Virus record (IMG/VR): IMGVR_UViG_3300030390_002408
Direction: 5' to 3' (one strand)
Source of the DNA: a virus
DNA length: 64,000 bases
Both the position numbers and the translations under genes were made by a program. How positions within the stretch are numbered: the first letter of the stretch is position 1; every line of letters starts with the position of its first letter. Under the pieces are notes generated by a model, which was not told the origin of the DNA, made no database searches, and saw nothing but the letters and a program-made list of their open reading frames with translations. Of this stretch, positions 1 through 64,000 are shown in pieces.

Positions 1-10
1 GGAACTGCCA

Positions 11-292
11 TTATAGTTGGTTTATGTTAGTTATTTCATTTAAATCCATATCTCCTATACTATCAGTATTTATCCGGGCCTCATGTGTATAATTAGTAGT
101 TTCAAAAAAAATCTTTATACTAATTTCACCTATTTCTAGTTTTGTTCTATTAGCTCCTATAAATGTGCCCAAGGTTCCATCATAATCTATATTAATTTTA
201 TTAACTAAATCAATATCTTTAGTATATCCAACAGGTGAAGTTTGTACTTCCCCGTCTTTACCTAATTCTATTTTCTCTATAATTGTTGTCAT
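11..292 (-). CDS. Hypothetical protein, possible tail-fibre accessory/chaperone
   Basis: 93 aa acidic ORF downstream of a fibre-like gene. Its stop overlaps the ATG (positions 9-11) of a further ORF running off the window. Confidence 0.6.
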   Translation of the reverse strand: MTTIIEKIELGKDGEVQTSPVGYTKDIDLVNKINIDYDGTLGTFIGANRTKLEIGEISIKIFFETTNYTHEARINTDSIGDMDLNEITNINQL

Positions 293-360
293 GTCTTATC
301 TATTATTATATAACTAATACAATATTTGTAATGTTTAAAACGAAGTTATTATCGGTGGTT

Positions 361-2238
361 TTAATCTTCTGTATATCTTATATCAAGACTTAAATAAACA
401 GCTGTTCCACTTACAGTACCTGTTTCTATCCATATAAAACTATCAGCTGGAATATTAGCATTAGTTAATGAAGCAACATCTCCAGTTGATGTACTTGTGG
501 TTGTTGTAGCACTTACTAAAGTAGTCCCTGCAGCACTTCTATCTGTTGAGTATTTTAAAGCATACTCTGTACTTGGAGATCCTCCAGTTGAAACAGCAAT
601 TACTTCTTGTATTGTAATTGCTTCATCTGTTCTAAAAACTGTAATATCATCTGTAGCTGTGGGTTCTTGTAAGGTAAATGTTTTATTAAGAGTTTGTAAT
701 ACAACATTATTAACTGTTAAGTTATTTCCAATTTTAGTTATACTAAACGATTGTCTAAGTGCTTGATTATTAAAATCAATAGTACCATTTCCTGAAGAAT
801 AACATCTAATATCTATATAATCACCAACAACTAAATCAATAGGGATAGTACCATCGTCATTATCCCAACTACTTGTAGCTGTTCCAAAACCCGCAAATGG
901 GGCATAAATTAAACCATTTTTATATAAAAATAAATGCGACCAAGAAGAACCATTATTTAAAAATATATTCGCTTGTACCAAATAAGTACCTGCACCACTT
1001 GAACCAACTGTAAATTTATGATTAGTGTTATCCCATTCACCATTTACATCAAGTGCTCCACCAGCTGGAGTGCCTGTTGTTACAAAATTTACTATTGGGG
1101 TTGTATTATTCACTGTTTGGTTTGCACCCATTGCTCCTTTAACAAGAACCTTAGTTCCCGAACCTGTTACTGGAGTTGATTCTCCTGCAATCATTTCACT
1201 AAGTTCAAGAAACGTACCTGAAGAAAGTATTGTAGTATCAGTATTTGTTGTAACCCCCCCTTCAGATAATATAATCCTAACAATATCATTAGCAGCTAAA
1301 TCAAGTATTAAATTCAAATCAGAAGATGAATTATTAGAACTACCTGCATTTCTAGCATAATGTTCTAAACTTCTATACTCCTGATTATTTGCATCAACAG
1401 CTATAGTATTATTAACTGTTACTTTCATAACAGGATCGGCCCTTTGAGTACCAATACTATTTATAGATGTCATACAATTAACCCTATACCTTCCAGCTTG
1501 ATTTACCCTAATACCATTACCGGTTATAGTAAATTTATTAGTATTACTATTTTCAGATTGAACTGTTATAGGAATTATTTGATCAGCTGTAACATAAGTA
1601 GCGGCCAATGATCCATTAACTTTTGAACCCCTACAATAATCAGCAGTACTAGAATTAACATTATCCATACCACCCCCAAATACTATTATTTCACCAACAG
1701 TAGAACTAACTCTAGTTACTTTACCTATTCTTTGAACTACAGCATTTCCTGTAGGTTTAGTATTAGTTACACCCCCAGAAGTACCTACATAAACATCACC
1801 TAAAGATAATGCTGAAGTATTTAATCCTGTGGCTTTACCAAATATAATTATAGTTCCTGTAGTAGCTTGAGCTATAGAACTTGTAGCAATACCTATTCCG
1901 GGCATTGTAGTACCCGAACTATTATCAGCTAACTCTACAGTAGTTAAATCAGCAACTACATCATAATCAGCTAGTATAACAACTTGACCTTTATTTATAG
2001 TTCCTCCAGAGTCTTTTTGTACTGATAAAGTAATAGAGTTTCCACCCCCACTTCCTCCTTCTTCAAATATAGATACTACATCTCCACTTGCATTTTTATA
2101 GTAAGGTAAGTTTGTTGCTACATCATAAAAATACACATCATTAGACACAGAACCCCAATCGGATGAACTATCTGTCCTTACTGTATATTTTACTCCAACT
2201 ACTTCTTCTAATCCACTTGTTATTGGTGTTACTGCCAT
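361..2238 (-). CDS. Tail fibre/virion structural protein with C1q-like beta domains
   Basis: 625 aa, T/S/G/N-rich. Contains a capsid-cement-like segment (INKGQVV...GTIIIFG) and two C1q-like segments (GRYRV, GTYLV...LVVGDYIDI). The N-terminal ~62 aa is paralogous to 2440..4488. Confidence 0.7.
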   Translation of the reverse strand: MAVTPITSGLEEVVGVKYTVRTDSSSDWGSVSNDVYFYDVATNLPYYKNASGDVVSIFEEGGSGGGNSITLSVQKDSGGTINKGQVVILADYDVVADLTTVELADNSSGTTMPGIGIATSSIAQATTGTIIIFGKATGLNTSALSLGDVYVGTSGGVTNTKPTGNAVVQRIGKVTRVSSTVGEIIVFGGGMDNVNSSTADYCRGSKVNGSLAATYVTADQIIPITVQSENSNTNKFTITGNGIRVNQAGRYRVNCMTSINSIGTQRADPVMKVTVNNTIAVDANNQEYRSLEHYARNAGSSNNSSSDLNLILDLAANDIVRIILSEGGVTTNTDTTILSSGTFLELSEMIAGESTPVTGSGTKVLVKGAMGANQTVNNTTPIVNFVTTGTPAGGALDVNGEWDNTNHKFTVGSSGAGTYLVQANIFLNNGSSWSHLFLYKNGLIYAPFAGFGTATSSWDNDDGTIPIDLVVGDYIDIRCYSSGNGTIDFNNQALRQSFSITKIGNNLTVNNVVLQTLNKTFTLQEPTATDDITVFRTDEAITIQEVIAVSTGGSPSTEYALKYSTDRSAAGTTLVSATTTTSTSTGDVASLTNANIPADSFIWIETGTVSGTAVYLSLDIRYTED

Positions 2239-2240
2239 AA

Positions 2241-2447
2241 TTAAACCATTTTACTTTCTGATAGCTCTTTAAAATTATCAAATATTATTTTTTCCGATTC
2301 GGTTAAATCTTCATAAAAAGTTACCGTTTGCTTTTGCTCCTCGTTTTCATCAATATATTGAACAATCATTCTTTGTGGAATTGATTCCTGCTCAATTTGA
2401 AAAACCGTTTGTTTTAAAGTATTTGCCATTTTTTTAAGTTTATCCAA
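2241..2447 (-). CDS. Small acidic protein, possible fibre chaperone
   Basis: Short ORF between two fibre-like genes. Confidence 0.55.
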   Translation of the reverse strand: MDKLKKMANTLKQTVFQIEQESIPQRMIVQYIDENEEQKQTVTFYEDLTESEKIIFDNFKELSESKMV

Positions 2448-4488
2448 TTAATAAATTACCAAAATTATCTGGTGTATTTGTTTGAATGTTTATCGCTTTA
2501 TTTCCTATTAAAGTTGTCATTCCTTTACCTTTTAAATTAGAAATTTTAATATTTCTGTTTACTGTCCCTGCTTGTATTGCGTGAGCACTTGCATTAACTG
2601 TAATCCCCGTACAATTTGATACAGTTCCATTATTATTACCTACATATATGCCATGCCCTAAAGCATTATTGTAAGTTGATTTTCCAACAGAATTAAAAAT
2701 ATTTCCAACTCTTAACTCTATCCCACTGGATGCTGAACTTTCCCCAATACAAAAAGAAATCTGTGCATCTGCTTGATTTACAAACATTCCAACAGTAGAA
2801 GTTGAGATACCTGTTGAATTATATGTTTTTCCTCTGTCTGTATATATTCCAACTCCTGCATCACTTTTACCAATTGAGTTGTGACACTCGCTAATAATAT
2901 TATTTAAAAATATAGCGTTTGAACTTTGAGAATAAACATTGCAGTTATAAGCTCTTGCACCTGTTAAAGTTAAAGCAACAATAGTGCCTGTGTTATATAT
3001 GTTTGTATTTTTTAAAATGCCTCCACTTGCTGTTGCAACTGCTCCAATAACTGTACAACTATACAAACCATCACCAGTAATTCTAAAAGAGCCTAAACCA
3101 GTATTTATACTTGAGCCTATCAATTTACCTGAAATAAAACCCGTAAATCCTGTATCAGTTCCATTATATATAAATTCACCACCTATAACTTTTACCCCTG
3201 ATGCAGATATGTTTAAAGTATCGGCACCGTCTGAAATAACTGTTAAACCTGTACAATCTAATTCAGCAGATTGACCAACAGTCAAACCATTCCCCCCACC
3301 ATTAGGAGTAGGACTATTTTTTTTTATTATCGTACCATTAATAAATTTCGTTTTTGTACCAACTCCATTTTTTAAAAATAAACTATTATCTGAACCGTCT
3401 AAAGTGTATGTATAGCCGTTCATGTTAATACTTACTTCAACAGGAATAGTAATTGTTACATTTCCTGTTTCTGTAATATTTCCAAACTGCTCAACTGTAT
3501 CTCCCGCACTTGCTGCAGCCATAGCTAAAGTATAAGTTGTATAATAAGTATAAAATCCACTTGTATTAGCAATTCCTAAAATACCATACCCCGCAGCCAT
3601 AGCAACCCATGCAGAACCATTATATCTTTGTAAACTATTTAAATCAGTATCAAATACCATTAAATTAGTATCTACTGGTGAAGGAATAGCATTCTTTTGA
3701 GCTGTTGTTAGCCTAGGCATTAAGAAACCATCTGTTGTGGTTGATAACTCTAACTTTTCAGATATAAGAGTATCACCTTGTAAACTTATTTTTTCAGTTG
3801 AAATAGCTGCCAAAGAACCTATAATAAAAGAACTGTTATTTACAAAACCACCAACAAAAAATCTTGTATGCTGATTGTTACTACCTGTAGATAAACCTAT
3901 CTTATGTCTTAAATTATTATTAACATCATAAAAATCAACATTTGTTTCAAGGACTGAAATTCTTGATGTCGCTGCTCCTACGCCAATAGTAACACTACCA
4001 AAAGGAGAGTACCAAGAACCACCACCAAATCTACTTACGTTAAAAATTCTTGGGTTTCCAGTTCCAACGTGACTACTATAAGCCGAGATAGCCCCCTGAG
4101 TACCATTTGATCCTAAAACAGAAATACCTCCCTCTAAATCAACTTTAAAATAAGGTACTAATCCAGTATAAACCTCTTTACAATTAACTTGAAATTGAGT
4201 ATTATTATTTCCCGTACCGTCTAAAGTTAAAGTATGAGTTGATAAACCAACTGTTCTATCTCCAGCTAAAGTACCATCAGCAGTATAGACATTACTTGAT
4301 ACTCCTCCTTCTTCAAATATTGACACAACAGTACCCCCTGCATTTTTATAATAAGGTAAACTAGTTGCCTTGTCATAAAAATAAACATTATTACCTACTG
4401 AAGTCCAATCTGAAGATGAGTCAGTTATTACAGTATATTTTATACCTTTAACTTGATTTAATCCAGATGTTACTGTTGTTACTGCCAT
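2440..4488 (-). CDS. Tail fibre/spike with probable C-terminal beta-helix
   Basis: 682 aa. Contains a GFLMPRLTTAQ...YNGSAW module typical of Bacteroidota phage fibres and repetitive G/N/S-rich C-terminal repeats. Confidence 0.7.
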   Translation of the reverse strand: MAVTTVTSGLNQVKGIKYTVITDSSSDWTSVGNNVYFYDKATSLPYYKNAGGTVVSIFEEGGVSSNVYTADGTLAGDRTVGLSTHTLTLDGTGNNNTQFQVNCKEVYTGLVPYFKVDLEGGISVLGSNGTQGAISAYSSHVGTGNPRIFNVSRFGGGSWYSPFGSVTIGVGAATSRISVLETNVDFYDVNNNLRHKIGLSTGSNNQHTRFFVGGFVNNSSFIIGSLAAISTEKISLQGDTLISEKLELSTTTDGFLMPRLTTAQKNAIPSPVDTNLMVFDTDLNSLQRYNGSAWVAMAAGYGILGIANTSGFYTYYTTYTLAMAAASAGDTVEQFGNITETGNVTITIPVEVSINMNGYTYTLDGSDNSLFLKNGVGTKTKFINGTIIKKNSPTPNGGGNGLTVGQSAELDCTGLTVISDGADTLNISASGVKVIGGEFIYNGTDTGFTGFISGKLIGSSINTGLGSFRITGDGLYSCTVIGAVATASGGILKNTNIYNTGTIVALTLTGARAYNCNVYSQSSNAIFLNNIISECHNSIGKSDAGVGIYTDRGKTYNSTGISTSTVGMFVNQADAQISFCIGESSASSGIELRVGNIFNSVGKSTYNNALGHGIYVGNNNGTVSNCTGITVNASAHAIQAGTVNRNIKISNLKGKGMTTLIGNKAINIQTNTPDNFGNLLIG

Positions 4489-4490
4489 GA

Positions 4491-4910
4491 TTATTGTATT
4501 TTATAATATTCTTTTATACCTGTATCCAAAACACTATCAAAAGGAGTTGCCATCGTAGATAACAAGATTATGTTTTCATATCCATTATCTCTTGAATAAG
4601 GCTCATCAGTTTCAGGATCTATAGGTGTAGTTACTTCACCAGTTTCAGGATTAATATTATGTTTAGGTAAAGCTTCTCCATCAACATCGTATGAAATTTT
4701 ACCTTTTACAACTTCATATCCTGCAGTTACATCAGTAACTACTTCAATTTCACCTTCAATTTCAACATAAGTTTGTAGTCGTAAGTGAACTACAGCTTTT
4801 GGGGTTGGGTTTGAATCCATTTCTTCTTGTACTACTGCTGTATCCCTAATTAATCTTCTTTTAAGACCTGTTTTTGGGTCTGTTCCGTACTCGTAAATGT
4901 TTGCGTTCAT
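4491..4910 (-). CDS. Hypothetical acidic protein
   Basis: 139 aa ORF between fibre genes. Confidence 0.6.
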   Translation of the reverse strand: MNANIYEYGTDPKTGLKRRLIRDTAVVQEEMDSNPTPKAVVHLRLQTYVEIEGEIEVVTDVTAGYEVVKGKISYDVDGEALPKHNINPETGEVTTPIDPETDEPYSRDNGYENIILLSTMATPFDSVLDTGIKEYYKIQ

Positions 4911-4929
4911 TTTTATTTATTTATTTATT

Positions 4930-7900
4930 TTATCCTATTTTAATATTTCCAAAATCATCTGTAGTGTTTAGGTTTGATAAAGTTACATTTGTATTTATGG
5001 AGGTTGTAGCTCCATCAAATGTAGAATTAGCTACTTGAGTAGTTATTGCTGAAGTTGATGTAATATTATTAGCTCCTATATTATTAACTCTAAGGGAACA
5101 GTTTGTTAAAACTGTATCATTTCCACCTATTTGAACAGAGTGTCCTCCAACATTATTCCACTTTGATACAAATTCACAATGAGAAAATAATATTTTGAAT
5201 CCTGGATTAGAATTAAGGTTTGCTGCAATTCCTCCTTCACTTATTGCTGTTATTCTATTATATGAAAAACTTCTAGATGCTTGATTCCTAAAAACTTTAA
5301 TTGCATGATAACTCCCCAAATTCCTAACATACCCTTGTACACATTGTAGTGTATTTGACAAATTAAGACAAGGTAAGGTTGAAGAATTGTTTTCTGCTCT
5401 AAAATTAGATATTTCAGATGCACTGACAGTAACAGCATAATTATTACCAGTTATAGCTACAAAATCATGAGCTGAAGATGGACCAGATACTGCAATTCCA
5501 CTTACACTCTTAGCAACAAAGTTACTCAGTACTCCCCCACTTATAGCACTCCCACTATTACTTTCTACATAAAAACTTGTAGCTAAGACCCCAGTCTGAG
5601 TAGTTATACCGGATCCAGTTCCTTTAGCTAGTACTGTAAAGCCAGAAGCTTTAGCATTATTAGTTAAAAATAAAGCAGTTTGTGATGAACGGCCTATAAC
5701 CGTAAAGTTTCTAAAATTAGAATAAGACAATCTTACAGTGTTTAATGTAGCATTAGGTCCACTTTCAAAAATACTACCTCCAAAATCATACATATCTTCT
5801 AAATAACTACCTATTTGAAAGGTCATATAATTCTCATTATAAAAATACATTTTAGACATTTGTAAATTTCTTGTAGCTGTACCGTCATATTGAAGACATT
5901 TACCAGTTGTTCCATTTTCTCTTATTAAACTTCCATCTAATATAACAGTAGTTGTACCTGCAATTAACCCACCTACTGATAAACAATGTGTAGCATCAGC
6001 TTGGGTATTTTCAATCTTAAATCCGTTAAAATTTATAGTTAAATTCTTATAGTCGAAAGTTGCATCAATAATAATTCCAGCCGTGGTTGTAACATTACCA
6101 TATAAAGTAACAGTATTATAACTTCCAGCTGTTTTACAGGTATCTAATGCTGATTGTAAATTAGAATAAAAAGTAGGACTTCCATTATCTGAATCTCTCA
6201 CAACACCTATGACCCCATACCCTGCTGACATTGCTACCCATGCAGAACCATTATATCTATATAAAGCATTTAAAGTAGTATTAAATATAAGTAAATGAGT
6301 ATCAGGAGTTAAAATTGAATTCATTTGAGCTGTTGTCAAACGAGGCATTAACATACCTTCGGTTGTGGTTGTCATTTCTACTTTACCACCTAATTCTACA
6401 CCTGTTGATTTAATTAAGTGTTGAGGAGTTGTTGAATTCCAACCTAAAGCAAGAGAATTAGCAGTAGAATTTACTAATTTTTGTGTCTTATCAGCTTCAA
6501 CTCCATGACCAATTATACTTGCTCCACTAGCACCTGATTGAACCCAAGCACCTAACCCAACAGAAAATGGATTTGTAATATTATGTGCTCTACCTATTGC
6601 TGAACTATATTGCCCACTTAAAGTTCCTTCTGAACCAATCATAGATGTATAGTTTGCAGAAACAGTATTATCAACACCTAAAATTACTTGTTCATTTCCA
6701 CCTGAAGTATTATTTCCACTTCCTACTATATATCGATAATTACCTATACCTGTTAAAGTATTACTTCTACCAACAAGTCCAAAATAAAAACTTGTACTAT
6801 TTATAGAGTTAGAATGCCCTAATTGAAAACAGGTTGAAAAATCTGTATTAGTAATACTATTCCCAATCCCTAAATCAAAATACCCATCATTTGCAATTAT
6901 ACCATAAGTAGCACTATCAGCACTATTTCTGAATCTTACAATATACTCTGCCACATTATTACTTGTACTATTTTGAGCGATTAAATTGGTTTTTGATCCA
7001 CTAAAAGTCAAATTATTACTTCCAAAATCAACAACTCTATCTCCTGTTAAAACTCCATCAGCAGTATAAATTGTATCTGCTGAACCTGAAGCCGCAACAT
7101 AATCTACTACATACTCTTTATCAATTAAAGAACGATTAGTAAAATTAGCAGAATAATCATCATCATATTCAATTCCCTTTTTAGTTGTTCTATTATCCTT
7201 AAAAGTAATTGATGAAGATATATTAAAAGTTGAACCCCCTCCACCAGTTAAAAAAAGATAATCTGGATCTAAAATTAAAGCAGCCGAGTTACTCCCACTA
7301 GAATAAGTAAGATTTAAATTATCATTTCCTATAAATAAATTCCCATTCCCATTATTACCTGTAGCATTAAATTTACCTAAAGATATACCAGACTCATTAA
7401 GAGAAAGTTTTGAATTTTTAGAATTAGAAGTATTATAAAATCCTAAATCTATCGCCCCAGGAACAATATCTAATCTTGATTCCTCATTAATTGAAGGGGT
7501 TGAAGATTTTAGTTGGGCACTATTACTGGTAATATTATTAAATGATGTGGATGTACCATTTGTAACTAAATCTTTGGAATTGGAGAAAGTTCTTGAAAGT
7601 GTAGTAGTACTTGACCCACTAACAATACTCCCACTAATACTATTACTAAGAATAGAAAGTGATGAGGTATAATATAATTCACTTGGGTTAGTTATTGTAG
7701 TTAAACTTGAACTTGGAGTTATATGAAAGTTACTACTACTAACATTAAAGGTACTAGTATTCAAATTATAATCACTATTAATCTTCATTGTAGAAGAATT
7801 ACTAGCGTTATTATAAGATACTTGAAAGTATGCTTGATTTGCTTCGTATTTGGTTGTTGTAGTTGAAGTTGTATGAATAACATCTCTCCCTCCAGGATTA

Positions 7901-8124
7901 GTTGATATTTTAACTCCTTGTCCTGGGGAAGGGAATGGAAATGAACCTGCATACTGTTCTAATCCTTCTATGGTGTTAAGTTTATAATTAGTAATATTTT
8001 CATTTAGAATATTATTACCTAATGATACTTCTTTACTCCCCCCACCATTAACTTTTACTGATCCTGTTATTTCAGAGTTCCCTTTAGAGTGGAACCCATT
8101 TTTAATTATAAATTCGTTTGCCAT
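4930..8124 (-). CDS. Long tail fibre/spike protein
   Basis: 1064 aa, S/N/G/T-rich. Has adhesin-head-like repeats (AIGRAHN, GLGAW) and shares IYTADGxLxGDR and LMPRLTTAQ modules with 2440..4488. An ATATTTAT motif lies upstream. Confidence 0.75.
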   Translation of the reverse strand: MANEFIIKNGFHSKGNSEITGSVKVNGGGSKEVSLGNNILNENITNYKLNTIEGLEQYAGSFPFPSPGQGVKISTNPGGRDVIHTTSTTTTKYEANQAYFQVSYNNASNSSTMKINSDYNLNTSTFNVSSSNFHITPSSSLTTITNPSELYYTSSLSILSNSISGSIVSGSSTTTLSRTFSNSKDLVTNGTSTSFNNITSNSAQLKSSTPSINEESRLDIVPGAIDLGFYNTSNSKNSKLSLNESGISLGKFNATGNNGNGNLFIGNDNLNLTYSSGSNSAALILDPDYLFLTGGGGSTFNISSSITFKDNRTTKKGIEYDDDYSANFTNRSLIDKEYVVDYVAASGSADTIYTADGVLTGDRVVDFGSNNLTFSGSKTNLIAQNSTSNNVAEYIVRFRNSADSATYGIIANDGYFDLGIGNSITNTDFSTCFQLGHSNSINSTSFYFGLVGRSNTLTGIGNYRYIVGSGNNTSGGNEQVILGVDNTVSANYTSMIGSEGTLSGQYSSAIGRAHNITNPFSVGLGAWVQSGASGASIIGHGVEADKTQKLVNSTANSLALGWNSTTPQHLIKSTGVELGGKVEMTTTTEGMLMPRLTTAQMNSILTPDTHLLIFNTTLNALYRYNGSAWVAMSAGYGVIGVVRDSDNGSPTFYSNLQSALDTCKTAGSYNTVTLYGNVTTTAGIIIDATFDYKNLTINFNGFKIENTQADATHCLSVGGLIAGTTTVILDGSLIRENGTTGKCLQYDGTATRNLQMSKMYFYNENYMTFQIGSYLEDMYDFGGSIFESGPNATLNTVRLSYSNFRNFTVIGRSSQTALFLTNNAKASGFTVLAKGTGSGITTQTGVLATSFYVESNSGSAISGGVLSNFVAKSVSGIAVSGPSSAHDFVAITGNNYAVTVSASEISNFRAENNSSTLPCLNLSNTLQCVQGYVRNLGSYHAIKVFRNQASRSFSYNRITAISEGGIAANLNSNPGFKILFSHCEFVSKWNNVGGHSVQIGGNDTVLTNCSLRVNNIGANNITSTSAITTQVANSTFDGATTSINTNVTLSNLNTTDDFGNIKIG

Positions 8125-8159
8125 ATCTTTTCCCTTTCCAAGATTATGTTAGTATTTTG

Positions 8160-8170
8160 TTATAAATATT
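8160..8170 (-). promoter_or_regulatory. Candidate late-promoter motif AATATTTATAA
   Basis: The same ATATTTAT core recurs shortly upstream of other putative virion genes (~10893, ~13403, ~26625, ~31061). Confidence 0.5.
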
Positions 8171-8180
8171 GAGAAGGGAC

Positions 8181-8207
8181 AAAAAAAGTCCTGCTTATGC
8201 AGGACTC
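8181..8207 (-). terminator. Rho-independent terminator
   Basis: Minus strand reads AGTCCTGC-ATAA-GCAGGACT followed by a T run, just downstream of 8232..9041. Confidence 0.8.
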
Positions 8208-8231
8208 TTAAAATTATTTTTAATGAACTTA

Positions 8232-9041
8232 TTAAACAACATAATTTAAAGCAACTTCAAACAATTCACTATTGATCTTTTGATCTTGTCTAAAGTTTTT
8301 AATTCTTCTCGCTTTACGAACTTTACCAGCTGCTATGTAATTAAACTCACCTTCAATTATTTTTTCTTGAACTACATTAAATACTGACCATAAATCATTT
8401 CCTTGATCTTCAGGTCTTGTAGGTGTAAGTAATTCTTCTAAATCAATTTTAACTCTCTTCATTTCATCTTTATTGAAACGAGTTGTCAAACACTCTTTAG
8501 CAAAATCTAAAGCTTTTTTCTGCTCAAGTTGTGTTGATTTCATCATATTCATTGATTCAACAGTTAATGGTAATTTTTCAACCATTTCTCTAATATTTTC
8601 CTGTAAATCCTCAAATGTATATCCCATATGTCTCATTTTGACAGCTTCAAATTGTGTTGTTGCTATTACAAGACCATTAGCACAAACCAATCTGTATAAT
8701 CCAGCTTGAAACTGAAATGCATTTTTCCCATCATGGGAGTTAGTTAATAAAATTTGGGGATAAACTGTATCATTGTCATCACCATTAATAACAATATCAT
8801 CATTTCTAAAAACAACTAAGTGTTTTTGATATCCTTTACCTCTACGAGCTTGGACTTCTTGAACATTAATAACATCCCATCCTAAAGTTCTCATATCATC
8901 AATAACTTTAGTTGTTGGAATGTGTGTGTAATGTTTTGAAACCTCATCACTTGGAGATTTTGTAAAAACTGAAGGTGCTTTTTTAGCAATTTCTTCATTT
9001 GTCATAAACTTGTTTGATTTAATTTCACTTGCATTTACCAT
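8232..9041 (-). CDS. DUF932/DUF945-family protein
   Basis: Motifs ILLTNSHDG, GLYRLVCANGL, DLWSVFNVVQE, INSELF. Confidence 0.85.
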   Translation of the reverse strand: MVNASEIKSNKFMTNEEIAKKAPSVFTKSPSDEVSKHYTHIPTTKVIDDMRTLGWDVINVQEVQARRGKGYQKHLVVFRNDDIVINGDDNDTVYPQILLTNSHDGKNAFQFQAGLYRLVCANGLVIATTQFEAVKMRHMGYTFEDLQENIREMVEKLPLTVESMNMMKSTQLEQKKALDFAKECLTTRFNKDEMKRVKIDLEELLTPTRPEDQGNDLWSVFNVVQEKIIEGEFNYIAAGKVRKARRIKNFRQDQKINSELFEVALNYVV

Positions 9042-9087
9042 AACTCTTGATTTTTAAATATTTAATAATTAATAACTCATTTCTCTT

Positions 9088-9126
9088 ACACCGTGAATAT
9101 ACGAATGGTTTCCTGGGGAGCCAAAT
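9088..9126 (-). promoter_or_regulatory. Early promoter (TTTGG-N17-CGTATATT)
   Basis: TTTGGCTCCCCAGGAAACCATTCGTATATTCAC matches the Bacteroidota TTTG...TAnnTTTG spacing. Confidence 0.75.
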
Positions 9127-9127
9127 T

Positions 9128-9337
9128 TTATTGGCGAGGAAGCTGATTTTCTTTTCTCATTTTTTCAAAATCAGGAACTAATTCATCCCCAACCTCACAA
9201 GTCCAATTTTCAGGATCTTCATCTTCAATTCTTTTTGTGAATTGATTAATTTCCTCATCTGTAGCATTTAAATATTTTTTTAAAATACTAATAACAATTT
9301 TTTTGTCTTCTTGAATCATTTTTTCACTTATTGCCAT
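9128..9337 (-). CDS. Hypothetical protein
   Basis: Has its own promoter and an AAAATAAAGGTT-ATG start. Ends QLPRQ. Confidence 0.7.
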   Translation of the reverse strand: MAISEKMIQEDKKIVISILKKYLNATDEEINQFTKRIEDEDPENWTCEVGDELVPDFEKMRKENQLPRQ

Positions 9338-9354
9338 AACCTTTATTTTTGCGC

Positions 9355-9412
9355 TGCTTAATCTTGCAACCTTACCCCATAAATATACAATAGAACCCTC
9401 AGGAAGCCAAAT
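9355..9412 (-). promoter_or_regulatory. Early promoter plus conserved leader
   Basis: TTTGG-N17-TGTATATTTATGGGGTAAGGTTGCAAG. Confidence 0.75.
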
Positions 9413-9413
9413 T

Positions 9414-9890
9414 TTATTGGCGAGGCAGTTGATGTTTCTTCATTTTTTCTAATTTTTCTTTATAGAGTAAGATTTTTAAGTGGAATGAGCATAGTATAAC
9501 TATACTGGTAACCTCTCCTAGAAGAATACTATAAGGGTATAAAAATACCGAAGCCATATATAAAATTTTAAAAATATGGAATCTTTTATTTAAAAATAAA
9601 CTATATAAACATGCAAAATAAAAACATATTGCAAATATGTTATGAGGAATTTGATATTGATACCAATTAAACCCAGTTAATAACATTAAGAAAAAACTAG
9701 GGAGTTTCCATTTCTTTAGAGAAAAGAAAAAGTAGGAGCAAATTATATTTGATACAATAAATAGAGGTTGGAATGGGGTTCCCCAATATTGTGATAAGGA
9801 ACCCATTATTCCATTATTTATTATCATTATGAAAGGAGAAATAACCGCTAAACCTATTGCAGTCAATTTTACATAAAACTCTTTTATCAC
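9414..9890 (-). CDS. Multi-pass membrane protein
   Basis: Several hydrophobic segments. Ends QLPRQ. Confidence 0.6.
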   Translation of the reverse strand: MIKEFYVKLTAIGLAVISPFIMIINNGIMGSLSQYWGTPFQPLFIVSNIICSYFFFSLKKWKLPSFFLMLLTGFNWYQYQIPHNIFAICFYFACLYSLFLNKRFHIFKILYMASVFLYPYSILLGEVTSIVILCSFHLKILLYKEKLEKMKKHQLPRQ

Positions 9891-9908
9891 CTTTAAACTA
9901 TTAATTTA

Positions 9909-10871
9909 TTATACTACTGATTTAGCGGCAGATGCTATATCTTTCACTAATGTTGCTAAATCTTTACCTTTTAAAGCTGCTTTTAAACCCTTTACAGCTC
10001 CCGCCCCGGCATTTTTTAATGATGCTGCCTCTAAAGCTTCACCCCCAGCTCTAACTCCTAAAGTAAGAATTAGTAAGGCATATAAACTATCAGTTACTAT
10101 TTTTATTACTTTTGGATCATCTGTAAAAACACCCACCACTTTTTTAATTGGAAGTTTAAATAAAGACTCTAATTTATGAGTAAAATCATATATTTTTTGG
10201 GCACCTTTAGCCCCTTTTTTAAAATTACGCTTTTTCATAAATAGTCCTACCCACTTAGATATTATATTAATGAAAGTTGTACTAGCTAAAACAGTAGCTA
10301 AAACCGTTTCAACTGTGGCAAGAACATCACTTTCTTCTAATTCTTTTTTTTTTGATAATATTGACTTCATCTCATCAGCCAAGTCCTGACCTAAATCCGC
10401 TAAACTAACATCAGATGTCTCTTCAGATTCATCTAATCTTCCTCCTTCACCTTTACCCATTGAATCATCAAATTTTTCTTGGTCTTTAGATGTAAAACTA
10501 GTTAATATAGGACCAATAACAATATCTTTTTTTTCTTCATTATCCCTATAATCTTTACCCAATTCCAAGATCCCTTTTAATCCACCTTCCATGGCTTTCT
10601 CAATATCTAATTTTAACTGACCTCTAAGTCCACCTCTAATGTTTGAGATCCAATAGTGAGTAATAGGAGAGCCTTTCTTTTCTGCATCTCTTATTTGCTT
10701 CGTTAATCTATCTTTAAACGCTCCAAAAGATAATTGACTAGTTTCATTCCGGTTTTTTATTCCCCACATTGACCCTTTAAAATATCTCTCAGTTTGAACT
10801 TCCAAAAGGAATTTTAAAAAATCTTCTATTGAAGGTTTGTCTTTACTTTCGTTTAATATTCTTCTTCTCAT
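9909..10871 (-). CDS. Putative virion/head protein
   Basis: Start moved to MRRRILNES, downstream of the ATATTTAT motif. Has repeated L-x-E motifs and a hydrophobic C-terminal half. Confidence 0.55.
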   Translation of the reverse strand: MRRRILNESKDKPSIEDFLKFLLEVQTERYFKGSMWGIKNRNETSQLSFGAFKDRLTKQIRDAEKKGSPITHYWISNIRGGLRGQLKLDIEKAMEGGLKGILELGKDYRDNEEKKDIVIGPILTSFTSKDQEKFDDSMGKGEGGRLDESEETSDVSLADLGQDLADEMKSILSKKKELEESDVLATVETVLATVLASTTFINIISKWVGLFMKKRNFKKGAKGAQKIYDFTHKLESLFKLPIKKVVGVFTDDPKVIKIVTDSLYALLILTLGVRAGGEALEAASLKNAGAGAVKGLKAALKGKDLATLVKDIASAAKSVV

Positions 10872-10931
10872 TATTGGTGTTTTTATTTTATCATAAATAT
10901 ACGAATGTTTCCCCATATTTACAAGGATAAA

Positions 10932-10960
10932 TAGGAGATACCAATTTTTCTTAGTATCTT
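10932..10960 (+). promoter_or_regulatory. Promoter for the plus-strand operon
   Basis: TAGG-N17-AGTATCTT, same spacing as the minus-strand copies. Confidence 0.55.
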
Positions 10961-10978
10961 AACACATATTATAAAATT

Positions 10979-11755
10979 ATGGGGAAGAATATTTACATAG
11001 GTGATATTCATGGTTTAGAAGTATGGAAAGATATTGTAAAAGAGCATGAAGATGCTGATAATATCATTTTTGTAGCGGATTATTTTGATTCATTTAACAT
11101 TAATGGAATGGATCAGTTACGTAATACTAAAGATATTATTGATTTTAAAAAATTACAAGAGTTAGATCCTAATAAAAAAGTCTACCTATTGATTGGAAAT
11201 CATGATCATCATTATTGGCCTGGTGTTAAAGATAGAGGAAGTACTGCAGGTTATCAAGCTTTCATGTATCCTCAAATTGAAGAATTCTTCAGAACTTATC
11301 AAGACATGTTTCAAATGGCAGTTATTATAGGAGATAAGTTATGTACTCATGCAGGTGTAAGTAGTAAGTATATGGATGATTTTGGTTATTGGACTTATGA
11401 TAATCATAAAGATGAAAGTAATGTAGCTAATTGGCTAAATGATTTACTTACATATCAACCCAACAAATTTCTATTTACTGCAGGGTATGACAAGAATAAC
11501 ACGGGATTTACCGCTAATGGTTATGGGGATGATGAATGGCAATGTCCAATTTGGATAAGACCTAAATCATTACAGAGAGTAAATAAAAATGAAGAAATAA
11601 AAAAGATGTTTATTCAAATTGTAGGACATACTCAACAAAAGTGTATTGATCTTAAGGGAAAGACCACAGGAGGAAGATATTATTATATCGATACTTTACC
11701 AAGTGGAGAGTATTTAATTGAAGAAGATAATAAATTAAGAATAGGTAAAATATGA
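10979..11755 (+). CDS. Calcineurin-like metallophosphoesterase
   Basis: Motifs GDIHG, ADYFD, GNHD, THAG, VGHT. Confidence 0.9.
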   Translation: MGKNIYIGDIHGLEVWKDIVKEHEDADNIIFVADYFDSFNINGMDQLRNTKDIIDFKKLQELDPNKKVYLLIGNHDHHYWPGVKDRGSTAGYQAFMYPQIEEFFRTYQDMFQMAVIIGDKLCTHAGVSSKYMDDFGYWTYDNHKDESNVANWLNDLLTYQPNKFLFTAGYDKNNTGFTANGYGDDEWQCPIWIRPKSLQRVNKNEEIKKMFIQIVGHTQQKCIDLKGKTTGGRYYYIDTLPSGEYLIEEDNKLRIGKI

Positions 11756-12108
11756 AAGAATTAAGAAAACCTCAAATTACAGAAACATTTGCTATCAAAA
11801 CACCTACAAAAGAACTGGTATCTATAGCTAAAAGATTAACTTTTTACACAACCTCGGGGGAAGAGGATTTTAGTTTTATAAGTCTACACCATTCATGGGT
11901 AGAAATGCTTCCCTTATCGGCTAAGATAATCACAATCCAGAATACTTACCCATCTCATGGAATTAAAACTATTAAGGATCTTTTAGTAGCAAGGTTTATA
12001 GGAGAGTTACATTTAAACCTACCTGAAATTGGGAGTAATTTTGAAGTAATGGATAAAGGTCTTGAAGACATAAGGCATACAATTAAATCGTTTAAACTCG
12101 GAATATAA
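11752..12108 (+). CDS. Hypothetical protein
   Basis: ATGA overlap with the upstream gene. Confidence 0.6.
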   Translation: MKELRKPQITETFAIKTPTKELVSIAKRLTFYTTSGEEDFSFISLHHSWVEMLPLSAKIITIQNTYPSHGIKTIKDLLVARFIGELHLNLPEIGSNFEVMDKGLEDIRHTIKSFKLGI

Positions 12109-12336
12109 ATGTGTATAATCGAATCAAGCAATAGAATCATGGATGAAGTTGGGTATGGTAATCTAGTGTGTTTAACACGAGGGGAAGAAGATTTGCTGGA
12201 AATTGAATTTCGAAGGGGGAAATTTCTTTTTACAAAGAATGGAAAAGCTGTGAGTAGTGTTAAAACTAAACTCACAGCTAAAAATCACATTATGGGTTAT
12301 CTTAATACTGGATTTGAATTGGATTTAATTATTTAA
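12109..12336 (+). CDS. Hypothetical protein
   Basis: Abuts the upstream plus-strand ORF. Confidence 0.5.
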   Translation: MCIIESSNRIMDEVGYGNLVCLTRGEEDLLEIEFRRGKFLFTKNGKAVSSVKTKLTAKNHIMGYLNTGFELDLII

Positions 12337-12350
12337 TGTTTTTTTCTTTC

Positions 12351-13382
12351 TTATAAGTTATCAACCATTAACTGCATTTTTACATAATCAACGATATCTC
12401 TTTTAGCATGCTCTACCATACCGGGTTCGGTCATTGGTCCCATTTTCCATTCTTCCCAAGCGTTAATTAACATATTAATAGCTTTTTCAAACCTTGGCCC
12501 CATTGCTTCTACATACCCTCCTGCTAAATCATCAGAAACTTCATTTACTGATTTATCCATTCCCACTAAAGAATCTAATCTGTATTTCTCGGATTGTGTA
12601 ATATCCAACGGAATATACTCACTTCTTACATCATACCAATCATGTAATTTATCTTGATCTTCAAGACTAAGTACTGAAGTTGTATTTGTTATTGAGTATG
12701 TTACTTTTTCAATAAAATCATCTACATTACGAGAGGATTTGAAAGTTGAATTTAATAGATCTTTTAAATCATTATAAGCATAAGGCTCATAAATAACCTT
12801 ACCATCTTCATCTTCATATTCTCCTGTTATAGTATCAAAAACATCAGATAAAGAATCTAATTCGTTTAAAGATTTATTTTCTTTTAAAAAAGAAGAACCA
12901 TATTTTTGAGTATAAATTTGATTTGCTTCATCTTCTATTTTATCATAATTTCTTAAACTTTTTGGATCAAAAGCATCAAAATTATTTTGTTTTTTCACCT
13001 GATCAAGTATCTTTTCCCAATCTTGCCTTTCTTTAAAAGAAAAACCAAACTCTTCCCTATAGGCTTCATCTTTCATATTACCCTCTTCATCATAAAAATC
13101 TGGATTATCATATGGGTCTATATATTGTTCTTCTCTAGTTTCTTTTAATGATTTAAATTTATCTAATAGCATTTCTAATTCCTCTGGGTTATTTTTCTCC
13201 CAATTTTCCCATTTACCCTCATATTTGTCAAGTAATACTCCTGCTACTTCTTCTTGCCATTTATCCCCATATTTATTGGAGGGATCCATAAAGCCCATTT
13301 CAAGTTCAAATGCTCTATTTGCTAGATCTTCTTTTAATAGCTTACCTTCTGTTAGGAATTTTTTTAAGTCAAATTTGTCCAT
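12351..13382 (-). CDS. MDKFDLKK-family acidic protein, putative internal head protein
   Basis: N-terminal MDKFDLKKFLTEGKLLKE is identical to 30123..30572. Late motif upstream. Confidence 0.65.
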   Translation of the reverse strand: MDKFDLKKFLTEGKLLKEDLANRAFELEMGFMDPSNKYGDKWQEEVAGVLLDKYEGKWENWEKNNPEELEMLLDKFKSLKETREEQYIDPYDNPDFYDEEGNMKDEAYREEFGFSFKERQDWEKILDQVKKQNNFDAFDPKSLRNYDKIEDEANQIYTQKYGSSFLKENKSLNELDSLSDVFDTITGEYEDEDGKVIYEPYAYNDLKDLLNSTFKSSRNVDDFIEKVTYSITNTTSVLSLEDQDKLHDWYDVRSEYIPLDITQSEKYRLDSLVGMDKSVNEVSDDLAGGYVEAMGPRFEKAINMLINAWEEWKMGPMTEPGMVEHAKRDIVDYVKMQLMVDNL

Positions 13383-13423
13383 TGTGTGATTTTTAAATTT
13401 TATTATAAATATATAATTTTTTT

Positions 13424-13723
13424 TTACTTTACCATTTCTCCTTGATAAATAATGGGGAGATATTTCTTAACAAACCCTTTATAAAGTAAATTAGCTTCCA
13501 CTTCATCTCTTTCTTTAAATCCTAACATAATAAACATCAAAAAGGGTTTAACATTTATTTCTTTATCAAAGGGATCTAAGGAGTTAGGCATACCGGGACA
13601 TATATTTTTTCCGGTAAGCTCAAACAACTCATTAACCAAAGCTTGTCCAACTCTTAAATCCTTATACTTCTCTAAAGCCATTGATGTATTAACAATCAAT
13701 TTTCTAAATTTTTTTATTTTCAT
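13424..13723 (-). CDS. Hypothetical protein
   Basis: LRVGQAL...DPF motif resembles small phage proteins. Confidence 0.6.
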   Translation of the reverse strand: MKIKKFRKLIVNTSMALEKYKDLRVGQALVNELFELTGKNICPGMPNSLDPFDKEINVKPFLMFIMLGFKERDEVEANLLYKGFVKKYLPIIYQGEMVK

Positions 13724-13727
13724 CTTA

Positions 13728-14069
13728 TTAAAATGTTAATGTATAAACAATTCCCCCAGTAAATAATAATCCTCCAGTTGTCATTGCTGCTACTTGTCCA
13801 TAATTCTTATACCAAGGTAAATACCCTGAACTAACTCCATTATTAATCCTCCCTGTTAATATCCCTGCAGTAAAGAATGAAACACCTGATACCATTAATA
13901 CAACCCCAGGATGGATTCTATCATTACTAAATCTAGAGGGGGGAGTTAAGTTTAAATTTATAGGATTATTAAATCCCAAGTTACTATTTGATCGGATCCC
14001 CCCATAAGATTTAAAACCCAAAATAATTACTGCTATTGATGTTAATAGTATTTTATTAAATTTAATCAT
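13728..14069 (-). CDS. Secreted/membrane protein
   Basis: N-terminal signal-like segment and two Gly-rich hydrophobic helices. Confidence 0.6.
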   Translation of the reverse strand: MIKFNKILLTSIAVIILGFKSYGGIRSNSNLGFNNPINLNLTPPSRFSNDRIHPGVVLMVSGVSFFTAGILTGRINNGVSSGYLPWYKNYGQVAAMTTGGLLFTGGIVYTLTF

Positions 14070-14275
14070 TTTATTAAGTCTTCTAGATTAATATCATACT
14101 CTTCAAATGTTTCATTTATTTTTTTCCCAATCTCATCAGCATTAAATTGCCATTTATCTCGTATTATACCTTGTATTTTAAATAAGGCTAAGGCCATATC
14201 CAAGGATTTAACACACCTTAAATGAGCCATTACATCCTCCAAATCTTCTAAATCAAATTCTAATTTTGCTTTCAT
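14066..14275 (-). CDS. Hypothetical phage protein
   Basis: MKAKLEFDL start, coupled to the downstream gene. Confidence 0.65.
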   Translation of the reverse strand: MKAKLEFDLEDLEDVMAHLRCVKSLDMALALFKIQGIIRDKWQFNADEIGKKINETFEEYDINLEDLIK

Positions 14276-14333
14276 TTTTTAGTAATTATTAAAGTTACTG
14301 TCATCACTACCCAAAATACTCCCATTCCTACTG

Positions 14334-14519
14334 CTATTGACATCTTAATTTTTTTAATTGTTTAATAAATTTATTTACTTTCTTCTTTGATTTCAACTCA
14401 AAGACTCTCTCATCAGACCCACCAAATATATGTATATACGTTCCATCGCAATCTACTTCAGAGATTTTACCAAGATTAAACCAATTGTTATAACCTGGGA
14501 TTTTAATGAATTTTACCAT
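14334..14519 (-). CDS. Hypothetical protein
   Basis: Directly downstream of promoter 14539-14569. Confidence 0.6.
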   Translation of the reverse strand: MVKFIKIPGYNNWFNLGKISEVDCDGTYIHIFGGSDERVFELKSKKKVNKFIKQLKKLRCQ

Positions 14520-14538
14520 AATTATTTAATTTTATTTG

Positions 14539-14569
14539 GAATATACGATTAAATTTTGGCTAGGCCAAG
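14539..14569 (-). promoter_or_regulatory. Early promoter
   Basis: CTTGG-N17-CGTATATTCC. Confidence 0.65.
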
Positions 14570-14583
14570 TATATTTGTATATA

Positions 14584-14769
14584 CTATATTTTGTGTACAA
14601 ATCTTTTTAAAAACTCTCCTGCTATTTCCTCCATTTTTACATGATCATTCGTAAATGCCCTTCGCATTATGCCTTGGGGGAGAGTATTTTTACTACCTTC
14701 TTTTACATTTTGGGAAAAGTTATCTTGAACCCACGTCCCAAATGCTTCTAAAACTTCTTTACTTCGCAT
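14584..14769 (-). CDS. Mini-ORF of junction array 1
   Basis: Start lies within a CAAAACAAAGATG junction. Confidence 0.6.
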   Translation of the reverse strand: MRSKEVLEAFGTWVQDNFSQNVKEGSKNTLPQGIMRRAFTNDHVKMEEIAGEFLKRFVHKI

Positions 14770-14947
14770 CTTTGTTTTGGTTTAATTGTTCTAACATCAT
14801 TTCTAATGTTTCGTCTAATATAGATAGATTGTGAAACTCCTTGATATCTTTGTACGCTTCTAATGTTACTTTAGATTTTCCTTTTACAATAAACCCTGAT
14901 TCATCTGTCAATGTGATGTTAATGTTTAATTTTTCTTCTTTACTCAT
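14759..14947 (-). CDS. Mini-ORF of junction array 1
   Basis: MSKEE...NQNKDAK. Confidence 0.65.
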   Translation of the reverse strand: MSKEEKLNINITLTDESGFIVKGKSKVTLEAYKDIKEFHNLSILDETLEMMLEQLNQNKDAK

Positions 14948-15134
14948 CTTTGTTTTGGTTTATATAATTATTACTAATAATATCCCAAGCAATATCACTA
15001 TTAGGTGTTTTAATTGTCATCATATGACCCATTCTCATTTTATGGTCAATTAGTATTTCACAATTATTTTTATTTAAAAAAGACATTAACATCTGATAGT
15101 CTTTATTTTTAACATTTGTATCAACTTTACTCAT
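14940..15134 (-). CDS. Mini-ORF of junction array 1
   Basis: MSKV...NQNKDE. Confidence 0.65.
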   Translation of the reverse strand: MSKVDTNVKNKDYQMLMSFLNKNNCEILIDHKMRMGHMMTIKTPNSDIAWDIISNNYINQNKDE

Positions 15135-15457
15135 CTTTGTTTTATTTTATACATCTCTTTTAACCGTTCTATAATCTTTTTACTAACTATTGACATATCA
15201 ATATCTTCATGAAAAGTGAATTCTTTCTTTTTATTAACATTACCAATAACCACCTTCTCACCTTTAATCGTTGCGTATATTAGTTTACTCAATTCTTTTC
15301 TTTTTAATCTCTGTTCTAATAATTCTTTAAGAACTTCCTGCCCTTTTGGTTTTATCTTTTCTGCCGTTTTAGCATCATAGATTCCATAAATACTATTACC
15401 TAAGATTCCATAAATTTGATTCCAATTTGGATATTCTTTATTTTCTTTACTCATCAT
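15131..15457 (-). CDS. Mini-ORF of junction array 1
   Basis: MMSKE start. Contains an ILGNSIYG/KGQEVL stretch reminiscent of PolB motif B. Confidence 0.6.
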   Translation of the reverse strand: MMSKENKEYPNWNQIYGILGNSIYGIYDAKTAEKIKPKGQEVLKELLEQRLKRKELSKLIYATIKGEKVVIGNVNKKKEFTFHEDIDMSIVSKKIIERLKEMYKIKQR

Positions 15458-15659
15458 CTTTTTGATTTAAATCCTTTATTTTTTTAACAACACTATTCCA
15501 AGCATTTTGTATTTGTTCATATTCTTCTGGAAAGTATTCTTCTGATATTTCTAAACCATCTACAGTTGTGAAATAACCTATACCTGGTCTAAGTGGTATT
15601 ATGTTACTACCTAATAATTGTAGGTGTTGATATTGTTCTTTAATATATTCTTTATTCAT
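15447..15659 (-). CDS. Mini-ORF of junction array 1
   Basis: MNKE...NQKDDE. Confidence 0.6.
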   Translation of the reverse strand: MNKEYIKEQYQHLQLLGSNIIPLRPGIGYFTTVDGLEISEEYFPEEYEQIQNAWNSVVKKIKDLNQKDDE

Positions 15660-15671
15660 CTTCTTTTTTGT

Positions 15672-15878
15672 TTAAATCCAACCTAAAATTTCTTCATCAA
15701 ATTCTTCTCTTGTTCCAAAATGCTCTTTAATCCTTACTTCAAGACATTCCATTTCAAACCCATTAAACATTTGATTGATTAGTCTAGTTTCTTTTATCTC
15801 AAGGTGTTGAAGATGATTTTTTCTTCTTTTATCTAACCAAACAGTGGTTAATTCAATATATTCTCTTCGTCGTTTCAT
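15672..15878 (-). CDS. Hypothetical protein
   Basis: Co-oriented ORF in the array. Confidence 0.55.
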   Translation of the reverse strand: MKRRREYIELTTVWLDKRRKNHLQHLEIKETRLINQMFNGFEMECLEVRIKEHFGTREEFDEEILGWI

Positions 15879-15949
15879 TTTTTCCTTATTAACTCAACTA
15901 TTACTTCAATTAACATCCATGTTAAAAGTATTATTCCTGCTATCTCCAA

Positions 15950-16153
15950 TTACTTCTTTTTTAGATTCATTAAAAAATCATCTGCATATTCTCTTGCAAT
16001 TTGCTTCATTTCAACCCTCTCACCCGTAGTAATCCTAATCATTTCTTCGTGTGGTTTCTTAGGGTTAGGAAGATTTTCTGGGGTTCTAGTAAAGTTTTTG
16101 TCAACCCACTTCCATAAATTCTTCTGCTCCATTGTGTCTTTAAATTTTCCCAT
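15950..16153 (-). CDS. Hypothetical protein
   Basis: Co-oriented ORF. Confidence 0.55.
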   Translation of the reverse strand: MGKFKDTMEQKNLWKWVDKNFTRTPENLPNPKKPHEEMIRITTGERVEMKQIAREYADDFLMNLKKK

Positions 16154-16159
16154 TAGTAA

Positions 16160-16375
16160 TTATGAAAACCAAATTTCATCAAATGATTTTTCTGCTTCCT
16201 CTGAAGTTTCATATACCCCAATTATTGATCGCATAGTGTTGTCTGTAGGTAAAAACTCAATTTTATTACTAATCCTTTCAACTTTAACAATGTTGTTAAG
16301 GTTTACTAGAACATCATTATATTCATCTTTTGAATTTATGTTTTTCTTTATTTTAACCTTTATAAAATTTCCCAT
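16160..16375 (-). CDS. Hypothetical protein
   Basis: AATAAGGTT-ATG start. Confidence 0.6.
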   Translation of the reverse strand: MGNFIKVKIKKNINSKDEYNDVLVNLNNIVKVERISNKIEFLPTDNTMRSIIGVYETSEEAEKSFDEIWFS

Positions 16376-16387
16376 AACCTTATTTAT

Positions 16388-16588
16388 TTAATTGTTATAA
16401 ATGAATTCCATTACCTTTTCAATCCCCGCAGCTTTATTTACGTATTCTGCTGCTTTTTTTAGATGAAGATCTCTCAATCCAAATTCATCTTTTGGCATTG
16501 AATCTAACTCATTGAGTTGATCATTAGCCATTTCTAAATAACTTTTGTGCATTTGGTCTACAAACGCTTTTATTTCTGTAACTTCCAT
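16388..16588 (-). CDS. Hypothetical protein
   Basis: AAATAAGTT-ATG start. Confidence 0.6.
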   Translation of the reverse strand: MEVTEIKAFVDQMHKSYLEMANDQLNELDSMPKDEFGLRDLHLKKAAEYVNKAAGIEKVMEFIYNN

Positions 16589-16599
16589 AACTTATTTTT

Positions 16600-16761
16600 T
16601 TATTTTATTTTAAGTAACTTTTTTATTCTCTCCCTTTCATCTGTATCAATATCTACCAAACCATTAGACATACTTCGGTAGTAAAATTGACTTAATAAAC
16701 TAGACATTTCCTTAGCTTCTTCTGCGATTTTTTCTTTTAATTCTTTTTCTTCTTCTTTCAT
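16600..16761 (-). CDS. 53 aa protein (MKEEEKELKEKIAEEAK), below the ORF-track cut-off
   Basis: Translated by hand. N-terminus duplicated at 16950..17093. Confidence 0.5.
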   Translation of the reverse strand: MKEEEKELKEKIAEEAKEMSSLLSQFYYRSMSNGLVDIDTDERERIKKLLKIK

Positions 16762-17099
16762 AACCTTAATTTTTATTTATCCATTAAAATGTGAAATTAA
16801 CTCTTTAAATTCATCTAATGTAATTATGTTTTGTTTTACCCACATATAAATCATTTTTAAGTGGTTCCCTCCATTAGATTGTTCTTTTTCTAACCTTTTT
16901 TTATAATCTTCAATTTTGTATTTATCAATCATAACCTTTGTTTTTATTTTTAGTACAAATCTTTTAATGCACTTCTTAGTAATTTCATTATTTGCTTGTC
17001 TCTTTTATTAGTACTACCTGCTAATAATGCCAATGCTTCTTTAATAGCTTCTTCTGCGATTTTTTCTCTTAATTCTTTTTCTTCTTCTTTCATAACCTT
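16713..17099. repeat. 55-bp direct repeat (16713-16767 and 17045-17099)
   Basis: 54/55 identical. Covers the start motif and first 16 codons of two ORFs. Confidence 0.9.
16950..17093 (-). CDS. 47 aa protein (MKEEEKELREKIAEEAI)
   Basis: First gene after promoter 17120-17168. Confidence 0.5.
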   Translation of the reverse strand: MKEEEKELREKIAEEAIKEALALLAGSTNKRDKQIMKLLRSALKDLY

Positions 17100-17119
17100 T
17101 GTTTTTAATGCTCGGCGCT

Positions 17120-17168
17120 CCCTGCAACCTTACCCCTAAATATACGATTAATTTATTGGGGAGCCTAA
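17120..17168 (-). promoter_or_regulatory. Early promoter plus conserved leader
   Basis: TTAGG-N17-CGTATATTTAGGGGTAAGGTTGCAGGG. Confidence 0.75.
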
Positions 17169-17421
17169 TTATATCGCAATTGTTTTTAGTATATTTGTAT
17201 ATACTAATCGGTGGTGTAAAATCGTGTTCGAACTAAACTTACACCTAAGCCCTTTTTTTGCACCGCCACGTATCGATGGACATCAGCGCGCGATGGGTAT
17301 AATGTATATTATAATATATGCGTGCGTATGCCACAATATAGTTATATCACATTACGCAGTACGGCAAACCATAATACGGGGTAGGGGGGGAATTACCCCC
17401 ATCCCGAGGTTATGATTAGGT

Positions 17422-17937
17422 TTACTTTGTGATCTTAAATGCGGACTCAACCGGTCTTCTATAACCATCAAATCTATAATTACCATTATCTATTAACACA
17501 CCATCCTTAATTACTAGAGCATGCTTATGAACAATAATGAAATAAGTACCACGTGTGAACTTCTGCATGAATGACTTCACCGTATAAGCAACTGCTTTAT
17601 GTGTGTAACTCTCATTCTGAAGCGTACCACCATCTTTTGGTCTATCACCTAAGTGTCTAATATTAAATTTATTCTCCATCACCGGTGCAAATAAATCTAA
17701 TTGACCCTCAGCTTTGAATGTTACCTCATTCATCCCCTTCAATATTGGATTCACATTAAATGTACCTTGTCTATTTTTTCTCTTGAAAACATTCTTAGCA
17801 AACTCATGAGCCGTATTATAACTAATTTCAAATGCATTTGCAAATGCTCTTACAGCACAATCACCTTTTTCACTCGTAGCGATTTCATTGTTTATACTAA
17901 CTCCGTAACCTGCTTTAAATACTTTTTGATCTAACAT
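17422..17937 (-). CDS. Hypothetical protein, possible Cys-His-Asp peptidase-like fold
   Basis: DCAVRA...HALVIKDGVLID. Confidence 0.6.
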   Translation of the reverse strand: MLDQKVFKAGYGVSINNEIATSEKGDCAVRAFANAFEISYNTAHEFAKNVFKRKNRQGTFNVNPILKGMNEVTFKAEGQLDLFAPVMENKFNIRHLGDRPKDGGTLQNESYTHKAVAYTVKSFMQKFTRGTYFIIVHKHALVIKDGVLIDNGNYRFDGYRRPVESAFKITK

Positions 17938-17980
17938 AACCTTTATTTTTAAAATTTATAATTAACAATTGTTGCTTTCC

Positions 17981-18054
17981 TAACCCTGCAACCTTACCCC
18001 GTAAATATACGATCGCTTCCTCGCTAAGCCTACCCTCCCCGCAATTACCTTCAA
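17981..18054 (-). promoter_or_regulatory. Early promoter plus conserved leader
   Basis: TTGAAG...GTAGG-N17-CGTATATTTACGGGGTAAGGTTGCAGGGTTA. Confidence 0.8.
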
Positions 18055-18245
18055 CTTACTTTCGATTGGGGTTGAATCGGGTTAACTTATAATAATGGTT
18101 AGTTAAACGATTGTACGTCCAAAATTTTTCCCTTTGCTTATTAGTCGGGGTATTATTATATGATCTCTCATCCATTTCAAAATCACTTACTAGCGCGTCA
18201 ATTACTTCTTTTCTACTACTAAATCTCTTCATACTATGATTTTAC

Positions 18246-19025
18246 TTACTCTGCTGACATTGGCTCTGTGTAAAGGAAACCAACCTTATTCTTTTGATCT
18301 AAACTGAAAAACAATTTATTCATCTCACCACCACGTCTGTTTTTACTAAAGAAAATACATCTACCACCCTCAACAAATTTCATATGTCCCATTCCTGTTA
18401 GCATATGTTTGAATCTATTTGATCCTGCAAACTCACCACCTTTAGTTACTTGTTGGATGATCATGAATGAAGTATTTACACCGCTTGTGTTTTCAGCTTT
18501 GTTATGACGCTCTAAAATGTTTAAAACACGTGACTCAGCGTTTTTATTTGTACCACCATGGAAATCAACAATCGTTGTACAAACTTCAGCCATTGAATCG
18601 ATTAATACAACATCGTAACCTTCAGTTAATGTTGACTCAATTACTTGAATTGGATCATTTTCAATATAATCACCTAAGAATAAAATTGGTAACGCTCCAA
18701 ATTTAGGATATCTTTTAACGTAACCGTATAAATCAATTGAATTCATCTCACCTGAAATGAATAATACTTTAGCACCTTTAGCTTGTAAATCTGCTAGCAC
18801 GTCTAACATTACTGTAGATTTTCCAACTCCTGGATCTCCAACGAATGCATAATTGGTACCTTTCATTAACCCACCTTCACTTGAAAGCATTGAATCTAAT
18901 CTACCACCTGTTTTCATAGGAATAAATAAATTATCATCAAATGATAAATTATCCATTTTTACCAATTTTGGCATTACAAATTCAACTTTCTTACTTGGAC
19001 GACCTCTTTTAACCATATTTTTCAT
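18246..19025 (-). CDS. RadA/Sms-like RecA-family ATPase (ATPase domain only)
   Basis: Walker A GDPGVGKST, ISGE, Walker B VLIDS, QVTKGGEFAG, SKNR. Confidence 0.8.
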   Translation of the reverse strand: MKNMVKRGRPSKKVEFVMPKLVKMDNLSFDDNLFIPMKTGGRLDSMLSSEGGLMKGTNYAFVGDPGVGKSTVMLDVLADLQAKGAKVLFISGEMNSIDLYGYVKRYPKFGALPILFLGDYIENDPIQVIESTLTEGYDVVLIDSMAEVCTTIVDFHGGTNKNAESRVLNILERHNKAENTSGVNTSFMIIQQVTKGGEFAGSNRFKHMLTGMGHMKFVEGGRCIFFSKNRRGGEMNKLFFSLDQKNKVGFLYTEPMSAE

Positions 19026-19056
19026 AACCTTTATTTTTTTAAATTTTTAACCGCTC

Positions 19057-19131
19057 TAACCCCTCATCCCTTACCCCGTAAATATACGATCGCTCCCTAG
19101 GAAAGCCAAATCTTCTGGCAGGCGTCTTCAA
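19057..19131 (-). promoter_or_regulatory. Early promoter plus leader
   Basis: TTGAAG...TTTGG-N17-CGTATATTTACGGGGTAAGG. Confidence 0.8.
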
Positions 19132-19136
19132 GAAAA

Positions 19137-19243
19137 AGTAAGAAAAGGTGGCCTGACTTGTAACCAGATCCGTACTAATTCTAGAACCCAAACACATAGC
19201 AAAACCATTTTGCTAGCAGGTTAATGTAGCACCTTTTATTACT
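19137..19243 (-). ncRNA. Candidate structured ncRNA (~107 nt)
   Basis: Closing stem AGTAATAAAAGGTG/CACCTTTTCTTACT, internal hairpin TAGCAAAA-TGG-TTTTGCTA, no ORF. Confidence 0.5.
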
Positions 19244-19258
19244 AGAAATTAATTAAAT

Positions 19259-19457
19259 AAACTCTCCAAGTCCTCCAAGTGGAATATCATGCCGTATGAC
19301 CATGCTTTACTATACGGTTTCAAGTCAGTTTAAAGCCTTTCCATCTACCTAACTTCAAAAGCGTTGCACCCTTGGTTGTGCCCTAATAGAGGAGGGTTGC
19401 CGATTTATTCACCCTAATTTGACCTATCACTTACTTATCCATTAGCTTGGAGAGTTT
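19259..19457 (-). ncRNA. Candidate multibranch ncRNA (199 nt)
   Basis: Perfect 12-bp closing stem AAACTCTCCAAG/CTTGGAGAGTTT. Internal helices AAGTG/CACTT, GGTCA/TGACT, AGGGT/ACCCT, GCAC/GTGC, CCGTAT/ATACGG. Confidence 0.6.
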
Positions 19458-19461
19458 AAAA

Positions 19462-19557
19462 TAGTAATAGTCGTATCAACTAGCATCGGTGCTTTCAAGT
19501 CTTCTAAGATACCTCTTATCTTGCGGAACCTCCCCGTAACCCTCTGCTATATTACTA
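19462..19557 (-). ncRNA. Candidate structured ncRNA (~96 nt)
   Basis: Closing TAGTAATA/TATTACTA, TAGCA/TGCTA, hairpin AAGATA-AGAGG-TATCTT. A boxA-like GTTCTTTAAA lies just upstream. Confidence 0.45.
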
Positions 19558-19592
19558 CTTATTTTCAATTATTTAAAGAACGTAATTAATTT

Positions 19593-19652
19593 TGTACCTA
19601 TCCCTGAATCGAACATGGGTCAGAACTAGTTCTCCTAGCAACCAGCATAGGC
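19593..19652 (-). ncRNA. tRNA-like element lacking D-stem and anticodon loop
   Basis: GCCTAT/ATAGGT acceptor-like stem, TGG loop, AGAACTAGTTCT mini-hairpin, T-arm with TTCGATT loop. Confidence 0.55.
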
Positions 19653-19654
19653 TA

Positions 19655-19723
19655 TTAATGAGGGGTTGGGATCGAACCAACTCGAAGGAACTGCATCTTC
19701 TTAAACCATAATTTCCTCATTAA
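19655..19723 (-). ncRNA. tRNA-like element lacking D-stem
   Basis: TTAATGAGG/CCTCATTAA stem, TATGGTTTAA loop, GAAG/CTTC arm, perfect T-arm GTTGG-TTCGATC-CCAAC. Confidence 0.6.
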
Positions 19724-19725
19724 CA

Positions 19726-19746
19726 TCAATACTTTCAATGAACTCT
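19726..19746 (-). promoter_or_regulatory. boxA-like antitermination element
   Basis: AGAGTTCATTGAAAGTATTG immediately precedes the RNA array. Similar sequences at ~19565-19585 and ~20142-20160. Confidence 0.45.
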
Positions 19747-19756
19747 ATTTATTAAA

Positions 19757-20047
19757 TTATATCCAATCAGGGGTGGGTTTTCCAAACTCAGGTATTGCTT
19801 CAAAAAAATTATGGAAAAATGGCTCTAATGATGGGCTACCTTCCTCTATCAATAACTGATAAACCCTACCATCAAACTCAAATATTCCCTCCTCTGGGCT
19901 TACCACCTCAATTATTCCTGGAGTCATAACTCTATCTAAATAATCTGTTTCTCCAAAATCTCCTTCATTCAATGAAGTTAATTTAATATCACTTCCTACA
20001 ATTCTCATTTTCATACCTTTTTCAACACTTTTCATAACTTTTTTCAT
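19757..20047 (-). CDS. Hypothetical protein
   Basis: AAAAATAAAGGTT-ATG start, behind tandem promoters. Confidence 0.65.
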   Translation of the reverse strand: MKKVMKSVEKGMKMRIVGSDIKLTSLNEGDFGETDYLDRVMTPGIIEVVSPEEGIFEFDGRVYQLLIEEGSPSLEPFFHNFFEAIPEFGKPTPDWI

Positions 20048-20076
20048 AACCTTTATTTTTTAAATTTTTAATCCGT

Positions 20077-20226
20077 TTAACCCCTCAACCCCAACACCGT
20101 AAATATACGATGAATATCTCGCTTCTCCAAATCTTTCTGCAATTATCTTCAATGAACTTTTTAAACCCGTCTAACCCCTCAACCTTACCCCGTAAATATA
20201 CGGTGAAACCCCCGGGAAGCCACATT
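20077..20226 (-). promoter_or_regulatory. Two tandem early promoters (20077-20152 and 20171-20226)
   Basis: Both carry CGTATATTTACGG followed by GGTTGAGGGGTTA. Confidence 0.75.
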
Positions 20227-20477
20227 CTCCCGCGGGGATCGCGTGGGGAGTTGTGAACCGTGGGGTGTTCACAATATATACTCTTTTCGTAGAGGAGAGT
20301 TTGGGGGCGCGGTGAAAAGGGGGTAATGTCCCCAGAACTCTACCCCATCCGCTCCACCACGTGTTATCACATACTATTTGACTATACATTGTGTTTAACA
20401 CATAACACTAATCGTTTAACACACTTCATCGCCCCTATTATTTAATTCGCATTATGACACTCATTTAACGTGGAAAA

Positions 20478-20999
20478 TCATGAATGATTTCGTAATAAAT
20501 CAATTAATTGCTTCAACTCACCACTCGTCATTATTACCTCTTCATCATTTGATTCAAATATCCTATCCTTTTTTAACCCAATCTCATTAAACCAATCATT
20601 CAATTTAAATTCCTTTAAATGGTAATCTATCCCAATCCATCCCTCTGTTAAATGTTTAACTTCTCGTAGATGAGTAATATAATTAATTGCTTCTTTTACC
20701 TTATCATCCGTCCACACCCAATTACCTGTCCAAGTGGGGTTATCAGTTATGTTATTCTCCATCGTAATATTATTTTTATCATTTATTTTCTCCGTCGCTG
20801 GATTATTATCATTATTTCTCCTCTTCAACATATTGAAATTTCCTTTTGGTTCTGTTTTAGATTTTTTGATTTTTTTTAATTCTGATTCTAGTTGATATTT
20901 ATATTCTTCCCAAATTAATCTTCCTCCTTTACCCCATCTAAAAGCATGGTGACATAGTTCCTCAATTTCTTCTAATGTGAATGTTTCTTCTTTACTCAT
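20478..20999 (-). CDS. Hypothetical protein (junction array 2)
   Basis: MSKEE start within the conserved junction. Confidence 0.6.
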   Translation of the reverse strand: MSKEETFTLEEIEELCHHAFRWGKGGRLIWEEYKYQLESELKKIKKSKTEPKGNFNMLKRRNNDNNPATEKINDKNNITMENNITDNPTWTGNWVWTDDKVKEAINYITHLREVKHLTEGWIGIDYHLKEFKLNDWFNEIGLKKDRIFESNDEEVIMTSGELKQLIDLLRNHS

Positions 21000-21205
21000 T
21001 TGTCTTTTGGTTTTAATTGATAATACTTATATGGTCCAGACCAGTTATCTTCATTATGCTCTACCATGTAAAACCAATCACCAATACTATCTAGTGTTTT
21101 AATTGCTTCATATTTCACTGGATTAACATCCTTATAGACTATCTTACCTTCACCCCTTGGTGTTGTAACTACATTTCCAACTTCATATATTATTTCTTTA
21201 CTCAT
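20996..21205 (-). CDS. Small SH3/KOW-like protein (junction array 2)
   Basis: YEVGNVVTTPRGEGKIV...YMVE. Confidence 0.6.
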   Translation of the reverse strand: MSKEIIYEVGNVVTTPRGEGKIVYKDVNPVKYEAIKTLDSIGDWFYMVEHNEDNWSGPYKYYQLKPKDK

Positions 21206-21227
21206 CTTTGTTTTTGTTTAATTTCAA

Positions 21228-21401
21228 TTACCTCATCTCATCAATTTCCCTTTGGGTTACTACCACTAACTTATCCCTTTCGATATCCCACCTAACGTAC
21301 CCATCCGCTTCTAACTTGAGTAATTTTGTGAAGAAATCATTCTCGATGTGGTAATCTACTTCACCGTCGTCCATTTCATTATCTTCATTGCTGGATTTCA
21401 T
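21228..21401 (-). CDS. 57 aa acidic protein
   Basis: Translated by hand (MKSSNEDNE...). ATGA-coupled to the upstream gene. Confidence 0.5.
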   Translation of the reverse strand: MKSSNEDNEMDDGEVDYHIENDFFTKLLKLEADGYVRWDIERDKLVVVTQREIDEMR

Positions 21402-21703
21402 ATCGTTGTCTCTCCTCTATTTGGTTCTTGGTTTAAAATGTTAATCCTATTTAAATCAGCATATATAGAAGGTGTTGAGTATGTTTTTAAGTCTATTGCT
21501 CCATACTCTTTTCTATACTTCTCATACAATACTTTTCTCTTGGATTCTAGTAATTGCATTTCTTGGGAGAGTTTAATCCACTCTTTATTTAATTCGTCTT
21601 TCGTCATCTTCTTTGTTTTTGTAGCAAATTCTGCTATTGGAATAGTTTTAGGAAATACTCTTTTAAGTATTGGTAATGATGGTCCTTTCTTTTCCTTACT
21701 CAT
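21398..21703 (-). CDS. Hypothetical protein (junction array 2)
   Basis: Start moved to MSKEKKG, within the junction motif. Confidence 0.6.
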   Translation of the reverse strand: MSKEKKGPSLPILKRVFPKTIPIAEFATKTKKMTKDELNKEWIKLSQEMQLLESKRKVLYEKYRKEYGAIDLKTYSTPSIYADLNRINILNQEPNRGETTI

Positions 21704-21971
21704 CTTTATTTTGTTTTTTAAAGTTCTCAATATTTTTCATGGTAACACTTATCAGGTAAGTATCCTCCATTATTTGACCCTTCTTCTTAAAGTGTTCAAT
21801 TGTTTCTATATGAGATTCTACTAATATTTTAAGTCTATTCTCAGGAGAAATATTATACTTATCAAATAGTTCCATTACTGGTTTAAATGATTCTTCTCTT
21901 ACCTTTTTTAATTCTTCTTCTAATATATTACTTAGTATATTTGCTACGTCTAATGGTTCTTCTTTACTCAT
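21696..21971 (-). CDS. Hypothetical protein (junction array 2)
   Basis: MSKEE...KQNKDE. Confidence 0.65.
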   Translation of the reverse strand: MSKEEPLDVANILSNILEEELKKVREESFKPVMELFDKYNISPENRLKILVESHIETIEHFKKKGQIMEDTYLISVTMKNIENFKKQNKDE

Positions 21972-22027
21972 CTTTGTTTACGTTTACGTGTTTTTTCATA
22001 CTTGCCCATCAAAACTAACTTTGATAT

Positions 22028-22177
22028 CTAAGGTATATAAAGTATTGGACCACCAACTTCCTTGTAATGTTCGTCAGGCATTTCCATTTCTTCGTTAATA
22101 ATTTCTTTAGGTATAGAATCAATTAATTTATAATCTTCTTCTTTTACTTCTAATAATAAAAATTTTCTTTTACTCAT
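22028..22177 (-). CDS. 49 aa protein (junction array 2)
   Basis: MSKRKF start within the junction motif. Confidence 0.5.
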   Translation of the reverse strand: MSKRKFLLLEVKEEDYKLIDSIPKEIINEEMEMPDEHYKEVGGPILYIP

Positions 22178-22189
22178 CTTTGTTTTGTT

Positions 22190-22336
22190 TTATTTCCAAT
22201 AACTTCCATCGTAAATATCACTATGGTGTTGCTCCTCTTTATTGCATATTCTACAGTGTCTCTCCACTATTCTCCCAAATTTATACTCCCATCTATGTAT
22301 GCCAATTTTACATAATATTAATCTAAGTTTTTTCAT
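22190..22336 (-). CDS. 48 aa Cys/His mini-protein (DUF1660-like)
   Basis: LCKIGIHRW...CRIC. Confidence 0.55.
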   Translation of the reverse strand: MKKLRLILCKIGIHRWEYKFGRIVERHCRICNKEEQHHSDIYDGSYWK

Positions 22337-22428
22337 TTCTCTTTTTTATTTTTATGAAATCTTCTAGCTATTTCCCATATTATAGAAAAACTAATCAACA
22401 AAACTATCTCTGCCATCATATTGTTATT

Positions 22429-22908
22429 TTACCAATTTAAAGGATCAGTTACATCTTTAGACTTTCCTGTTAGAAGATCTACTACTGCAACACATACTCC
22501 TAAACCTGTAGGAATAAATTGATATCCAAATCTTTCTCCTGATGTTACCCCCTTATGTTTGTTTATTTCTCTTTGCTCTTCAATCCACTCATTAGCTTTA
22601 TCTTGCTCTGGGATTGATACTATGAATGTTAATTCTTCCCTCTCCTCTACTTTTTTAATTTCTTTTAATTTAATTGAGTATGATGTGAAGTTTGGAACAT
22701 TTTCTTTTACATATTCCCCAACTAATTTATACCACTCCTCATCCTCAATTGAGTAAACATCCTTAATAACATACATAACTAATTCAACATCTTTAAAACG
22801 GTGTTGAGGTTGAGGGGTTAACTCACTATCTTCATATGTTCTACATTTGATTGTTAATAAATAATCTGCTTGATCCTTATCAATCTTATAATCTTCTAAT
22901 GTAACCAT
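22429..22908 (-). CDS. Hypothetical protein
   Basis: Start likely MVTLED. C-terminal FIPTGLG motif. Confidence 0.65.
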   Translation of the reverse strand: MVTLEDYKIDKDQADYLLTIKCRTYEDSELTPQPQHRFKDVELVMYVIKDVYSIEDEEWYKLVGEYVKENVPNFTSYSIKLKEIKKVEEREELTFIVSIPEQDKANEWIEEQREINKHKGVTSGERFGYQFIPTGLGVCVAVVDLLTGKSKDVTDPLNW

Positions 22909-22915
22909 CTTTTTA

Positions 22916-23158
22916 TTATTTATTTTGAGTTTGTCTAATGCTTTCAAGTGTTAGTTTAGGCTTTATTTCTAGTAACATTTTTATACTTTCAGTTGATAGT
23001 TGAGAGTATATTTTTAATAAGTCTAAATAATAGTGTGTAGGCTCACGTTTGAATTTACCTTCTTCAAGTAATCCTATTCGTCTATATGCCCCTACATCAC
23101 TTAAAACTAAGTCACTTAATAATTTTTCTCTTTGTTGCTCTAAATATTTATCTGTCAT
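22916..23158 (-). CDS. Hypothetical protein
   Basis: Co-oriented, coupled ORF. Confidence 0.55.
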   Translation of the reverse strand: MTDKYLEQQREKLLSDLVLSDVGAYRRIGLLEEGKFKREPTHYYLDLLKIYSQLSTESIKMLLEIKPKLTLESIRQTQNK

Positions 23159-23355
23159 AACTTTAAATTTTTATTTTCAGTAGGCTTAATTCTAAAATTA
23201 GCGCATTTATCAAGTATAAAATAAACAGCATTTCCACAGTCCCCATTTACATACCCATTCCCAAAATCCACCCAATGATTACCAATCTGCATTTGGAGTT
23301 TTACACCTTCTTCTATTGCTTTTACAGCTTCCCAAGCTTTTAAGTTTTCTCCCAC
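23155..23355 (-). CDS. Hypothetical protein
   Basis: GTG start, ends in FRIKP motif. Confidence 0.5.
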   Translation of the reverse strand: MGENLKAWEAVKAIEEGVKLQMQIGNHWVDFGNGYVNGDCGNAVYFILDKCANFRIKPTENKNLKL

Positions 23356-23505
23356 CTTAATCTATTTCTAAAATTATAAATTTGATTTAATATATTTATA
23401 ATACTTGTTTATCTTCTTCCCCAAATCTCTATTTGATGAAGATGATTTAATTAATTTAATGATATACTCACTATCTAATTTGATGGTCTTTTCTTTAGCC
23501 ATTTC

Positions 23506-23796
23506 TTACTTTGATTTTTTAGTAAATAATTTCTTGATAAACAAATATCCTTTTTCAATGTAATAAAAAACACTCGTTAAAATTGCTAATCCTATTAGTA
23601 ATAATATAAACCTATTTTCCCCTTTCATAACTTTTAAATCTTTAATTACACCTTCTAAACATTTAGCTTGAGCGCACAATTTAATTTCCTTACTAACTTT
23701 TTCATCATATTGTAAAATACAATCTTTAATTTGCTCTTTAACCTGAGCTAATTCAATCTCATACTTTTCAATCAATTTATTTAATTTCTTTTTCAT
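23506..23796 (-). CDS. Coiled-coil membrane-anchored protein
   Basis: C-terminal hydrophobic helix. Confidence 0.55.
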   Translation of the reverse strand: MKKKLNKLIEKYEIELAQVKEQIKDCILQYDEKVSKEIKLCAQAKCLEGVIKDLKVMKGENRFILLLIGLAILTSVFYYIEKGYLFIKKLFTKKSK

Positions 23797-24139
23797 AACC
23801 TATTTTTTAAAACATTTTTTCAAAATCCATTTAAGTTGAATTATTTCAGCTTTTATTGCGAATAAAACCTTTGAGTCTTTATCATACTCATCATCTTCTA
23901 CCATTCCTTTTAACCATTGTAACTGGTATTTTAATTCAGCTTTAATATTTTTCTTTTTCATAACCTATTATCTTGATTTAACCTACAATCCATTCTCCAC
24001 TATAAGAATATTTAGCACACCAACCTTCATTGAAGTCGATTATAATTCTATTCTTAAAATAATCTCTCTTTACAGTAACACCTTTATCACCAAATATTTT
24101 TCTATAACCTAAAACTTTGTTTTTTAACCACATAACTTA

Positions 24140-24436
24140 TTATCTTGATTTAATATTTTCAATTTTTGTTGTTCCTGAATTTATCATTCTAAAAACCCGA
24201 TTCCAATTATTATCATCTGCTTCCCATTCAATATCATCTTTATCAAATTTAATTTGAAAATTTGAAAAAGCTTGACCATGAGTTTTGATTTTAAAATCAC
24301 CTTCACTGTTTTTTTTAAGAGAAATTTTCTCTTTATTATCACACATGCAAGAAACTAAATTGATTACAACTTCTCTTGCATTTTCTTTTACCTCTAATTT
24401 TGGAGGATTGTTAAATAAATCTCTATACTTGCTCAT
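24140..24436 (-). CDS. Hypothetical protein
   Basis: AATAAAAGTT-ATG start. Confidence 0.65.
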   Translation of the reverse strand: MSKYRDLFNNPPKLEVKENAREVVINLVSCMCDNKEKISLKKNSEGDFKIKTHGQAFSNFQIKFDKDDIEWEADDNNWNRVFRMINSGTTKIENIKSR

Positions 24437-24446
24437 AACTTTTATT

Positions 24447-24737
24447 TTATACTATTTCACCAATGATTTCTCTTTTTATTCTTTTATTAATTGCTTTTTC
24501 AAAAACAATTGCAACATCCCTAACAGCATATTCTTCATCAGTAAATCCAGGACCCATTGGTATAGTGTCATATAATGATACTGAAAAATCCCTACGAAAT
24601 AAGGCACATGAAAAATCACCTATATTAAATGTGAAATAACTTCCAGCATCATTATCAAAATTTTCAGCTGAAAACTGATTTTCTAATAATTCAATAACCT
24701 CTTTGGTTTGTTGTCTTTTTAACTCTGTCTTTGTCAT
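24447..24737 (-). CDS. Hypothetical protein
   Basis: First gene after promoter 24761-24831. Confidence 0.65.
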   Translation of the reverse strand: MTKTELKRQQTKEVIELLENQFSAENFDNDAGSYFTFNIGDFSCALFRRDFSVSLYDTIPMGPGFTDEEYAVRDVAIVFEKAINKRIKREIIGEIV

Positions 24738-24760
24738 AACTTTTATTTTTATGTTGCGTT

Positions 24761-24831
24761 CCCTGCAACCTTACCCCGTAAATATACGATTGCTTCCTCA
24801 GGAAGCCTAATATTTCCGCGGGAGTCTTCAA
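24761..24831 (-). promoter_or_regulatory. Early promoter plus leader
   Basis: TTGAAG...TTAGG-N17-CGTATATTTACGGGGTAAGGTTGCAGGG. Confidence 0.8.
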
Positions 24832-24837
24832 AAAAAG

Positions 24838-25170
24838 TTAATCTAATGTTCCCTCTTTTTTAGATATTTTAAAATACTTTTCAACCCTGTTTATCTTATC
24901 CTGCTTTTTAATATAATTTTTACTATGGATTTTTTTTAAATTAAGGGTTTGGGATCTAAGATTCTCATCATTAGAATTTTTTAATTCAGTCTCTAACATC
25001 TCTAACATAGTAACTAAATCAGTATACTCTTCTAAGATTCTAGCTAAATTAGTATTTTCTTGTCCTTCCTCAATATTTAATAACCCAAATCTTAATGATT
25101 TAGTAATTCTTTGAGCCACTTCATTACATTCTTCTGCTGTAATGGTTAAAATATGTTCTAATCTATTCAT
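24838..25170 (-). CDS. MazG-like all-alpha NTP pyrophosphohydrolase
   Basis: AEECNEVAQ...LEEYTDL (EExxE / EExxD). Confidence 0.7.
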   Translation of the reverse strand: MNRLEHILTITAEECNEVAQRITKSLRFGLLNIEEGQENTNLARILEEYTDLVTMLEMLETELKNSNDENLRSQTLNLKKIHSKNYIKKQDKINRVEKYFKISKKEGTLD

Positions 25171-25187
25171 AACTGTTTGATTTTTAT

Positions 25188-25418
25188 TTAAATTTCTTCC
25201 ATATCACTTATGGTTAATATTATTTCAACTGGGTTACCCAGTAAGTTTTCTAAATCTTCCACGTATTGAATATAATAAAAATTATCAGGTTCTGAAAATT
25301 CATAATTAACCCAATATTGTGTAATATCATTAGGGGATAATGGTAAACCTTTATAATCCGCTGCTAATTTTCTAGCATTTATTGCTTCTTGTTCTGTGTT
25401 GTATATATATCCTTCCAT
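25188..25418 (-). CDS. Small acidic partner of the upstream structural protein
   Basis: Coupled downstream of 25420..26616. Confidence 0.55.
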   Translation of the reverse strand: MEGYIYNTEQEAINARKLAADYKGLPLSPNDITQYWVNYEFSEPDNFYYIQYVEDLENLLGNPVEIILTISDMEEI

Positions 25419-25419
25419 A

Positions 25420-26616
25420 TTAGTAAATTGAATAATTTGTATTTATATCTGTTTCTATTGTGGTTTTATTAGATGTTTGGTCATTACTAAATAAAATTAT
25501 TTCTTGTATTGTACCATCTGTATAATAACTAGTACCTTGGTTATTTCTACCAATAGCAAATTTATAAGTGTTTGTCCCTGTTAAATTTTGTGTAGTTGTT
25601 TGTTGACTAATTAAAGTAGAATCTATATACATTTTTAAACCATTTGAACCTAAAAGATTAATGTTATTAAATAAAACTTGAGAACCTCTTATATCTGAAC
25701 CTACTCCGTTAAAAGCCTTACTTCCATCTATAAACATATCTAAAAGTGTGCCATTAGCATTTAAATTAAAAGCTATACCACCATTAGCGCTATATGATTT
25801 ACTAAAAATAACTGGATAAAAAGTAGTTCCTGTATTAATTTTAAATACTGAAAAATTACTTATTGCGTCTTGAATATGACCAAAAGTATTATCTGCAACC
25901 TCTAACCAATTAGAATTTGCCTTAATAAAGTTTATTGCTGGTTTACCATTTTCTAATTCAACTCCCGTTGATGAATCATAAATTTTAGGCTGATTAGATG
26001 AAGCAGTTTGGATGGCATTATTATTGGTATCACTTTGGTTATACCAAATAGTAACAAATCCATCTGTTCCACTACAAAAAGAATTTAAAGTTGTTGTATC
26101 TAATTGATTATTAACAAATCCTATGTCTTGTGTAGTGTTATCGGATGCTCGTCTTACTTGAATAGCATTCCCACTATAAGATGATTCTAATTTCCTTAAA
26201 CTAAATGCACCTGTTGAACCTGTCAAACCATTTAATGGTAAAGGAGAAGATGATACAGATATTTCAGTATCAAACTCCCCCACACCCTTTACATAGTAAG
26301 AATTTGCAGGGATTGGGGTAGAAGGTGTAAATTTAAAAGAACCCCCACTACCATATATTGATATTGAAAATCTTGTATTAGTTTGAATTAATGAATTATG
26401 ATTAACCCCCCCAGTAAAATCACTAAATACCCCGGCCATAGGAGCATTTGAAGATAAGTTTTGATTTGAAGTTGAATTCCCATCTAAGGTAAAATAACCC
26501 ACAGAGTAGGTACCAGTTGAATTTTTACTATTAGTGATAGTAAATATTTTTTCACCCTCTATGGCTTCCCCTAAAGATCCACTATTTTGAGTTTGAGCTG
26601 CTGTATATGTTGCCAT
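25420..26616 (-). CDS. Virion protein with ConA/LamG-like lectin domain
   Basis: AFSLRKL-SYSGNAIQVRRASDN, DGFVTIWYNQS, GTIQEII. Late motif upstream. Confidence 0.7.
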   Translation of the reverse strand: MATYTAAQTQNSGSLGEAIEGEKIFTITNSKNSTGTYSVGYFTLDGNSTSNQNLSSNAPMAGVFSDFTGGVNHNSLIQTNTRFSISIYGSGGSFKFTPSTPIPANSYYVKGVGEFDTEISVSSSPLPLNGLTGSTGAFSLRKLESSYSGNAIQVRRASDNTTQDIGFVNNQLDTTTLNSFCSGTDGFVTIWYNQSDTNNNAIQTASSNQPKIYDSSTGVELENGKPAINFIKANSNWLEVADNTFGHIQDAISNFSVFKINTGTTFYPVIFSKSYSANGGIAFNLNANGTLLDMFIDGSKAFNGVGSDIRGSQVLFNNINLLGSNGLKMYIDSTLISQQTTTQNLTGTNTYKFAIGRNNQGTSYYTDGTIQEIILFSNDQTSNKTTIETDINTNYSIY

Positions 26617-26799
26617 TTTTTATAATAAATATTAAAAATAAATAATTTTACTTATTAGTATTTTCCTTTCCATCTACTATTTTTTTACAATTTACACATT
26701 GTTTATATCCGGAGTTGAATGTTTTCCATTCTTTATGTTGACATTTTTTATATCTAAAGTGGAGTTTAATACTAGATATTATACTTCCTATCCTTCTTT

Positions 26800-27003
26800 T
26801 CATATAATAGAAATTTTCTTTTGTAAGTAATTTTCTAGCTTTTTAGTAAATTGATCCACCTCTTCATAAAATTCTAAATCTTCTTTTCTTATTAATTTAA
26901 AATTCTCATAAATGAACATATTATCTTGACATTCATATAATACTCCCAATAATAATCTTTCCATATAAAGTTGGGATTTCTCCTCTTCATCGTATTCTTC
27001 CAT
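26800..27003 (-). CDS. Hypothetical protein
   Basis: Coupled downstream of thyA. Confidence 0.55.
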   Translation of the reverse strand: MEEYDEEEKSQLYMERLLLGVLYECQDNMFIYENFKLIRKEDLEFYEEVDQFTKKLENYLQKKISII

Positions 27004-27005
27004 TT

Positions 27006-28073
27006 TTAATTACTTAGAGGTGCTTTAATTGTTGAGTGTGATTGATAATCTTTTATGTAAAAATCATCAGGTGTAATATAATTTATTTGTTCTATTGTTC
27101 CTTGATCAGGATTCCAAAATTCATTGTTTATTATAAGTTTTGAAAGTGGTAATGGTTCTCTAGTAAGTTGCTCTCTTGCTTGATCAATGTGATTTTTATA
27201 TAAATGAACATCTCCTAAATTACCTACTAACTCACCTGGAATCATATTAACTTCATTTGCTATAATTTCAAGTAGTAAACCATAAGATGCTATGTTGAAT
27301 GGTAAACCTAAGAAAGTATCTACCGAACGTTGATTCCACATTAAACTGATTTCTCTTTTAGGAATGTTAAAAGCATCTAATAATTCATCTGGATTATTTC
27401 TTTTATGTGTTCCTGGATATTGTTCTTGAAAGAAACTAAATCTACCTTCTGGTTTATACATATTAAATCTCTCCTCTAAACTCAATTCTCTTGTCCAAAC
27501 TTGAAATCCATAATGACAAGGTGGTAATGTCATTTGTTCAATTTCTCCAACATTCCAAGCATTAACCATTAATCTTCTTGAATCTGGGTTTGTTTTGAGT
27601 TGTTCTATTAGGTTTGAGATTTGGTCTATATTACAATCACCACCTCCACAGTAATATTCCCAATCTCTCCACTGTTGACCATAAATAGGACCTAATTCAC
27701 CCCACTTATTAGCAAACTCATCATCAGTTTTAACCCTATTAATAAATTCTTCTATAGTATCAGGCCAAACCCCTTTATATTCATTTGTCTGATTAATGTA
27801 GTTCTTAAAAGCATCACCATTCCAAATGTTACAACCATTGTCAACAAGATACTTAATATTAGTATCTCCTCTTAAAAACCATAATAACTCAGTAACAATA
27901 CCTTTCCAATACATTTTTTTAGTAGTTAGCAATGGAAATCCTTGTTTCATATCGTGTCTAACTTGTCTACCAAATACAGAAATCGTGCCTGTGCCTGTTC
28001 TATCATTTTTTCCAACACCATTAAATAAAACATCCTCTAAGAGGTTCAAATAACTTTTATCTATGTTACTCAT
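27006..28073 (-). CDS. thyA: Thymidylate synthase
   Basis: Motifs DRTGTGT, ELLWF, LPPCH, QRSVD, GLPFN, HLY. Confidence 0.97.
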   Translation of the reverse strand: MSNIDKSYLNLLEDVLFNGVGKNDRTGTGTISVFGRQVRHDMKQGFPLLTTKKMYWKGIVTELLWFLRGDTNIKYLVDNGCNIWNGDAFKNYINQTNEYKGVWPDTIEEFINRVKTDDEFANKWGELGPIYGQQWRDWEYYCGGGDCNIDQISNLIEQLKTNPDSRRLMVNAWNVGEIEQMTLPPCHYGFQVWTRELSLEERFNMYKPEGRFSFFQEQYPGTHKRNNPDELLDAFNIPKREISLMWNQRSVDTFLGLPFNIASYGLLLEIIANEVNMIPGELVGNLGDVHLYKNHIDQAREQLTREPLPLSKLIINNEFWNPDQGTIEQINYITPDDFYIKDYQSHSTIKAPLSN

Positions 28074-28318
28074 CTAAAAACTTATCTTTATTTTTATTTA
28101 TATTTAAATAAATTATTACTAATACTATTAAGACCATAGCAATTTTTACTCCTGCTACTCCTAAAGTCATTCTTCTAGTTTTCTAGACTTTAAATACTCT
28201 TGATAGATTTTCTCTTGATGCTCTTTAGACATAAAAACAAAATCATCATATACAATATCATCATTTACATACTCTGCAAACTTTATAGCATGTTCTCGTA
28301 TTTCCTTATCTTCTACTT

Positions 28319-29215
28319 TCATTTTGAATAATTTACAATTGCCAATTCTTTGTGTTTAGCTTCAACTACAATATCTGGTTCTAATCCATAAGTATTGATT
28401 CTATCATAAATCAAATCAGAGTGAGCAGTTGGTTTGATCTTTTCATCTAAATGCTCCTTCCTTCTACTTTCAGAGTAATGACAACATTGTGTAATTCCCT
28501 CAGGCCATGTTTTTGAAGCTAATTTCAATGCTTCTTCTTCACTAAGACCACCAGTATTGAATTTGTGATGAAAATAATCAAAAGTAATAGGTATTCCAAC
28601 TGATTTGTAAACACCCTCATAGAGATCTTTTACACTAAACTCATTAGCAGAATCATCATTTTCAATGACTAGTCTCTTTTTGGTATTTTCATCTAGCAAT
28701 TCAAAGTTTTTGCAAAATCTTTCTAATGTTCCCTCCTTATCACCATAAAAACCACCTACGTGGATATTCACTTTATTGTAATTGCTAGGTTTGAACCCCA
28801 TCAAATCAAACTGCTCACTATGCTTATTCAAACCCTTGATGGTTCTTTGAACAACCTTCTCTGTTGGTGAAGCTAAGCAATGATAAGGACCTGGGTGCAT
28901 TGTTAGACGTTGTTTCTTTTGAGTAGCAATTTCTCCTACCTCCAACATCAATTCTTTGATTTCAGAATAATCTTTCAATTCAGTAAAATCATACTCTTCC
29001 ATCCAAGGGAATATTTGAGATGATAATCTAAATAATTTGATTCCAAATTCATTGTTCCATTTAACTATTGTTTTCAAATCTTTGACATTCTGAAGAGATA
29101 AATCTGAAACATAACTCAATCCTTTTAAGTCGAATGTTTTCCTCCTCATTGTACGATTAGTCATTATTCTACTCTTACTAAGATTCATGTTGATACAAGC
29201 GTAACCTAATTCCAT
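28319..29215 (-). CDS. uvsE: UV damage endonuclease
   Basis: Motifs LGYACIN, FRLSS, MHPG, IHVGG, IENDD, FDYFHH, HYSE, AHSD, EAKHKE. Confidence 0.93.
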   Translation of the reverse strand: MELGYACINMNLSKSRIMTNRTMRRKTFDLKGLSYVSDLSLQNVKDLKTIVKWNNEFGIKLFRLSSQIFPWMEEYDFTELKDYSEIKELMLEVGEIATQKKQRLTMHPGPYHCLASPTEKVVQRTIKGLNKHSEQFDLMGFKPSNYNKVNIHVGGFYGDKEGTLERFCKNFELLDENTKKRLVIENDDSANEFSVKDLYEGVYKSVGIPITFDYFHHKFNTGGLSEEEALKLASKTWPEGITQCCHYSESRRKEHLDEKIKPTAHSDLIYDRINTYGLEPDIVVEAKHKELAIVNYSK

Positions 29216-29230
29216 ATAACTTTTATTTTT

Positions 29231-29392
29231 TTATTTTCTAAAACTTTCCATCCACGAAGATAACACCTTCCTTGCTTCACTCCTACTTAAATCAAATGCT
29301 GATTCTAAATAAGGTCCGGCACCAAACATATTAGTAACTCCTGAATCTCTTAATAATTCTAAATAAGCGAAATACTCTTTTTCCATGTCCAT
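29231..29392 (-). CDS. 53 aa phage protein
   Basis: YLELLRDSGVTNMFGAGPYL. Own promoter at 29417-29448. Confidence 0.7.
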   Translation of the reverse strand: MDMEKEYFAYLELLRDSGVTNMFGAGPYLESAFDLSRSEARKVLSSWMESFRK

Positions 29393-29451
29393 AACTTTTA
29401 ATTTTTTTTTTATTCTTAAATATACGAATCTTACTTCACTTCTCCAAAAAA

Positions 29452-29646
29452 TTACTCATCTATCAACCCCCAATTTTCGGCATCATTTAATGATATTTCT
29501 ACCTTTAAGTCATCATCAGCAAAACCTTCATTCATACAGTAATAATTGTAACCGTATTTGTCACAAAATTTTTCCCAAGCCCCTACATAGTTTGCGTTTG
29601 ATATATCTCTTAACCTTACTTTTATTTTAATCTCACTTTTTCTCAT
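29452..29646 (-). CDS. Hypothetical protein
   Basis: AAAAGGTT-ATG start. Confidence 0.6.
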   Translation of the reverse strand: MRKSEIKIKVRLRDISNANYVGAWEKFCDKYGYNYYCMNEGFADDDLKVEISLNDAENWGLIDE

Positions 29647-29652
29647 AACCTT

Positions 29653-29847
29653 TTAATTTAATTTCATTCTTGATTTTAATACGTAATTAAGTGCTCTTAC
29701 TTTTAAACTAGCTTTATCATATTTTTCATAATCACCTAATTCAATAAAAGCTTCCATTTCTCTTTCTGATAATTCACAAATTTCAATTAGATCCATTCCA
29801 TCTAATTCAACTGCTTCTGTAATTATATTTTTATATTTACTTTCCAT
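29653..29847 (-). CDS. Hypothetical protein with UVR-like motif
   Basis: GDYEKYDKASLK. Confidence 0.5.
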   Translation of the reverse strand: MESKYKNIITEAVELDGMDLIEICELSEREMEAFIELGDYEKYDKASLKVRALNYVLKSRMKLN

Positions 29848-29849
29848 CT

Positions 29850-29999
29850 CTAATTTAAATTATTTTTTATTTCAACTAATAAACATTTACCATTTTCACC
29901 AGTAACTAATTTAAAATTAGTTTCAACTTTTGACTCTTCCTTTACTGTTGGGAAATTTTGAATTAAATCTTCAACCCTTATTTTTTTTCTTGCTTTCAT
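29850..29999 (-). CDS. 49 aa protein
   Basis: Start moved to MKARKK, after AAATAAAGGTT and downstream of promoter ~30032-30067. Confidence 0.55.
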   Translation of the reverse strand: MKARKKIRVEDLIQNFPTVKEESKVETNFKLVTGENGKCLLVEIKNNLN

Positions 30000-30122
30000 A
30001 ACCTTTATTTTTAATCGCTCGAACCAATCGAACACCGTGAATATACGAAAGGGAATTGGGGGAGGCACGCTTTTCGTTAGAAAATGTGCCTCTTTTTTTA
30101 ATATAATTTCAATTAATTTGTA

Positions 30123-30572
30123 TCATGTATAGTAATTTTGTGATAATCCAAAATGTCTATTCGTCAATGATGTGTCTGGTTTATTTGAAATCTTTTTTAG
30201 ATTTGATAATACACTGTCGTAGTTTTCTTGGTTATTTGCATTGAAAATTTCCATATTTAAGTCCTCTCCCTTTATTGGCATATGATAAATAACATAGTGT
30301 TCATATTTTTTCTCCTTTCTATTTGGATATTTAACCTCATAATCAATAGAAATTTTATCTCCAACATCAAAGTAATCTTTAAATCCATTATGAAATGATT
30401 TAGTTACTTCATAGGTTCCCACTACTGAACGATTTACTATTTTTTTATCTTTATCTTTTTTCTTGAAAAGATTTAAAAATTTATCTTTAAGGCCTTCATC
30501 TATTTTAGTATATTTTTCTTCTTTTAATAGCTTACCTTCAGTTAGGAATTTTTTTAAATCAAATTTATCCAT
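30123..30572 (-). CDS. MDKFDLKK-family protein
   Basis: Shared N-terminal peptide. Confidence 0.7.
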   Translation of the reverse strand: MDKFDLKKFLTEGKLLKEEKYTKIDEGLKDKFLNLFKKKDKDKKIVNRSVVGTYEVTKSFHNGFKDYFDVGDKISIDYEVKYPNRKEKKYEHYVIYHMPIKGEDLNMEIFNANNQENYDSVLSNLKKISNKPDTSLTNRHFGLSQNYYT

Positions 30573-30582
30573 TATATTTTTT

Positions 30583-31047
30583 TTATCTATGTATTTTATT
30601 TTCTTCTCCTTGAATTAATTCACCTTTTGATGTAAAGATCATAGGACCATAAATATCATAAGATTTCTTTGAATTAAAAACAACCTTCATATTATCTACT
30701 ACTTTACGCATAGCTGATAAGGATTCCATAAAAAGGAAATATTCACCTGTTCTCCTTCTATCATCAAATAAATTAACACTCCCAAATCGATTTAAATCCA
30801 TTCCAGCTGTTATTTCTTCTATCATGTTAGATAATTCAAACCTTTTAGGTTTTTTTACTTTATCATCTTCACTTTGACCAAAATCATCACGATTTATCCA
30901 TACTCCATAATAATCAGTAGCATTATTAACATTAAATCCTTCTAACCATGGTGAATAAATAGATTTAGGTTTTCTTACTTCATTCACTGATGTTATTTTT
31001 AATAATTTATTTTCAGCTAAGTATTTCTTTAAATCAAATTTATCCAT
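30583..31047 (-). CDS. MDKFDLKK-family protein
   Basis: MDKFDLKKYLAENKLLK. Late motif at 31061-31071. Confidence 0.7.
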   Translation of the reverse strand: MDKFDLKKYLAENKLLKITSVNEVRKPKSIYSPWLEGFNVNNATDYYGVWINRDDFGQSEDDKVKKPKRFELSNMIEEITAGMDLNRFGSVNLFDDRRRTGEYFLFMESLSAMRKVVDNMKVVFNSKKSYDIYGPMIFTSKGELIQGEENKIHR

Positions 31048-31076
31048 TGTTATGTTTTCGTTATAAATATATAAAA

Positions 31077-31271
31077 TTACGTGTTATTTTCATCTTTAAA
31101 CCTTAATTGTTTCTTCTTGGGTCTTCGCCGTCTTTTATCAGGATTGTCCATTTGAACTCCACATTTAATACAACGATATAGTGTTGTATCTCGATCCATT
31201 TCAAACTCTCGGCTACCACATTGATAACACTCTTCATCATCGTTATCAACAAAATTATTATACTTCATCAC
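31077..31271 (-). CDS. Zinc-ribbon protein
   Basis: CYQC...CIKC and a basic tail. Confidence 0.65.
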   Translation of the reverse strand: MMKYNNFVDNDDEECYQCGSREFEMDRDTTLYRCIKCGVQMDNPDKRRRRPKKKQLRFKDENNT

Positions 31272-31503
31272 TTATTAAATTTTCTTCTTCATTAACTTCT
31301 TCAATTGAAACATCACTAACTTCATTACAAAATAAAAACACTTCCCCCATCATCAAAACATGATCACAAACCAAGTAGTCTCTATACTCTTTAACCCACT
31401 TCATTTCAACATCACCATCACCTTTAAAGTACGATGATGGAACTTCTTTCCTCACCCAATAAAGTTTATCATTGTGCTCGAAAAACTTCCTTTTCATTTC
31501 CAT
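31258..31503 (-). CDS. Hypothetical protein
   Basis: Coupled ORF. Confidence 0.6.
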   Translation of the reverse strand: MEMKRKFFEHNDKLYWVRKEVPSSYFKGDGDVEMKWVKEYRDYLVCDHVLMMGEVFLFCNEVSDVSIEEVNEEENLISDEV

Positions 31504-31784
31504 TTTCCTCTTCTTTTATTTAAACCACTTTTAACTCTATCCTCAATTTCATCTGAAGTGTAATACCACCCCATTTTCATTTGACATAATCCCTCCAGTA
31601 TCTTCCATAAGTTAACACCTTTAGGATAAAACACATCATCAACCTCTTCATCACCCTTAAGTGTTGTAGGTTGAACTTCCAAATTAGAAATAAACTCATA
31701 CCATATCCATTTAAAAGGAAGGGTAACGTAGTGTCTTCTCCTCCATATTTTTCCTACTTCATTTAAATCTTGAAATCTCTTCAT
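31494..31784 (-). CDS. Hypothetical protein
   Basis: Coupled ORF. Confidence 0.6.
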   Translation of the reverse strand: MKRFQDLNEVGKIWRRRHYVTLPFKWIWYEFISNLEVQPTTLKGDEEVDDVFYPKGVNLWKILEGLCQMKMGWYYTSDEIEDRVKSGLNKRRGKWK

Positions 31785-32602
31785 TGTTTCGTTACTTTTC
31801 TAGTTTGATCATCATAAATAAGTATTACCATTCCTTTATAATCATCACCAACTTCTTGACCAAGGAAATTTACTTTTTTTATAAGCATTTTTTTTAGCTT
31901 AGGCCTCACTACTACTATAATATCCGAAAAAGTTGTAGTTCGATCGAAGTCAACTTGCTTTAATCTATAATATTGAGTTTCGGTAGTCAAATGATTTACA
32001 AAGTAAGTTATTTCTTTATCCCCATTTTCCCCCTTCACCTTAGCTAAAACATCCCACTCAACACCATCAACAGACTTTTCAACTTCAAAGTACCAGTTGT
32101 TTAACTGCATTGCTGTAGTCCAGGTTATAGAATTTCTTCCTTCCCTAATCTCAAAAGCTTTAAATTCAATTAACTCTACAGGTAAAGCAACCTGACATTT
32201 AACATTAGTATAACTTACGGCTCCGGTAGTTTTAAAGTAGCCTTCATCTATAGGTGCCCCTGAATTTATGTAGAGATCACTACATGAGTTACAATATCTT
32301 TCAATGTCATCTTTTTGCCATTGTCCTCCAAAGGTTGTTACTGTTAATTTTGCCCCACATCCTAGCAATTTAAAATTACCCGATCCGTAATTTTGAACAG
32401 ATCCATTGAATTCAACTTCAACTCCATCATCAATACGAATCTCTCCATAATTAGTAGTTGAAGCGTTAGTTATAGTCCCATCTTGAGTAAAACACACTAC
32501 TTTATTAGCACCCACTACTGCGGGTATTGTGTTAGTGTAGTCACATTGTGATTTTAGGGTTAATGTTAGGAAGAATCCCACGATTAAAATTGATGATTTC
32601 AT
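31781..32602 (-). CDS. Secreted protein with Bacteroidota T9SS-cargo-like C-terminal domains
   Basis: Signal peptide ending KSQ, LPVELIEFKA...ITWTTA...FEVEKS...YYRLKQVDFD domain, terminal KVNFLGQEV...IYDD. Confidence 0.75.
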   Translation of the reverse strand: MKSSILIVGFFLTLTLKSQCDYTNTIPAVVGANKVVCFTQDGTITNASTTNYGEIRIDDGVEVEFNGSVQNYGSGNFKLLGCGAKLTVTTFGGQWQKDDIERYCNSCSDLYINSGAPIDEGYFKTTGAVSYTNVKCQVALPVELIEFKAFEIREGRNSITWTTAMQLNNWYFEVEKSVDGVEWDVLAKVKGENGDKEITYFVNHLTTETQYYRLKQVDFDRTTTFSDIIVVVRPKLKKMLIKKVNFLGQEVGDDYKGMVILIYDDQTRKVTKQ

Positions 32603-32666
32603 ACTATTTCATTTATTGTTTATATATACGTATAAGAGTAGGGTGGTGTGTAACAAAAATAAATAT

Positions 32667-33017
32667 TTATTTCTTCCAAAAAACTTGAATGCATATAAGA
32701 ATAATTGATAAAATTAATGAAACTATTGTTTTAATATTCATCCCCTCATTAAAAAACCATCCAACAAACACGCCATAAAGTATAATCCCTATCCCAAATC
32801 CTATAAATCTTGCAGGCCATAATAATCCTTCAAACCCGTTAACACTATATTTAGTCCCCCATATATAAAACAAAGAAATTGGAATTCCAAATAAAGCTAA
32901 CACCCACTCATTTTCTTTAAACCACTCCCACTTAAATTGACCATTTAATTGAAAGATTGTAAATACATGGGCGAGCATAAAGAATACAAAACCCTTAAGT
33001 AACTCTATTATATTCAT
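32667..33017 (-). CDS. Small 4-TM DMT/EamA-like membrane protein
   Basis: Four hydrophobic helices, FFNEGMNIKTIVSLIL. Confidence 0.6.
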   Translation of the reverse strand: MNIIELLKGFVFFMLAHVFTIFQLNGQFKWEWFKENEWVLALFGIPISLFYIWGTKYSVNGFEGLLWPARFIGFGIGIILYGVFVGWFFNEGMNIKTIVSLILSIILICIQVFWKK

Positions 33018-33226
33018 TTTCTTTGTGTGAAATTCTTAATTAATTCAATTATAAAAATAGCTAAATAAACGGGCCAAGCTAACATTAAAATAAATCTTGC
33101 TGTTAAATTTAATTTTACATAATTTTCACCCTGCATCTTGGTTAGTCTTCTATTTGATGTTTCTAGAATAAAGGCAAATACTACTCCTAATAAAATATAA
33201 ATTGTTAGAGAATTAAATGTATACAT
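33014..33226 (-). CDS. Small 2-TM membrane protein
   Basis: Hydrophobic, LAWPVYL. Confidence 0.6.
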   Translation of the reverse strand: MYTFNSLTIYILLGVVFAFILETSNRRLTKMQGENYVKLNLTARFILMLAWPVYLAIFIIELIKNFTQRK

Positions 33227-33378
33227 AGATTTATTTTATTTCGTTAATGAATTGGGTTTTATTAATTAAATCCTCTAGTAATTCTATGGCTTCAGACAAA
33301 TTTGATGTTTGACCATTTCCCGAGTTTCTATTGATTATTAAATCTTGAACTTTGAATAATTTTTCGTATAATTCTTTC

Positions 33379-33780
33379 TTATCCATTTCCCATAAGTTTT
33401 TCTAGATTAATATTTTTTAAATCATCATCAGATGGCTCTTCCTCAACAATGTGAAACTCATCAATGTTGTCAAAATAAGACTCACCTCTTTCTTTCATTT
33501 TTTCCTCTTTCCAAGCTATTTCTCTAAGTAAACCTGCATTTTCTACTAAACACCAGATTCTATCTTTCCACAAATCTAATTTAACATCATCTACTATGAA
33601 ATTATATCCATTCCTTTGAGTCATTTCCCCCAAATCGTAAATGAATTCTGATGTTAGAATGTCTAATTCACCACCAATTGGGAAATTAGTACCATATTTA
33701 TCAGAACCATTAGTTCCATTATCATACATTTCTTTAATCTTCAACCATTTAGGTGCTATATAACTTTTTTCTACTTTCAT
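33379..33780 (-). CDS. Hypothetical protein
   Basis: AAAAGTT-ATG start. Confidence 0.65.
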   Translation of the reverse strand: MKVEKSYIAPKWLKIKEMYDNGTNGSDKYGTNFPIGGELDILTSEFIYDLGEMTQRNGYNFIVDDVKLDLWKDRIWCLVENAGLLREIAWKEEKMKERGESYFDNIDEFHIVEEEPSDDDLKNINLEKLMGNG

Positions 33781-33797
33781 AACTTTTAATTTTTGAT

Positions 33798-34406
33798 TTA
33801 TTTACTTACTTTTAAATTGAAATTTGGATTTAGAGTATTTATTTCATTAATAATCTCTTGCTCATGGTTTTTGATTTCATCATCCATGATTTTTTCTTGG
33901 TATGAATGTAATACTTCTCCTGTTTCCTTATCAACTAAAGTTTCTCCATCTTCTAGATATTTTTTATCAAATTGATCTAATGATTTTGAAACTTCATCAA
34001 CATCTCCATACCATCTCCCATATCTTTGAATTACTGAATTAAATTCTCCAACATCATGACGGCGAGATGACCATTTACCAAATTCAGGATCTTTAATATT
34101 AGGTTTCCAAGCTATATGTTCCAATTCATGGAATATTAATGCTTCCTTTTGTTTAGGATTTAATCCTCTATATTCATCAACATTTACATAAATTATATAA
34201 TCATAATTGGTTAATAATTTATAAATTGCTGGAACTACTTCACATTTCCCTAACCATTTAGCCTTTTTATCAGATTCAATGTAAGCTATATTAGCATGTA
34301 TGGTTAAACCATTTAATACTTTTTTAGCAATTGCTTCAACTTCCTCACTAATCTCATAAGGAAGTGGTTTTAATAATCCTGGTGGTGTTGATTTACAATC
34401 TCCCAT
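33798..34406 (-). CDS. Putative phage metallopeptidase
   Basis: LIFHELEHI (HExxH) and RHDVGEFNSVIQRYG. Confidence 0.8.
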   Translation of the reverse strand: MGDCKSTPPGLLKPLPYEISEEVEAIAKKVLNGLTIHANIAYIESDKKAKWLGKCEVVPAIYKLLTNYDYIIYVNVDEYRGLNPKQKEALIFHELEHIAWKPNIKDPEFGKWSSRRHDVGEFNSVIQRYGRWYGDVDEVSKSLDQFDKKYLEDGETLVDKETGEVLHSYQEKIMDDEIKNHEQEIINEINTLNPNFNLKVSK

Positions 34407-34449
34407 AAAAATATATTTTAAATTTATAATTCAATGTATAATAAATTGT

Positions 34450-34692
34450 TTACACATCCCAATCTTCCAATGCTATTTGCATACAAAGTAATGGGGAAGA
34501 TTCCGGAAATTCTTTCATATTATTTAGAGCTGAGTATATTACTTCTATTGTTAATCCTGCTCTTTCGGCTCTATCAAATAGTTGAACTATTTCTAGCATT
34601 TCACCTTCTTCTACCTTTGTTAGGTAATTTTCTTTTATCTCATTCATATCTTTGGTAATGTTACTATGTGAAAGGCCCATAATGAAGCCCAA
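34450..34692 (-). CDS. Hypothetical protein
   Basis: True start probably MNEIK. Confidence 0.55.
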   Translation of the reverse strand: MGFIMGLSHSNITKDMNEIKENYLTKVEEGEMLEIVQLFDRAERAGLTIEVIYSALNNMKEFPESSPLLCMQIALEDWDV

Positions 34693-34810
34693 ATTCCTAC
34701 TCCAACTAAAATAATAAATAAACCCTCTTTTATTGTTTCAGATGGATTCTCTTTAAATGATTTTTTTAATACTCTAAACATTTCTTTCATAACTTTTATT
34801 TTTTAAAATT

Positions 34811-34864
34811 TAACCTTGCAACCTTATTCCTAAATATACGATGGCTCTTTGAGGGAGCCAAATT
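34811..34864 (-). promoter_or_regulatory. Early promoter plus leader
   Basis: TTTGG-N17-CGTATATTTAGGAATAAGGTTGCAAGG. Confidence 0.75.
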
Positions 34865-35206
34865 TTAGAATAGTTTTCTTAAAAGTGAAGGTGAAACATT
34901 AACAATTCCTCTATCACCTTTAACTTTAACATTTTTACTATTAATTTTAATAATTTTAAATTTTTCAGTAGGAAGTACTTTTTTATGAGCAATTTTAACA
35001 GTTTCACCAATAATAAAATCATCTTTACTAAGTTCTTCTTCTCTTTCTCCTTTAAGAGCTGTCATTTTTCCTCTTATTGAAGTTTCATCATATGTTAATG
35101 TTCCTAAATTAATAGTAACTCCATACTTTTCTTCAAGTTCAGCCATTGATGATTGAAAATCTTTTCTAAACTTATCAACTGTTAATTCATTAAATACCTT
35201 TTTCAT
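34865..35206 (-). CDS. Hypothetical protein with C-terminal SH3/KOW-like domain
   Basis: FIIGETVKI...KIIKINSKNVKV...NVSPSLL. Confidence 0.65.
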   Translation of the reverse strand: MKKVFNELTVDKFRKDFQSSMAELEEKYGVTINLGTLTYDETSIRGKMTALKGEREEELSKDDFIIGETVKIAHKKVLPTEKFKIIKINSKNVKVKGDRGIVNVSPSLLRKLF

Positions 35207-35240
35207 AACTTTTATTTTTATTTTTTATAATTTAACTTTC

Positions 35241-35303
35241 CTAACCCTGCAACCTTACCCCGTAAATATACGATGGGGGTCTTACTTCTCCTACCCCCAT
35301 CGC
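35241..35303 (-). promoter_or_regulatory. Early promoter plus leader, with a 10-bp inverted repeat
   Basis: GTAGG-N17-CGTATATTTACGGGGTAAGGTTGCAGGGTTA. Confidence 0.75.
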
Positions 35304-35311
35304 AATTACTT

Positions 35312-35638
35312 TTAAGATTTTTCAAGCAAAGTAACATCACTATATTTTATTTTACCTGAAGTTCTACCACCAAGCATGTCAAATGTATACAACCAAACAC
35401 AAGTTGGGCCAAATTTATCAACATTCATTCCTCTAAACTCACCGTATATTGCAGTTGTATTTGAATCAGCATGTACTTCAAATATTGTTGGAAAATTCCC
35501 CCATTCTCCTACTTTTAAATCAGATTCTGATATATCGAATTCTTCTTTACGTCGGTAAGTATCTTTCAACCCCTCAACTATAAATTTAGTTCCATGAACT
35601 GTTAATGCTTTTTTTACTTCTTTAACCATATTTTTCAT
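35312..35638 (-). CDS. Hypothetical protein
   Basis: Has its own promoter. Confidence 0.7.
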   Translation of the reverse strand: MKNMVKEVKKALTVHGTKFIVEGLKDTYRRKEEFDISESDLKVGEWGNFPTIFEVHADSNTTAIYGEFRGMNVDKFGPTCVWLYTFDMLGGRTSGKIKYSDVTLLEKS

Positions 35639-35659
35639 AACTTTTATTTTTTACGCTGC

Positions 35660-35716
35660 TTAACCCTGCAACCTTACCCCGTAAATATACGATGAAATCC
35701 TCAGGAAGCCAAATTT
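35660..35716 (-). promoter_or_regulatory. Early promoter plus leader
   Basis: TTTGGCTTCCTGAGGATTTCATCGTATATTTACGGGGTAAGGTTGCAGGGTTAA. Confidence 0.8.
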
Positions 35717-35724
35717 TTAGCGCA

Positions 35725-36018
35725 TTAACTTAAATATTCTATGGCATTTTTTACTTGAGAGCATATTTCATACTCTTCATGGAATATTAAGGTATCTAGA
35801 TTTTTTTCTAAAGTGTAAGCAAAGTTTTTTCTATCAGCCGTTATGTCTACTATTATTCCAGAATTTTCAAGATGTATTTCTAGAATATTTATAAATCTTT
35901 TTTTAGTATCTAAATTATCTAAAATAACTTTTACTATTTCTATAGATAAATATTTATCTTTAGATTTAATTCTATTCTCTAATTCTTCTTCATCTTTTAA
36001 AAAAATTGAATATGCCAT
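35725..36018 (-). CDS. Protein with C-terminal UVR-like motif (paralog of 37214..37558)
   Basis: EEYEICSQVKN. Confidence 0.6.
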   Translation of the reverse strand: MAYSIFLKDEEELENRIKSKDKYLSIEIVKVILDNLDTKKRFINILEIHLENSGIIVDITADRKNFAYTLEKNLDTLIFHEEYEICSQVKNAIEYLS

Positions 36019-36172
36019 ACTTAAAATTTATCAAGGAAATTACCTTTTATTTTTTTCTCTTTTAACTTTTGAAATTTTTCATCTTCTTTAAGGGATTTTG
36101 TAGCCAATTTTTCTAGATGTTTTCTCTTTTGATTTTCATAATCATTTACTACTTTGCTATGTTTTTTATTTT

Positions 36173-36808
36173 TCATATTCTTGATATAATATCATAATCA
36201 TCACCATCACTATCATCTCCTAATCCTAATTCTTTTAATCGTTGGGTTTGATAATCATCTAACTCCCAATCAACTTCACCTTTTGAGACAGGTTTATGAT
36301 CTTCTATACTTTCAATTTGCTTATTAGTAAACAAATCACCTATTGATAAATAGTAACAGTTATAGCAAAGAAATTGAATATTATCTTTTTTATAGTTTTT
36401 TTTATTACCATCTTTGAAATTTAATAGAATAGGTATCTTATAATCTGATACTCTCCGTTCTTTAAATCCACAACAAGCACACTCTTCTTTTAAGTAACCT
36501 TCAGTAATTAGTCTGTATTTTAATTTTTCGGGAGAGAATGAGGATGCATCTGTTCTACCTTCTATTATATCTAGAAGTGGTGGTTCTTTTCCTGTACTTT
36601 TTAAAAATTTAGGTATTCCTTTTCCTGATGGGTTTAGATGTTGAGTAAAAAGATTGTCATATCCATCTTTAGTTGCTTCATAAACTTTAGCCCACATTTT
36701 ATAATGTGTGTATGAGCAATTAAGATAACGTGCTGCAGCTCTATTTGATTTGGTTTTACCCATAGCTGCCAAAATTTCTTCTTTTTTTAAATCTCTTCTT
36801 TTAGGCAT
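36173..36808 (-). CDS. HTH plus degenerate HNH-fold protein
   Basis: SNRAAARYLNCS helix-turn-helix; CACC...LLNFKDGNKKNYKKDNIQFLCYNCY. Confidence 0.7.
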   Translation of the reverse strand: MPKRRDLKKEEILAAMGKTKSNRAAARYLNCSYTHYKMWAKVYEATKDGYDNLFTQHLNPSGKGIPKFLKSTGKEPPLLDIIEGRTDASSFSPEKLKYRLITEGYLKEECACCGFKERRVSDYKIPILLNFKDGNKKNYKKDNIQFLCYNCYYLSIGDLFTNKQIESIEDHKPVSKGEVDWELDDYQTQRLKELGLGDDSDGDDYDIISRI

Positions 36809-37199
36809 CTTTATCTAACTTTTTCTTAACAAACATCCAGAGTGACTTTAAATCATTGATTTTATAAGCCTCTTCATTTTCTTCCCAGTATTCAGAATCT
36901 TCCCCCCTTAATAAAACATACCACATAATTACTTCTGTTGCTTCTTCTCCATATGTGATCCTTAAAAGATTTTCAATTATAACCCATAAGTTATCTGTAA
37001 CTTTTGATATTTCTAATCCTGAAATGTTTTGGATTTGGTCTTCTGTTTGGAATTGTAATTTTAATTTGGTGATGAAAGTATTAAATACCATCTCTTCAGT
37101 ATTTTCAATATCATCTTTAATACTAACCTTTGAACCTAAAATATCTTCAAAGAGATCTTTCATATCTTTAGCTCCATCATATTCTATAAAATCATCCAT
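36801..37199 (-). CDS. Hypothetical protein
   Basis: Coupled acidic ORF. Confidence 0.65.
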   Translation of the reverse strand: MDDFIEYDGAKDMKDLFEDILGSKVSIKDDIENTEEMVFNTFITKLKLQFQTEDQIQNISGLEISKVTDNLWVIIENLLRITYGEEATEVIMWYVLLRGEDSEYWEENEEAYKINDLKSLWMFVKKKLDKDA

Positions 37200-37213
37200 A
37201 ACTTATTTTTATT

Positions 37214-37558
37214 TTATAATCTGTTGATTAAATTTGAAATTTCATGACATTTTTCAAAATCTTCGATTTTAAGATAACCATCATTAATTTTTTGAAGAAT
37301 TTTCTTATAATTTTCTTTCTTAACTTCTATTATTATAGCTATGTTTAATATATTAAAGATTTCTACCTTCTTCAAATTATTTTCAATGGCATATTTGATC
37401 CTACCTAAAACCTCAGATTGGATGTAAGATATAAATTCTCCATTAGAGTATAATTTTTTCAAATCTTCAGGAGAATCATATGATATTTGGATACGAGTAA
37501 CTTCATTACTTTCTTTATCTATTTCTTCCATATTAAAGTGAGATTGAATTATTCGCAT
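37214..37558 (-). CDS. Protein with C-terminal UVR-like motif
   Basis: EDFEKCHEISN. Confidence 0.6.
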   Translation of the reverse strand: MRIIQSHFNMEEIDKESNEVTRIQISYDSPEDLKKLYSNGEFISYIQSEVLGRIKYAIENNLKKVEIFNILNIAIIIEVKKENYKKILQKINDGYLKIEDFEKCHEISNLINRL

Positions 37559-38736
37559 TATAAATATATTAAATCATTTTGGTACTCATTTAATTGAACT
37601 ATTTCAACTATTAAATTACCTAAACCAAATCTACCTATCTCCCCACTATCTTTAATAATTTCTGGAAGTTGTTGTATTATTTGAAAGTCTGGTTGAGATA
37701 TATTTGAACCATCTATTTCAATTAGTATTTCATTGTTTTTTTCATTATCATAAGGTTTTACTCTTTTATTTAAATCAAATGATGTATTAGGTTGTTCTTT
37801 CACAATATAATACTTTCTAATAGCATCCTCATTTTCTTCTACATACATTGTAGAACACCAAGGTTCAAGAGCTTCTATTAGTTTATCATTACAATTCTTA
37901 ACTATAAAACCTATATCATATTTAGGGGGAACTATTGGTTTCATATATTGATCATGTTTAATAAAATGACCCCATTTACGAATAAATTCTTTACTATTTT
38001 TTGTTGTTGTATTGATCCACTCATTAGAATTTTTACCAGCTGAACCTCCAGCATGTTTATTAAATCTACTACCCCTACTAGTAAAATGATAAACCAAACC
38101 TTCCCAAGTTTGAAGTACTTTATATCCTTTTAAAATGAAACGATTAAATAAATCACTATCTTCCTTACTTTGTGGGGCAAATATTTCATCATGACCTCCT
38201 ATTGATAAAAAGTCTTCTTTATACATGCACCAAGGAGCAAATATTCCCTCTGTTAAGTTTTTATTATGTTTTGGGATGTATTCATTTTTAACCCAATTAT
38301 TAAATTTTTCTATATTAAAATCCTCAACTTCAATTCCAAAATCAACTAACATCTTTTCGGGACCATCAGGATGAAGAGGAGGTTCAACTCTAGTAGCACT
38401 TACAATAGTTCCTCTTTTTAAGTTTTTTAAAATATGTTTATCTAAATCAGGAGCCGCAACCATATCTGCATGATATGCCATAATAATATCTGTACAAGCT
38501 AATTCAATACCCTTATCAAACATTCCTACAATCCCAATACGTTCTGGTCCTGGGTTGTGGTAAGTAATTAAATCTTTATCTTTTTGATTGTCTATCCATT
38601 CTTTAGTTCCATCACTACTGGCATCATTTAATACTAATATTTCGTGTTTAGTATTTAGATTTCTTATTGATTTATAAGCTAATTGGAGAAATTCTAAATT
38701 ATTTCTACTAGGTATTACAAATGTTATCTTTTCCAT
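37558..38736 (-). CDS. GT2-family glycosyltransferase
   Basis: ITFVIPSRN, LNDASSDGT, HADM, GGHDE, EDSDL. Start moved to MEKITF. Confidence 0.9.
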   Translation of the reverse strand: MEKITFVIPSRNNLEFLQLAYKSIRNLNTKHEILVLNDASSDGTKEWIDNQKDKDLITYHNPGPERIGIVGMFDKGIELACTDIIMAYHADMVAAPDLDKHILKNLKRGTIVSATRVEPPLHPDGPEKMLVDFGIEVEDFNIEKFNNWVKNEYIPKHNKNLTEGIFAPWCMYKEDFLSIGGHDEIFAPQSKEDSDLFNRFILKGYKVLQTWEGLVYHFTSRGSRFNKHAGGSAGKNSNEWINTTTKNSKEFIRKWGHFIKHDQYMKPIVPPKYDIGFIVKNCNDKLIEALEPWCSTMYVEENEDAIRKYYIVKEQPNTSFDLNKRVKPYDNEKNNEILIEIDGSNISQPDFQIIQQLPEIIKDSGEIGRFGLGNLIVEIVQLNEYQNDLIYL

Positions 38737-38738
38737 AA

Positions 38739-39374
38739 TTATTTTAGATTTATAACTGCAAAAAATACCCAACAATTATTTAAATCAGTAGTTATATCAG
38801 TACCCCATTGGCCTCCTGGAAGTTGGATTTCATTTAATCCTATAGCTGTTATATCACACCCATCAAAATTTTTATATAATGCTTCTGTAAATTCTTGTGG
38901 GTTATATTCATATAAATGGGTTCCCCCATTATAAACCCAAGTGGGGGTTTTTCTTCTGGGGGTGGTAATAATAATTGTTTCTTTAGTTACAGATTTTAAA
39001 CTTTGTAAGTAATCATCTATTTTTTCTTTTGGCAAATGTTCGAATGTTTCTATAGAAGTACAAACATCAAATTCATCTTTTTTAAATTGTTCTTTAAGAT
39101 TAAAAATATCACATACTTTGTATGTACAATTAGGGGATTGATATATTTTATTAGCACTTTTCACTCCCTCTTCGTCAATATCAATGCCTACAACACTTTT
39201 AGCTCCTAATGATAACAAAATCCCGGCTCCATAACCTTTTCCAGTTGCAGCATCTAGTACTTTTTTATCTTTAGTCCAATGGTTAGCAAAAATATATCTA
39301 TCTATCATAGTAGAAGTAGCAGGTTTTACTAATCTATCTATTTCTTTTAAGGGGTGGTTATCTGTTTCTTTCAT
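38739..39374 (-). CDS. Class I SAM-dependent methyltransferase
   Basis: VLDAATGKGYG, VGIDID, ETFEHL, ITTP. Confidence 0.9.
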   Translation of the reverse strand: MKETDNHPLKEIDRLVKPATSTMIDRYIFANHWTKDKKVLDAATGKGYGAGILLSLGAKSVVGIDIDEEGVKSANKIYQSPNCTYKVCDIFNLKEQFKKDEFDVCTSIETFEHLPKEKIDDYLQSLKSVTKETIIITTPRRKTPTWVYNGGTHLYEYNPQEFTEALYKNFDGCDITAIGLNEIQLPGGQWGTDITTDLNNCWVFFAVINLK

Positions 39375-40230
39375 TTTTTATGTTATTTAAATAATCTACT
39401 AAATTTATTTTGGGGGTCCAACCTAATATTTCCTTAGCTGAATTGTCAATATTAAGAGTGTTTTGAGCTTCACCTAGTTTAAAGGGTTTATATATTGGGG
39501 TAATATTTAACATTTTAGCAATTTCATTTACTGAGTAGTTTTTGCCTCTACCTAATTCGAAACTATTATTATAAGCTTGTTGTTTTTGTATACTAACTAA
39601 CGCATCTACTATATCATCAACATGAGTAAAATCCCTTCTTTGATCACCATCACCATATATTTCACATTCAATTCCTTTTTCTATATTATTTAACCATCTA
39701 CCTATTAGGGTTGTATATCCCCCTTCTGTTAATTGGTACGGGCCATATACATTATAAAATCTAGCTATTGATGCCTTTAAATTAAAGTGTTCTTGATATA
39801 GTTTAATTATTTCTTCTCCTAAATCTTTACTAAATGTATAAGGATTTTTGAATTTACCTGAGTGGTGGGATGAACTACCGGCGTATATTAAAGGTATATT
39901 ATGTTTAGTACAATATTTGACTATTTCATAAGTTCCATTAAAGTTTATATCTATATAATCTTCTGGTCTTTCAAATGATGGTTGGATTCTAGCAATAGCT
40001 GCTAAATGGTATACAATGTCAATATCTTTTAAAAATATGTCTTCATCATATACTGAAATATTTTTTATTGAATTATTATAGTAAATACATCCTTTTACCT
40101 CATTATTTTTTAACCCTGTTGAATAATCATCTATAGAATAAACTGTGTGGTTGTTTTTTAGAAGTCTTTTAACTAAATTAGTACCTATAAAACCAGCTCC
40201 TCCTGTTACTATTATTTTCATATTTCTCAT
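39358..40230 (-). CDS. NAD-dependent sugar epimerase/dehydratase
   Basis: VTGGAGFIG, HLAA, YTFSK, RDFTHVDD. Confidence 0.92.
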   Translation of the reverse strand: MRNMKIIVTGGAGFIGTNLVKRLLKNNHTVYSIDDYSTGLKNNEVKGCIYYNNSIKNISVYDEDIFLKDIDIVYHLAAIARIQPSFERPEDYIDINFNGTYEIVKYCTKHNIPLIYAGSSSHHSGKFKNPYTFSKDLGEEIIKLYQEHFNLKASIARFYNVYGPYQLTEGGYTTLIGRWLNNIEKGIECEIYGDGDQRRDFTHVDDIVDALVSIQKQQAYNNSFELGRGKNYSVNEIAKMLNITPIYKPFKLGEAQNTLNIDNSAKEILGWTPKINLVDYLNNIKNERNR

Positions 40231-41144
40231 ATTTTAATATTAAAGTATTTCATTGCATATTTAGCTCGATATTGTGGGTAATAGTCATAATCATCCCCAA
40301 TTCGTACCCAACAACGACCATCCTTACCCAATAACACCCTTTTATTATCAATTTTCTCTACTCTAGGGTCTACATTTTTCCATTTATGGTGGTGATATTC
40401 AACTCCCGTCATATTATTTCCTCGATCTATACTTCCCTCCCCTTTATTACGACTTCCAGCATCTAACTCCTGACCCGTATTGGTTTTTAACCCAATAACT
40501 TTATGTTGGGAAAATTTTGAGTTACAGAAATATGTAAGATTAGGTTTTTGGAAATGATCTTTTTTAGCATCCACATAAGGTAAAATTGCTTCAATATAAT
40601 TAGGATATAACTGAAATTGTGGGAAATTTTTATTTTCATACCATGACCCATAAGGAGAATATCCTTCAACCTCAACACATCGTAAAAACCAATCGTCATC
40701 TTCCATACTAGGGTAGTAGCGATAGCCTTCATCCCACCACCCTAACCTAACAATGGTTTTTTTATGAAATGCAATAGCATTAAAAGAGTTAAGATGTACT
40801 TGCTCTAAATTGGGGTTGTTTTCTAATATATCATTTAATACTTCAAACCAATCACTATCAAATAACATATCATCACACGTAAGCAAAACCCAATCTGTTA
40901 AGGATTTAATAATTCCTTGATTCCAAGCTTTTGTTAGCCCTACATTTTCCTTACTATAAATAAAATTAACATTAGGGTATGAGTTTTCAGCAATCTTAAC
41001 TTTTTTTAATTCCTCTCCTGTTGTGTTATTATCCCACACAATAATTGGAATTGAAGGATCAATTGTAGTTAAACACTTTTTAAGTCTATCTCCCCGATAA
41101 TAGCTTACAATTATTATGGTTATATCAGATTTATTTAAAGACAT
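40227..41144 (-). CDS. GT2-family glycosyltransferase
   Basis: IIIVSY, VWDN, AWNQG, CDD, WDE...EDDDW. Confidence 0.85.
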   Translation of the reverse strand: MSLNKSDITIIIVSYYRGDRLKKCLTTIDPSIPIIVWDNNTTGEELKKVKIAENSYPNVNFIYSKENVGLTKAWNQGIIKSLTDWVLLTCDDMLFDSDWFEVLNDILENNPNLEQVHLNSFNAIAFHKKTIVRLGWWDEGYRYYPSMEDDDWFLRCVEVEGYSPYGSWYENKNFPQFQLYPNYIEAILPYVDAKKDHFQKPNLTYFCNSKFSQHKVIGLKTNTGQELDAGSRNKGEGSIDRGNNMTGVEYHHHKWKNVDPRVEKIDNKRVLLGKDGRCWVRIGDDYDYYPQYRAKYAMKYFNIKI

Positions 41145-41145
41145 A

Positions 41146-41952
41146 TTAACAATAACTTTGGGTTTGAACTCTATAAAAAGATCTACCTGAAGAATATAAT
41201 TTCAGTTTATATCCTATCTGGACATAGCAGTTAGTAAAAGAGATTTCTCCATTTATTTCAGCATCTCTATACCATTTAATTCCTTCAGATTGTTTAAAAA
41301 TTTGAAAATCTCCCTCAATTGCGGATTTTTGGAGGGATTTAGACATTTTTAATTTAGGTAAAGGGAAAGATCCTAATTTATTAATTACTTCATTTATATA
41401 TTTTGTAGAAGTTAAGCCTACCCCCCCATGAGCGTGGGGTGGGTGATTTTCATACCCTGTTGATTCTATATACCCCCCAACAATAGTGTGGGGGTGATCT
41501 GAAATATTTTCAGCACATACATAAGCTATTTTATTATCTGAGTTTAACATTTCAATCATTTTTTTTATGTAACCGTGTTCCATAGCATATATATCATCTT
41601 CATTAAAAAACCAATATTCATATTCTTCTTTAAATAAATTAAAGGCATTAATAAAAGAACCAAAACTTAACCCCCAACCATCATCCCACTTTCGGTTAAT
41701 TATTTTTATAACACCATTTTTTGTTTTTACCCCATTGAACTTATTTAAAAATTTTTTTGCTTTTTCATTACCAAAGTCATGGTTAATAATTACTAAATCT
41801 GTATCAAACCCTGAATCTATATTAATTTCATTTTCTAATTCTGTGGTTAGCATTTCTATGGTTTCTTCACAATTATGGGGATAACCTCTTCTAGCTCCGA
41901 AATATGTTGCAGTTACTTTACAACATTTATTTTTTTTGTTTATTTCTATCAT
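41146..41952 (-). CDS. GT-A-fold glycosyltransferase-like protein
   Basis: GLSFGSF, YWFFNEDD. Confidence 0.6.
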   Translation of the reverse strand: MIEINKKNKCCKVTATYFGARRGYPHNCEETIEMLTTELENEINIDSGFDTDLVIINHDFGNEKAKKFLNKFNGVKTKNGVIKIINRKWDDGWGLSFGSFINAFNLFKEEYEYWFFNEDDIYAMEHGYIKKMIEMLNSDNKIAYVCAENISDHPHTIVGGYIESTGYENHPPHAHGGVGLTSTKYINEVINKLGSFPLPKLKMSKSLQKSAIEGDFQIFKQSEGIKWYRDAEINGEISFTNCYVQIGYKLKLYSSGRSFYRVQTQSYC

Positions 41953-42509
41953 ATGTGTACATTTATCCCAGAAATTCCTGGGAATTGATCATTTAGAATA
42001 TTATATTGGATTTTTTGTTGGGTGTGGGTTATAGGAGATGAAAAATGTTTTTCCATCCATTCAACTCCATCCCTTTCTTTAGTCCCCCCCTCAAAAATTA
42101 TTTTTCCATTTGGGAATTTATCATGGATTTTATTTATAATCTCCCCATTATTAGAAATATCTAAATGAATTAGATCAAATTCATCATCTTCTTCTAACCA
42201 TTTATAAAAATCTTTTTTTATTAAAGTTACATAAGAATTCAAATTATAATATTGTAAATTATATTCTACTATAGATTTATTAGAATTCTTGTACTGGTAG
42301 TCTTCAAATAAATCATATCCTATTATTTCTCCAAATCCATTATCTCTTACAGCTTGGGCTAAACATATAGTTGAGTAACCATATAATAAACCAAAATCAA
42401 TAATCTTCATTGGTTTTAAGTTTATTACTGTATTATAAATAGTTTCTCCTATATTGTTAGAAACATATGAAGAATAAATATGTTTTGGTTCTTGATACAT
42501 AATTACCAT
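41949..42509 (-). CDS. Class I SAM methyltransferase-like protein
   Basis: IIDFGLLYGYST, GYDLF, FDLIHLD. Confidence 0.75.
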   Translation of the reverse strand: MVIMYQEPKHIYSSYVSNNIGETIYNTVINLKPMKIIDFGLLYGYSTICLAQAVRDNGFGEIIGYDLFEDYQYKNSNKSIVEYNLQYYNLNSYVTLIKKDFYKWLEEDDEFDLIHLDISNNGEIINKIHDKFPNGKIIFEGGTKERDGVEWMEKHFSSPITHTQQKIQYNILNDQFPGISGINVHI

Positions 42510-43690
42510 CCTTTTTTAATACATTCTACAATATATTCTCTATCTGATTCTGATAGCCACCAACCTACAGGAATATTAACAATCTTCCCTATGGTTTTAT
42601 CTAAATTAGGTAAGAGAGTTTTAAATTCATCCATACAACTATGTTTATCATTCCGTTCATGGACTTGAGAGACTGCTATATTACATTCCTTCATCCATCT
42701 ATAAAAACCTTCTCTATCATCTACTAATAAAGAGTAAATCCAAAATGAAGATTCAAATCCTTCTTCACGTTTTAATAAAGTAACTCCTTTAACACCTTGA
42801 AGATTATCATCATAGTATTGAGCATTAGATTTATGTTTGGATGTTATTTTATCTAAATGTTTAAAATTTTCAATACCCACAGCAGCACAAACATCATTCA
42901 TATGGAATTTAAATCCCCACTCAGATATATCAGCTTCACATCTAAAATCTTTTCTTCCTTTTGGATTCCTATCAATACCATACCACCTAACTAGTTTTGC
43001 TCTTTCATATAATTCATGGTGGGGGCAATATAAAATTCCACCATCTATAGATGTAATATGTTTAATAGCTTGGAGGGAATGCATTACAAAATTTCCATGA
43101 TTTCCTAAGTAATGGCCCTTGTATTTAGTACCAATTGAATGGGCTCCATCTTCTATTAGTGAGGGAGACCATCCATGTTTTGTATTAAATCTATTTCTAA
43201 TGTCTTTAATTTTATTTAAGTCTAAAGGATAACCCCCCCAATGTACCCCCATTATAGCTTTAGTTTTAGTAGTCATTTTTTTCTCTAAATCAACTAAATC
43301 CATATTAAGTGTAGTTGGGTCAATGTCTACCCACTTTATTTTTAAACCATTAGCTACAATAGGCCAATTAGAAGCGGTACACGTTAGGGCTGTTGCTAAT
43401 ACTTCATCCCCCTCTTTTATACCAGGCCAAAATTCCTTAGATTGTCCTAATCCTTGAAAAGTTGTGGTTTTAGAAAATGGTTTTTTTAATAAATGAAGTG
43501 CTAGGTGGAGGGCAGATGTTCCTGCATTTGTTGTAACAATATTAGAATTATTAAAATACTCCCCTAATTGTTTTTCAAATTCTTCAACTTTAGGACCTTG
43601 ACCTATAAATCCACTGTCTAATACTTCTCCTACTTTTTCTTTAGCTGTAGGAGACATAAATACTTTAAATAAAGGGATATTGTTTTTCAT
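42503..43690 (-). CDS. DegT/DnrJ/EryC1/StrS sugar aminotransferase
   Basis: GPKVEEFE, AGTSALHLAL, IEDGAH, SLQAIKHITSIDGG. Confidence 0.93.
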   Translation of the reverse strand: MKNNIPLFKVFMSPTAKEKVGEVLDSGFIGQGPKVEEFEKQLGEYFNNSNIVTTNAGTSALHLALHLLKKPFSKTTTFQGLGQSKEFWPGIKEGDEVLATALTCTASNWPIVANGLKIKWVDIDPTTLNMDLVDLEKKMTTKTKAIMGVHWGGYPLDLNKIKDIRNRFNTKHGWSPSLIEDGAHSIGTKYKGHYLGNHGNFVMHSLQAIKHITSIDGGILYCPHHELYERAKLVRWYGIDRNPKGRKDFRCEADISEWGFKFHMNDVCAAVGIENFKHLDKITSKHKSNAQYYDDNLQGVKGVTLLKREEGFESSFWIYSLLVDDREGFYRWMKECNIAVSQVHERNDKHSCMDEFKTLLPNLDKTIGKIVNIPVGWWLSESDREYIVECIKKGW

Positions 43691-43697
43691 TTGACTT

Positions 43698-43907
43698 TTA
43701 CTTTATTTTAATAAATTCAACAGTTACAAATTCTCTTACTGCTTTTCCTAATTCTTGGTCATTAGGATATTTTTCAACAAACATTTTAATAACACTCATA
43801 TTAAGAGCTTCATACTTAAGTAATGATACCTCTCTGTCTATTGATTTTACTTCAGATCCTTCCATAATACTCATTTTGTTTTTCTTGTTTTGTAATTGTT
43901 TTATCAT
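43698..43907 (-). CDS. Hypothetical protein
   Basis: YPNDQELGKAVR motif. Start probably further downstream. Confidence 0.55.
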   Translation of the reverse strand: MIKQLQNKKNKMSIMEGSEVKSIDREVSLLKYEALNMSVIKMFVEKYPNDQELGKAVREFVTVEFIKIK

Positions 43908-44478
43908 GTATTAAACTCCACTCTTCGCTACTAGGTAAATATGATATAGTTTCATAACCTTCTAGAACTTCATGTACTTTATTTTTCCATTTAATTTTGG
44001 GGGTATTTCGATATACCCTCCACTGATGGTCTGGGAAATTAACCCAACCTTTATCATTTACATTCCAACCCCACTTCTGAATATGTTCTTCTGTTAAGCC
44101 TTTAACTGTATTAACTCTAGGAACTTTTAAAACATCTATTTTATTAAGTTTTAATACTTCAGGGATAAAATCCATCATGTAGTTAGTAGGTAATTCATCA
44201 GCGTCAATTTGAAAGATATAATCTTTAGTACAAGCTCTAGTTAATCTATTTTTCCAATCCGCAAAATGATTATTGAAGGTATCTTCAACTAGGGTAATAT
44301 GATTATTACTACTTAATTTATGGAGATAACCTAATAATTCAGAGGTTTGTGTATTTTTACTTAAATCTACTAAGACAACAATCTCATCATCTCTTCGCAT
44401 ACCATGCATTAAAAACGCTAATAATCGCTGAATTTCAATGAATTCGTTACATACAGTAACAGCATAACTTATATTCAT
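43852..44478 (-). CDS. GT2-family glycosyltransferase
   Basis: ISYAVTVCNE, FQIDADE, KVHE. Confidence 0.88.
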   Translation of the reverse strand: MNISYAVTVCNEFIEIQRLLAFLMHGMRRDDEIVVLVDLSKNTQTSELLGYLHKLSSNNHITLVEDTFNNHFADWKNRLTRACTKDYIFQIDADELPTNYMMDFIPEVLKLNKIDVLKVPRVNTVKGLTEEHIQKWGWNVNDKGWVNFPDHQWRVYRNTPKIKWKNKVHEVLEGYETISYLPSSEEWSLIHDKTITKQEKQNEYYGRI

Positions 44479-44497
44479 AATTGAATAATTTTATTAA

Positions 44498-44818
44498 TTA
44501 AAATGGTAATTCATCATCTCCTCCTTCTAGAGATTTTACCCTACTTTCAAGATTTTCAACTTGATTTAGTAACATATTAATTCTTTCTTCTAAACTTATT
44601 TCAGGTCGAAATGAGGATTTCTTCTTTTTGAAATATTCATCTAAAAATGATTTAGGATATGTTTTAACAACCCCCTCATAGTATGGGGTTGAAACTGACT
44701 GTTCAGAAACTTCAACATAATCATTATGGTTTAAAGCAGCATCCATAACTTCTTTTCCTAAATCAGGACCGGCTGCTTTCCCTAAATACTCATATAAACT
44801 TAATTGATCTTCACTCAT
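44498..44818 (-). CDS. Hypothetical protein with acidic DDELPF tail
   Basis: SSB-like C-terminal tip. Promoter at 44843-44873. Confidence 0.65.
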   Translation of the reverse strand: MSEDQLSLYEYLGKAAGPDLGKEVMDAALNHNDYVEVSEQSVSTPYYEGVVKTYPKSFLDEYFKKKKSSFRPEISLEERINMLLNQVENLESRVKSLEGGDDELPF

Positions 44819-44857
44819 AACTTTTACATTTTTATTTGTATTGAATATACTAAAATT

Positions 44858-45328
44858 TTATTGTTTTTCCAAACCATTTTGAAACACCCCAATAGAATCT
44901 ATGGCTTCAATAAAGTCTTTTTCATCAAATTCTACTAATGTTTCCATATCCATTCTCCACTCATAAAACTCACCTTTTTTGTTAGGGATTGGGTATTTTT
45001 CTTTTTCTTCTTCTTTAACTGGAACTGCACTTACAGCAGCCCACTTCCAGTTTTTTGAATTAGCCCCATTAGCAAATACCATTCCTTTTTCAGGGAGATT
45101 AATTGTAATAGGCATCCAAATTTTTCCGGTTTCATCTTCAACCATTAATTCTTTATGTAGGTTAGGAAGCATTTCTAACTGCTCTTCAAAGAATGTAGAG
45201 TCTTTTTTCATAACAGAATTAGATTGAAACCCACACCCATAACAAAAATAATTTTTTATTTCTTCATTTACTTCTTGGGTGTAACAAGCATCACTTCCAC
45301 ACTTATCACAAATTGTTAAATTATCCAT
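44858..45328 (-). CDS. Zinc-ribbon protein
   Basis: CDKCGSDAC...CYGCG. Confidence 0.7.
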   Translation of the reverse strand: MDNLTICDKCGSDACYTQEVNEEIKNYFCYGCGFQSNSVMKKDSTFFEEQLEMLPNLHKELMVEDETGKIWMPITINLPEKGMVFANGANSKNWKWAAVSAVPVKEEEKEKYPIPNKKGEFYEWRMDMETLVEFDEKDFIEAIDSIGVFQNGLEKQ

Positions 45329-46640
45329 TTGTTTCTACTTTTTTTAGTTTAGGTAATTCTATTTTATTTAGTTTAGGTAATTTTAACTCTACTTGTTTTG
45401 GGAAATCTGGAATGAATTCTATTAAGATTTCATCTAATTGTTTCTTCATCATTTCAAATGAGAAATCAGTTCTACTTTTATACCCTTGTCTTTTACCTTT
45501 AACTTTATACTCTTTATAATTTTCAAATACATCATTTAAGTAATGACCTATTTGTCCATGATCAACACTAAACCATTTAGATCCTTCAATAAGCATATCT
45601 TTCATTTGAGCTGAAGGGTGGATGTCTGTTAATTTCCCTCCTAATAAAGATGTTAATTCAGAATCTAAAAAGTCAGTATGGCCACTCCACCCCGTAGTAA
45701 TAACAGGCTTATTTGTAAGAGAAAATTCTAATAGGGGTCTACCAAATCCTTCTCCTTTGGTTAAATTAACCATAGATTTTATTTTAGGATGGTTATAAAT
45801 TTCATTCATTTCAACATCAGAAAATTCTCCATGTAATAGATAAATATTTGGGAGTTTATTTGATGGTATTGTATCTCTTATAAATTTTAATCTTTTTTGT
45901 ATTTCTTTCCTATCTAAATAAGAAGCCCCAGCAGTACTAGTTTTTAATATTAAAGCAGGTATTTTTGTTTTATTTTTAAATAACTCATAAAAGGCTTTAA
46001 CTAATAACCCCACATTTTTTCTATCTTCCCCCATACTTCCTTGCATCCAATGTCCTACAAACAAGTAAGCAAAATCTTCTTTTATTAAGTTAAGATCTTT
46101 ATAAAGTTCAATAGATTTAAAGTCTGAAGTTTTATTTAGAGGTTTATATAAATCTAAATTGGCTCCTTCAATTAATACTTTAATGGGTTTTTGCAGTTTT
46201 AAATCATGGGTTTGACCTGTTTCTTTATTTTTGGCTTGATAAACAGTTTGCTCAAATACATTTTTAGAATGGTTTGATGAGCATAGTATTAAATCCATTT
46301 TATTACATCCTTCAATCCATTGGGGAGCGCAAGCTGTTGTCTCAATTCCAGCAGTTAACCCAATATTATATTTGCCTACAGGTTGGAACTCATTAGGAAC
46401 TGTTACTTGACACCATATGTCAGGTTTTTCTGTTAATTGGGGACCTATTAAGTGTTTATTTAAAAATTCCCACTCAGGATGGTTATCAATAAATCCTTTT
46501 GGAGTACCTCCCCATCTTTGAGGGAGGACTTTAACATCATATTTATCTAATTCAATTAATGATTTGACATAATCTCTTGATCTAGCACCATACCCACTGT
46601 AGGTATCTATTGGACAACTTACTACAAATGTATTTTTCAT
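45321..46640 (-). CDS. GT4-like (GT-B) glycosyltransferase
   Basis: SGYG, RKN, KGEGFGRPLLE. Confidence 0.88.
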   Translation of the reverse strand: MKNTFVVSCPIDTYSGYGARSRDYVKSLIELDKYDVKVLPQRWGGTPKGFIDNHPEWEFLNKHLIGPQLTEKPDIWCQVTVPNEFQPVGKYNIGLTAGIETTACAPQWIEGCNKMDLILCSSNHSKNVFEQTVYQAKNKETGQTHDLKLQKPIKVLIEGANLDLYKPLNKTSDFKSIELYKDLNLIKEDFAYLFVGHWMQGSMGEDRKNVGLLVKAFYELFKNKTKIPALILKTSTAGASYLDRKEIQKRLKFIRDTIPSNKLPNIYLLHGEFSDVEMNEIYNHPKIKSMVNLTKGEGFGRPLLEFSLTNKPVITTGWSGHTDFLDSELTSLLGGKLTDIHPSAQMKDMLIEGSKWFSVDHGQIGHYLNDVFENYKEYKVKGKRQGYKSRTDFSFEMMKKQLDEILIEFIPDFPKQVELKLPKLNKIELPKLKKVETNG

Positions 46641-48070
46641 TAGTATATTAATTTATGTTTTAAAACTCTTTCTTCAAAATCTGTATCTTTAAGGAATTCA
46701 TAATTTCTTCGAGGTGTAAAAGTTTTAAATAACTCATCCATCCCTTCAATTACTCTTTCCCCCATAATCTTAGAAGTAAAACCTGCTTCTTCACCTGTAG
46801 CCCATTTCATCCCTTCTAAACCTATTCTTTCTCTCTCTTCAGAAGTCATTTTGTATAACTTCTCAATTTGTTTAGAAGCATCTTCAGCACTACATCTATC
46901 ATCCCAAATATAGGGAGTAGTAGGTGATCCTTGAATTGATAAATTAGTTGGATAAACTGGGAAGGCCCATTCACCATGTTTTTTATAAGTTCCTCTATTA
47001 TTAGATGGAAAATTTTCATCAAATTCAACCCATTTACTAGAGTCGTTATACTCAAATCTCATTTGATCTTGCATACCTCCTGTAGTGTTTGCGATAATAG
47101 GTGTCCCTGTTAATAAAGCTTCTGTTAAACTTAACCCCCAACCTTCATTTGATGTTAGTTGGATTTGAGCATCTGCTATATTATATAAAACATTCATTTG
47201 CTCGGAACTTAACTTATCTGTTGAAAATCTAATATTATGTCCTTCAGGAAACAAATAATCAATTATAGCAGGAAGATCAGTACCATTATCATCTACTGGT
47301 TGAGTATGGAGTACGAATGAACATTTATCTTGTTCTTCTTTTGATAAAGTATCCATAAAATACTTCCAAGCTAAGATTGTATCTGGGATTTGTTTTCTTC
47401 TGATATTTCGGGAATTGAAAAATAAAGTAAATTCAGGGGATTTTCCAGAGAATAACTGATTTTTCATTTCATTTAACAACTTATCTTCTTTATCTAAGGG
47501 TTTAAATACATTATTATCTAAACCATGAGGAACATATTTAATTACTTTTCCTTCTGCTTTATCCCCTAAAACTATTTTATTAATATTTACAGTTTGTTTT
47601 GAAATTCCAAATAAAGCATCGCAAGACTCATAATATTCTTTATTATATGCTGGAGCTGGATAATCATCCCATATATTGAGATAAGCAATTGGAATTTGTT
47701 TTCTTATTTCATTTTCCATTTTAAATAACCAAATGAAATATCTTGGGTCAGTAACTAAAAAGATAGCATCAGGTTTTTCTTCCTTTATTAAAGCTCTAAC
47801 CATATCTTCATTTCCATACCCATCAGTAGGATAAAGGATAACAGATGAATCATCAACTCCTGTTTTTTTATTAGTATCTTCGGATATGTCAAACTTCTTA
47901 CCGGCTTCAGGGTGTTGGATAGCTCCTGCTATTTGTACCCAATTATATCTGTGGCAAGTATTTAAAACTGTTTCTCTAGCAACTTGAGCTACCCCTGAAT
48001 GAACACGAATATCATCTGTAATTAGTAGGATTTTTTTCCTATCTTCTTTTTTAATATAACCTTCTTTCAT
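46640..48070 (-). CDS. GT4-like (GT-B) glycosyltransferase
   Basis: HSGVA, YVPHG, RNIRRK, NEGWGLSLTEA. Confidence 0.9.
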   Translation of the reverse strand: MKEGYIKKEDRKKILLITDDIRVHSGVAQVARETVLNTCHRYNWVQIAGAIQHPEAGKKFDISEDTNKKTGVDDSSVILYPTDGYGNEDMVRALIKEEKPDAIFLVTDPRYFIWLFKMENEIRKQIPIAYLNIWDDYPAPAYNKEYYESCDALFGISKQTVNINKIVLGDKAEGKVIKYVPHGLDNNVFKPLDKEDKLLNEMKNQLFSGKSPEFTLFFNSRNIRRKQIPDTILAWKYFMDTLSKEEQDKCSFVLHTQPVDDNGTDLPAIIDYLFPEGHNIRFSTDKLSSEQMNVLYNIADAQIQLTSNEGWGLSLTEALLTGTPIIANTTGGMQDQMRFEYNDSSKWVEFDENFPSNNRGTYKKHGEWAFPVYPTNLSIQGSPTTPYIWDDRCSAEDASKQIEKLYKMTSEERERIGLEGMKWATGEEAGFTSKIMGERVIEGMDELFKTFTPRRNYEFLKDTDFEERVLKHKLIY

Positions 48071-48073
48071 ATT

Positions 48074-48268
48074 TTATTTATTTGTTGGGTAATCAAAACT
48101 AGTATGATTATTAATTTTCTTTCTAAATTCCTCATCTGTAAGGTAAAGATGAATTGCTCTATCTGAAAGTTTTTGAAATGAGAATTTTCGTCTCACACAT
48201 TCAACTTTAAAATCCTCAAATAATTCACTTTGAATTTTTACACTAGTAAGTGTCATGTCTTTTGCCAT
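48074..48268 (-). CDS. Ribbon-helix-helix DNA-binding protein
   Basis: LTSVKI strand followed by two helices. Confidence 0.65.
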   Translation of the reverse strand: MAKDMTLTSVKIQSELFEDFKVECVRRKFSFQKLSDRAIHLYLTDEEFRKKINNHTSFDYPTNK

Positions 48269-48312
48269 TTTTAATCTAATTTAAGTTAATATTATATACG
48301 TATGTACAAATA

Positions 48313-49251
48313 TTAGGATTTATCACACAATTCAGAATTATCAGAAAATGGGCAAAACCTACAATTCCATTTTGAAGGGTTCTGCTTAAATTCTCTCTCT
48401 TTATATCCTGATTTAGTGAAGGATTCATTAATAAAATCATCTATTGCTTTTGTTGCTCTATTTAATTTAACTTTCCCTGAGGGTGGTTTAAATAATTGTA
48501 CTCTCTTTTGTGGGAAATCTAAATTTTCATAAAGTTTTCTCTTAACAATGAAGAATTCAATATCAATATCCTCAAGTGGTACTCCAAACTGTTCTGAAAA
48601 GTATTTTTTATATAATATTAATTGGAATTGTTTTATTTCATCTTTTTTTGCTTGAGCATTCCAGCCTTTAGTACTTGTTTTAATATCAATAATATAAAAC
48701 TTATTTGTAGGTTCATGATATAATACTACATCCAAGTAACCTTGGTATACTACGTTGTTATAATGTTTATTAGGCGGCATTACAATAGGGATTTCACACC
48801 CCACCAAATACCATCCTTTCTTGGAAAAATACAAGTTTCTTTTTTTAGAAATATGTTTAAGTATTTTAATACCATCTTCATAAAATTCCCTCATTTCTTC
48901 GGGACTGCTGAAGTGATTGGAATTATTTTTCTTATATTGATTTTTATATTCTTCTCTGAATTTTTCTTCAAATAGCCCTATAATATCTTCTTTATCAGCC
49001 GCCACTCCACTTTCCTCATACATCACAGTAAGATAATGTTGGAGGGCTTCATGTAGTGCTGTACCAAACACTGTATGGATTGAAGGATTATAAATTTTCC
49101 TTCCTTCTTTATACTGTAATGACCATTGTTTAGGACAGTTAGTATACATTGAAAGTTGGGAGAATGAAATATTCTTTTGATAAGAATAATCAATTTTCTC
49201 AGTAGGAAAATTTTGAATGTCTTTTACTATTTTAGGGATTTTTCTAGCCAA
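48313..49251 (-). CDS. PD-(D/E)XK Cas4/RecB-like exonuclease
   Basis: CPKQW, GTALH, GYLD, IDIKT, QLILY, CRFC...C. Confidence 0.88.
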   Translation of the reverse strand: MARKIPKIVKDIQNFPTEKIDYSYQKNISFSQLSMYTNCPKQWSLQYKEGRKIYNPSIHTVFGTALHEALQHYLTVMYEESGVAADKEDIIGLFEEKFREEYKNQYKKNNSNHFSSPEEMREFYEDGIKILKHISKKRNLYFSKKGWYLVGCEIPIVMPPNKHYNNVVYQGYLDVVLYHEPTNKFYIIDIKTSTKGWNAQAKKDEIKQFQLILYKKYFSEQFGVPLEDIDIEFFIVKRKLYENLDFPQKRVQLFKPPSGKVKLNRATKAIDDFINESFTKSGYKEREFKQNPSKWNCRFCPFSDNSELCDKS

Positions 49252-49254
49252 AAT

Positions 49255-49698
49255 CTATTTCCATTTATTTCTTAAAACTAATTGGGCAATAATTCCATAA
49301 TTAGAGATATCAATAAAGCTATCTACTAATCCTTCTCCTTCAACATAATTTTTTCCTTTACGTTTGATGAGGTTTTTTAACCTATTAATCTTATCATTAC
49401 ATCTAAGCCATATTCCTGTGATTGAAAAATTTTTATCTTCTTCATTAGATAAATCACTACCTAAAGCAATATTCCCTAAACCATAATCTAACATTTTAGA
49501 GGCAAATAATCTATACTGCTCTTCTTGAACTATTAAGAATTCTTTAGCTAATTCGGGATAGGTTTTTTCAAACTCACTAATGGTATTTAATTTGATTTTT
49601 TTATCTTCCATGTGTTCTGGTGTTAATCCATCAGTACTAAAATATTCTTTTTTTAATATTTCACTTAATCTATTATTATTCTCATTATCAAACCCCAT
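49255..49698 (-). CDS. DUF1599/Nmad1 nucleotide-modification-associated protein
   Basis: KMLDYG, RCNDKINRL, DSFIDISNYGII. Confidence 0.8.
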   Translation of the reverse strand: MGFDNENNNRLSEILKKEYFSTDGLTPEHMEDKKIKLNTISEFEKTYPELAKEFLIVQEEQYRLFASKMLDYGLGNIALGSDLSNEEDKNFSITGIWLRCNDKINRLKNLIKRKGKNYVEGEGLVDSFIDISNYGIIAQLVLRNKWK

Positions 49699-49700
49699 AA

Positions 49701-50135
49701 TTATTTTTTTAGTAATTTTTTAGCTTCTTTTTCTTCAATTCCCATATTGTGTAAGATACGAAGAATATTTGACTTATCCAACAACTTTATGTAAGAAATT
49801 GCTTCTCTTTTTGATGTTTCAAAGTAAGAAGATAAATGCTCTACCAACTCTTTATTGGGGGGTTTAACTTGACTTTTAACATACTTACTCCATGTTTTCT
49901 TCTTAGGAATAAATTCTTTATAAAATGAGTAAATTTGTGATTTATCCTGTGGATTAAATTTTTGAGCTAAATTTACAACATCTAAATAATTTTTATTCAT
50001 ACTAAGAAATCTATGAACCATGTATGAATTCCATAACTCCCACTCTTCATTTGAAAATGAAGTATTTGGGGATTTAGTTAGGGTTATTTCCTCTAACCAC
50101 CCCCAAATATTCTTAATTGGTTTTATTTTAACCAT
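49701..50135 (-). CDS. Clamp loader small subunit (T4 gp62-like)
   Basis: YMVHRFLSM, IPKKKTWSKY; located next to the large subunit. Confidence 0.75.
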   Translation of the reverse strand: MVKIKPIKNIWGWLEEITLTKSPNTSFSNEEWELWNSYMVHRFLSMNKNYLDVVNLAQKFNPQDKSQIYSFYKEFIPKKKTWSKYVKSQVKPPNKELVEHLSSYFETSKREAISYIKLLDKSNILRILHNMGIEEKEAKKLLKK

Positions 50136-50379
50136 TAATTATGTCATCTTGATATTCATCTCTTAAATCAGCTGGAATAGTTGATTCTAGAATTAAATTG
50201 GTTTGTGGATCATAAAATACAGGAATAGGCATTACTGCATCTTCTTTAGCTCCTACTACGAATTTTGATACTTTTCTTAATATCACCCCCTGATTGAATA
50301 TTTTATTCCCTTCAGGTGTTTCAATACTTGTAGTATTTTTTAAATCAATGTTTGGTTGTGTTTGTGGTTGTTGTTCCAT
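50128..50379 (-). CDS. Hypothetical protein
   Basis: Lies between the clamp-loader subunits. Confidence 0.65.
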   Translation of the reverse strand: MEQQPQTQPNIDLKNTTSIETPEGNKIFNQGVILRKVSKFVVGAKEDAVMPIPVFYDPQTNLILESTIPADLRDEYQDDIING

Positions 50380-50390
50380 CTTTGTTAAAA

Positions 50391-51329
50391 TTAAATTATT
50401 ACGTTATTCTTCTTTTCTTCAATTAATTTAGCTATTAAAGCCATTATATTTATTTCCTTATCAATTCTGAAATTGGATTGGTAAGAGTATTCATTTATTA
50501 AAATTGCAACTGTTCCTTCCTTTCCAGGTAAGTATTTTGAGGCATGCTCATATAAAAACTTATAAAATTCTTCAAAGTCATTTACATTAGCATTTGCTAT
50601 AATTTGCCTTATATCCTTAAAAGATGGAGATTTGTTAATTAACTCCTTCATAATCTGAACCATATAATTAGAGGAAACAATAATTGATTTATCAATTTTA
50701 ATTGTATCTCCTTCAATTGGGGATAATTGTAAAGTATTAATTATTTTTCTAATATCAGGATAGTGTTGATTTATTATTATTTTACAATCATCAGCTCCCA
50801 TTCCTATTCCCAATTCTGTTAACATATCAATAATATGATATACTATTTCTTGTTTAGATGGAGGAATAATTTTTAATACTTGACATCTAGATTGAAGGGG
50901 ATCAATTATTCTTTCTACATAATTACAAGTCATTATGAAACGTGTATTTCTTGAAAATGTTTCAATTATGTTTCTTAATGAGGCTTGGGCTTGAATAGTT
51001 AAAAAATCGGCTTCATCTAAAATTACCACTTTAAGGGGTTTAAAAGATGCAGTGCTAGCAAATCCTGATACTTTATCTCTTATTGTTTCAATCCCTCTTT
51101 CATCTGAAGCATTAATGTAAAGATGATCACAATCTAGATTTTTAACAATAAGTTTAGCTAATGTTGTTTTCCCGGTTCCTGCAGGACCATAAAATATAAA
51201 GTTTTGAATATCATTTTGTTCTAGATATTTTCCTAATTTATCTTTTATGCTTTGATTTCCAACATAATTCTCTAATTTAGTAGGTCTAAATCTTTCAACC
51301 CATAGTGTGTGTTTTTTATCTTGCTCCAT
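50391..51329 (-). CDS. Clamp loader AAA+ subunit (RFC/gp44-like)
   Basis: WVERFRP, GPAGTGKTT, NASDERG, LDEAD, SRC. Confidence 0.95.
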   Translation of the reverse strand: MEQDKKHTLWVERFRPTKLENYVGNQSIKDKLGKYLEQNDIQNFIFYGPAGTGKTTLAKLIVKNLDCDHLYINASDERGIETIRDKVSGFASTASFKPLKVVILDEADFLTIQAQASLRNIIETFSRNTRFIMTCNYVERIIDPLQSRCQVLKIIPPSKQEIVYHIIDMLTELGIGMGADDCKIIINQHYPDIRKIINTLQLSPIEGDTIKIDKSIIVSSNYMVQIMKELINKSPSFKDIRQIIANANVNDFEEFYKFLYEHASKYLPGKEGTVAILINEYSYQSNFRIDKEINIMALIAKLIEEKKNNVII

Positions 51330-51337
51330 TATAACTT

Positions 51338-51607
51338 TTATTTTAACCCCTTAATTAACAAATTAAATTCTTCATCATCAAATTCATTAACACCACCATC
51401 TACATCATCCAATGTTGTGCCATCAATTTCACCATTATGCCACTCCCCTATACCTTCATCCCATTCTGTCCACATTACTTCAATACGATTTTCAGACACA
51501 TTAAGATAAGTAACTATTTTAGCTGAATTGTCATCTTCATATACTTCAATTCCTGGGTTATCTTTATAGTTTGGAAATAATTCTCTTAACTTATTTGCTT
51601 TTGTCAT
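51338..51607 (-). CDS. Hypothetical acidic protein
   Basis: Inserted in the replication region with its own promoter cassette. Confidence 0.65.
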   Translation of the reverse strand: MTKANKLRELFPNYKDNPGIEVYEDDNSAKIVTYLNVSENRIEVMWTEWDEGIGEWHNGEIDGTTLDDVDGGVNEFDDEEFNLLIKGLK

Positions 51608-51628
51608 AACTTTTATTTTTTGTGTTGC

Positions 51629-51685
51629 TTAACTCCTGCAATCTTACCCCATAAATATACGATGAATTCCTCAGGAAACCACATT
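51629..51685 (-). promoter_or_regulatory. Early promoter plus leader
   Basis: TGTGG-N17-CGTATATTTATGGGGTAAGATTGCAGG. Confidence 0.75.
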
Positions 51686-51699
51686 TCTTACCATATTTC

Positions 51700-51981
51700 T
51701 TAAACACCCTGTTTCCAATTAACTTCACCATAAATTCCATACTCTTTAGGCTCTTCAATTACTTCTTCTACTTCAACCTCTTCAGTTTTAATAGAATATA
51801 ACTTACTATCTAATGGATCTAATTTATAGGATCCTTTAAATTTTGTTTTGTGGAAGTATGCTTCTAAAGTGTCTGTAAGACTTTCATAAGTTTTATCCTC
51901 TTCTTCTATAAGAGCCCACCTGTCTCCAGGGGGTACTCTAATAGCTATTAACTCATTATGTTCTACTTTTTCAGTCTCCAT
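51700..51981 (-). CDS. Hypothetical protein
   Basis: TAATG-coupled to groEL. Confidence 0.65.
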   Translation of the reverse strand: METEKVEHNELIAIRVPPGDRWALIEEEDKTYESLTDTLEAYFHKTKFKGSYKLDPLDSKLYSIKTEEVEVEEVIEEPKEYGIYGEVNWKQGV

Positions 51982-53579
51982 TAATACATCATGTTAGGTT
52001 GTTGTTGTTCTTGATTTTCTTCAACAACTATACATTCAGTTAATAAAACAGTTCCTGCAACTGCCGCAGCATTTTCTAAGGCTGTTCTTGTTACTTTGGT
52101 AGGATCAATAATACCTTCTGATTTCATATTTACTACTTCTTCAGTTTTAAGATCATAACCCGACCAATAATCATTGTTTTTGGTTAATTTATCCATTAAA
52201 GATTTAGTTTTTTTCTTGTCATATCCCGCATTAGATAGAATTTGGATAAATGGTTTACCACAAGCTTGATATACAATATCAGACCCTATATCTGCGTCTT
52301 CAATGTTTTGTCTAGCATATAATAAAGCAACACCCCCACCTGGGACTATCCCTTCACTTAAAGCAGCTTGGGTAGCATTTAAGGCATCATCTACTCTATC
52401 TTTTTTCTCATTTAGCTCAGTTTCATTATGTCCTCCCACATGAATTATAGAAACACCCCCTACCATTTTAGATAATCGGTTTTGAAGTTGTTCGATTTCA
52501 AATGGAGTTGATGATGAGTCAATTTGAGATTGTAATTCTTCTACTCTCTGATTGATTTTTTCTTCATCACCCTTACCATCAACAATTGTTGTTTTTTCTT
52601 TAGTAACAGTTACAGCACGAGCTTCTCCAAACCATTCCCAGTTGAATTTCTCCAACTTCATTCCTTTACTTTTATCAAAAACCTGACCACCTGTTAGGGT
52701 AGCAATATCTTCTAAAATAAGTTTTCTTCTATCCCCAAAATCAGGAGCTTTAATAGCACAAACATTTAATGTACCTCTTTGTTTATTTACAATTAAAGTA
52801 GCCAAAGCTTCACTATCAATATCTTCAGCAATAATAATAAGAGATTTATTTGTATTAGAAATACTTTCTAAAATAGGTAATAACTCTTTAACTTGGGTGA
52901 ATTTATGATCAGCAATTAATATATAAGCATCTTTAATACTAGATGTCATTGTATTATTGTCCGTAACAAAATATGGGGATTTGTATCCTCTTTCAAATTG
53001 CATACCTTCAACAGTTTCAAGATAAGTTTCTCCTGATTTGCTTTCTTCAATATGGACTACCCCATCTCTTCCTACTTTCTCCATTGCAGTTGCTATTAAC
53101 TTTCCAACTTCTGGATCATTATTTGCTGAAATAGTTGCAATTTGTTCTAATTGGTTTTCTAAAGTAATGTCTTCAGATAAATCATTTCGAAGAGATTTAA
53201 CAACTTGCTTTACAGCTTTATCAATTCCTCTTTTAATTTCAACAGCATTTTCACCGGTATCTAGACTAGTAAGACCTAATTTAATCATTTCTCTAGCTAA
53301 AAGAGTTGATGTTGTTGTACCATCTCCGGCTTTATCAGCAGTATTAATAGCAGCTTGATTTACTAATTGAACCCCAGTTTCTTCAATTGGATCTTTTAGA
53401 TTAATATTCTTTGCTACTGTTACACCATCTTTTGTTGATTTTACAGCTTCACCTGGTTTTGAAATTACAACATTCCTACCATTTGGTCCTAAGGTACAAA
53501 CTACCGAATCTGCTAAGGTATCAATACCTTTAACTAATCGTGTTCTTCCTGCTTTTCCTAATTCTATAATTTTTGCCAT
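51981..53579 (-). CDS. groL: Chaperonin GroEL
   Basis: TLGPNGRNV, TKDGVTVAK, AGDGTTTST, PGGG. Start MAKIIEL. Confidence 0.97.
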   Translation of the reverse strand: MAKIIELGKAGRTRLVKGIDTLADSVVCTLGPNGRNVVISKPGEAVKSTKDGVTVAKNINLKDPIEETGVQLVNQAAINTADKAGDGTTTSTLLAREMIKLGLTSLDTGENAVEIKRGIDKAVKQVVKSLRNDLSEDITLENQLEQIATISANNDPEVGKLIATAMEKVGRDGVVHIEESKSGETYLETVEGMQFERGYKSPYFVTDNNTMTSSIKDAYILIADHKFTQVKELLPILESISNTNKSLIIIAEDIDSEALATLIVNKQRGTLNVCAIKAPDFGDRRKLILEDIATLTGGQVFDKSKGMKLEKFNWEWFGEARAVTVTKEKTTIVDGKGDEEKINQRVEELQSQIDSSSTPFEIEQLQNRLSKMVGGVSIIHVGGHNETELNEKKDRVDDALNATQAALSEGIVPGGGVALLYARQNIEDADIGSDIVYQACGKPFIQILSNAGYDKKKTKSLMDKLTKNNDYWSGYDLKTEEVVNMKSEGIIDPTKVTRTALENAAAVAGTVLLTECIVVEENQEQQQPNMMY

Positions 53580-53583
53580 CTCT

Positions 53584-53880
53584 TTATTTTTTAACTTTTG
53601 CAAGGATTTGATTTTCAGGTCCTATAAAATAATCATCCCCATCATACTCTAATTTTGTAAACCCCATAGTAGGTAGAATAACTATATCCCCTACTTTAAC
53701 TTGGGTTTCTATAAAACTCCCCATTAGTGTGGGCTTTCCAGGGCCTACAGCTATAACTTCTCCTCTTTCGTTTTTATCTTTTCCTAAATCTGGGACTACA
53801 ATATTTCCATATTGTTGTTCTTCGTTTTCTACAGGTTTAACGATAACTGCATCAAATAGTGCTTCTAAATTCATATTCAT
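53584..53880 (-). CDS. groS: Co-chaperonin GroES
   Basis: GEVIAVGPG, VKVGD; adjacent to groEL. Confidence 0.93.
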   Translation of the reverse strand: MNMNLEALFDAVIVKPVENEEQQYGNIVVPDLGKDKNERGEVIAVGPGKPTLMGSFIETQVKVGDIVILPTMGFTKLEYDGDDYFIGPENQILAKVKK

Positions 53881-54179
53881 ACTTCTATTTTATTTAATAA
53901 TGTTTTTAATTCTGTGTTTATTTCTTCATAGTAAGATAAGTAATCTTTAACTGAGCTGTATAACTTAGGGGGTGATGTTAATCTTCCCCTAGCAATGGCT
54001 TTTAAAGCGTGGTTTAAATGGGTGTAATGCCCTACAGACTTTTCATAAGGTTCTTTAACTTTGGTTGATTTACTCCTAGTACGTGTTGGGGTAATTAATT
54101 CAATTACGGTGTAGCAGTACTTGTCTTTACTAATGTAGAAAGGTTCAAGATTTGGGTCTTTAATAATTGTGTTATTCAT
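53877..54179 (-). CDS. Hypothetical protein
   Basis: Promoter at 54205-54235. Confidence 0.65.
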   Translation of the reverse strand: MNNTIIKDPNLEPFYISKDKYCYTVIELITPTRTRSKSTKVKEPYEKSVGHYTHLNHALKAIARGRLTSPPKLYSSVKDYLSYYEEINTELKTLLNKIEV

Positions 54180-54252
54180 ATGTCTATAACTTTTTATTTG
54201 AATGGAAGATACGAAAAATAATTAGCTAAACCAAACTATAGGGCGAGTTTTG

Positions 54253-54675
54253 TTAACTAATTTTTAAAACTTTTGCTTTTGACTTTGTTGAAAACGGAAC
54301 TGTTACTAACAGTAACCCATCTAAAAACATAGCATGTGCTTTGTTTAAATCAAATTTACTACTTACTTTATAACCTAAATTAAAGGAACGCTTTGCAATT
54401 CCTCGTGTAATGTATTTTCTATTTGGGGGTTCTGGAGATTTTTCTTTATCATGGATAAAGTGAATTATATCTCCATCAATTTTTACCTCAATTGTCTCTT
54501 TAGGAATGCCTGTACAAGCTAACTCAAAGGTTAAACCTAAGTCATCTTCAAAAACATTAATAGGGTGGGGTAATTTTGATTCAATTGCTGGGATGAAGTT
54601 ATTAGTAGCATCAAAGAAATTTTTTACTAATAAATCAAAGGGAAAGAATTCTCTTTCTAAAAAACGTGTACTCAT
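54253..54675 (-). CDS. Small heat shock protein (Hsp20/IbpA-like)
   Basis: ELACTG, RGIAKRSF, DGLLLVTVP. Confidence 0.9.
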   Translation of the reverse strand: MSTRFLEREFFPFDLLVKNFFDATNNFIPAIESKLPHPINVFEDDLGLTFELACTGIPKETIEVKIDGDIIHFIHDKEKSPEPPNRKYITRGIAKRSFNLGYKVSSKFDLNKAHAMFLDGLLLVTVPFSTKSKAKVLKIS

Positions 54676-54781
54676 ATCACTTAATTTTGTGCTGTCCTAA
54701 GATCAGCGGTTAAACATTAAAATAAAACTTTCGCCCTAAAGTCGATTTTTATCTTGAAATACATATAGCAAAGGGAAGTTT

Positions 54782-55516
54782 TTAATACGAAGTTTCTGCT
54801 TTTCTTATTAAGAAATACTCACTTACAGTATCATCGGTTTTAAATTCCAATTTCATTAATCCCATATTACTTAAATAAAGTTTACCTTCTTCCATATCTT
54901 TATTGAAATTAAGTATAGTTTTGAAAGTATCTGAATTGAAAGGGATATTTAAATCTAATTCTTCTATATTACCTTTTAACTGGTATGTTATTTTATTATT
55001 ATGTCCTTGCTCATCTCCAAATACAATCTCACATACATTTTCCCCATCTAAATCTGTAGTAGTATTAACAGTTAAATTATCAATTCCTTGTAATGCACTT
55101 TTAGCTTTTACTAAATTTTCTACATCTTCAACAACTAAATCAATTTCAACACACCAATCAGGAACATTAACAGTACCTACTTTCCCAATAAGGAGAGGAT
55201 CTGATAGAGCATAATTAACATTGTAATTTAAATCTGATATTTTTAATTTTGTAAATGTTTCTTTTCTTTTATCTAATTCCAAAAGTAAATCTCCACTACA
55301 AATATTAACCAAATTTAATAGTTTTTTAGTATCAAAAATAGCTAATTTACTATCTTCAAGTGGGAAATCATTACAAATAACATTTCCTATAACATCCTTA
55401 GTAGGTGTCATAAAATCAATAGTTAATTGATTATCTTTAATAACCCACTTAACAGAACTGTTTATCCCTAAGTGATATTTATTTATTACACTTTGTAAAA
55501 CTCCTTTATTAATCAT
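54782..55516 (-). CDS. Sliding clamp (gp45-like)
   Basis: 244 aa two-domain pattern (AIFDTKKLL; GLMKLEF...YFL), coupled to the polymerase and near the clamp loader. Confidence 0.7.
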   Translation of the reverse strand: MINKGVLQSVINKYHLGINSSVKWVIKDNQLTIDFMTPTKDVIGNVICNDFPLEDSKLAIFDTKKLLNLVNICSGDLLLELDKRKETFTKLKISDLNYNVNYALSDPLLIGKVGTVNVPDWCVEIDLVVEDVENLVKAKSALQGIDNLTVNTTTDLDGENVCEIVFGDEQGHNNKITYQLKGNIEELDLNIPFNSDTFKTILNFNKDMEEGKLYLSNMGLMKLEFKTDDTVSEYFLIRKAETSY

Positions 55517-56442
55517 AAGTTAAAAAACATTTTTTGGTATGGGTTTAAAGATAATGTCCAATTTAAATCTGAATAAAATCCTTCTAATTTATTTAATAAT
55601 ATACTTGAAAATATTTTTTCCCTATCAGCATATTTCTCAATGAATATACGAATTTTATCTGGGTAGTCCCAGGGTAAAAGAGCAATAGATTCAATGTGGT
55701 ATGGGTTAGGTTTTAAGTAAATCCATTTTATTTTATCACTTTGAACAATTGGACTATGTTTTTTATCTAAATTCCAAAATTTTAATAAATCATTATAAAC
55801 TATAGCAGCTTTAACAGGAGCTGGTGCTCCTTTTCCTATAACTGAAAACATCTCCCCTGCTCTTGCTTTGCGTTCTGTGTATTTATTTAATTTTTTTACT
55901 GAGGTAGGGTTTGCTAAGTTTTCTAAGGGAACTTCCCCATTTAATATTTCTTCTCTAAACTTTTTAATCCTGCTATCAATTTCATCTTGTTTAGCTCCTT
56001 TTAAAGTATCAACTAAGGCTTTATGGAAAAACTTCCCAAGTGTAGGAGGGAAATTGGCTTTTTTAAATTCTAGACCCTTAACATCTAATTTTTCTTTAGC
56101 AATTCCTTCTTCTTTAGTTATCCATTGGGCATATCTCCGAGTTGCTCTGAAGTAAGCTGATCTTATAACACATTCTGTTTTCATTTCAAGTCTATGTTCT
56201 GGAGCATTAAAACAATTTTTAGCTAAGTCACCATAAGAGTCAGTAATGATATCTTGATATTTTAAAGCTATTTCTTCTAATTTATCATCTTTAATATTAC
56301 TATCAAGATCATCAAAATCAGAATACAAATGCTTTAATAAAGGCTCCGCATGGATGTAAATTGAATCTGTATCAGAGTAAGCTACATAATTAGTATCATC
56401 AGGATCACAAATCCACCAAGGTGTGTCTTCTATATGTTTCAT
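55513..56442 (-). CDS. Family B DNA polymerase, C-terminal subunit
   Basis: Motif C YSDTDS, RRYA, VKGLE. Confidence 0.92.
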   Translation of the reverse strand: MKHIEDTPWWICDPDDTNYVAYSDTDSIYIHAEPLLKHLYSDFDDLDSNIKDDKLEEIALKYQDIITDSYGDLAKNCFNAPEHRLEMKTECVIRSAYFRATRRYAQWITKEEGIAKEKLDVKGLEFKKANFPPTLGKFFHKALVDTLKGAKQDEIDSRIKKFREEILNGEVPLENLANPTSVKKLNKYTERKARAGEMFSVIGKGAPAPVKAAIVYNDLLKFWNLDKKHSPIVQSDKIKWIYLKPNPYHIESIALLPWDYPDKIRIFIEKYADREKIFSSILLNKLEGFYSDLNWTLSLNPYQKMFFNL

Positions 56443-56690
56443 TCTCTATCCATTAATTTCATAGGGGATTCATAATCTCCTCTACTATTTCGAGGTTTAC
56501 TTTCATTTTTTATGATATTGTAAGATAATCCTTTTATTTTAATACTCCCACCTTGTTGGAGCATTTTCTTAAATCTTAATAATTCTTTTTCTGTAAAGTC
56601 TTTTGATATTTCAATAATTTCTTCTTTTTCCATTTTAACACCCCCCAGATAGATGGTATGTTCTTTTCGTATTGATTGTTTTTTTAACAT
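56439..56690 (-). CDS. Small basic protein between the polymerase halves
   Basis: 1-nt gap upstream and ATGA overlap downstream. Confidence 0.7.
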   Translation of the reverse strand: MLKKQSIRKEHTIYLGGVKMEKEEIIEISKDFTEKELLRFKKMLQQGGSIKIKGLSYNIIKNESKPRNSRGDYESPMKLMDRE

Positions 56691-56691
56691 A

Positions 56692-58377
56692 TTATAGTTG
56701 TTTTTCTCCTCTAATAACAGAGTTAATATGACGGTTTGCTGTTAATGCTGATTCTTGTATAATTCGTTGCCCTGATAAAGTAATAGCTTCTGATAAAATT
56801 ACATTCCCGTATCTGAATGATCCTAAAGCTGTGGCCCCATATAGGGAATTTAATAAAATCTTCATAGTATATTGTTTCATATGAAATTGAGCTCCTAACC
56901 CTTCATCTCCACTTTTATAAGCTTTTTTCATTAGGGTTTTATACTCAACCCGTTCTTTAAACCACTTTTTTAGAATGGTGGATAATACAGACTCCCTATT
57001 AGTCTTAAACATAACCCCGTTTGCTGATATTGATAGGTTACTTTGTTTGATTATTGATATTATTTTTTTAACTTTTACTTTAGTCCTATCCCGTTTAACA
57101 TTTTCAACTATAAGTTCTTCATTTTGGTCTTGCTTTAATAAATCATTTAAACCTAACCTATTATTTCTATCATCTACATCTATAATTCTCCCAACCATGG
57201 TTTCTTTACCAATGTTGATAGTCATTATAATTGAAGGATATAGTGAAGTTAAATCTTCATCAAACATATAGTTATATATTCCGGCTTTGGGGCAAAAAAG
57301 ATAACCACCAGCATAGTTTTTCTTGGAAAACGGGTTTCTCTCTTTAGCAGGGGGGATAATACCTTCACTTAACAAATAAGCTGAAATAGCTCCATCTTGT
57401 GTTTTAGTATTAGCATAAACTTCACTATAATTATGTTTTCCTTTATGGGATAGATTTTTAACTAAAGATAAATACTCTAATTTTTTATCTAACTCAACTA
57501 AAATCTCAACATCCCGGAAGTTATAATCAATGAATTTATTAATGTCTGTTTCGAATAACCTATCTAAATTCCCTTCATACTCAATCTTCCCCAGATTAAC
57601 ATACTTTTCACCAATTGAATCTAGCCTCATTGAAGGTTCATCTCTCTGACTAAATTTCTTATGTAATCTCATGTAATCTAAGGATTCAACTCCTGGGATT
57701 TGTATGAATTGATCTTTAAACCATGGGGTCTCTCTAACATAATTAATAGGGGATAGGTAATTAGCTATATCTTCTCCTAAAACATTACATATTCGATAAT
57801 ATAAGTAAGGTACATCAAAATAATCACTATTCCATCCTATTATAATATCAGGATCTATTTCCCTAAATCTTTCTAGAAATTTACCTAATAATTCCCCTTC
57901 AGTACGACATGGAATAATTTCTTTATTCCCCTGCTTAGTAGGTTTTATTTGATTCTTAGGATCTAAGATTATACAAGCCCACTCATCTACCTGTTTATCG
58001 TACCATGCAATTGATGTAACCTTTTTAGGGGCAGACTTTATATACTCTTCAGTAAGCGCCTCCCCCATTTCAATCTCAATATCAAAGAATAATTCCCTGT
58101 GTGTTATTGAGGGTTCATCATTGATTCCATACTTTTCAACTAGGAACTTTTGATAAGGGGGCATGTCATGAAAGTGAAGTTTTGAATTTTCCTTATTCCA
58201 GTTAGAAACCTTTTTAAGTGATTCTCCATTTAACCCTGTATGGGTAGCTTCACCTTCATTACATTCAACGTATGCCTTGTTGATCCATTCTACTCTTTCA
58301 TAACCTTGATCAGTCCACTCATGAATTAAATATTTATTTCCTTGTAATCTCCGAGCAAATGCCTTTTTAAAACCCAT
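56692..58377 (-). CDS. Family B DNA polymerase, N-terminal subunit (3'-5' exonuclease, motifs A and B)
   Basis: FDIE, GWNSDYFD, YNFRDV, DLTSLYPSII, KILLNSLYG. Confidence 0.95.
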   Translation of the reverse strand: MGFKKAFARRLQGNKYLIHEWTDQGYERVEWINKAYVECNEGEATHTGLNGESLKKVSNWNKENSKLHFHDMPPYQKFLVEKYGINDEPSITHRELFFDIEIEMGEALTEEYIKSAPKKVTSIAWYDKQVDEWACIILDPKNQIKPTKQGNKEIIPCRTEGELLGKFLERFREIDPDIIIGWNSDYFDVPYLYYRICNVLGEDIANYLSPINYVRETPWFKDQFIQIPGVESLDYMRLHKKFSQRDEPSMRLDSIGEKYVNLGKIEYEGNLDRLFETDINKFIDYNFRDVEILVELDKKLEYLSLVKNLSHKGKHNYSEVYANTKTQDGAISAYLLSEGIIPPAKERNPFSKKNYAGGYLFCPKAGIYNYMFDEDLTSLYPSIIMTINIGKETMVGRIIDVDDRNNRLGLNDLLKQDQNEELIVENVKRDRTKVKVKKIISIIKQSNLSISANGVMFKTNRESVLSTILKKWFKERVEYKTLMKKAYKSGDEGLGAQFHMKQYTMKILLNSLYGATALGSFRYGNVILSEAITLSGQRIIQESALTANRHINSVIRGEKQL

Positions 58378-58380
58378 AAA

Positions 58381-58884
58381 TTATTGTTTACAACTTTCTA
58401 TTTCTTCTTTAGTGAAAAATTGTTTCAAATCAGGTCTAAAATAATTAATGTTTTTCATTACTTTATTATCTCTTGTTCTATACACAACAAAACCCTTATC
58501 AGTTTCTTCATAATGACATGCTTCACCTTGTTGTTCAGAACGTAATTTAACAGTTTCTTTAGCTTCTTCTTCAGTAGAACAAATTTTAGACATATTAGAA
58601 GCTTGTACTTCATTGTAGCCTTTAATTAATTTATCCTTTAAACCAAAAACTAAGGCACCATTCCCTAAACCTACATAAGTAATATCAAGAATAGCATCAA
58701 ATATTTCAACAATATCTTTATTTTCAACTGCTTCTTTTAATTCATCTAATTCTTCCTGGATGAAATCAATTACAAATTGGGCATCTTTAGGATTAATAGT
58801 AGGGGTTGTTCGGTTTTGGTAGCCTTTCCCCATTATTTCATTAAACTCTTCTACTTCATCTACAAATGGTACTTTACTTTTCAT
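58381..58884 (-). CDS. MazG-like/PRA-PH-type nucleoside triphosphate pyrophosphohydrolase
   Basis: IQEELDEL, EIFDAILDITYV, EVQASNMSK. Confidence 0.85.
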   Translation of the reverse strand: MKSKVPFVDEVEEFNEIMGKGYQNRTTPTINPKDAQFVIDFIQEELDELKEAVENKDIVEIFDAILDITYVGLGNGALVFGLKDKLIKGYNEVQASNMSKICSTEEEAKETVKLRSEQQGEACHYEETDKGFVVYRTRDNKVMKNINYFRPDLKQFFTKEEIESCKQ

Positions 58885-58907
58885 AACTATTTACTTTTAT
58901 TTTTGAT

Positions 58908-59579
58908 TTATTTACTTATTAATGATAAAAATTCTCTCCTTAATGTGTTACTATCATCTCTGAATTTACCTCCCATTTTAGATGTAATTGTTGATGATGT
59001 AGTATCTCTAATTCCTCTACTTTTAACACAATAGTGAACACCTTCAACTACTACTGCAATGTCATCTGTTTCTAAAATACATTGAAGAGCAAAGTATATT
59101 TGTTCTGTTAATCTTTCTTGAATTTGGGGTCTTTTTGCAAAGAAATCTACAATTCTATTTAACTTACTTAACCCTAATACTTTCTCACCTGGGATGTATC
59201 CTATATGACAAAATCCATCAATAACTACAAAATGATGTTCACAATTACTAATACAAGTAATATCTTTTTCAATGACTAATTCATCGTATTTCATTTTGTT
59301 ATCTACTGTGGTACATTTTGGGAAATTATTATAATCTAAACCATAAAAAATTTCATTCATGTACATTTTAGCTACTCTATTTGGAGTATCCATTAAAGAA
59401 TCATCTTCTAGATCTAAGCCCAAAACTTCCATTATTTTAGTAAAGTGAGATTTTATACTTTCTATTTTCTCTTGGTGAGAACCCTCAAATTGGGGTTTCA
59501 TGGGTATTTCAACTCCTTTACTAATTAAATGGTTTTGAACTTTTAAACCTAATTCTGCATTTACTTTATCTTTCTGCAT
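58908..59579 (-). CDS. folE: GTP cyclohydrolase I
   Basis: TPNRVAKMY, CEHHF, GLSKLNR, QIQERL, HYCVKSRG. Confidence 0.96.
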   Translation of the reverse strand: MQKDKVNAELGLKVQNHLISKGVEIPMKPQFEGSHQEKIESIKSHFTKIMEVLGLDLEDDSLMDTPNRVAKMYMNEIFYGLDYNNFPKCTTVDNKMKYDELVIEKDITCISNCEHHFVVIDGFCHIGYIPGEKVLGLSKLNRIVDFFAKRPQIQERLTEQIYFALQCILETDDIAVVVEGVHYCVKSRGIRDTTSSTITSKMGGKFRDDSNTLRREFLSLISK

Positions 59580-59631
59580 TTCATGTTTTATTTAATATGA
59601 ATATAATATAATTTTTTCGCTAAACCTAAGA

Positions 59632-60063
59632 TTACTTGACATAATCCGGAATCATTTTAGAATCCTCTCTTTCCCAAGGGTATACAATCCATTCATCCTT
59701 TATTACCGACTCGCAATAAATATGAGGGGTAATTGAAGATACTTCAGGCTTGTAATGTAAGGTAGCAGTTGTATAATAAGGTTGATAGTATTGGAGGGTT
59801 TTACCAGAATCGCAGATATCATCTATTACGAGTATAGAATCCTTCTTTTTCTTCCACCAAGTTATAGGATCTAAAGTTTCAACTTCAATAAAGGGTATAC
59901 CCAATTTATGAGAAACCATAACAGCTGGGATTAATCCACCTCTTGGTAGTCCTGTAACAGATTCAATTATGTGGGGGTATTTTGTTGATTGTATTTTTTG
60001 ACATAGATTTTCTACTAATCCTTCTATATCCCTCCATGATAGGAATAATTTTTCTTTTTCCAT
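59632..60063 (-). CDS. Type I purine phosphoribosyltransferase (XGPRT-like)
   Basis: PRGGL, LVIDDICDSGKT, WIVYPWE. Confidence 0.9.
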   Translation of the reverse strand: MEKEKLFLSWRDIEGLVENLCQKIQSTKYPHIIESVTGLPRGGLIPAVMVSHKLGIPFIEVETLDPITWWKKKKDSILVIDDICDSGKTLQYYQPYYTTATLHYKPEVSSITPHIYCESVIKDEWIVYPWEREDSKMIPDYVK

Positions 60064-60081
60064 TATTTTTGGTTATTTATA

Positions 60082-60858
60082 TTAGACTCCTCTTTCAGTA
60101 TCAAAAGCAATTATATGATCTCTTCCAGTCATGTTATATCCTATTTCAGCACATAAGTTAAAGACTAGAGGGTACATTTTTAATAGTGTTTCTCTAGTAT
60201 CACCTGCGGGCATTATGTAGGTTTTGTTTTTAGGGATATTCATATCTGCTCTAAATTTTTCAATTTCCTCTAGATTTCCATCAGTTCCATCCCATACTGG
60301 TTTGTAATGGTAATCTTTATGATAATCTAAGGTTTTTGCGATTTCAGGGAGATTTAGTCTGAATTTGTTGTGTTGGTTTATCATTTTCTTATCTGCTACC
60401 TTCCCATTAGGAGTAATAGCTCCTATAACAGGGACACTATTAGAAAATTTAGGACTAAGAGAAATAAGACCAATTGGAAAATCAGTTTCTAAAAAACGAG
60501 AGCCTTCAGTTTCTATAGTAATTAATATTCCTCTCTCATTTGCAAAGTGGGTTAACTCATTAACCAAAGTGGGATGCATTGTTGGAGATCCCCCAGTAAG
60601 CATCATTTCTTCTATGTGAGGATTTTCATCATAGATTTTTATAATATCGTTAAATGTAAATGTTCCTCTTTCAGGGTGGATAGAAGTATACCAACTATCA
60701 CACCATCCACCTTCTCCAAAATAACATCTATGAGTGCAACCCGTAGTTCTTACAGCTATAGTAGGTCTTCCAAATCTACTCCCTTCAGATTGTACGCACC
60801 TATAAACTTCCAAAACCGGGAGAATTTTATTATAATCTTCTAATCGTTTTAAACCCAT
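60082..60858 (-). CDS. queE: 7-carboxy-7-deazaguanine synthase (radical SAM)
   Basis: VQSEG, RTTGC...WCDS, LTGG, IETEG, LSPK; cluster context. Confidence 0.88.
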   Translation of the reverse strand: MGLKRLEDYNKILPVLEVYRCVQSEGSRFGRPTIAVRTTGCTHRCYFGEGGWCDSWYTSIHPERGTFTFNDIIKIYDENPHIEEMMLTGGSPTMHPTLVNELTHFANERGILITIETEGSRFLETDFPIGLISLSPKFSNSVPVIGAITPNGKVADKKMINQHNKFRLNLPEIAKTLDYHKDYHYKPVWDGTDGNLEEIEKFRADMNIPKNKTYIMPAGDTRETLLKMYPLVFNLCAEIGYNMTGRDHIIAFDTERGV

Positions 60859-60867
60859 ATTAATATT

Positions 60868-61332
60868 TTATTCACTATAAATAGCACTATTTTTACTATG
60901 TTCTTGGAATTCTACTTTAATAATCCTTACTCTATTATCTGTTTCTTCTAGAATAAAAGGATTAATCTTGTCGTATATGAATTTAGCAAATGACTCTGCA
61001 CCAGTGGACGGGATTACTCTAGTCTGCGTTAATTTATGAGTATCCATGGCTTTAAAACCATCTAAATATGGATCATCTTCAGCAACTATTAAAGTATGGT
61101 CAAACATATAATCCATCCACTCTTTAGGTGATTTACCATCTATTTTTCCATTAGCTCTTTTCATTCCTCCGAAATCCCAAACCCAATTCCTTTCATCTAA
61201 TTCACCTTCAAACCATATTCTAAAACTTACACCATAACCATGGAGATATTTACAATGTGTTGTTTCTGCTTTCCATTGACGAAAAACACAACTGAACCCA
61301 TCAAATAATTTTGTTGATTGAAATTTAGCCAT
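60868..61332 (-). CDS. queD: 6-carboxytetrahydropterin synthase
   Basis: HCKYLHGY, WDFG, FDH, AE, EHSKN. Confidence 0.88.
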   Translation of the reverse strand: MAKFQSTKLFDGFSCVFRQWKAETTHCKYLHGYGVSFRIWFEGELDERNWVWDFGGMKRANGKIDGKSPKEWMDYMFDHTLIVAEDDPYLDGFKAMDTHKLTQTRVIPSTGAESFAKFIYDKINPFILEETDNRVRIIKVEFQEHSKNSAIYSE

Positions 61333-61582
61333 TATACCATTCTTTTAATTGTTGTAAAGTTTTTCCTCCTCCTGATGTTCTTTTAATCTCATTACCCTGT
61401 AAATCGGTTAGGATTAAAGAAGGAATATTTCTAATGTTATATTGCTGGACTATTGAGGGTTCATAATCACAATTAACTTTTTTAACATTAATTCCTTCTG
61501 AAATTAGATCATCTATTTTAGGACCTAATTGCTTGCATCCAGCACACCAAGGTGCTGTAAAATATATAATTCCTTTATTCAT
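61325..61582 (-). CDS. Thioredoxin
   Basis: WCAGC active site and cis-Pro motif (IPS). Confidence 0.88.
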   Translation of the reverse strand: MNKGIIYFTAPWCAGCKQLGPKIDDLISEGINVKKVNCDYEPSIVQQYNIRNIPSLILTDLQGNEIKRTSGGGKTLQQLKEWYNG

Positions 61583-61598
61583 AATTAATTTTTTAAAT

Positions 61599-61817
61599 TT
61601 AGACTAATTCTTCTATTATTCCTACTATTTCACTAACGATAAGTATCCCACAAGCCAAAGCCAAGTTAAAAGGTAAAAAACCATAACCTATTATTCTTAT
61701 TCCTGATTTTATAAAACTTGTTATTTGGTGTAATTTAGCGTCGGGGTGTTTTTCTGTTTCTACCATGTTAAAATTAAAATTTAAATCCTTAAAGGCTTCG
61801 TTAAGTCCATCACTCAT
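61599..61817 (-). CDS. Small membrane protein
   Basis: Hydrophobic C-terminal half. Confidence 0.6.
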   Translation of the reverse strand: MSDGLNEAFKDLNFNFNMVETEKHPDAKLHQITSFIKSGIRIIGYGFLPFNLALACGILIVSEIVGIIEELV

Positions 61818-61839
61818 GTTTAGTTTATTTTTTTAATTA

Positions 61840-62712
61840 TTAATCTCTACCTAACTCGGCTATTTGGTTTATTTCATCATGTTGGGTTAAAACTTTTACT
61901 ACGTGAGATTTTGCCACTTCATAATCTACAACCCCTGTTTCATCTTCGTATTGTACTGGGTCTTTTCTTCCTAATTTGATAAATGCTTCAATTCTTTCTA
62001 CTGATGAAGCTGATTTGTAATCAGAATTTCCACTTGGATAAGGCTTGTAAGAAGTATTTGTACGAGAGTAAACATCATCAAAATCAACATTTAACCCATC
62101 ACATAATTTTTCCCCATCTAAAAGAATATCATATTTATCCCCATTTAAATAAGGTGTATAATAACCTACTCTTTCGGCTTCCCAATTTCCTAGTCTAAAA
62201 GCATTATCATCAGCATCTCTAAATTCTTGCCTACAATCTGGATAAACTGCATGATCACCTGCATGAATCCCTAAAGCAATTGATGTTTTTTCTTTTGTTA
62301 CATTAGCAACTGATAAAGCTATTGCTTGAGTGATTGAAGCAAATATCTTATTTCTATTAGGTACAACTGTTGCTTTCATATTATCTTCAGCATAATGTCC
62401 TTCAGGTACTTCTTCACCTCCCGTTACTAAATTTGAATCTAATAAATCAACTAATCCATCTAATTTAATTACTCTGTATTTTAATTTACTTGCTATACCT
62501 AAATCACTTTGAGATAAATGATCAATTAAAGATTTTGCTTTTTCTAATTCAACTCTATGTTTTTGACCATAATCAAAAGAAATAGCAGTTACTGTTTTAA
62601 AGTTTTTAATACATTTTAATAATAATGTACTTGAATCCATTCCACCTGATAGTGATACTACAGCATGTTTAGGTTTTTGGAAATCTGGATGGTCAAATTC
62701 TAATTGTGTCAT
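61840..62712 (-). CDS. queC: 7-cyano-7-deazaguanine synthase (zinc-site cysteines absent)
   Basis: SGGMDS PP-loop, FDYGQKH, VPNRN, YPDCR. Confidence 0.9.
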   Translation of the reverse strand: MTQLEFDHPDFQKPKHAVVSLSGGMDSSTLLLKCIKNFKTVTAISFDYGQKHRVELEKAKSLIDHLSQSDLGIASKLKYRVIKLDGLVDLLDSNLVTGGEEVPEGHYAEDNMKATVVPNRNKIFASITQAIALSVANVTKEKTSIALGIHAGDHAVYPDCRQEFRDADDNAFRLGNWEAERVGYYTPYLNGDKYDILLDGEKLCDGLNVDFDDVYSRTNTSYKPYPSGNSDYKSASSVERIEAFIKLGRKDPVQYEDETGVVDYEVAKSHVVKVLTQHDEINQIAELGRD

Positions 62713-62723
62713 AATTTTAATTT

Positions 62724-63518
62724 TTATTTAATGAATGATTTAAATTTATTTATGTTGTATAAGGCTATATCCCAATTTTTAGCATTTCCTTCAAATTTAT
62801 CTACTTTAGTTGATATCTTTTCTTTTAGTCCTCCATCTTCATATTTTATTCCTGCCAAGCCATGTATAACAGGATTTGAAGTGTCTATTGACTCTATAAA
62901 AGGAAATAATTCTTTAGAGTACCAACTAAACTCTTGGGGGACATTACATCCTAGTAAGTGGACTTTATCAGTTGCATTAATAACTCCTTTATTATATAAA
63001 AATCTTATAGTATTATATCTCCCATGAGCTTTAGTTAAGAAAACATTATTTTTATCTGGGGATGATACTAATCCTTCTTGATAATACCAATCAGCTCCAT
63101 AACTAAATGCAATTTTCTTATATCCTTGCATTTTTAAAATAATATAACACTCCCAAGCTTCAATCTTATCATTAGCTTGAACTACTGCTACTGGGGTTGT
63201 ATTTTCAGGATATGATTTTCTTATCCAAGATTTAGCTGAAACTAGTGTTTTTGTTTTTTCTTGCCAATAGTCAGGAACTATAAATTCATTAGGTTTAAAA
63301 TAATCTAACCAATAACTTAAACGATCTAAATCATAGGGTTGTCCTAATTCATGTAAAGAATTATCCATAACAATATAACGTCCTAGTTTTTTAGACTCTT
63401 CAAAGTATTGTTTATAGTCCTCACTTTCATCTAAAAGATGAGGAAGGAGATAACAGTAATCTGTTAACTCTCTTACTTCTCCCATATAAGGAATGGGGGC
63501 TTCATGTGCTACTATCAT
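62724..63518 (-). CDS. TGT/DpdA-like TIM-barrel transglycosylase
   Basis: MDNS, VPD, AVVQ, VHLLG, SIDTS motifs; adjacent to queC. Confidence 0.6.
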   Translation of the reverse strand: MIVAHEAPIPYMGEVRELTDYCYLLPHLLDESEDYKQYFEESKKLGRYIVMDNSLHELGQPYDLDRLSYWLDYFKPNEFIVPDYWQEKTKTLVSAKSWIRKSYPENTTPVAVVQANDKIEAWECYIILKMQGYKKIAFSYGADWYYQEGLVSSPDKNNVFLTKAHGRYNTIRFLYNKGVINATDKVHLLGCNVPQEFSWYSKELFPFIESIDTSNPVIHGLAGIKYEDGGLKEKISTKVDKFEGNAKNWDIALYNINKFKSFIK

Positions 63519-63542
63519 TAACTTATTTTTTTTATATTACGA

Positions 63543-63575
63543 TAAATATAATGCCTTTTAATAGTATATCCAAGT
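63543..63575 (-). promoter_or_regulatory. Promoter of the deazaguanine operon
   Basis: CTTGG-N17-ATTATATTTA. Confidence 0.55.
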
Positions 63576-63645
63576 TTGAAATTTAAATTTTATTAGTTTT
63601 TGGTGGTCTATCTACTTCGATAGAAGCCATGGTAGTGATACTGGT

Positions 63646-63888
63646 GTTGTATGCAATTAAAAAAGACATACAACACGTTATATAGTTAATGCTCGGTTCA
63701 GTTCTGCTATAAAAGTTCTGTAACAACTCGCTTTTGTTTCTAATCTCGCTTCTTTCTCAATATTTAAAGGGCAGTCTTTTAATTCCGTTAATACTGTTTT
63801 TAATCTACGCTCGTAATCTTCCTTTAATTCTTTCATAATATTTTGTTTTTAAATTTTTTCGCACTAACCATATAACCATACGTTAGCA
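63646..63888. repeat. attC-like imperfect inverted-repeat element
   Basis: ATACAAC-ac-GTTATATAGTTAATGC ... GCACTAACCATATAAC-catac-GTTAGCA (arms 14/16), plus a GTTGTATG/CATACAAC pair. Confidence 0.55.
63678..63836 (-). CDS. 52 aa protein inside the inverted repeat
   Basis: MKELKEDYERRLK...ELNRALTI, translated by hand. Confidence 0.55.
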   Translation of the reverse strand: MKELKEDYERRLKTVLTELKDCPLNIEKEARLETKASCYRTFIAELNRALTI

Positions 63889-63999
63889 AACATAAACCCA
63901 ACCATCCTCATCAACAGTTACTCTACATTTGCAGTTTATCCCACGAACACCTTCATCTAATTTAATTTTATGTGATTTATTTCCGTTGTGGAATATAAT
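63883..63999 (-). CDS. 3' end of an ORF running off the window
   Basis: ...GVRGINCKCRVTVDEDGWVYVC; its stop lies within TGCTAAC. Confidence 0.5.
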   Translation of the reverse strand: MIFHNGNKSHKIKLDEGVRGINCKCRVTVDEDGWVYVC

Positions 64000-64000
64000 T

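Follow-up and report, generated by a model that had tools for sequence, protein, structure and literature searches.

What are the two small tRNA-like units that lie side by side between two genes of a large marine phage, and what might they do? The phage is seen in part, as a window of 64 kb (the whole stretch of DNA analysed, IMG/VR record IMGVR_UViG_3300030390_002408), with genes for a family B DNA polymerase, GroEL, thymidylate synthase, UvsE and the QueC pathway and with a RadA-like protein that is matched at 100% on Tara Oceans and other marine contigs. The units, here called E1 and E2, lie in a gap of 731 nt, on the minus strand, with a 96-aa orphan gene on one side and the gene for the RadA/Sms-like ATPase (18246-19025, minus strand) on the other; the RNA array described below adjoins the latter gene in the relatives examined, and we treat it as context only. 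Two promoter-like motifs with a TATATTTAC core at 20200 and 20107 (20099-20200, minus strand) likely drive the 96-aa ORF and the RNA array, and we take them to be promoters of the Bacteroidota type. Promoter-like motifs of the TTTG-N20-TATATTTA type are repeated in the window and, assuming that they represent this promoter type, presumably point to a Bacteroidota host. Upstream of the tandem motifs the sequence is GC-rich and non-coding and contains small hairpins and repeats (20200-20460, minus strand); L050:4781-5190 in a related locus resembles it.

E1 (19654-19724) and E2 (19594-19652) are adjacent and built alike, from a closing helix, a TGG-containing loop, a short hairpin, a connector (GA or GAC) and a T-arm whose loop reads TTCGATC or TTCGATT. 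A previous, sequence-only reading had described two tandem units with a T-arm and a TGG loop between 19593 and 19723; this is borne out on the minus strand, where they are the sole such T-arm units in the window, and the span is right for the units except that the closing helix of E1 reaches 19724. The same reading saw no D-stem, and here it has to be corrected, as there are 3 bp in E1 and 2 bp, with a covarying inner pair, in E2 (4 bp in the distant homologue L194). Hand segmentation of seven sequences (six close versions and this homologue) gives a plan common to both units: closing helix, D hairpin with a 4-5 nt GG loop, 4-bp hairpin at the anticodon position, 2-3 nt connector and 5-bp T-arm.

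In E1, a 10-bp closing helix (19715-19724 with 19654-19663) is followed by a 3-nt linker, the mini D hairpin (19701-19711; 3 bp, loop UGGUU in the window), the anticodon-position hairpin (19684-19700; 4 bp and a variable 9-nt loop), the GA connector and the T-arm (19665-19681; 5 bp and TTCGATC), without a C74 signature (all features of both units are on the minus strand). Across variants its D loop is a 5-nt UGGNU, the variable base being U, A or G, and its D-stem is invariant save for a change from A-U to G-U in L194. E2 measures 58 nt to the discriminator and has a 6-bp acceptor-like stem (19647-19652 with 19596-19601), A73 at 19595 and C74 at 19594; its mini D hairpin (19638-19646) has 2 bp around UGGUU, its anticodon-position hairpin (19622-19635) 4 bp and a variable 6-nt loop, and its T-arm (19602-19618), preceded by GAC, 5 bp (one position being an A·G mismatch in the window copy) and the loop TTCGATT. 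Compared with the canonical 7 bp, the acceptor has 6 bp in E2 (7 in L194, after a 2-nt bulge) and about 4-10 bp in E1, and the top half of E2, with 6+5 bp, is one below the usual 12. The claim that the units have no anticodon loop stands in the functional sense, not in the literal one: a 4-bp hairpin occupies the position, and its loops, which differ among lineages, have 9 nt in E1 and 6 nt in E2, without the U33 and purine 37 that a canonical 7-nt loop has, so that neither unit should be able to decode.

T-loop motifs with a 4-5 bp stem occur only twice in the 64-kb window, in E1 and in E2. An architecture descriptor, composed after the units had been seen, likewise matches twice in the window, whereas 300 dinucleotide shuffles give a mean of 0.003 (one match in total). 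The folding energy of E1-E2 by itself is unremarkable (z about -0.7), and support for the pair therefore comes from motifs and comparison and not from folding energy. In the window copy of E2 the thermodynamic fold favours another hairpin and leaves the T-arm open, so that the E2 cloverleaf would depend on tertiary contacts; the unconstrained fold of E2 from L194 is a full four-armed cloverleaf. Two other hairpins considered for E2 were rejected: the CTAG/CTAG hairpin of minimum energy is disrupted in L042 and L104, and one shifted by 2 bases (4 bp and 9 nt) suits four variants but has a mismatch in the same two loci.

Related loci were gathered through neighbouring proteins and through the motif of a neighbouring RNA, and yielded six distinct close versions of the pair (the window, L113, L079, L078, L042 and L104). 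A distant homologue, L194:1354-1497, was found by covariance model (E 2.8e-6; 8e-8 with a refined model) in a locus whose RadA-like protein shares 69% identity with its L079 counterpart. Across the six close versions 97% of cells are paired and three pairs are doubly changed, a score equalled by 3 of 500 shuffles; a hand alignment adds a fourth double change among close variants, in the E1 T-stem, whose second pair passes from U-A to A-U via a U·U intermediate. With L194 included, double changes are found in 13 of 39 pairs, compared with at most two for slid controls, which is an upper view because the alignment was fitted to the model and the L194 row alone supplies most of the changes; the sample amounts to seven distinct sequences from about three lineages. 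One pair of the E1 anticodon-position stem is A-U, G-U or G-C among variants, the inner pair of the E2 D-stem is C-G, U-G or U-A, and the E2 anticodon-position hairpin of L194 is also 14 nt long, with one A-U swapped to U-A. The T-loop (TTCRA) and the GG of the D-loop are retained in all seven variants. Stems covary while loops drift, which upholds the earlier view of maintained elbow mimics as opposed to a decayed tRNA, and the comparison shows E1-E2 to be a selected double miniature cloverleaf that has the determinants of an elbow and no decoding loop.

Among standard tools ARAGORN, from which at most pseudo calls had been expected, makes no tRNA call on E1-E2, and Rfam has no relevant match at gathering thresholds or up to E 10 (including RF00005, tmRNA and mascRNA). 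Against annotated phages, blastn gives matches by chance only; exact E1 or E2 patterns have either no match in IMG/VR or two chance matches within coding sequence, and the E1 pattern is absent from GTDB genomes. The GTDB matches to an anchor in the neighbouring RNA-B that we inspected are coding chance matches, and some of the metagenome anchor matches may be likewise. No convincing match came from covariance models run on 10 IMG/VR records of related phages, on five annotated phage records (where the two classifiable matches are ordinary tRNAs) or, as a weak negative under strict filters, on 121 genomes of the family of a Flavobacterium MAG, and the distant RadA-like relatives L001-L026 have no E1-E2 cassette nearby. 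In the literature, which we covered incompletely, neither the E1-E2 family nor mascRNA-like RNAs in phages are reported. E1-E2 is a real, conserved phage tRNA mimic for which we found neither a catalogue entry nor a paper.

The gap that harbours it is an array of swappable non-coding cassettes with a boxA-like spacer between them. In the window this motif lies upstream (19733-19744) and downstream (19572-19581) of E1-E2, both on the minus strand, and it recurs between cassettes in relatives; its likeness to rrn boxA is our assumption, and five host-like genomes gave no confirmation of it. Three further cassettes on the same strand, all without an Rfam match, share the gap: RNA-A (19459-19560), a stem-closed, conserved and independently mobile element of ~100 nt (z -2.0) that is near-invariant in several lineages; RNA-B (19254-19457), which combines a long invariant closing stem with swappable inner domains and is found in dozens of marine phage loci, in up to three copies per array; and RNA-C (19137-19243), a branched, stem-closed element of ~105 nt followed by a U-rich run.

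All 26 complete copies, many of them from the same population, contain both E1 and E2, separated by a fixed distance. In four loci (L078, L079, L113 and L124) the cassette sits between two promoter-like sites with only a short hairpin beside it, and it is cleanly absent from L037-41, L089, L103 and L131. The close relatives L037-L041 have the same flanking genes and a different T-arm-ended RNA at the E1-E2 position, and L042-L045 have both RNAs. The suspicion that relatives might hold intact tRNAs at the site, as expected of simple pseudogenes, did not materialize: in every relative examined it is occupied by the same pair or by another non-coding cassette, never by a canonical tRNA, and tRNAs and a tmRNA are carried in the same array by relatives. 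Solo cassettes between promoter-like sites and clean absence in sister loci are more easily reconciled with a small RNA gene that is independent than with a cutting signal for neighbours; as far as its sequence tells, E1-E2 is such a gene, in which one miniature tRNA cloverleaf follows the other in head-to-tail orientation.

Other tRNA-like elements were encountered in these arrays. RNA-X (~145 nt, L042:3329-3474) terminates with a T-arm, an acceptor-like stem and A-C; also found in L037-L041, L078, L089, L103, L113 and L124, it is present either in place of E1-E2 or alongside it. RNA-Y, a T-arm-ended RNA of 120-150 nt, is present as diverged tandem copies in L079 (two copies, reverse strand), L104 and L131. 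Right after RNA-B, several loci (L055, L064, L076, L083, L095-L098, L100-L102 and L120) carry a tRNA-like gene whose acceptor stem and T-arm are constant and whose anticodon-arm region is hypervariable and differs widely in length. A related phage locus, L072, encodes a full tmRNA with a tag frame (266-672).

The ends of the two units differ. As had been noted, the window copy has neither an encoded CCA nor a G3·U70 pair. All 22 tRNA calls made by ARAGORN in the fetched loci, one of which (L091) is probably cellular, have C74 and almost none encodes CCA; since the true tRNA genes of the family also lack it, a missing CCA in E1-E2 is uninformative. E2 ends in A-C in every close version, and in U-C in L194 on the 7-bp register; this N73-C74 end is the signature of the family's true tRNA genes, and by its sequence E2 has the look of a tRNA end-maturation substrate. 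E1 has no C74 and its closing helix varies from about 10 bp to 4-5 bp, so that it may not be an enzyme substrate; it may instead form the 5' domain of one longer RNA or be freed by a cut at E2. In L194, E1-E2 lies 40 nt upstream of a gene for a tRNA nucleotidyltransferase-like protein of 248 aa (L194:1532-2278, directly behind the distant homologue), an adjacency seen in a single lineage and so far a coincidence; homologues of the protein are found in 338 annotated phage records, and the family is common in large phages.

Among known RNAs, the closest structural analogue is mascRNA, in which two G and the T-loop form a true elbow and which RNase P and RNase Z cleave (PMC11693755). Like mascRNA and menRNA, E2 is about 58 nt long, with a full T-arm and a CCA that is not encoded (PMC11693755). 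As in mascRNA, the D hairpin follows right after the acceptor strand with almost no linker and contains two G (9-11 nt in the phage units, 10-11 in mascRNA), and the arm at the anticodon position is of similar size (14 nt in E2, 15 in mascRNA). On the other hand, the acceptor of E2 has 6 instead of 7 bp, its source is a phage and not a vertebrate, there is no sequence match (Rfam, E 10), and E1-E2 is an obligate tandem pair with no constant long upstream RNA of the MALAT1/NEAT1 type to release. This is a case of convergent design, not of family membership; by analogy, E1-E2 would work like mascRNA in shape and probably also in processing. The T4 RNAs rnaC and rnaD (species 1 and 2) are likewise unexplained stable RNAs in a phage tRNA-type operon, and rnaC has a T-arm and an acceptor-like strand at its end; however, two long hairpins replace its small arms, rnaD has no T-loop, and neither is a miniature cloverleaf or resembles E1-E2 in sequence. 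The Y RNA YrlA (PMC4201824) is a tRNA-elbow mimic without an anticodon that is also found in phages, but its T arm precedes its D arm (a permuted order), one of its stems binds Ro60 and a Ro60 gene is adjacent to it. None of this applies to E1-E2, where the arms follow in the order D, anticodon-position arm, T and the flanking genes are those for the 96-aa orphan and the RadA-like ATPase. E1-E2 is a member of none of these groups, i.e. mascRNA, T4 rnaC/rnaD and Y RNAs, nor of the tmRNA TLD-only RNAs treated below.

What, then, could such an RNA do? The best reading of E1-E2, whose chances we judge to be about even, is that it is processed and, without decoding, serves as an elbow decoy for host proteins that bind tRNA. 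E1-E2 would be transcribed along with the stable-RNA array, and the GG would dock on the T-loop to give a tRNA elbow, as the structures of tRNA and mascRNA suggest. Owing to this elbow, the transcript would be handled by host tRNA maturation enzymes: RNase P would cut at or near the 5' end of E2, and its 3' end would be trimmed to A73-C74 before CCA is completed by a host or phage nucleotidyltransferase (for background on RNase P, 3' trimming and CCA completion, see PMC4919922 and PMC11693755). The product would be E2-CCA plus a free E1, or a single two-elbow RNA of ~130 nt, which could not decode and would probably not be alanylated. In the least secure step of this reading, the mature RNA would act in trans as an abundant decoy for host proteins that read the elbow or the top half of tRNA, for instance defence proteins that cleave or sense tRNAs. 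If so, E1-E2 would be an RNA-only counter-defence against tRNA-targeting immunity.

The elbows could instead act in cis, attracting RNase P and RNase Z to cut a polycistronic transcript, such that the cuts generate the upstream mRNA's 3' end together with the 5' end of the next segment, and the mini-RNAs are mere by-products. This is the established role of mascRNA for MALAT1 (PMC11693755; PMC4919922), and the position of the cassette, between a short ORF and three RNAs in the window and between an ORF and the nucleotidyltransferase gene in L194, would suit it. However, the neighbours on both sides differ among lineages, RNA-A and RNA-B exist without E1-E2 in L037-41, L050, L089 and L103, the solo cassettes of L078, L079, L113 and L124 have nothing but a short hairpin before the next promoter-like site, and a single unit would be enough for cutting, yet two are always retained. 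We consider cis punctuation unlikely on these grounds, and the previous suggestion of a processing signal that releases neighbouring RNAs is weakened, given that the neighbours vary and occur without E1-E2 and that the cassette stands alone in four locus types.

Fixed tandem spacing and the non-standard closing helix of E1 would also suit a structural or ligand module, in which a phage protein or another RNA of the array docks on the two elbows to form an RNP or RNA-RNA assembly, and bacterial Y RNAs use their tRNA-like module in this way (PMC4201824). Since no constant partner gene or RNA accompanies the cassette, and Ro60/TROVE is not among the top 25 Pfam families of the window ORFs, we find such a scaffold distinctly improbable.

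A decoy of a more specific kind, a mimic of the tmRNA tRNA-like domain (TLD) that titrates SmpB, had also been proposed, on the understanding that E1-E2 has the tmRNA layout. The segment of E1 around the GG does, by our assumption, approach the tmRNA D-loop in length and make-up. E2 carries a GAC connector before its T-arm, and the relative L072 encodes a full tmRNA. In common with the TLD of tmRNA and with the TLD-only RNA of mycobacteriophage DS6A (PMC4131195), to which such a titrating role would liken it, E1-E2 is a tRNA top half with GG and T-loop and without a decoding loop, is phage-encoded and, in E2, has this connector. The parallel fails in its details: G3·U70, which is fully conserved in tmRNA (PMC3985003), is absent from E2 in all variants (C3-G70 in this register) and from E1 in four of six, G·U being found only in L078 and L079; tmRNA G19, the SmpB contact (PMC8363625) five bases after the GG, corresponds to A in E1 and to U or A in E2; a mini D-stem exists; and there is neither a long helix 2 or tag frame nor a match to the Rfam tmRNA model. 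The proposal loses its footing with these differences, and we regard SmpB titration as very improbable. That the units are functionless relics of two ordinary tRNA genes, as the many odd tRNAs of related phages and a CAU in the E1 loop of L194 might suggest, is already largely refuted and hardly credible, given that the shrunken stems show compensatory changes, that the L194 phage retains this reduced geometry in spite of a RadA-like protein only 69% identical to that of L079, and that no relative has a canonical tRNA at the site.

Returning to the decoy in trans, one further locus bears on how widely such RNAs may have arisen. By a loose pattern scan of IMG/VR we found, in an unrelated GC-rich phage contig (L155:8702-8833, plus strand), two abutting miniature cloverleafs with the geometry of E1-E2 and a different sequence. 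These have a 7-8 bp acceptor, a 3-4 bp D-stem, an arm of 4 bp and 9 nt and a T-arm (fold z -2.7); the A-CCA of the first unit overlaps the start of the second, and ARAGORN and Rfam are silent. We take L155 as an analogue, its homology being unproven, and it suggests a recurring design rather than one family. As a tentative possibility, phages may have independently evolved mascRNA-like miniature cloverleafs in obligate tandem pairs, whose two-elbow RNA neutralises a host defence or quality-control protein that recognises tRNAs.

Unexplained stable RNAs in phage tRNA operons date from T4 species 1 and 2, and E1-E2 offers an easy test case for non-decoding tRNA mimics, since it is small, its structure is well defined by covariation, and its presence varies naturally among close relatives. 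It also suggests a convergent counterpart, in bacterial viruses, of the compact mascRNA fold known from the processing of vertebrate long RNAs. Smaller elements with a T-arm were seen as well: L093 (near 4905-4950, plus strand) and L114 contain a top-half minihelix made of a 7-bp stem, a 10-nt GG linker, a T-arm and A-C, and several unrelated phages (L135, L144, L158 and L160) share T-arm elements that lack annotation and combine an ATGG(A)TAAAGG loop with a short GC-rich hairpin.

Follow-up and report, generated by a model that had tools for sequence, protein, structure and literature searches.

A DpdA3-type 7-deazaguanine gene module with a Gpt-like purine phosphoribosyltransferase and a MazG-like pyrophosphohydrolase in viral DNA

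Gene content and conservation of the module

The window, by which we mean the whole stretch of 64,000 nucleotides of viral DNA that was analyzed (IMG/VR record IMGVR_UViG_3300030390_002408), carries a module of tightly packed, co-directional genes on its minus strand that runs from position 63518 to position 58381. The genes are listed here from 63518 downward, followed by the neighboring polymerase.

62724-63518, minus strand: DpdA3-type transglycosylase, 264 aa (no Pfam match; phrog_19058)
61840-62712, minus strand: QueC, 7-cyano-7-deazaguanine synthase, 290 aa (PF06508, 1e-37; TIGR00364, 5e-37)
61599-61817, minus strand: conserved 72-aa ORF, no assigned function
61325-61582, minus strand: thioredoxin, 85 aa (PF00085, 6e-15)
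60868-61332, minus strand: QueD, 6-carboxytetrahydropterin synthase (PTPS), 154 aa (PF01242, 4e-15; phrog_2389, 2e-41)
60082-60858, minus strand: QueE, 7-carboxy-7-deazaguanine synthase, 258 aa (radical SAM domain; phrog_2076, 9e-46; TIGR03365, 3e-14)
59632-60063, minus strand: compact Gpt/XGPRT-like purine phosphoribosyltransferase (PRTase), 143 aa (PF00156; phrog_8995)
58908-59579, minus strand: FolE, GTP cyclohydrolase I, 223 aa (PF01227, 5e-60; NF006824, 7e-95, above cut-off)
58381-58884, minus strand: MazG/PRA-PH-like NTP pyrophosphohydrolase, 167 aa (PF01503, 1e-9)
56692-58377 and 55513-56442, minus strand: split PolB, ORFs of 561 aa and 309 aa with an 83-aa ORF between them (phrog_262)

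Pfam and PHROGs searches found every gene that the initial annotation had named, all co-directional on the minus strand, and QueC, QueD, QueE, and FolE share the strand of DpdA3, all within 4.6 kb. The 72-aa ORF had no family match in Pfam, PHROGs, or NCBIfam. The split PolB is a neighbor that lies outside the module, with positions 35-567 of the phrog_262 profile falling on its first ORF and positions 565-841 on its second. This neighbor is not conserved, since related modules adjoin PolA (immuto) or Pol III alpha (phiST). The window also encodes ThyA, an exonuclease (48313-49251), and an endonuclease (28319-29215), and one relative (L003) carries Endonuclease_NS.

At least 530 contigs in IMG/VR carry this gene set. 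Among 80 PRTase-seeded loci, out of at least 531 in IMG/VR, FolE is found in 72, QueD and QueE in 61-62, the MazG-like gene in 61, and DpdA3 in 40, all within 10 kb; the sole 100%-complete contig of this set that has no nearby DpdA3 carries it 35 kb away. When 80 loci were seeded with DpdA3 instead, QueC was present in 73, QueD in 65, QueE in 55, and FolE in 40. Thioredoxin adjoins QueD in 48 of these 80 loci, and a homologue of the 72-aa ORF occurs in 45, mostly between QueC and thioredoxin.

The transglycosylase

The protein encoded at 62724-63518 has no match in Pfam or NCBIfam. The initial annotation had called it TGT-like, and its fold bears this out: the AF2 model is a (beta/alpha)8 barrel (pLDDT 93.5, pTM 0.90) whose best Foldseek matches in the PDB are the DpdA structure 7ui4 and then tRNA-guanine transglycosylases, all with probability 1.0. 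By tblastn, the protein is 36% identical to immuto DpdA over 98% of its length (7e-40) and 35% identical to the CP220-group protein (3e-35), and a profile that includes it retrieves CP220 at 9e-70. Members of the phiST type align at 20-22% identity, and phiST DpdA3 used as a tblastn query gave no direct match to the window. Residues D52, N53, D83, Q114, G190, and D212 are invariant in an alignment of 20 family members, and the three Asp are candidate counterparts of the TGT nucleophile and base-recognizing Asp residues. All of the complete or near-complete genomes that we checked encode DpdA3.

DpdA3 was defined by Hutinet, Cui et al. (NAR 2023, PMC10516641), together with complete replacement of G in immuto, phiST, and CP220. 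Homology to these dG-free phages suggests that the window enzyme would swap guanine in DNA for preQ0 after replication. Efforts to assay DpdA3 in E. coli were unsuccessful (PMC10516641), so post-replicative exchange by this enzyme is itself only a proposal.

Exchange might instead take place on the nucleotide: an NTP pyrophosphohydrolase would produce dGMP, DpdA3 would act on this free mononucleotide instead of DNA and replace its guanine with preQ0, kinases would rebuild the triphosphate, and the PRTase would recycle the guanine. DpdA3 is the smallest TGT relative (264 aa vs 413 for DpdA 7ui4), its family alignment has no conserved cysteine cluster, DpdA3 did not modify DNA in E. coli (PMC10516641), and Tmk-like and AAA_18 kinase-like genes lie beside DpdA3 in the immuto and phiST clusters, all of which would fit such a scheme. 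However, tblastn with immuto Tmk and phiST AAA_18 found no homologue in the window, and homologues are likewise missing from all 80 DpdA3-seeded loci, leaving the window-type module without a kinase. In addition, we know of no TGT-family enzyme that acts on mononucleotides, the isoelectric point fails to separate DpdA3 from DpdA1, and the MazG-like protein looks dUTP-directed, as described below. We therefore regard exchange on the mononucleotide as highly improbable.

The predicted base

FolE, QueD, QueE, and QueC together convert GTP to the free base preQ0. The four window enzymes would supply free preQ0 in the same way; the pathway of immuto QueC necessarily goes via preQ0, and the window QueC matches it at 74% identity. 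The initial annotation had seen no queF in the window, and this holds at the depth that we searched. A tblastn search with immuto QueF found nothing in the window, and QueF is missing from the approximately 50 window ORFs scanned with PHROGs or Pfam. The cluster lies 480 bp from the window edge, and QueF is also missing from the next 2.9 kb upstream, which we read from an identical 5.2-kb IMG/VR contig that extends the cluster, so the negative covers the window plus 2.9 kb. DpdN, Tmk-like, DpdL, and AAA_18 genes are likewise absent from the window. With QueF and all of these genes missing there, we expect preQ0 as the base instead of fdPreQ1 or DG. The DNA would then carry dPreQ0 in place of much or all of its dG, barring a QueF or other tailoring gene beyond the window.

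The phosphoribosyltransferase

The sequence matches of the PRTase in the PDB (4trb, 1vdm, and 1a95) are all 6-oxopurine PRTases. Against the NCBIfam xanthine PRTase model (PRK09177; NF006613), it scores 3e-15 and 56.1 bits, which is under the cut-off of 138, and it is thus a divergent Gpt relative and not an equivalog. The equivalents of E. coli Gpt R37, G38, G39, D88, D89, D92, T96, W134, and W139 are invariant in the PRTase family, as is K105 of its HYKP motif. Judged by these residues, the protein looks like a Gpt-type purine enzyme. The segment that aligns to Gpt residues ~58-80 has only ~12 residues in the window PRTase and is absent in many relatives; the mobile catalytic loop (loop II) falls in this region in type I PRTases, so the chemistry may differ from that of Gpt.

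The initial annotation had proposed that this enzyme converts preQ0 into a nucleotide before replication. A TubE/ToyH-like PRTase would couple PRPP with preQ0 or CDG, the product would be carried on to a modified dNTP by host kinases and a ribonucleotide reductase, and the polymerase would insert the analogue while the MazG-like enzyme hydrolyzed dGTP. PRTases that use 7-deazaguanines do exist, since TubE is a proven CDG-specific enzyme that takes CDG and PRPP in a FolE/QueD/QueE context (PMC6112128), and DpdA3 activity has never been reconstituted (PMC10516641). A PRTase of this family is also found in each of the three isolate groups that replace 100% of their G, and 61 of 80 loci have an NTP pyrophosphohydrolase inside the module.

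The active site argues the other way. 7-Deazapurines have no N7, and the PRTase family invariantly keeps the N7-contacting Asp (the equivalent of human HGPRT Asp137), along with the Lys that contacts O6/N7 and the stacking Trp. In human HGPRT, Asp137 contacts the purine N7, and a contact by Lys165 is likewise tabulated (Table 2 of PMC2228302); such an Asp is typical of true 6-oxopurine PRTases (PMC2228302). Nor did the scanned ORFs of the window include an NMP kinase, RNR, NDK, or nucleotide-modifying enzyme, and a ribonucleotide intermediate would put the analogue into RNA as well.

The genomic linkage of the PRTase points away from preQ0 in a similar manner. It adjoins FolE in 58 of 72 loci and does so in both orders (23 before FolE, 49 after), with a median gap of 63 bp, compared with 2.7 kb to QueC and 3.4 kb to DpdA3. 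The PRTase is tied to FolE, the consumer of GTP, and not to QueC, the producer of preQ0, or to DpdA3. In Vibrio phage VpKK5, a member of the Queuovirinae, FolE itself has an N-terminal mini-PRTase domain with PRGG, DDIIDSGAT, and WVVFPWE motifs, and a TGT-type gene lies next to it. The PRTase of Brevundimonas phage MaInes and that of cyanophage BUCT-ZZ01 likewise sit among deazaguanine genes.

The PRTase is also absent from many modules. Among the 27 DpdA3-seeded loci that hold both FolE and the MazG-like gene and so span its usual site, it is present in 10 and missing in 17, meaning that roughly two in three modules lack it although they are complete in other respects; these counts were scored on contig fragments, and in phiST and CP220 the gene sits elsewhere in the genome. 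Four MazG-seeded full modules lack it too, whereas DpdA3 itself is encoded in each of the complete or near-complete genomes checked. From this distribution, the PRTase looks like an optional helper of the module, and its presence in all of the 100%-replacement groups could mean that it matters for the completeness of replacement.

A helper tied to FolE might act independently of DpdA, drawing on the breakdown of host nucleic acids for guanine, xanthine, or hypoxanthine to enlarge the GTP pool that FolE drains, regardless of any guanine freed by the transglycosylase. The tight link to FolE rather than DpdA3 and the nucleases of the window and its relatives would suit general salvage of this kind, as would two contigs (L062 and L081) with only FolE and the PRTase. 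The FolE-only contigs, however, are fragments that are at most 53% complete. Moreover, across 50,697 isolate phage records the PRTase family occurs almost only in phages that carry 7-deazaguanine genes, with no occurrence there in phages that simply break down host DNA. Sequence data alone do not tell general salvage from recycling of the guanine that DpdA3 would release, and given the distribution among isolates we consider general salvage unlikely.

The MazG-like pyrophosphohydrolase

The initial annotation had also suggested, by analogy with Z-genome phages, that the pyrophosphohydrolase depletes dGTP. The protein has the EExxE...DxxD metal motif, with E44, E45, E48, D63, and D67 invariant, and its AF2 model has a pLDDT of 93. 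Its best structural match, and the sole full-length one, is DR2231 of Deinococcus radiodurans (Foldseek E 1.6e-3; VIA Z 9.4, rmsd 3.3 Å over 125 residues); the match covers the part after the four-helix bundle, and the identity is 16-18%. DR2231 is a dUTP-specific enzyme (PDB 2yeu and 5hva, with dUMP and dUMPNPP). The dGTP-acting MazZ of S-2L (7ody) is more distant, with Z 6.7 and an rmsd of 3.8 Å over 98 aligned residues.

Gene content agrees with the fold. Across five phage genomes, the MazG-like protein alternates with the classical trimeric dUTPase (PF00692), which is absent from immuto and from two other genomes (G001, 100% complete, and G004) that all carry the MazG-like protein. CP220 has the PF00692 dUTPase and no MazG-like protein, and in phiST a dimeric-dUTPase/MazG-like gene follows FolE instead. 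The MazG-like protein is thus probably a dUTPase, as suggested by a fold match at 16-18% identity and five genomes, and is probably not a dGTP-depleting enzyme. Overall, pre-replicative incorporation appears decidedly unlikely.

Discussion

On balance, the probable account of this locus is DpdA3-type post-replicative exchange, presumably of preQ0, with optional guanine salvage by the PRTase and a MazG-like dUTPase, in an uncultured, T4-like marine phage. The exchange would release guanine one for one, and the PRTase may convert it to GMP, which would clear the product of the exchange and return the purine to the GTP pool on which FolE draws. The MazG-like protein would serve as a phage dUTPase that gives dUMP to the phage ThyA. 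Two further observations count against this account. Crippen et al. are said to have found, in 2019, modified nucleotides in the pools of infected cells. Also, ADG nucleoside is mentioned in the cytoplasm (PMC10516641).

The DpdA and 7-deazaguanine framework of the initial annotation was right, with the fold and homology of DpdA3 now confirmed, and the evidence favors its fallback for the PRTase, in which the enzyme salvages the guanine that the transglycosylase sets free. A DpdA3-type gene set has already been described. Because the PRTase looks like a guanine-recycling helper and the MazG-like protein like a dUTP-cleaning enzyme, the two indicate no new pre-replicative route.

Comparison with known systems

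Like the S-2L Z-genome system (PurZ, MazZ, DatZ), the window has an all-alpha NTP pyrophosphohydrolase near base-replacement genes and a polymerase. It differs in that it encodes neither an enzyme of nucleotide-level synthesis nor an HD-type dNTPase, and replacement is attributed to a transglycosylase. With DR2231, the MazG-like protein shares the whole-length fold and the metal motif, but the identity is low (16-18%).

Cellular Gpt/XGPRT enzymes (E. coli Gpt 1a95, Sulfolobus GpT-1 4trb, Pyrococcus 1vdm) have in common with the window PRTase the DDxxD(S/T)GxT motif, the RGG loop, the stacking Trp, a C-terminal PWE motif, and a similar length (143 aa vs 152 aa for E. coli Gpt). Unlike them, the window enzyme is virus-encoded inside a deazaguanine operon, and it is 23% identical to E. 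coli Gpt. TubE and ToyH of tubercidin and toyocamycin synthesis are, by their description, also PF00156 purine-type PRTases beside FolE, QueD, and QueE homologues (PMC6112128). TubE has 194 aa, and its clusters have GMP-reductase-type tailoring enzymes and no transglycosylase, whereas the phage module always has DpdA3 and lacks such tailoring enzymes.

The closest relatives are the DpdA3 phages of the immuto type (PMC10516641), which share DpdA3 (35-36% identity), FolE, QueD, QueE, and QueC (74% to immuto). The paper that describes them is silent on the PRTase, with 0 occurrences of 'phosphoribosyl' (PMC10516641). The window differs from these phages in that DpdA3 heads the cluster beside QueC and in its split PolB in place of PolA or Pol III alpha, and it shares with immuto the local order of PRTase, FolE, one further gene position, and NTP pyrophosphohydrolase.

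Organization of the gene cluster

The window has a G+C content of ~30%, and its minus strand carries nearly all long ORFs. The initial annotation had described a compact, co-directional cluster of 7-deazaguanine genes, and all the genes it named are found there, as listed below.

Features of the cluster and of the adjoining polymerase genes
58381-63518, minus: tight run, from 63518 downward, of the 264-aa DpdA3, QueC, a 72-aa ORF, thioredoxin, QueD, QueE, the 143-aa PRTase, FolE and a 167-aa PRA-PH/MazG-like protein
62724-63518, minus: DpdA3 transglycosylase
61599-61817, minus: 72-aa ORF between QueC and QueD, kept there in 45 of 80 DpdA3-seeded viral loci
61325-61582, minus: thioredoxin between QueC and QueD, kept there in 48 of the same 80
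59632-60063, minus: Gpt-like PRTase
58381-58884, minus: MazG-like protein
55513-58377, minus: family-B DNA polymerase (PolB), split into ORFs of 561 aa (exonuclease and start of the polymerase domain) and 309 aa
56439-56690, minus: 83-aa ORF with no family match, between the two PolB halves

The PolB halves are contiguous on the PHROG profile, where the first ends at position 567 and the second starts at 565. We rejected adjacency to the polymerase as a functional link because related modules adjoin PolA or Pol III alpha, or have no comparable gene beside them. Scanning 55-64 kb for promoters and terminators gave no more than chance, with 46 promoter-like sites against 50.6 expected.

Elsewhere the window is phage-like, with genes for clamp loader subunits, an exonuclease, GroEL, Hsp20 and ThyA, for HNH and other endonucleases and for a virion protein, and with a sugar-modifying block. 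The GroEL chaperonin (540 aa, 51981-53603; phrog_5725 at 7e-149) and the Hsp20-like small heat-shock protein (54253-54675), both on the minus strand, lie near replication genes. ThyA (27006-28073, minus) has 355 aa, which exceeds the profile region, and matches phrog_5682 in two separate stretches; its extra length suggests an insertion. A transposase-like ORF (33798-34406) and an HNH endonuclease (36173-36808), also on the minus strand and amid genes of unknown function, may be mobile elements within the phage genome. The sugar-modifying block (38739-48070, minus) comprises two glycosyltransferases of 476 and 439 aa together with an aminotransferase, a nucleotide-sugar epimerase, methyltransferase-like proteins and a GtrB-like protein. 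It may serve to decorate virions, the surface of the host or DNA.

The module is of the DpdA3 kind

The 264-aa protein has no Pfam match, but over its full length it shares 36% identity with the annotated DpdA of Flavobacterium phage immuto, and it shares 35% with a protein conserved in Campylobacter phages of the CP220 group. The family was named DpdA3 by Hutinet, Cui et al. 2023 (PMC10516641), who found that the DNA of immuto, phiST and CP220 contains no dG. In an alignment of 20 family members, D52, N53, D83, Q114, G190 and D212 are invariant. The initial annotation had proposed an HHpred comparison for 62724-63518, and the answer comes from a confident AlphaFold model (pLDDT 93.5) whose closest PDB folds are the DNA preQ0 insertase DpdA (7ui4) and tRNA-guanine transglycosylases. 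The module thus belongs to the known DpdA3 kind. We set aside the pI of DpdA3 proteins (4.6-6.7) as a hint against DNA binding because the DpdA1 of Vibrio phage VpKK5 is equally acidic.

In L003, a locus from a relative with 67% identity, DpdA3 and QueC are separated by a 164-aa ORF without a known family (L003:6295-6789), QueE is followed by an Endonuclease_NS gene (L003:9591-10211) at the position that the PRTase has in the window, and ThyX is immediately upstream of DpdA3.

To our knowledge, DpdA3 phages alone among viruses exchange all of their guanine for a 7-deazaguanine, and both post- and pre-replicative routes are candidates for reaching 100% replacement because the DpdA3 enzyme has resisted reconstitution. 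Modified nucleotides were reportedly seen in the pools of infected cells by Crippen et al. 2019. Hutinet, Cui et al. 2023 (PMC10516641) argued for post-replicative insertion; their attempts to reconstitute the enzyme were unsuccessful, its action on DNA is putative, and their paper mentions modified nucleosides in infected cells. These observations are compatible with replacement that is wholly or partly pre-replicative, in which the PRTase would ribosylate preQ0 or CDG like TubE, which shows that PRTases can accept CDG (PMC6112128), or DpdA3 would swap the base on free dGMP. If so, DpdA3 would form a nucleotide-pool pathway with the PRTase and the NTP pyrophosphohydrolase, rather than a DNA-repair-like exchange. 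We consider this unlikely.

The PRTase is tied to FolE and appears optional

Among 50,697 isolate phage records, PRTase homologues occur in all three complete-replacement groups (immuto, the phiST group and CP220/CP21), as well as in two Brevundimonas phages, one cyanophage, two gut phage records and four Vibrio Queuovirinae phages. The cyanophage gene is positioned between QueE and QueD. In Brevundimonas phage MaInes (ON529866.1; loci L004 and L101), a Gpt-like PRTase abuts FolE, and a dNMP kinase and RNR lie alongside. A distant DpdA3-like ORF (profile E 1e-9) adjoins the DNA polymerase, and there are weak QueC-like matches. This phage may carry an unrecognised deazaguanine system. In the Queuovirinae phage VpKK5 (KM378617.2; L005:5917-6819), the 300-aa annotated 'GTP cyclohydrolase' consists of an N-terminal mini-PRTase domain (~111 aa) and a full FolE, and its gene adjoins a TGT-type gene. 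The N-terminal domain has the motifs PRGG, DDIIDSGAT and WVVFPWE, as in the viral PRTase, and is undetected by Pfam.

The family is encoded on at least 531 IMG/VR contigs. Within 10 kb of the PRTase in the best 80 of these loci we counted FolE in 72, QueD or QueE in 61-62, the MazG-like gene in 61 and DpdA3 in 40; on the one 100%-complete contig lacking DpdA3 near the PRTase, it was found 35 kb away. The PRTase adjoins FolE in 58 of the 72 loci, in either order and with a median gap of 63 bp, and its median distance is 2.7 kb to QueC and 3.4 kb to DpdA3. This link needs no protein binding, because two kinase steps separate the two enzymes. In the literature searched, we found no mention of a Gpt-like PRTase tied to FolE.

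A DpdA3-seeded search gave at least 534 contigs, of which 80 were retained; in 27 of these loci FolE and the MazG-like gene occur together, so that the usual site of the PRTase is covered, and only 10 of the 27 have it. Four full modules reached through the MazG-like protein are also without it. The PRTase therefore appears optional within DpdA3 modules, and if dispensable it is unlikely to be the sole route into DNA, whereas a helper replaceable by host Gpt or Hpt could be dispensable.

By sequence, the 143-aa PRTase groups with the Gpt/XGPRT 6-oxopurine PRTases (PDB 4trb, 1vdm, 1a95), and it matches the NCBIfam xanthine PRTase at 3e-15, below the cut-off. At 130-145 aa the viral family is compact, and it lacks most of the segment that holds the mobile loop in type I PRTases; a search for longer, fused forms gave two uninformative proteins. 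Equivalents of R37, G38, G39, D88, D89, D92, T96, W134 and W139 are invariant in an alignment of E. coli Gpt with seven phage homologues. D92 of E. coli Gpt corresponds to Asp137 of human HGPRT, which together with Lys165 contacts the purine N7 in the GMP complex, Lys165 also contacting O6 (Table 2, PMC2228302). The N7-contact Asp (D85) and K105 of the 'HYKP' motif are invariant across the viral family. Because 7-deazapurines have no N7, the fact that this Asp is kept suggests that the substrate is a true purine.

The MazG-like protein resembles a dUTPase

No other protein of the module is as well conserved as the MazG-like protein (55-80% identity across loci), which carries an EExxE...DxxD metal motif; its wider family is found in many phages without deazaguanine genes. 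A PDB sequence search gave only spurious Noc matches and a weak AF_0060 match. For its confident model, the one solved protein matched over the whole length is DR2231 of Deinococcus (Foldseek E 1.6e-3; Z 9.4, rmsd 3.3 Å, 125 aligned), which was crystallised with dUMP and dUMPNPP. HisE, MazG and S-2L MazZ match the helical bundle only, and the dGTP-acting MazZ fits less well (Z 6.7, rmsd 3.8 Å, 98 aligned), which weakens the earlier proposal that this enzyme depletes dGTP.

Three phage genomes with the MazG-like protein, namely the complete contig G001, G004 and immuto, have no trimeric dUTPase (PF00692); in CP220 the trimeric dUTPase is present and the MazG-like protein absent, and phiST has a dimeric-dUTPase/MazG-like gene at the matching position. 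With ThyA in the window, a dUTPase is the simplest reading of the MazG-like protein, a tentative one drawn from five genomes and a remote fold match.

Guanine salvage as the likely role of the PRTase

Base exchange would free one guanine per base inserted and, with all G replaced, the purine flux would be large. The most likely role of the PRTase is to convert guanine back to GMP, from which the GTP consumed by FolE would be formed, so that guanine expelled from DNA would come back as GTP and feed the production of more replacement base. Salvage of released guanine had been the fallback of the initial annotation, and we favour it over its main proposal, that the PRTase makes a preQ0 nucleotide. 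Five features weaken that pre-replicative model: the PRTase appears dispensable, has kept the N7 contact and goes with FolE, not with QueC; the pyrophosphohydrolase resembles a dUTPase; and no kinase or reductase partners were found in the window. Across hundreds of viral contigs the PRTase is tied to FolE, in either gene order, and in one lineage the two are fused; it is this tie that suggests the purine-economy loop.

The predicted base is preQ0

The absence of queF from the window, noted in the initial annotation, is borne out by tblastn: immuto QueF, DpdN and Tmk, and phiST DpdL and AAA_18, have no match in the window. An identical 5.2-kb IMG/VR contig continues for 2.9 kb upstream of DpdA3, where it has a holin-like gene and otherwise only unknown ORFs. 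Genes of the pathway can be scattered, as with immuto QueC, which lies ~12 kb from its own cluster, and the prediction of the base is to be read with this in mind. The window QueC is 74% identical to that of immuto, which must supply preQ0 to QueF, and the base inserted by the window phage is therefore predicted to be preQ0. The window adds a DpdA3 module that contains QueC and lacks QueF, and it predicts a phage whose DNA would be fully substituted with dPreQ0.

Follow-up and report, generated by a model that had tools for sequence, protein, structure and literature searches.

The minus strand at the end of a viral DNA stretch of 64,000 nucleotides (the window) carries an inverted repeat with a small gene between its arms, which raises the question of whether the repeat belongs to a site of recombination, acts as a signal on the transcript or is a chance pairing. 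The window originates from a marine Flavobacteria-type phage; its closest cultured relatives are Flavobacterium phages, and its gene content includes the 7-deazaguanine pathway and polymerase genes. The initial annotation described the repeat as an attC-like element at the end of an integron-like cassette array. At the level of organisation this integron-like idea is largely borne out. We give an even chance to the reading in which the arms are the two end boxes of a single cassette and this cassette belongs to a short array with no integrase, a Bacteroidota variant of integrons of which the phage is a carrier.

The inverted repeat, its ORF and the adjacent hairpin

All elements of the locus are read on the minus strand. 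ORF64, a 64-aa ORFan with its 3´ part at 63883..63999 and its start past the window end (L001 2839), terminates in TGCTAAC (63882..63888; ORF64 end, 63888-63882), where the stop codon and an AAC core form the junction between the ORF64 and ORF52 cassettes. Box B (63860..63881), the 5´ end box of the ORF52 cassette, holds arm 1 of the repeat (GTTATATGGTTAGTGC, 63876-63861) and is connected to the ATG of ORF52 by an A-rich 23-nt leader (63837..63859), which is kept with the ORF in L085-L087 and resembles the leader of the promoter repeats described below. The cargo of the cassette is ORF52 (63678..63836), a 52-aa ORFan. Box A (63677..63692), the 3´ end box, is arm 2 itself (GCATTAACTATATAAC) and includes the ORF52 stop codon. 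Hairpin H (63644..63676) has a 10-bp stem (GTGTTGTATG at 63676-63667 and CATACAACAC at 63653-63644) and a 13-nt loop, and the last bases of its conserved 29-nt core (63646-63674) are again the AAC core. Neither ORF64 nor ORF52 matches a PHROG family; ORF52 has protein-level homologues in four other contexts (92, 84, 84 and 55% identity).

The arms (63861-63876 and 63677-63692) constitute a 16-nt inverted repeat with an inter-arm distance of 168 nt and ORF52 enclosed. They are identical at 14 of the 16 positions, and because the two mismatched positions are G.T pairs when read on the gene-sense strand, the RNA stem is paired at 16/16 positions. RNA and DNA folds, both MFE and centroid, pair boxes B and A around ORF52 and place the hairpin directly after them. 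The sequence features described in the initial annotation, namely TGCTAAC, the arms, the 52-aa ORF and the hairpin, are all present.

The post-array flank that follows the last AAC core (63620..63643) shows a weak likeness to a ACCGTATAAC-type start box, which weakly suggests a start-box-like sequence; a contig of run X10 joins this flank at AAC to non-H sequence. At the array end lies a Bacteroidetes-type promoter-like site of a DpdA-like gene (TTG, 20 nt, TATATTTA; 63541..63573), assigned from the consensus only, which has a common core with the promoter repeats. These repeats of ~100 nt, each a promoter plus leader, head at least 13 minus-strand genes and are PeSL-like (PeSLs are compared below), and they form a family separate from the hairpin units. 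They consist of TTTGG, a small palindrome in the spacer, CGTATATTTAC, a G-rich leader and AAAAATAAAGGTTATG, and are located at window positions 9085-9415, 17082-17153, 17935-18030, 19019-19114, 20038-20226, 24761-24815, 29994-30048, 34811-34866, 35189-35275, 35623-35719 and 51611-51686 and at L001 3153-3248. A preQ1-riboswitch-like match inside the DpdA-like gene, by queuosine genes (window 63377-63411; 16 bits, E = 1.6), the only Rfam hit, is at chance level.

L001, a 5.2-kb viral contig, is identical to the window end and extends beyond it. The gene order across the two is a promoter-leader repeat, a 64-aa ORF, a 118-nt spacer ending GTTAGCAAAC, ORF64 ending TGCTAAC, the ORF52 unit ending CATACAAC, the promoter-like site and the DpdA-like gene. 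The spacer 5´ of ORF64 (L001 2840-2957) is B-X-A-like with a minimal GTTAGCAAAC end and is a possible third unit; it was rejected as a firm B-X-A unit on its MFE fold, which lacks that pairing. As the initial annotation proposed, a short phage cassette array ends at this locus, with at least two, possibly three, AAC-ended units running just past the window end. The adjacent sequence, where more such elements and a tyrosine recombinase were to be sought, supplied the rest of ORF64 and the possible third unit, and no integrase or resolvase; none is found among the 49 ORFs of at least 140 aa in the window and L001, in line with the earlier statement that the window lacks an integrase. L097, a relative of the DpdA-like gene, is of no use for comparison because the upstream array is absent there.

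Taken by itself, the inverted repeat is not above chance. The window minus strand contains seven ungapped stems of at least 16 bp (Watson-Crick and G.U pairs, loops of up to 300 nt), compared with a mean of six in eight dinucleotide shuffles. The arm motif has no further copy within the window, and the overall fold z-score at the ORF52 repeat is -1.2 for RNA and 0.1 for DNA. Hairpin H folds with -13.2 kcal/mol (z = -3.6), and GTTGTATG..CATACAAC is found in no shuffle of the window. The stem count and the fold scores of the repeat would fit a chance inverted repeat beside an ordinary terminator hairpin, with nothing modular about it. However, both arms are homologous to boxes that pair in at least 23 other units, and H is invariant across ~68 contigs. 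The repeat is accepted as a real feature because of this comparison with other loci, not because of its own statistics; the chance reading is already contradicted by the comparative sequence data, and we rate it as extremely improbable.

A family of invariant hairpins and paired boxes

The pattern GTTGTATG-N13-CATACAAC matches 78 viral contigs, and in ~68 of them the 13-nt loop (and core) is identical within otherwise unrelated sequence. Each of five large H-bearing viral records contains one H, as do the 66.5 kb of the window and L001. Among ~185,000 bacterial species genomes H occurs in only 4, all of them Bacteroidota. H as an intrinsic terminator was rejected: it is AT-rich and is followed by ACCAGTATCAC, with no U-tract. 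H as a double-stranded 11-7-11 recombinase core was also discarded, since related hairpins keep the loop while their stems covary. Such hairpins, with the invariant loop CGTTTTAATG and fully variable, covarying stems, occur in tandem in L086 (3005-3100), L050, L037, L009, L008, L039 and L020, often linked by ACTGTTG and with a T-run after the last one.

A conserved box A is positioned just 5´ of H and a box B often just 3´, and the cassette unit comprises AAC, B, an ORF or a ~70-nt non-coding insert, A, and the 29-nt H ending AAC. The equivalent of the window box A is located directly before H in L039 and L046 and before an H variant in L086, and is also present in Polaribacter phage P12002L. 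The window box B agrees with the post-H sequence of L005 at 20 of 22 positions, is identical in L086/L087 and is similar in L049 and L053. The initial annotation considered it unusual that a gene lies inside the palindrome; the same B/A boxes flank ORFs in L002, L086 and a bacterial locus, so that a gene between the arms is the rule in the family. Its picture of one attC with the gene in its loop is replaced by a different one, in which the arms are the start box B and the end box A of a single cassette and the site-like elements are at the junctions.

In ~29 loci, H is preceded by a non-coding unit of B, ~70 nt and A with a constant length of 106–113 nt. These ORF-less units contain 19 unrelated inserts, none coding; a coding reading was rejected because the frames from the box B ATG are inconsistent and have early stops. 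All of them fold with an 18–22 bp B/A stem. Over 23 aligned units the B/A helix is 92.8% paired with fixed G.U at three positions, and it contains 39 double-change cells versus 14 in shuffles, a value reached in 0/500 shuffles. Two box subtypes are separated by compensatory double changes, with GCGG..CCGC and GTGG..CCAC in close homologues. The sense-strand fold is the more stable one in 28/30 units, by a mean of 8 kcal/mol.

The constant length of these units, their unrelated non-coding inserts and the covariation between close homologues would also be displayed by a scaffolded small-RNA gene family that spreads between phages, in which B/A is the closing stem around a 70-nt variable insert, H is the 3´ hairpin, and the ORF52 unit is a derivative with a gene in place of the RNA insert. 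We regard such a family as improbable. No Rfam 15 family is matched at gathering or E-value thresholds, even at E = 1, the inserts have no common conserved core, and a search for their antisense targets returned only chance-level short matches. Moreover, the same boxes are also found around ORFs, and the precision of the junctions (see below) would be left unexplained.

The ORF-less units of ~110 nt, B/A-closed and with GC-richer inserts, are found in L014, L018, L028, L048, L007, L033 and others, and are candidate structured RNAs or empty cassettes. ARAGORN predicts no tRNA at the units. Perfect tRNA T-arm sequences of the GGTTCGAATCC type, which may be tRNA fragments or tRNA-like inserts, are present beside units in L024 (~1760-1800), L049 and L059 (5´ of box A), again with no ARAGORN call.

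Junctions, mosaicism and the recombinase

Almost always, AAC stands directly before box B, where it is provided by the end of H or by a short terminus (TGCTAAC, TTTACAAC or GCAAAC). Comparison of the H loci reveals 46 pairs that are alike only upstream of H and 17 that are alike only downstream, with similarity reaching the hairpin, and the contexts assort independently on the two sides of H. The piece that such pairs have in common is often exactly one unit: a B-X-A-H unit of ~145 nt recurs in differing contexts, and L028 and L038 contain unrelated cassettes between the AAC of H and a common GCTAAC terminus. Contigs that cross H are possible assembly chimeras at the shared repeat, whereas the TAAC junctions have no such repeat.

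ORF64 itself is a discrete cassette. It is common to L090/L091 over 233 nt only, with both flanks unrelated, and is followed by at least five different downstream contexts, each starting within 3 nt of AAC. The break in similarity falls within 1–3 nt of the AAC of TGCTAAC in L090/L091, in L086/L087 and in runs X3, X8, X10 and X15. The ORF52 gene is common to L086/L087 from ACAAC on, and to L085 without box B. In run X10, which like run X8 leaves parts of the locus without cover, a 303-nt two-unit block (L001 2642-2944) is retained at 100% identity between two different flanks, with an AAC break on each side. Public marine runs hold three further sequences after the TAAC of ORF64, and the window's own arrangement was found in one run. 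The initial annotation made its case depend on further copies and on cassette-level variation at GTT boundaries; relatives contain many copies, and cassettes are replaced at AAC/GTT. Metagenome contigs of the locus contain no deletion joints or circles, and no recombination event was observed in them; a metagenome search for the empty site gave a single match, which is a chance hit to a GC-rich bacterial gene.

The main rival to the cassette reading is RNA punctuation combined with incidental short-homology recombination of the PeSL kind, which we judge somewhat unlikely. B and A would close each small gene or small RNA into a 16–22 bp stem for processing or stability, and H would be a protein-bound 3´ hairpin or an attenuator on a polycistronic transcript; because these signals are conserved between phages, annealing recombinases of the phages themselves would use them as short stretches of homology. 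The sense-strand-specific fold, the fixed G.U pairs and the covariation are consistent with this proposal, as is the orientation of H, which is that of the neighbouring genes in 52–53 of 66 loci. The window H is located between the last small ORF and the next promoter, the tandem H-type hairpins end in a T-run, and H is present in one RNA-library contig, although RNA contigs cannot reveal transcript ends. ERF and PD-(D/E)XK genes are common in H loci, the phages concerned (the window and five records) have no site-specific recombinase, and PeSLs provide a precedent (PMC2839356, PMC4122927). However, many junctions share merely AAC and a few bases, which is too little homology, so that homologous exchange is ill-suited to them. 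H is single-copy per genome, unlike PeSLs, and has neither a U-tract nor an adjacent promoter. RNA punctuation also leaves unexplained the recombinase-adjacent array and the three CAAC module ends described next.

In a Saprospiraceae genome, at least five units, all AAC-ended, form an array that closes with an ORF cassette bearing B, A and an exact copy of H, and the stop codon of a convergent 370-aa tyrosine recombinase is located ~75 nt past H. The best NCBIfam match of this protein is integron integrase (199 bits; cut-off 265), with Xer families next. The recombinase module is present in three copies, all ending in CAAC followed by ATTCGAA, and a family junction lies 1.8 kb from the second copy. 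Because it is multi-copy, the module may be a separate element for which such sites are only a target. No recombinase is found near H in the other 3 of the 4 H-bearing bacterial genomes. Homologues (E <= 1e-60) occur in 126 of 301 sampled Bacteroidota genomes, a tally at the level of the class in which one genome (G103) is unpublished and supports no specific claim here. After the stop codon of at least 12 of 20 homologues inspected, a variable hairpin is followed by AT|GTT(A/G); these were counted by eye, as an automatic scan for hairpin plus GTT was too permissive. In one homologue genome, the AT|GTT(A/G) site is followed by a hairpin whose loop is that of H and whose stem covaries. The bacterial array also includes a 665-nt cassette in three copies, two of them directly tandem (L098 7030-9648; start AACGATTAGG, end GATGTAAC). 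Many of the IntI/Xer-like recombinase copies (L101-L130) are at contig ends, as expected of repeated or mobile DNA. In the five H-bearing viral records, one of which is complete (CheckV), there is no tyrosine recombinase (PF00589), serine recombinase or Y1 transposase; mechanisms of the IS200/IS605-like or serine recombinase type were rejected, as these records contain no Y1 transposase or resolvase.

On the integron-like reading, a cassette would consist of box B right after the AAC core, a small ORF or a ~70-nt insert, box A and the hairpin ending AAC. A, hairpin and B would become contiguous in an excised circle, while in single-stranded DNA, B and A would pair across the insert; either route would yield an attC-sized structure of outer stem, internal loop, inner stem and loop. 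A host-encoded IntI/Xer-like tyrosine recombinase, whose own gene would be followed by a hairpin and GTT site, may then swap cassettes at the AAC core, the complement of which reads GTT, with the phage as a carrier comparable to a CALIN (defined below). What was observed is the adjacency of such a recombinase gene to H and an array in one genome, and the CAAC end of all three module copies. A more specific version, to which we give slightly less than an even chance, is that Bacteroidota have their own integron analogue. Here the primary site (hairpin plus GTT) would be 3´ of the IntI/Xer-like recombinase gene, cassettes would self-close by 16–22 bp end boxes with fixed G.T pairs, and the near-universal 29-nt hairpin would act as the landing site. 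Lytic marine phages would shuttle integrase-less arrays of small genes and ORF-less structured-RNA cassettes between hosts and phages.

Several observations weigh against the integron-like reading. No recombinase is encoded in the window or the five H-bearing viral records, the recombinase is nearby in one of the four bacterial genomes with H, where its module is multi-copy, and no recombination event, deletion joint or circle was seen. P12002L_attC1, a predicted attC of the same hairpin family, gave no IntI1 recombination in Qi et al. A phage genome usually has one H, of invariant sequence, whereas attC is recognised by structure. A function in RNA would account equally well for the sense-strand G.U pairs and the co-orientation with genes. 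The DNA and RNA readings are compatible with each other, and attC sites are thought to act on transcripts too; by analogy, the same elements probably also act on the transcript, as a stem and a terminator-like hairpin.

If a host recombinase moves these units, lytic phages of a dominant marine phylum would take part in an integron-like gene market without an enzyme of their own. This would provide a mechanism for ORFan turnover in phage accessory regions and would extend integron-type biology to a phylum and a site architecture beyond the classical definition. The idea can be tested in culture with Polaribacter phage P12002L: it has a site like that of the window and also a published attC prediction whose hairpin belongs to this family. 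If only the RNA reading holds, a widespread, structured and uncatalogued element with clear covariation has still been defined.

Comparison with known systems

RNase III processing stems occur between phage T7 early genes and around rRNA. Like them, the boxes form long imperfect duplexes of unit-flanking sequences that are kept within a phage group and are sense-strand-specific; unlike the present units, RNase III stems have no known link to DNA mosaic boundaries or to a recombinase. The pdif modules of Acinetobacter plasmids are bounded by inverted pairs of double-stranded 11-6-11 sites. They share with the cassettes the discrete gene modules and, as proposed for the cassettes, short recombination sites and host Xer-type recombinases acting in trans. 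However, in the related hairpins here it is the stem that varies while the loop stays constant, a pattern that favours a single-stranded hairpin over a pdif-type site.

Of the recombinase-free systems, the nearest analogue is the PeSL, a promoter-early stem-loop found in T4-type phages (Arbiol et al., 2010, PMC2839356; Comeau et al., 2014, PMC4122927). In both systems, conserved intergenic stem-loops around ORFans mark points of modular exchange between related phages, and a dedicated recombinase is not known. A PeSL is made up of a sigma70 promoter and a GC-rich terminator; one genome has many of them, and they recombine by homology. In contrast, H has no promoter and is common to unrelated phages, and many junctions share only AAC. 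The composite promoter-terminator is missing, with no -33/-7 pair next to H and with the promoter repeats forming a separate family, and the copy number differs as well (H occurs once in 66.5 kb and once in each of five large records).

A classical attC site is one imperfect palindrome of ~57–141 nt, located 3´ of the cassette ORF, with R'' = RYYYAAC, R' = GTTRRRY, L boxes and extrahelical bases. The term attC-like holds for the AAC/GTT junctions and the cassette organisation, only partly for the R boxes, and not for the size and IntI of the classical definition. Mismatches to the R-box consensus number two in TGCTAAC, one each in ATATAAC and ATACAAC, one each in GTTATAT and GTTGTAT, and two in GTTAGTG; the AAC and GTT triplets are the part of the boxes that fits. 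The single-palindrome architecture is absent, as the arms are 168 nt apart with an ORF inside and their asymmetry stems from G.T pairs; a contiguous A-H-B site would arise only after circularisation. Nor is there a complete integron, with intI and an adjacent attI and Pc: the window and L001 have no integrase, and the five viral records have no PF00589. Compared with integrons, the complementary ends comprise 16–22 bp instead of 7, the inner hairpin is sequence-invariant including its loop, and the strand bias comes from G.T pairs instead of extrahelical bases. The junction reads AAC on the strand of the genes, the reverse of the orientation in classical cassettes, and the recombinase site is 3´ instead of 5´ of its gene, the product of which scores below the integron-integrase cut-off.

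The phage P12002L connects the units with published predictions. Qi et al. (2023; PMC9892861) reported CALINs, which are clusters of attC sites lacking an integron integrase (PMC9892861; IntegronFinder, PMC4889954), in virulent phages including P12002L. P12002L_attC1, which lies in gene sense with a methyltransferase gene on either side, is a prediction of HattCI only, and no IntI1 recombinants of it were verified (PMC9892861), a further difference from integrons. It starts with TGCTAAC and contains a hairpin with loop CGTTTTAATG, as in the variable-stem hairpins of the H family, which means that a member of this family is already published as a predicted attC. The same phage has window-type B and A boxes separated by an ORF-free stretch of 20 nt (L083 2470-2535; NC_028924 ~32.2 kb), followed by half of H, at 2.2 kb from the published attC1 and overlapped by the annotated reverse-strand gene gp39.

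Integrons are resembled in the promoterless small cassettes arranged in a row, in the AAC/GTT core at every junction, in strand-specific folding and in the IntI/Xer-like tyrosine recombinase beside the array of a bacterial genome; the complementarity between the two ends of a cassette would let an excised circle restore a single folded site. Two to three junction elements fall inside 350 nt of a window that has no integrase, which would be a CALIN-type arrangement if these elements count as attC sites; a likeness to CALINs is seen in the integrase-free phage copies and in the P12002L hairpin of this family that HattCI predicts as an attC.
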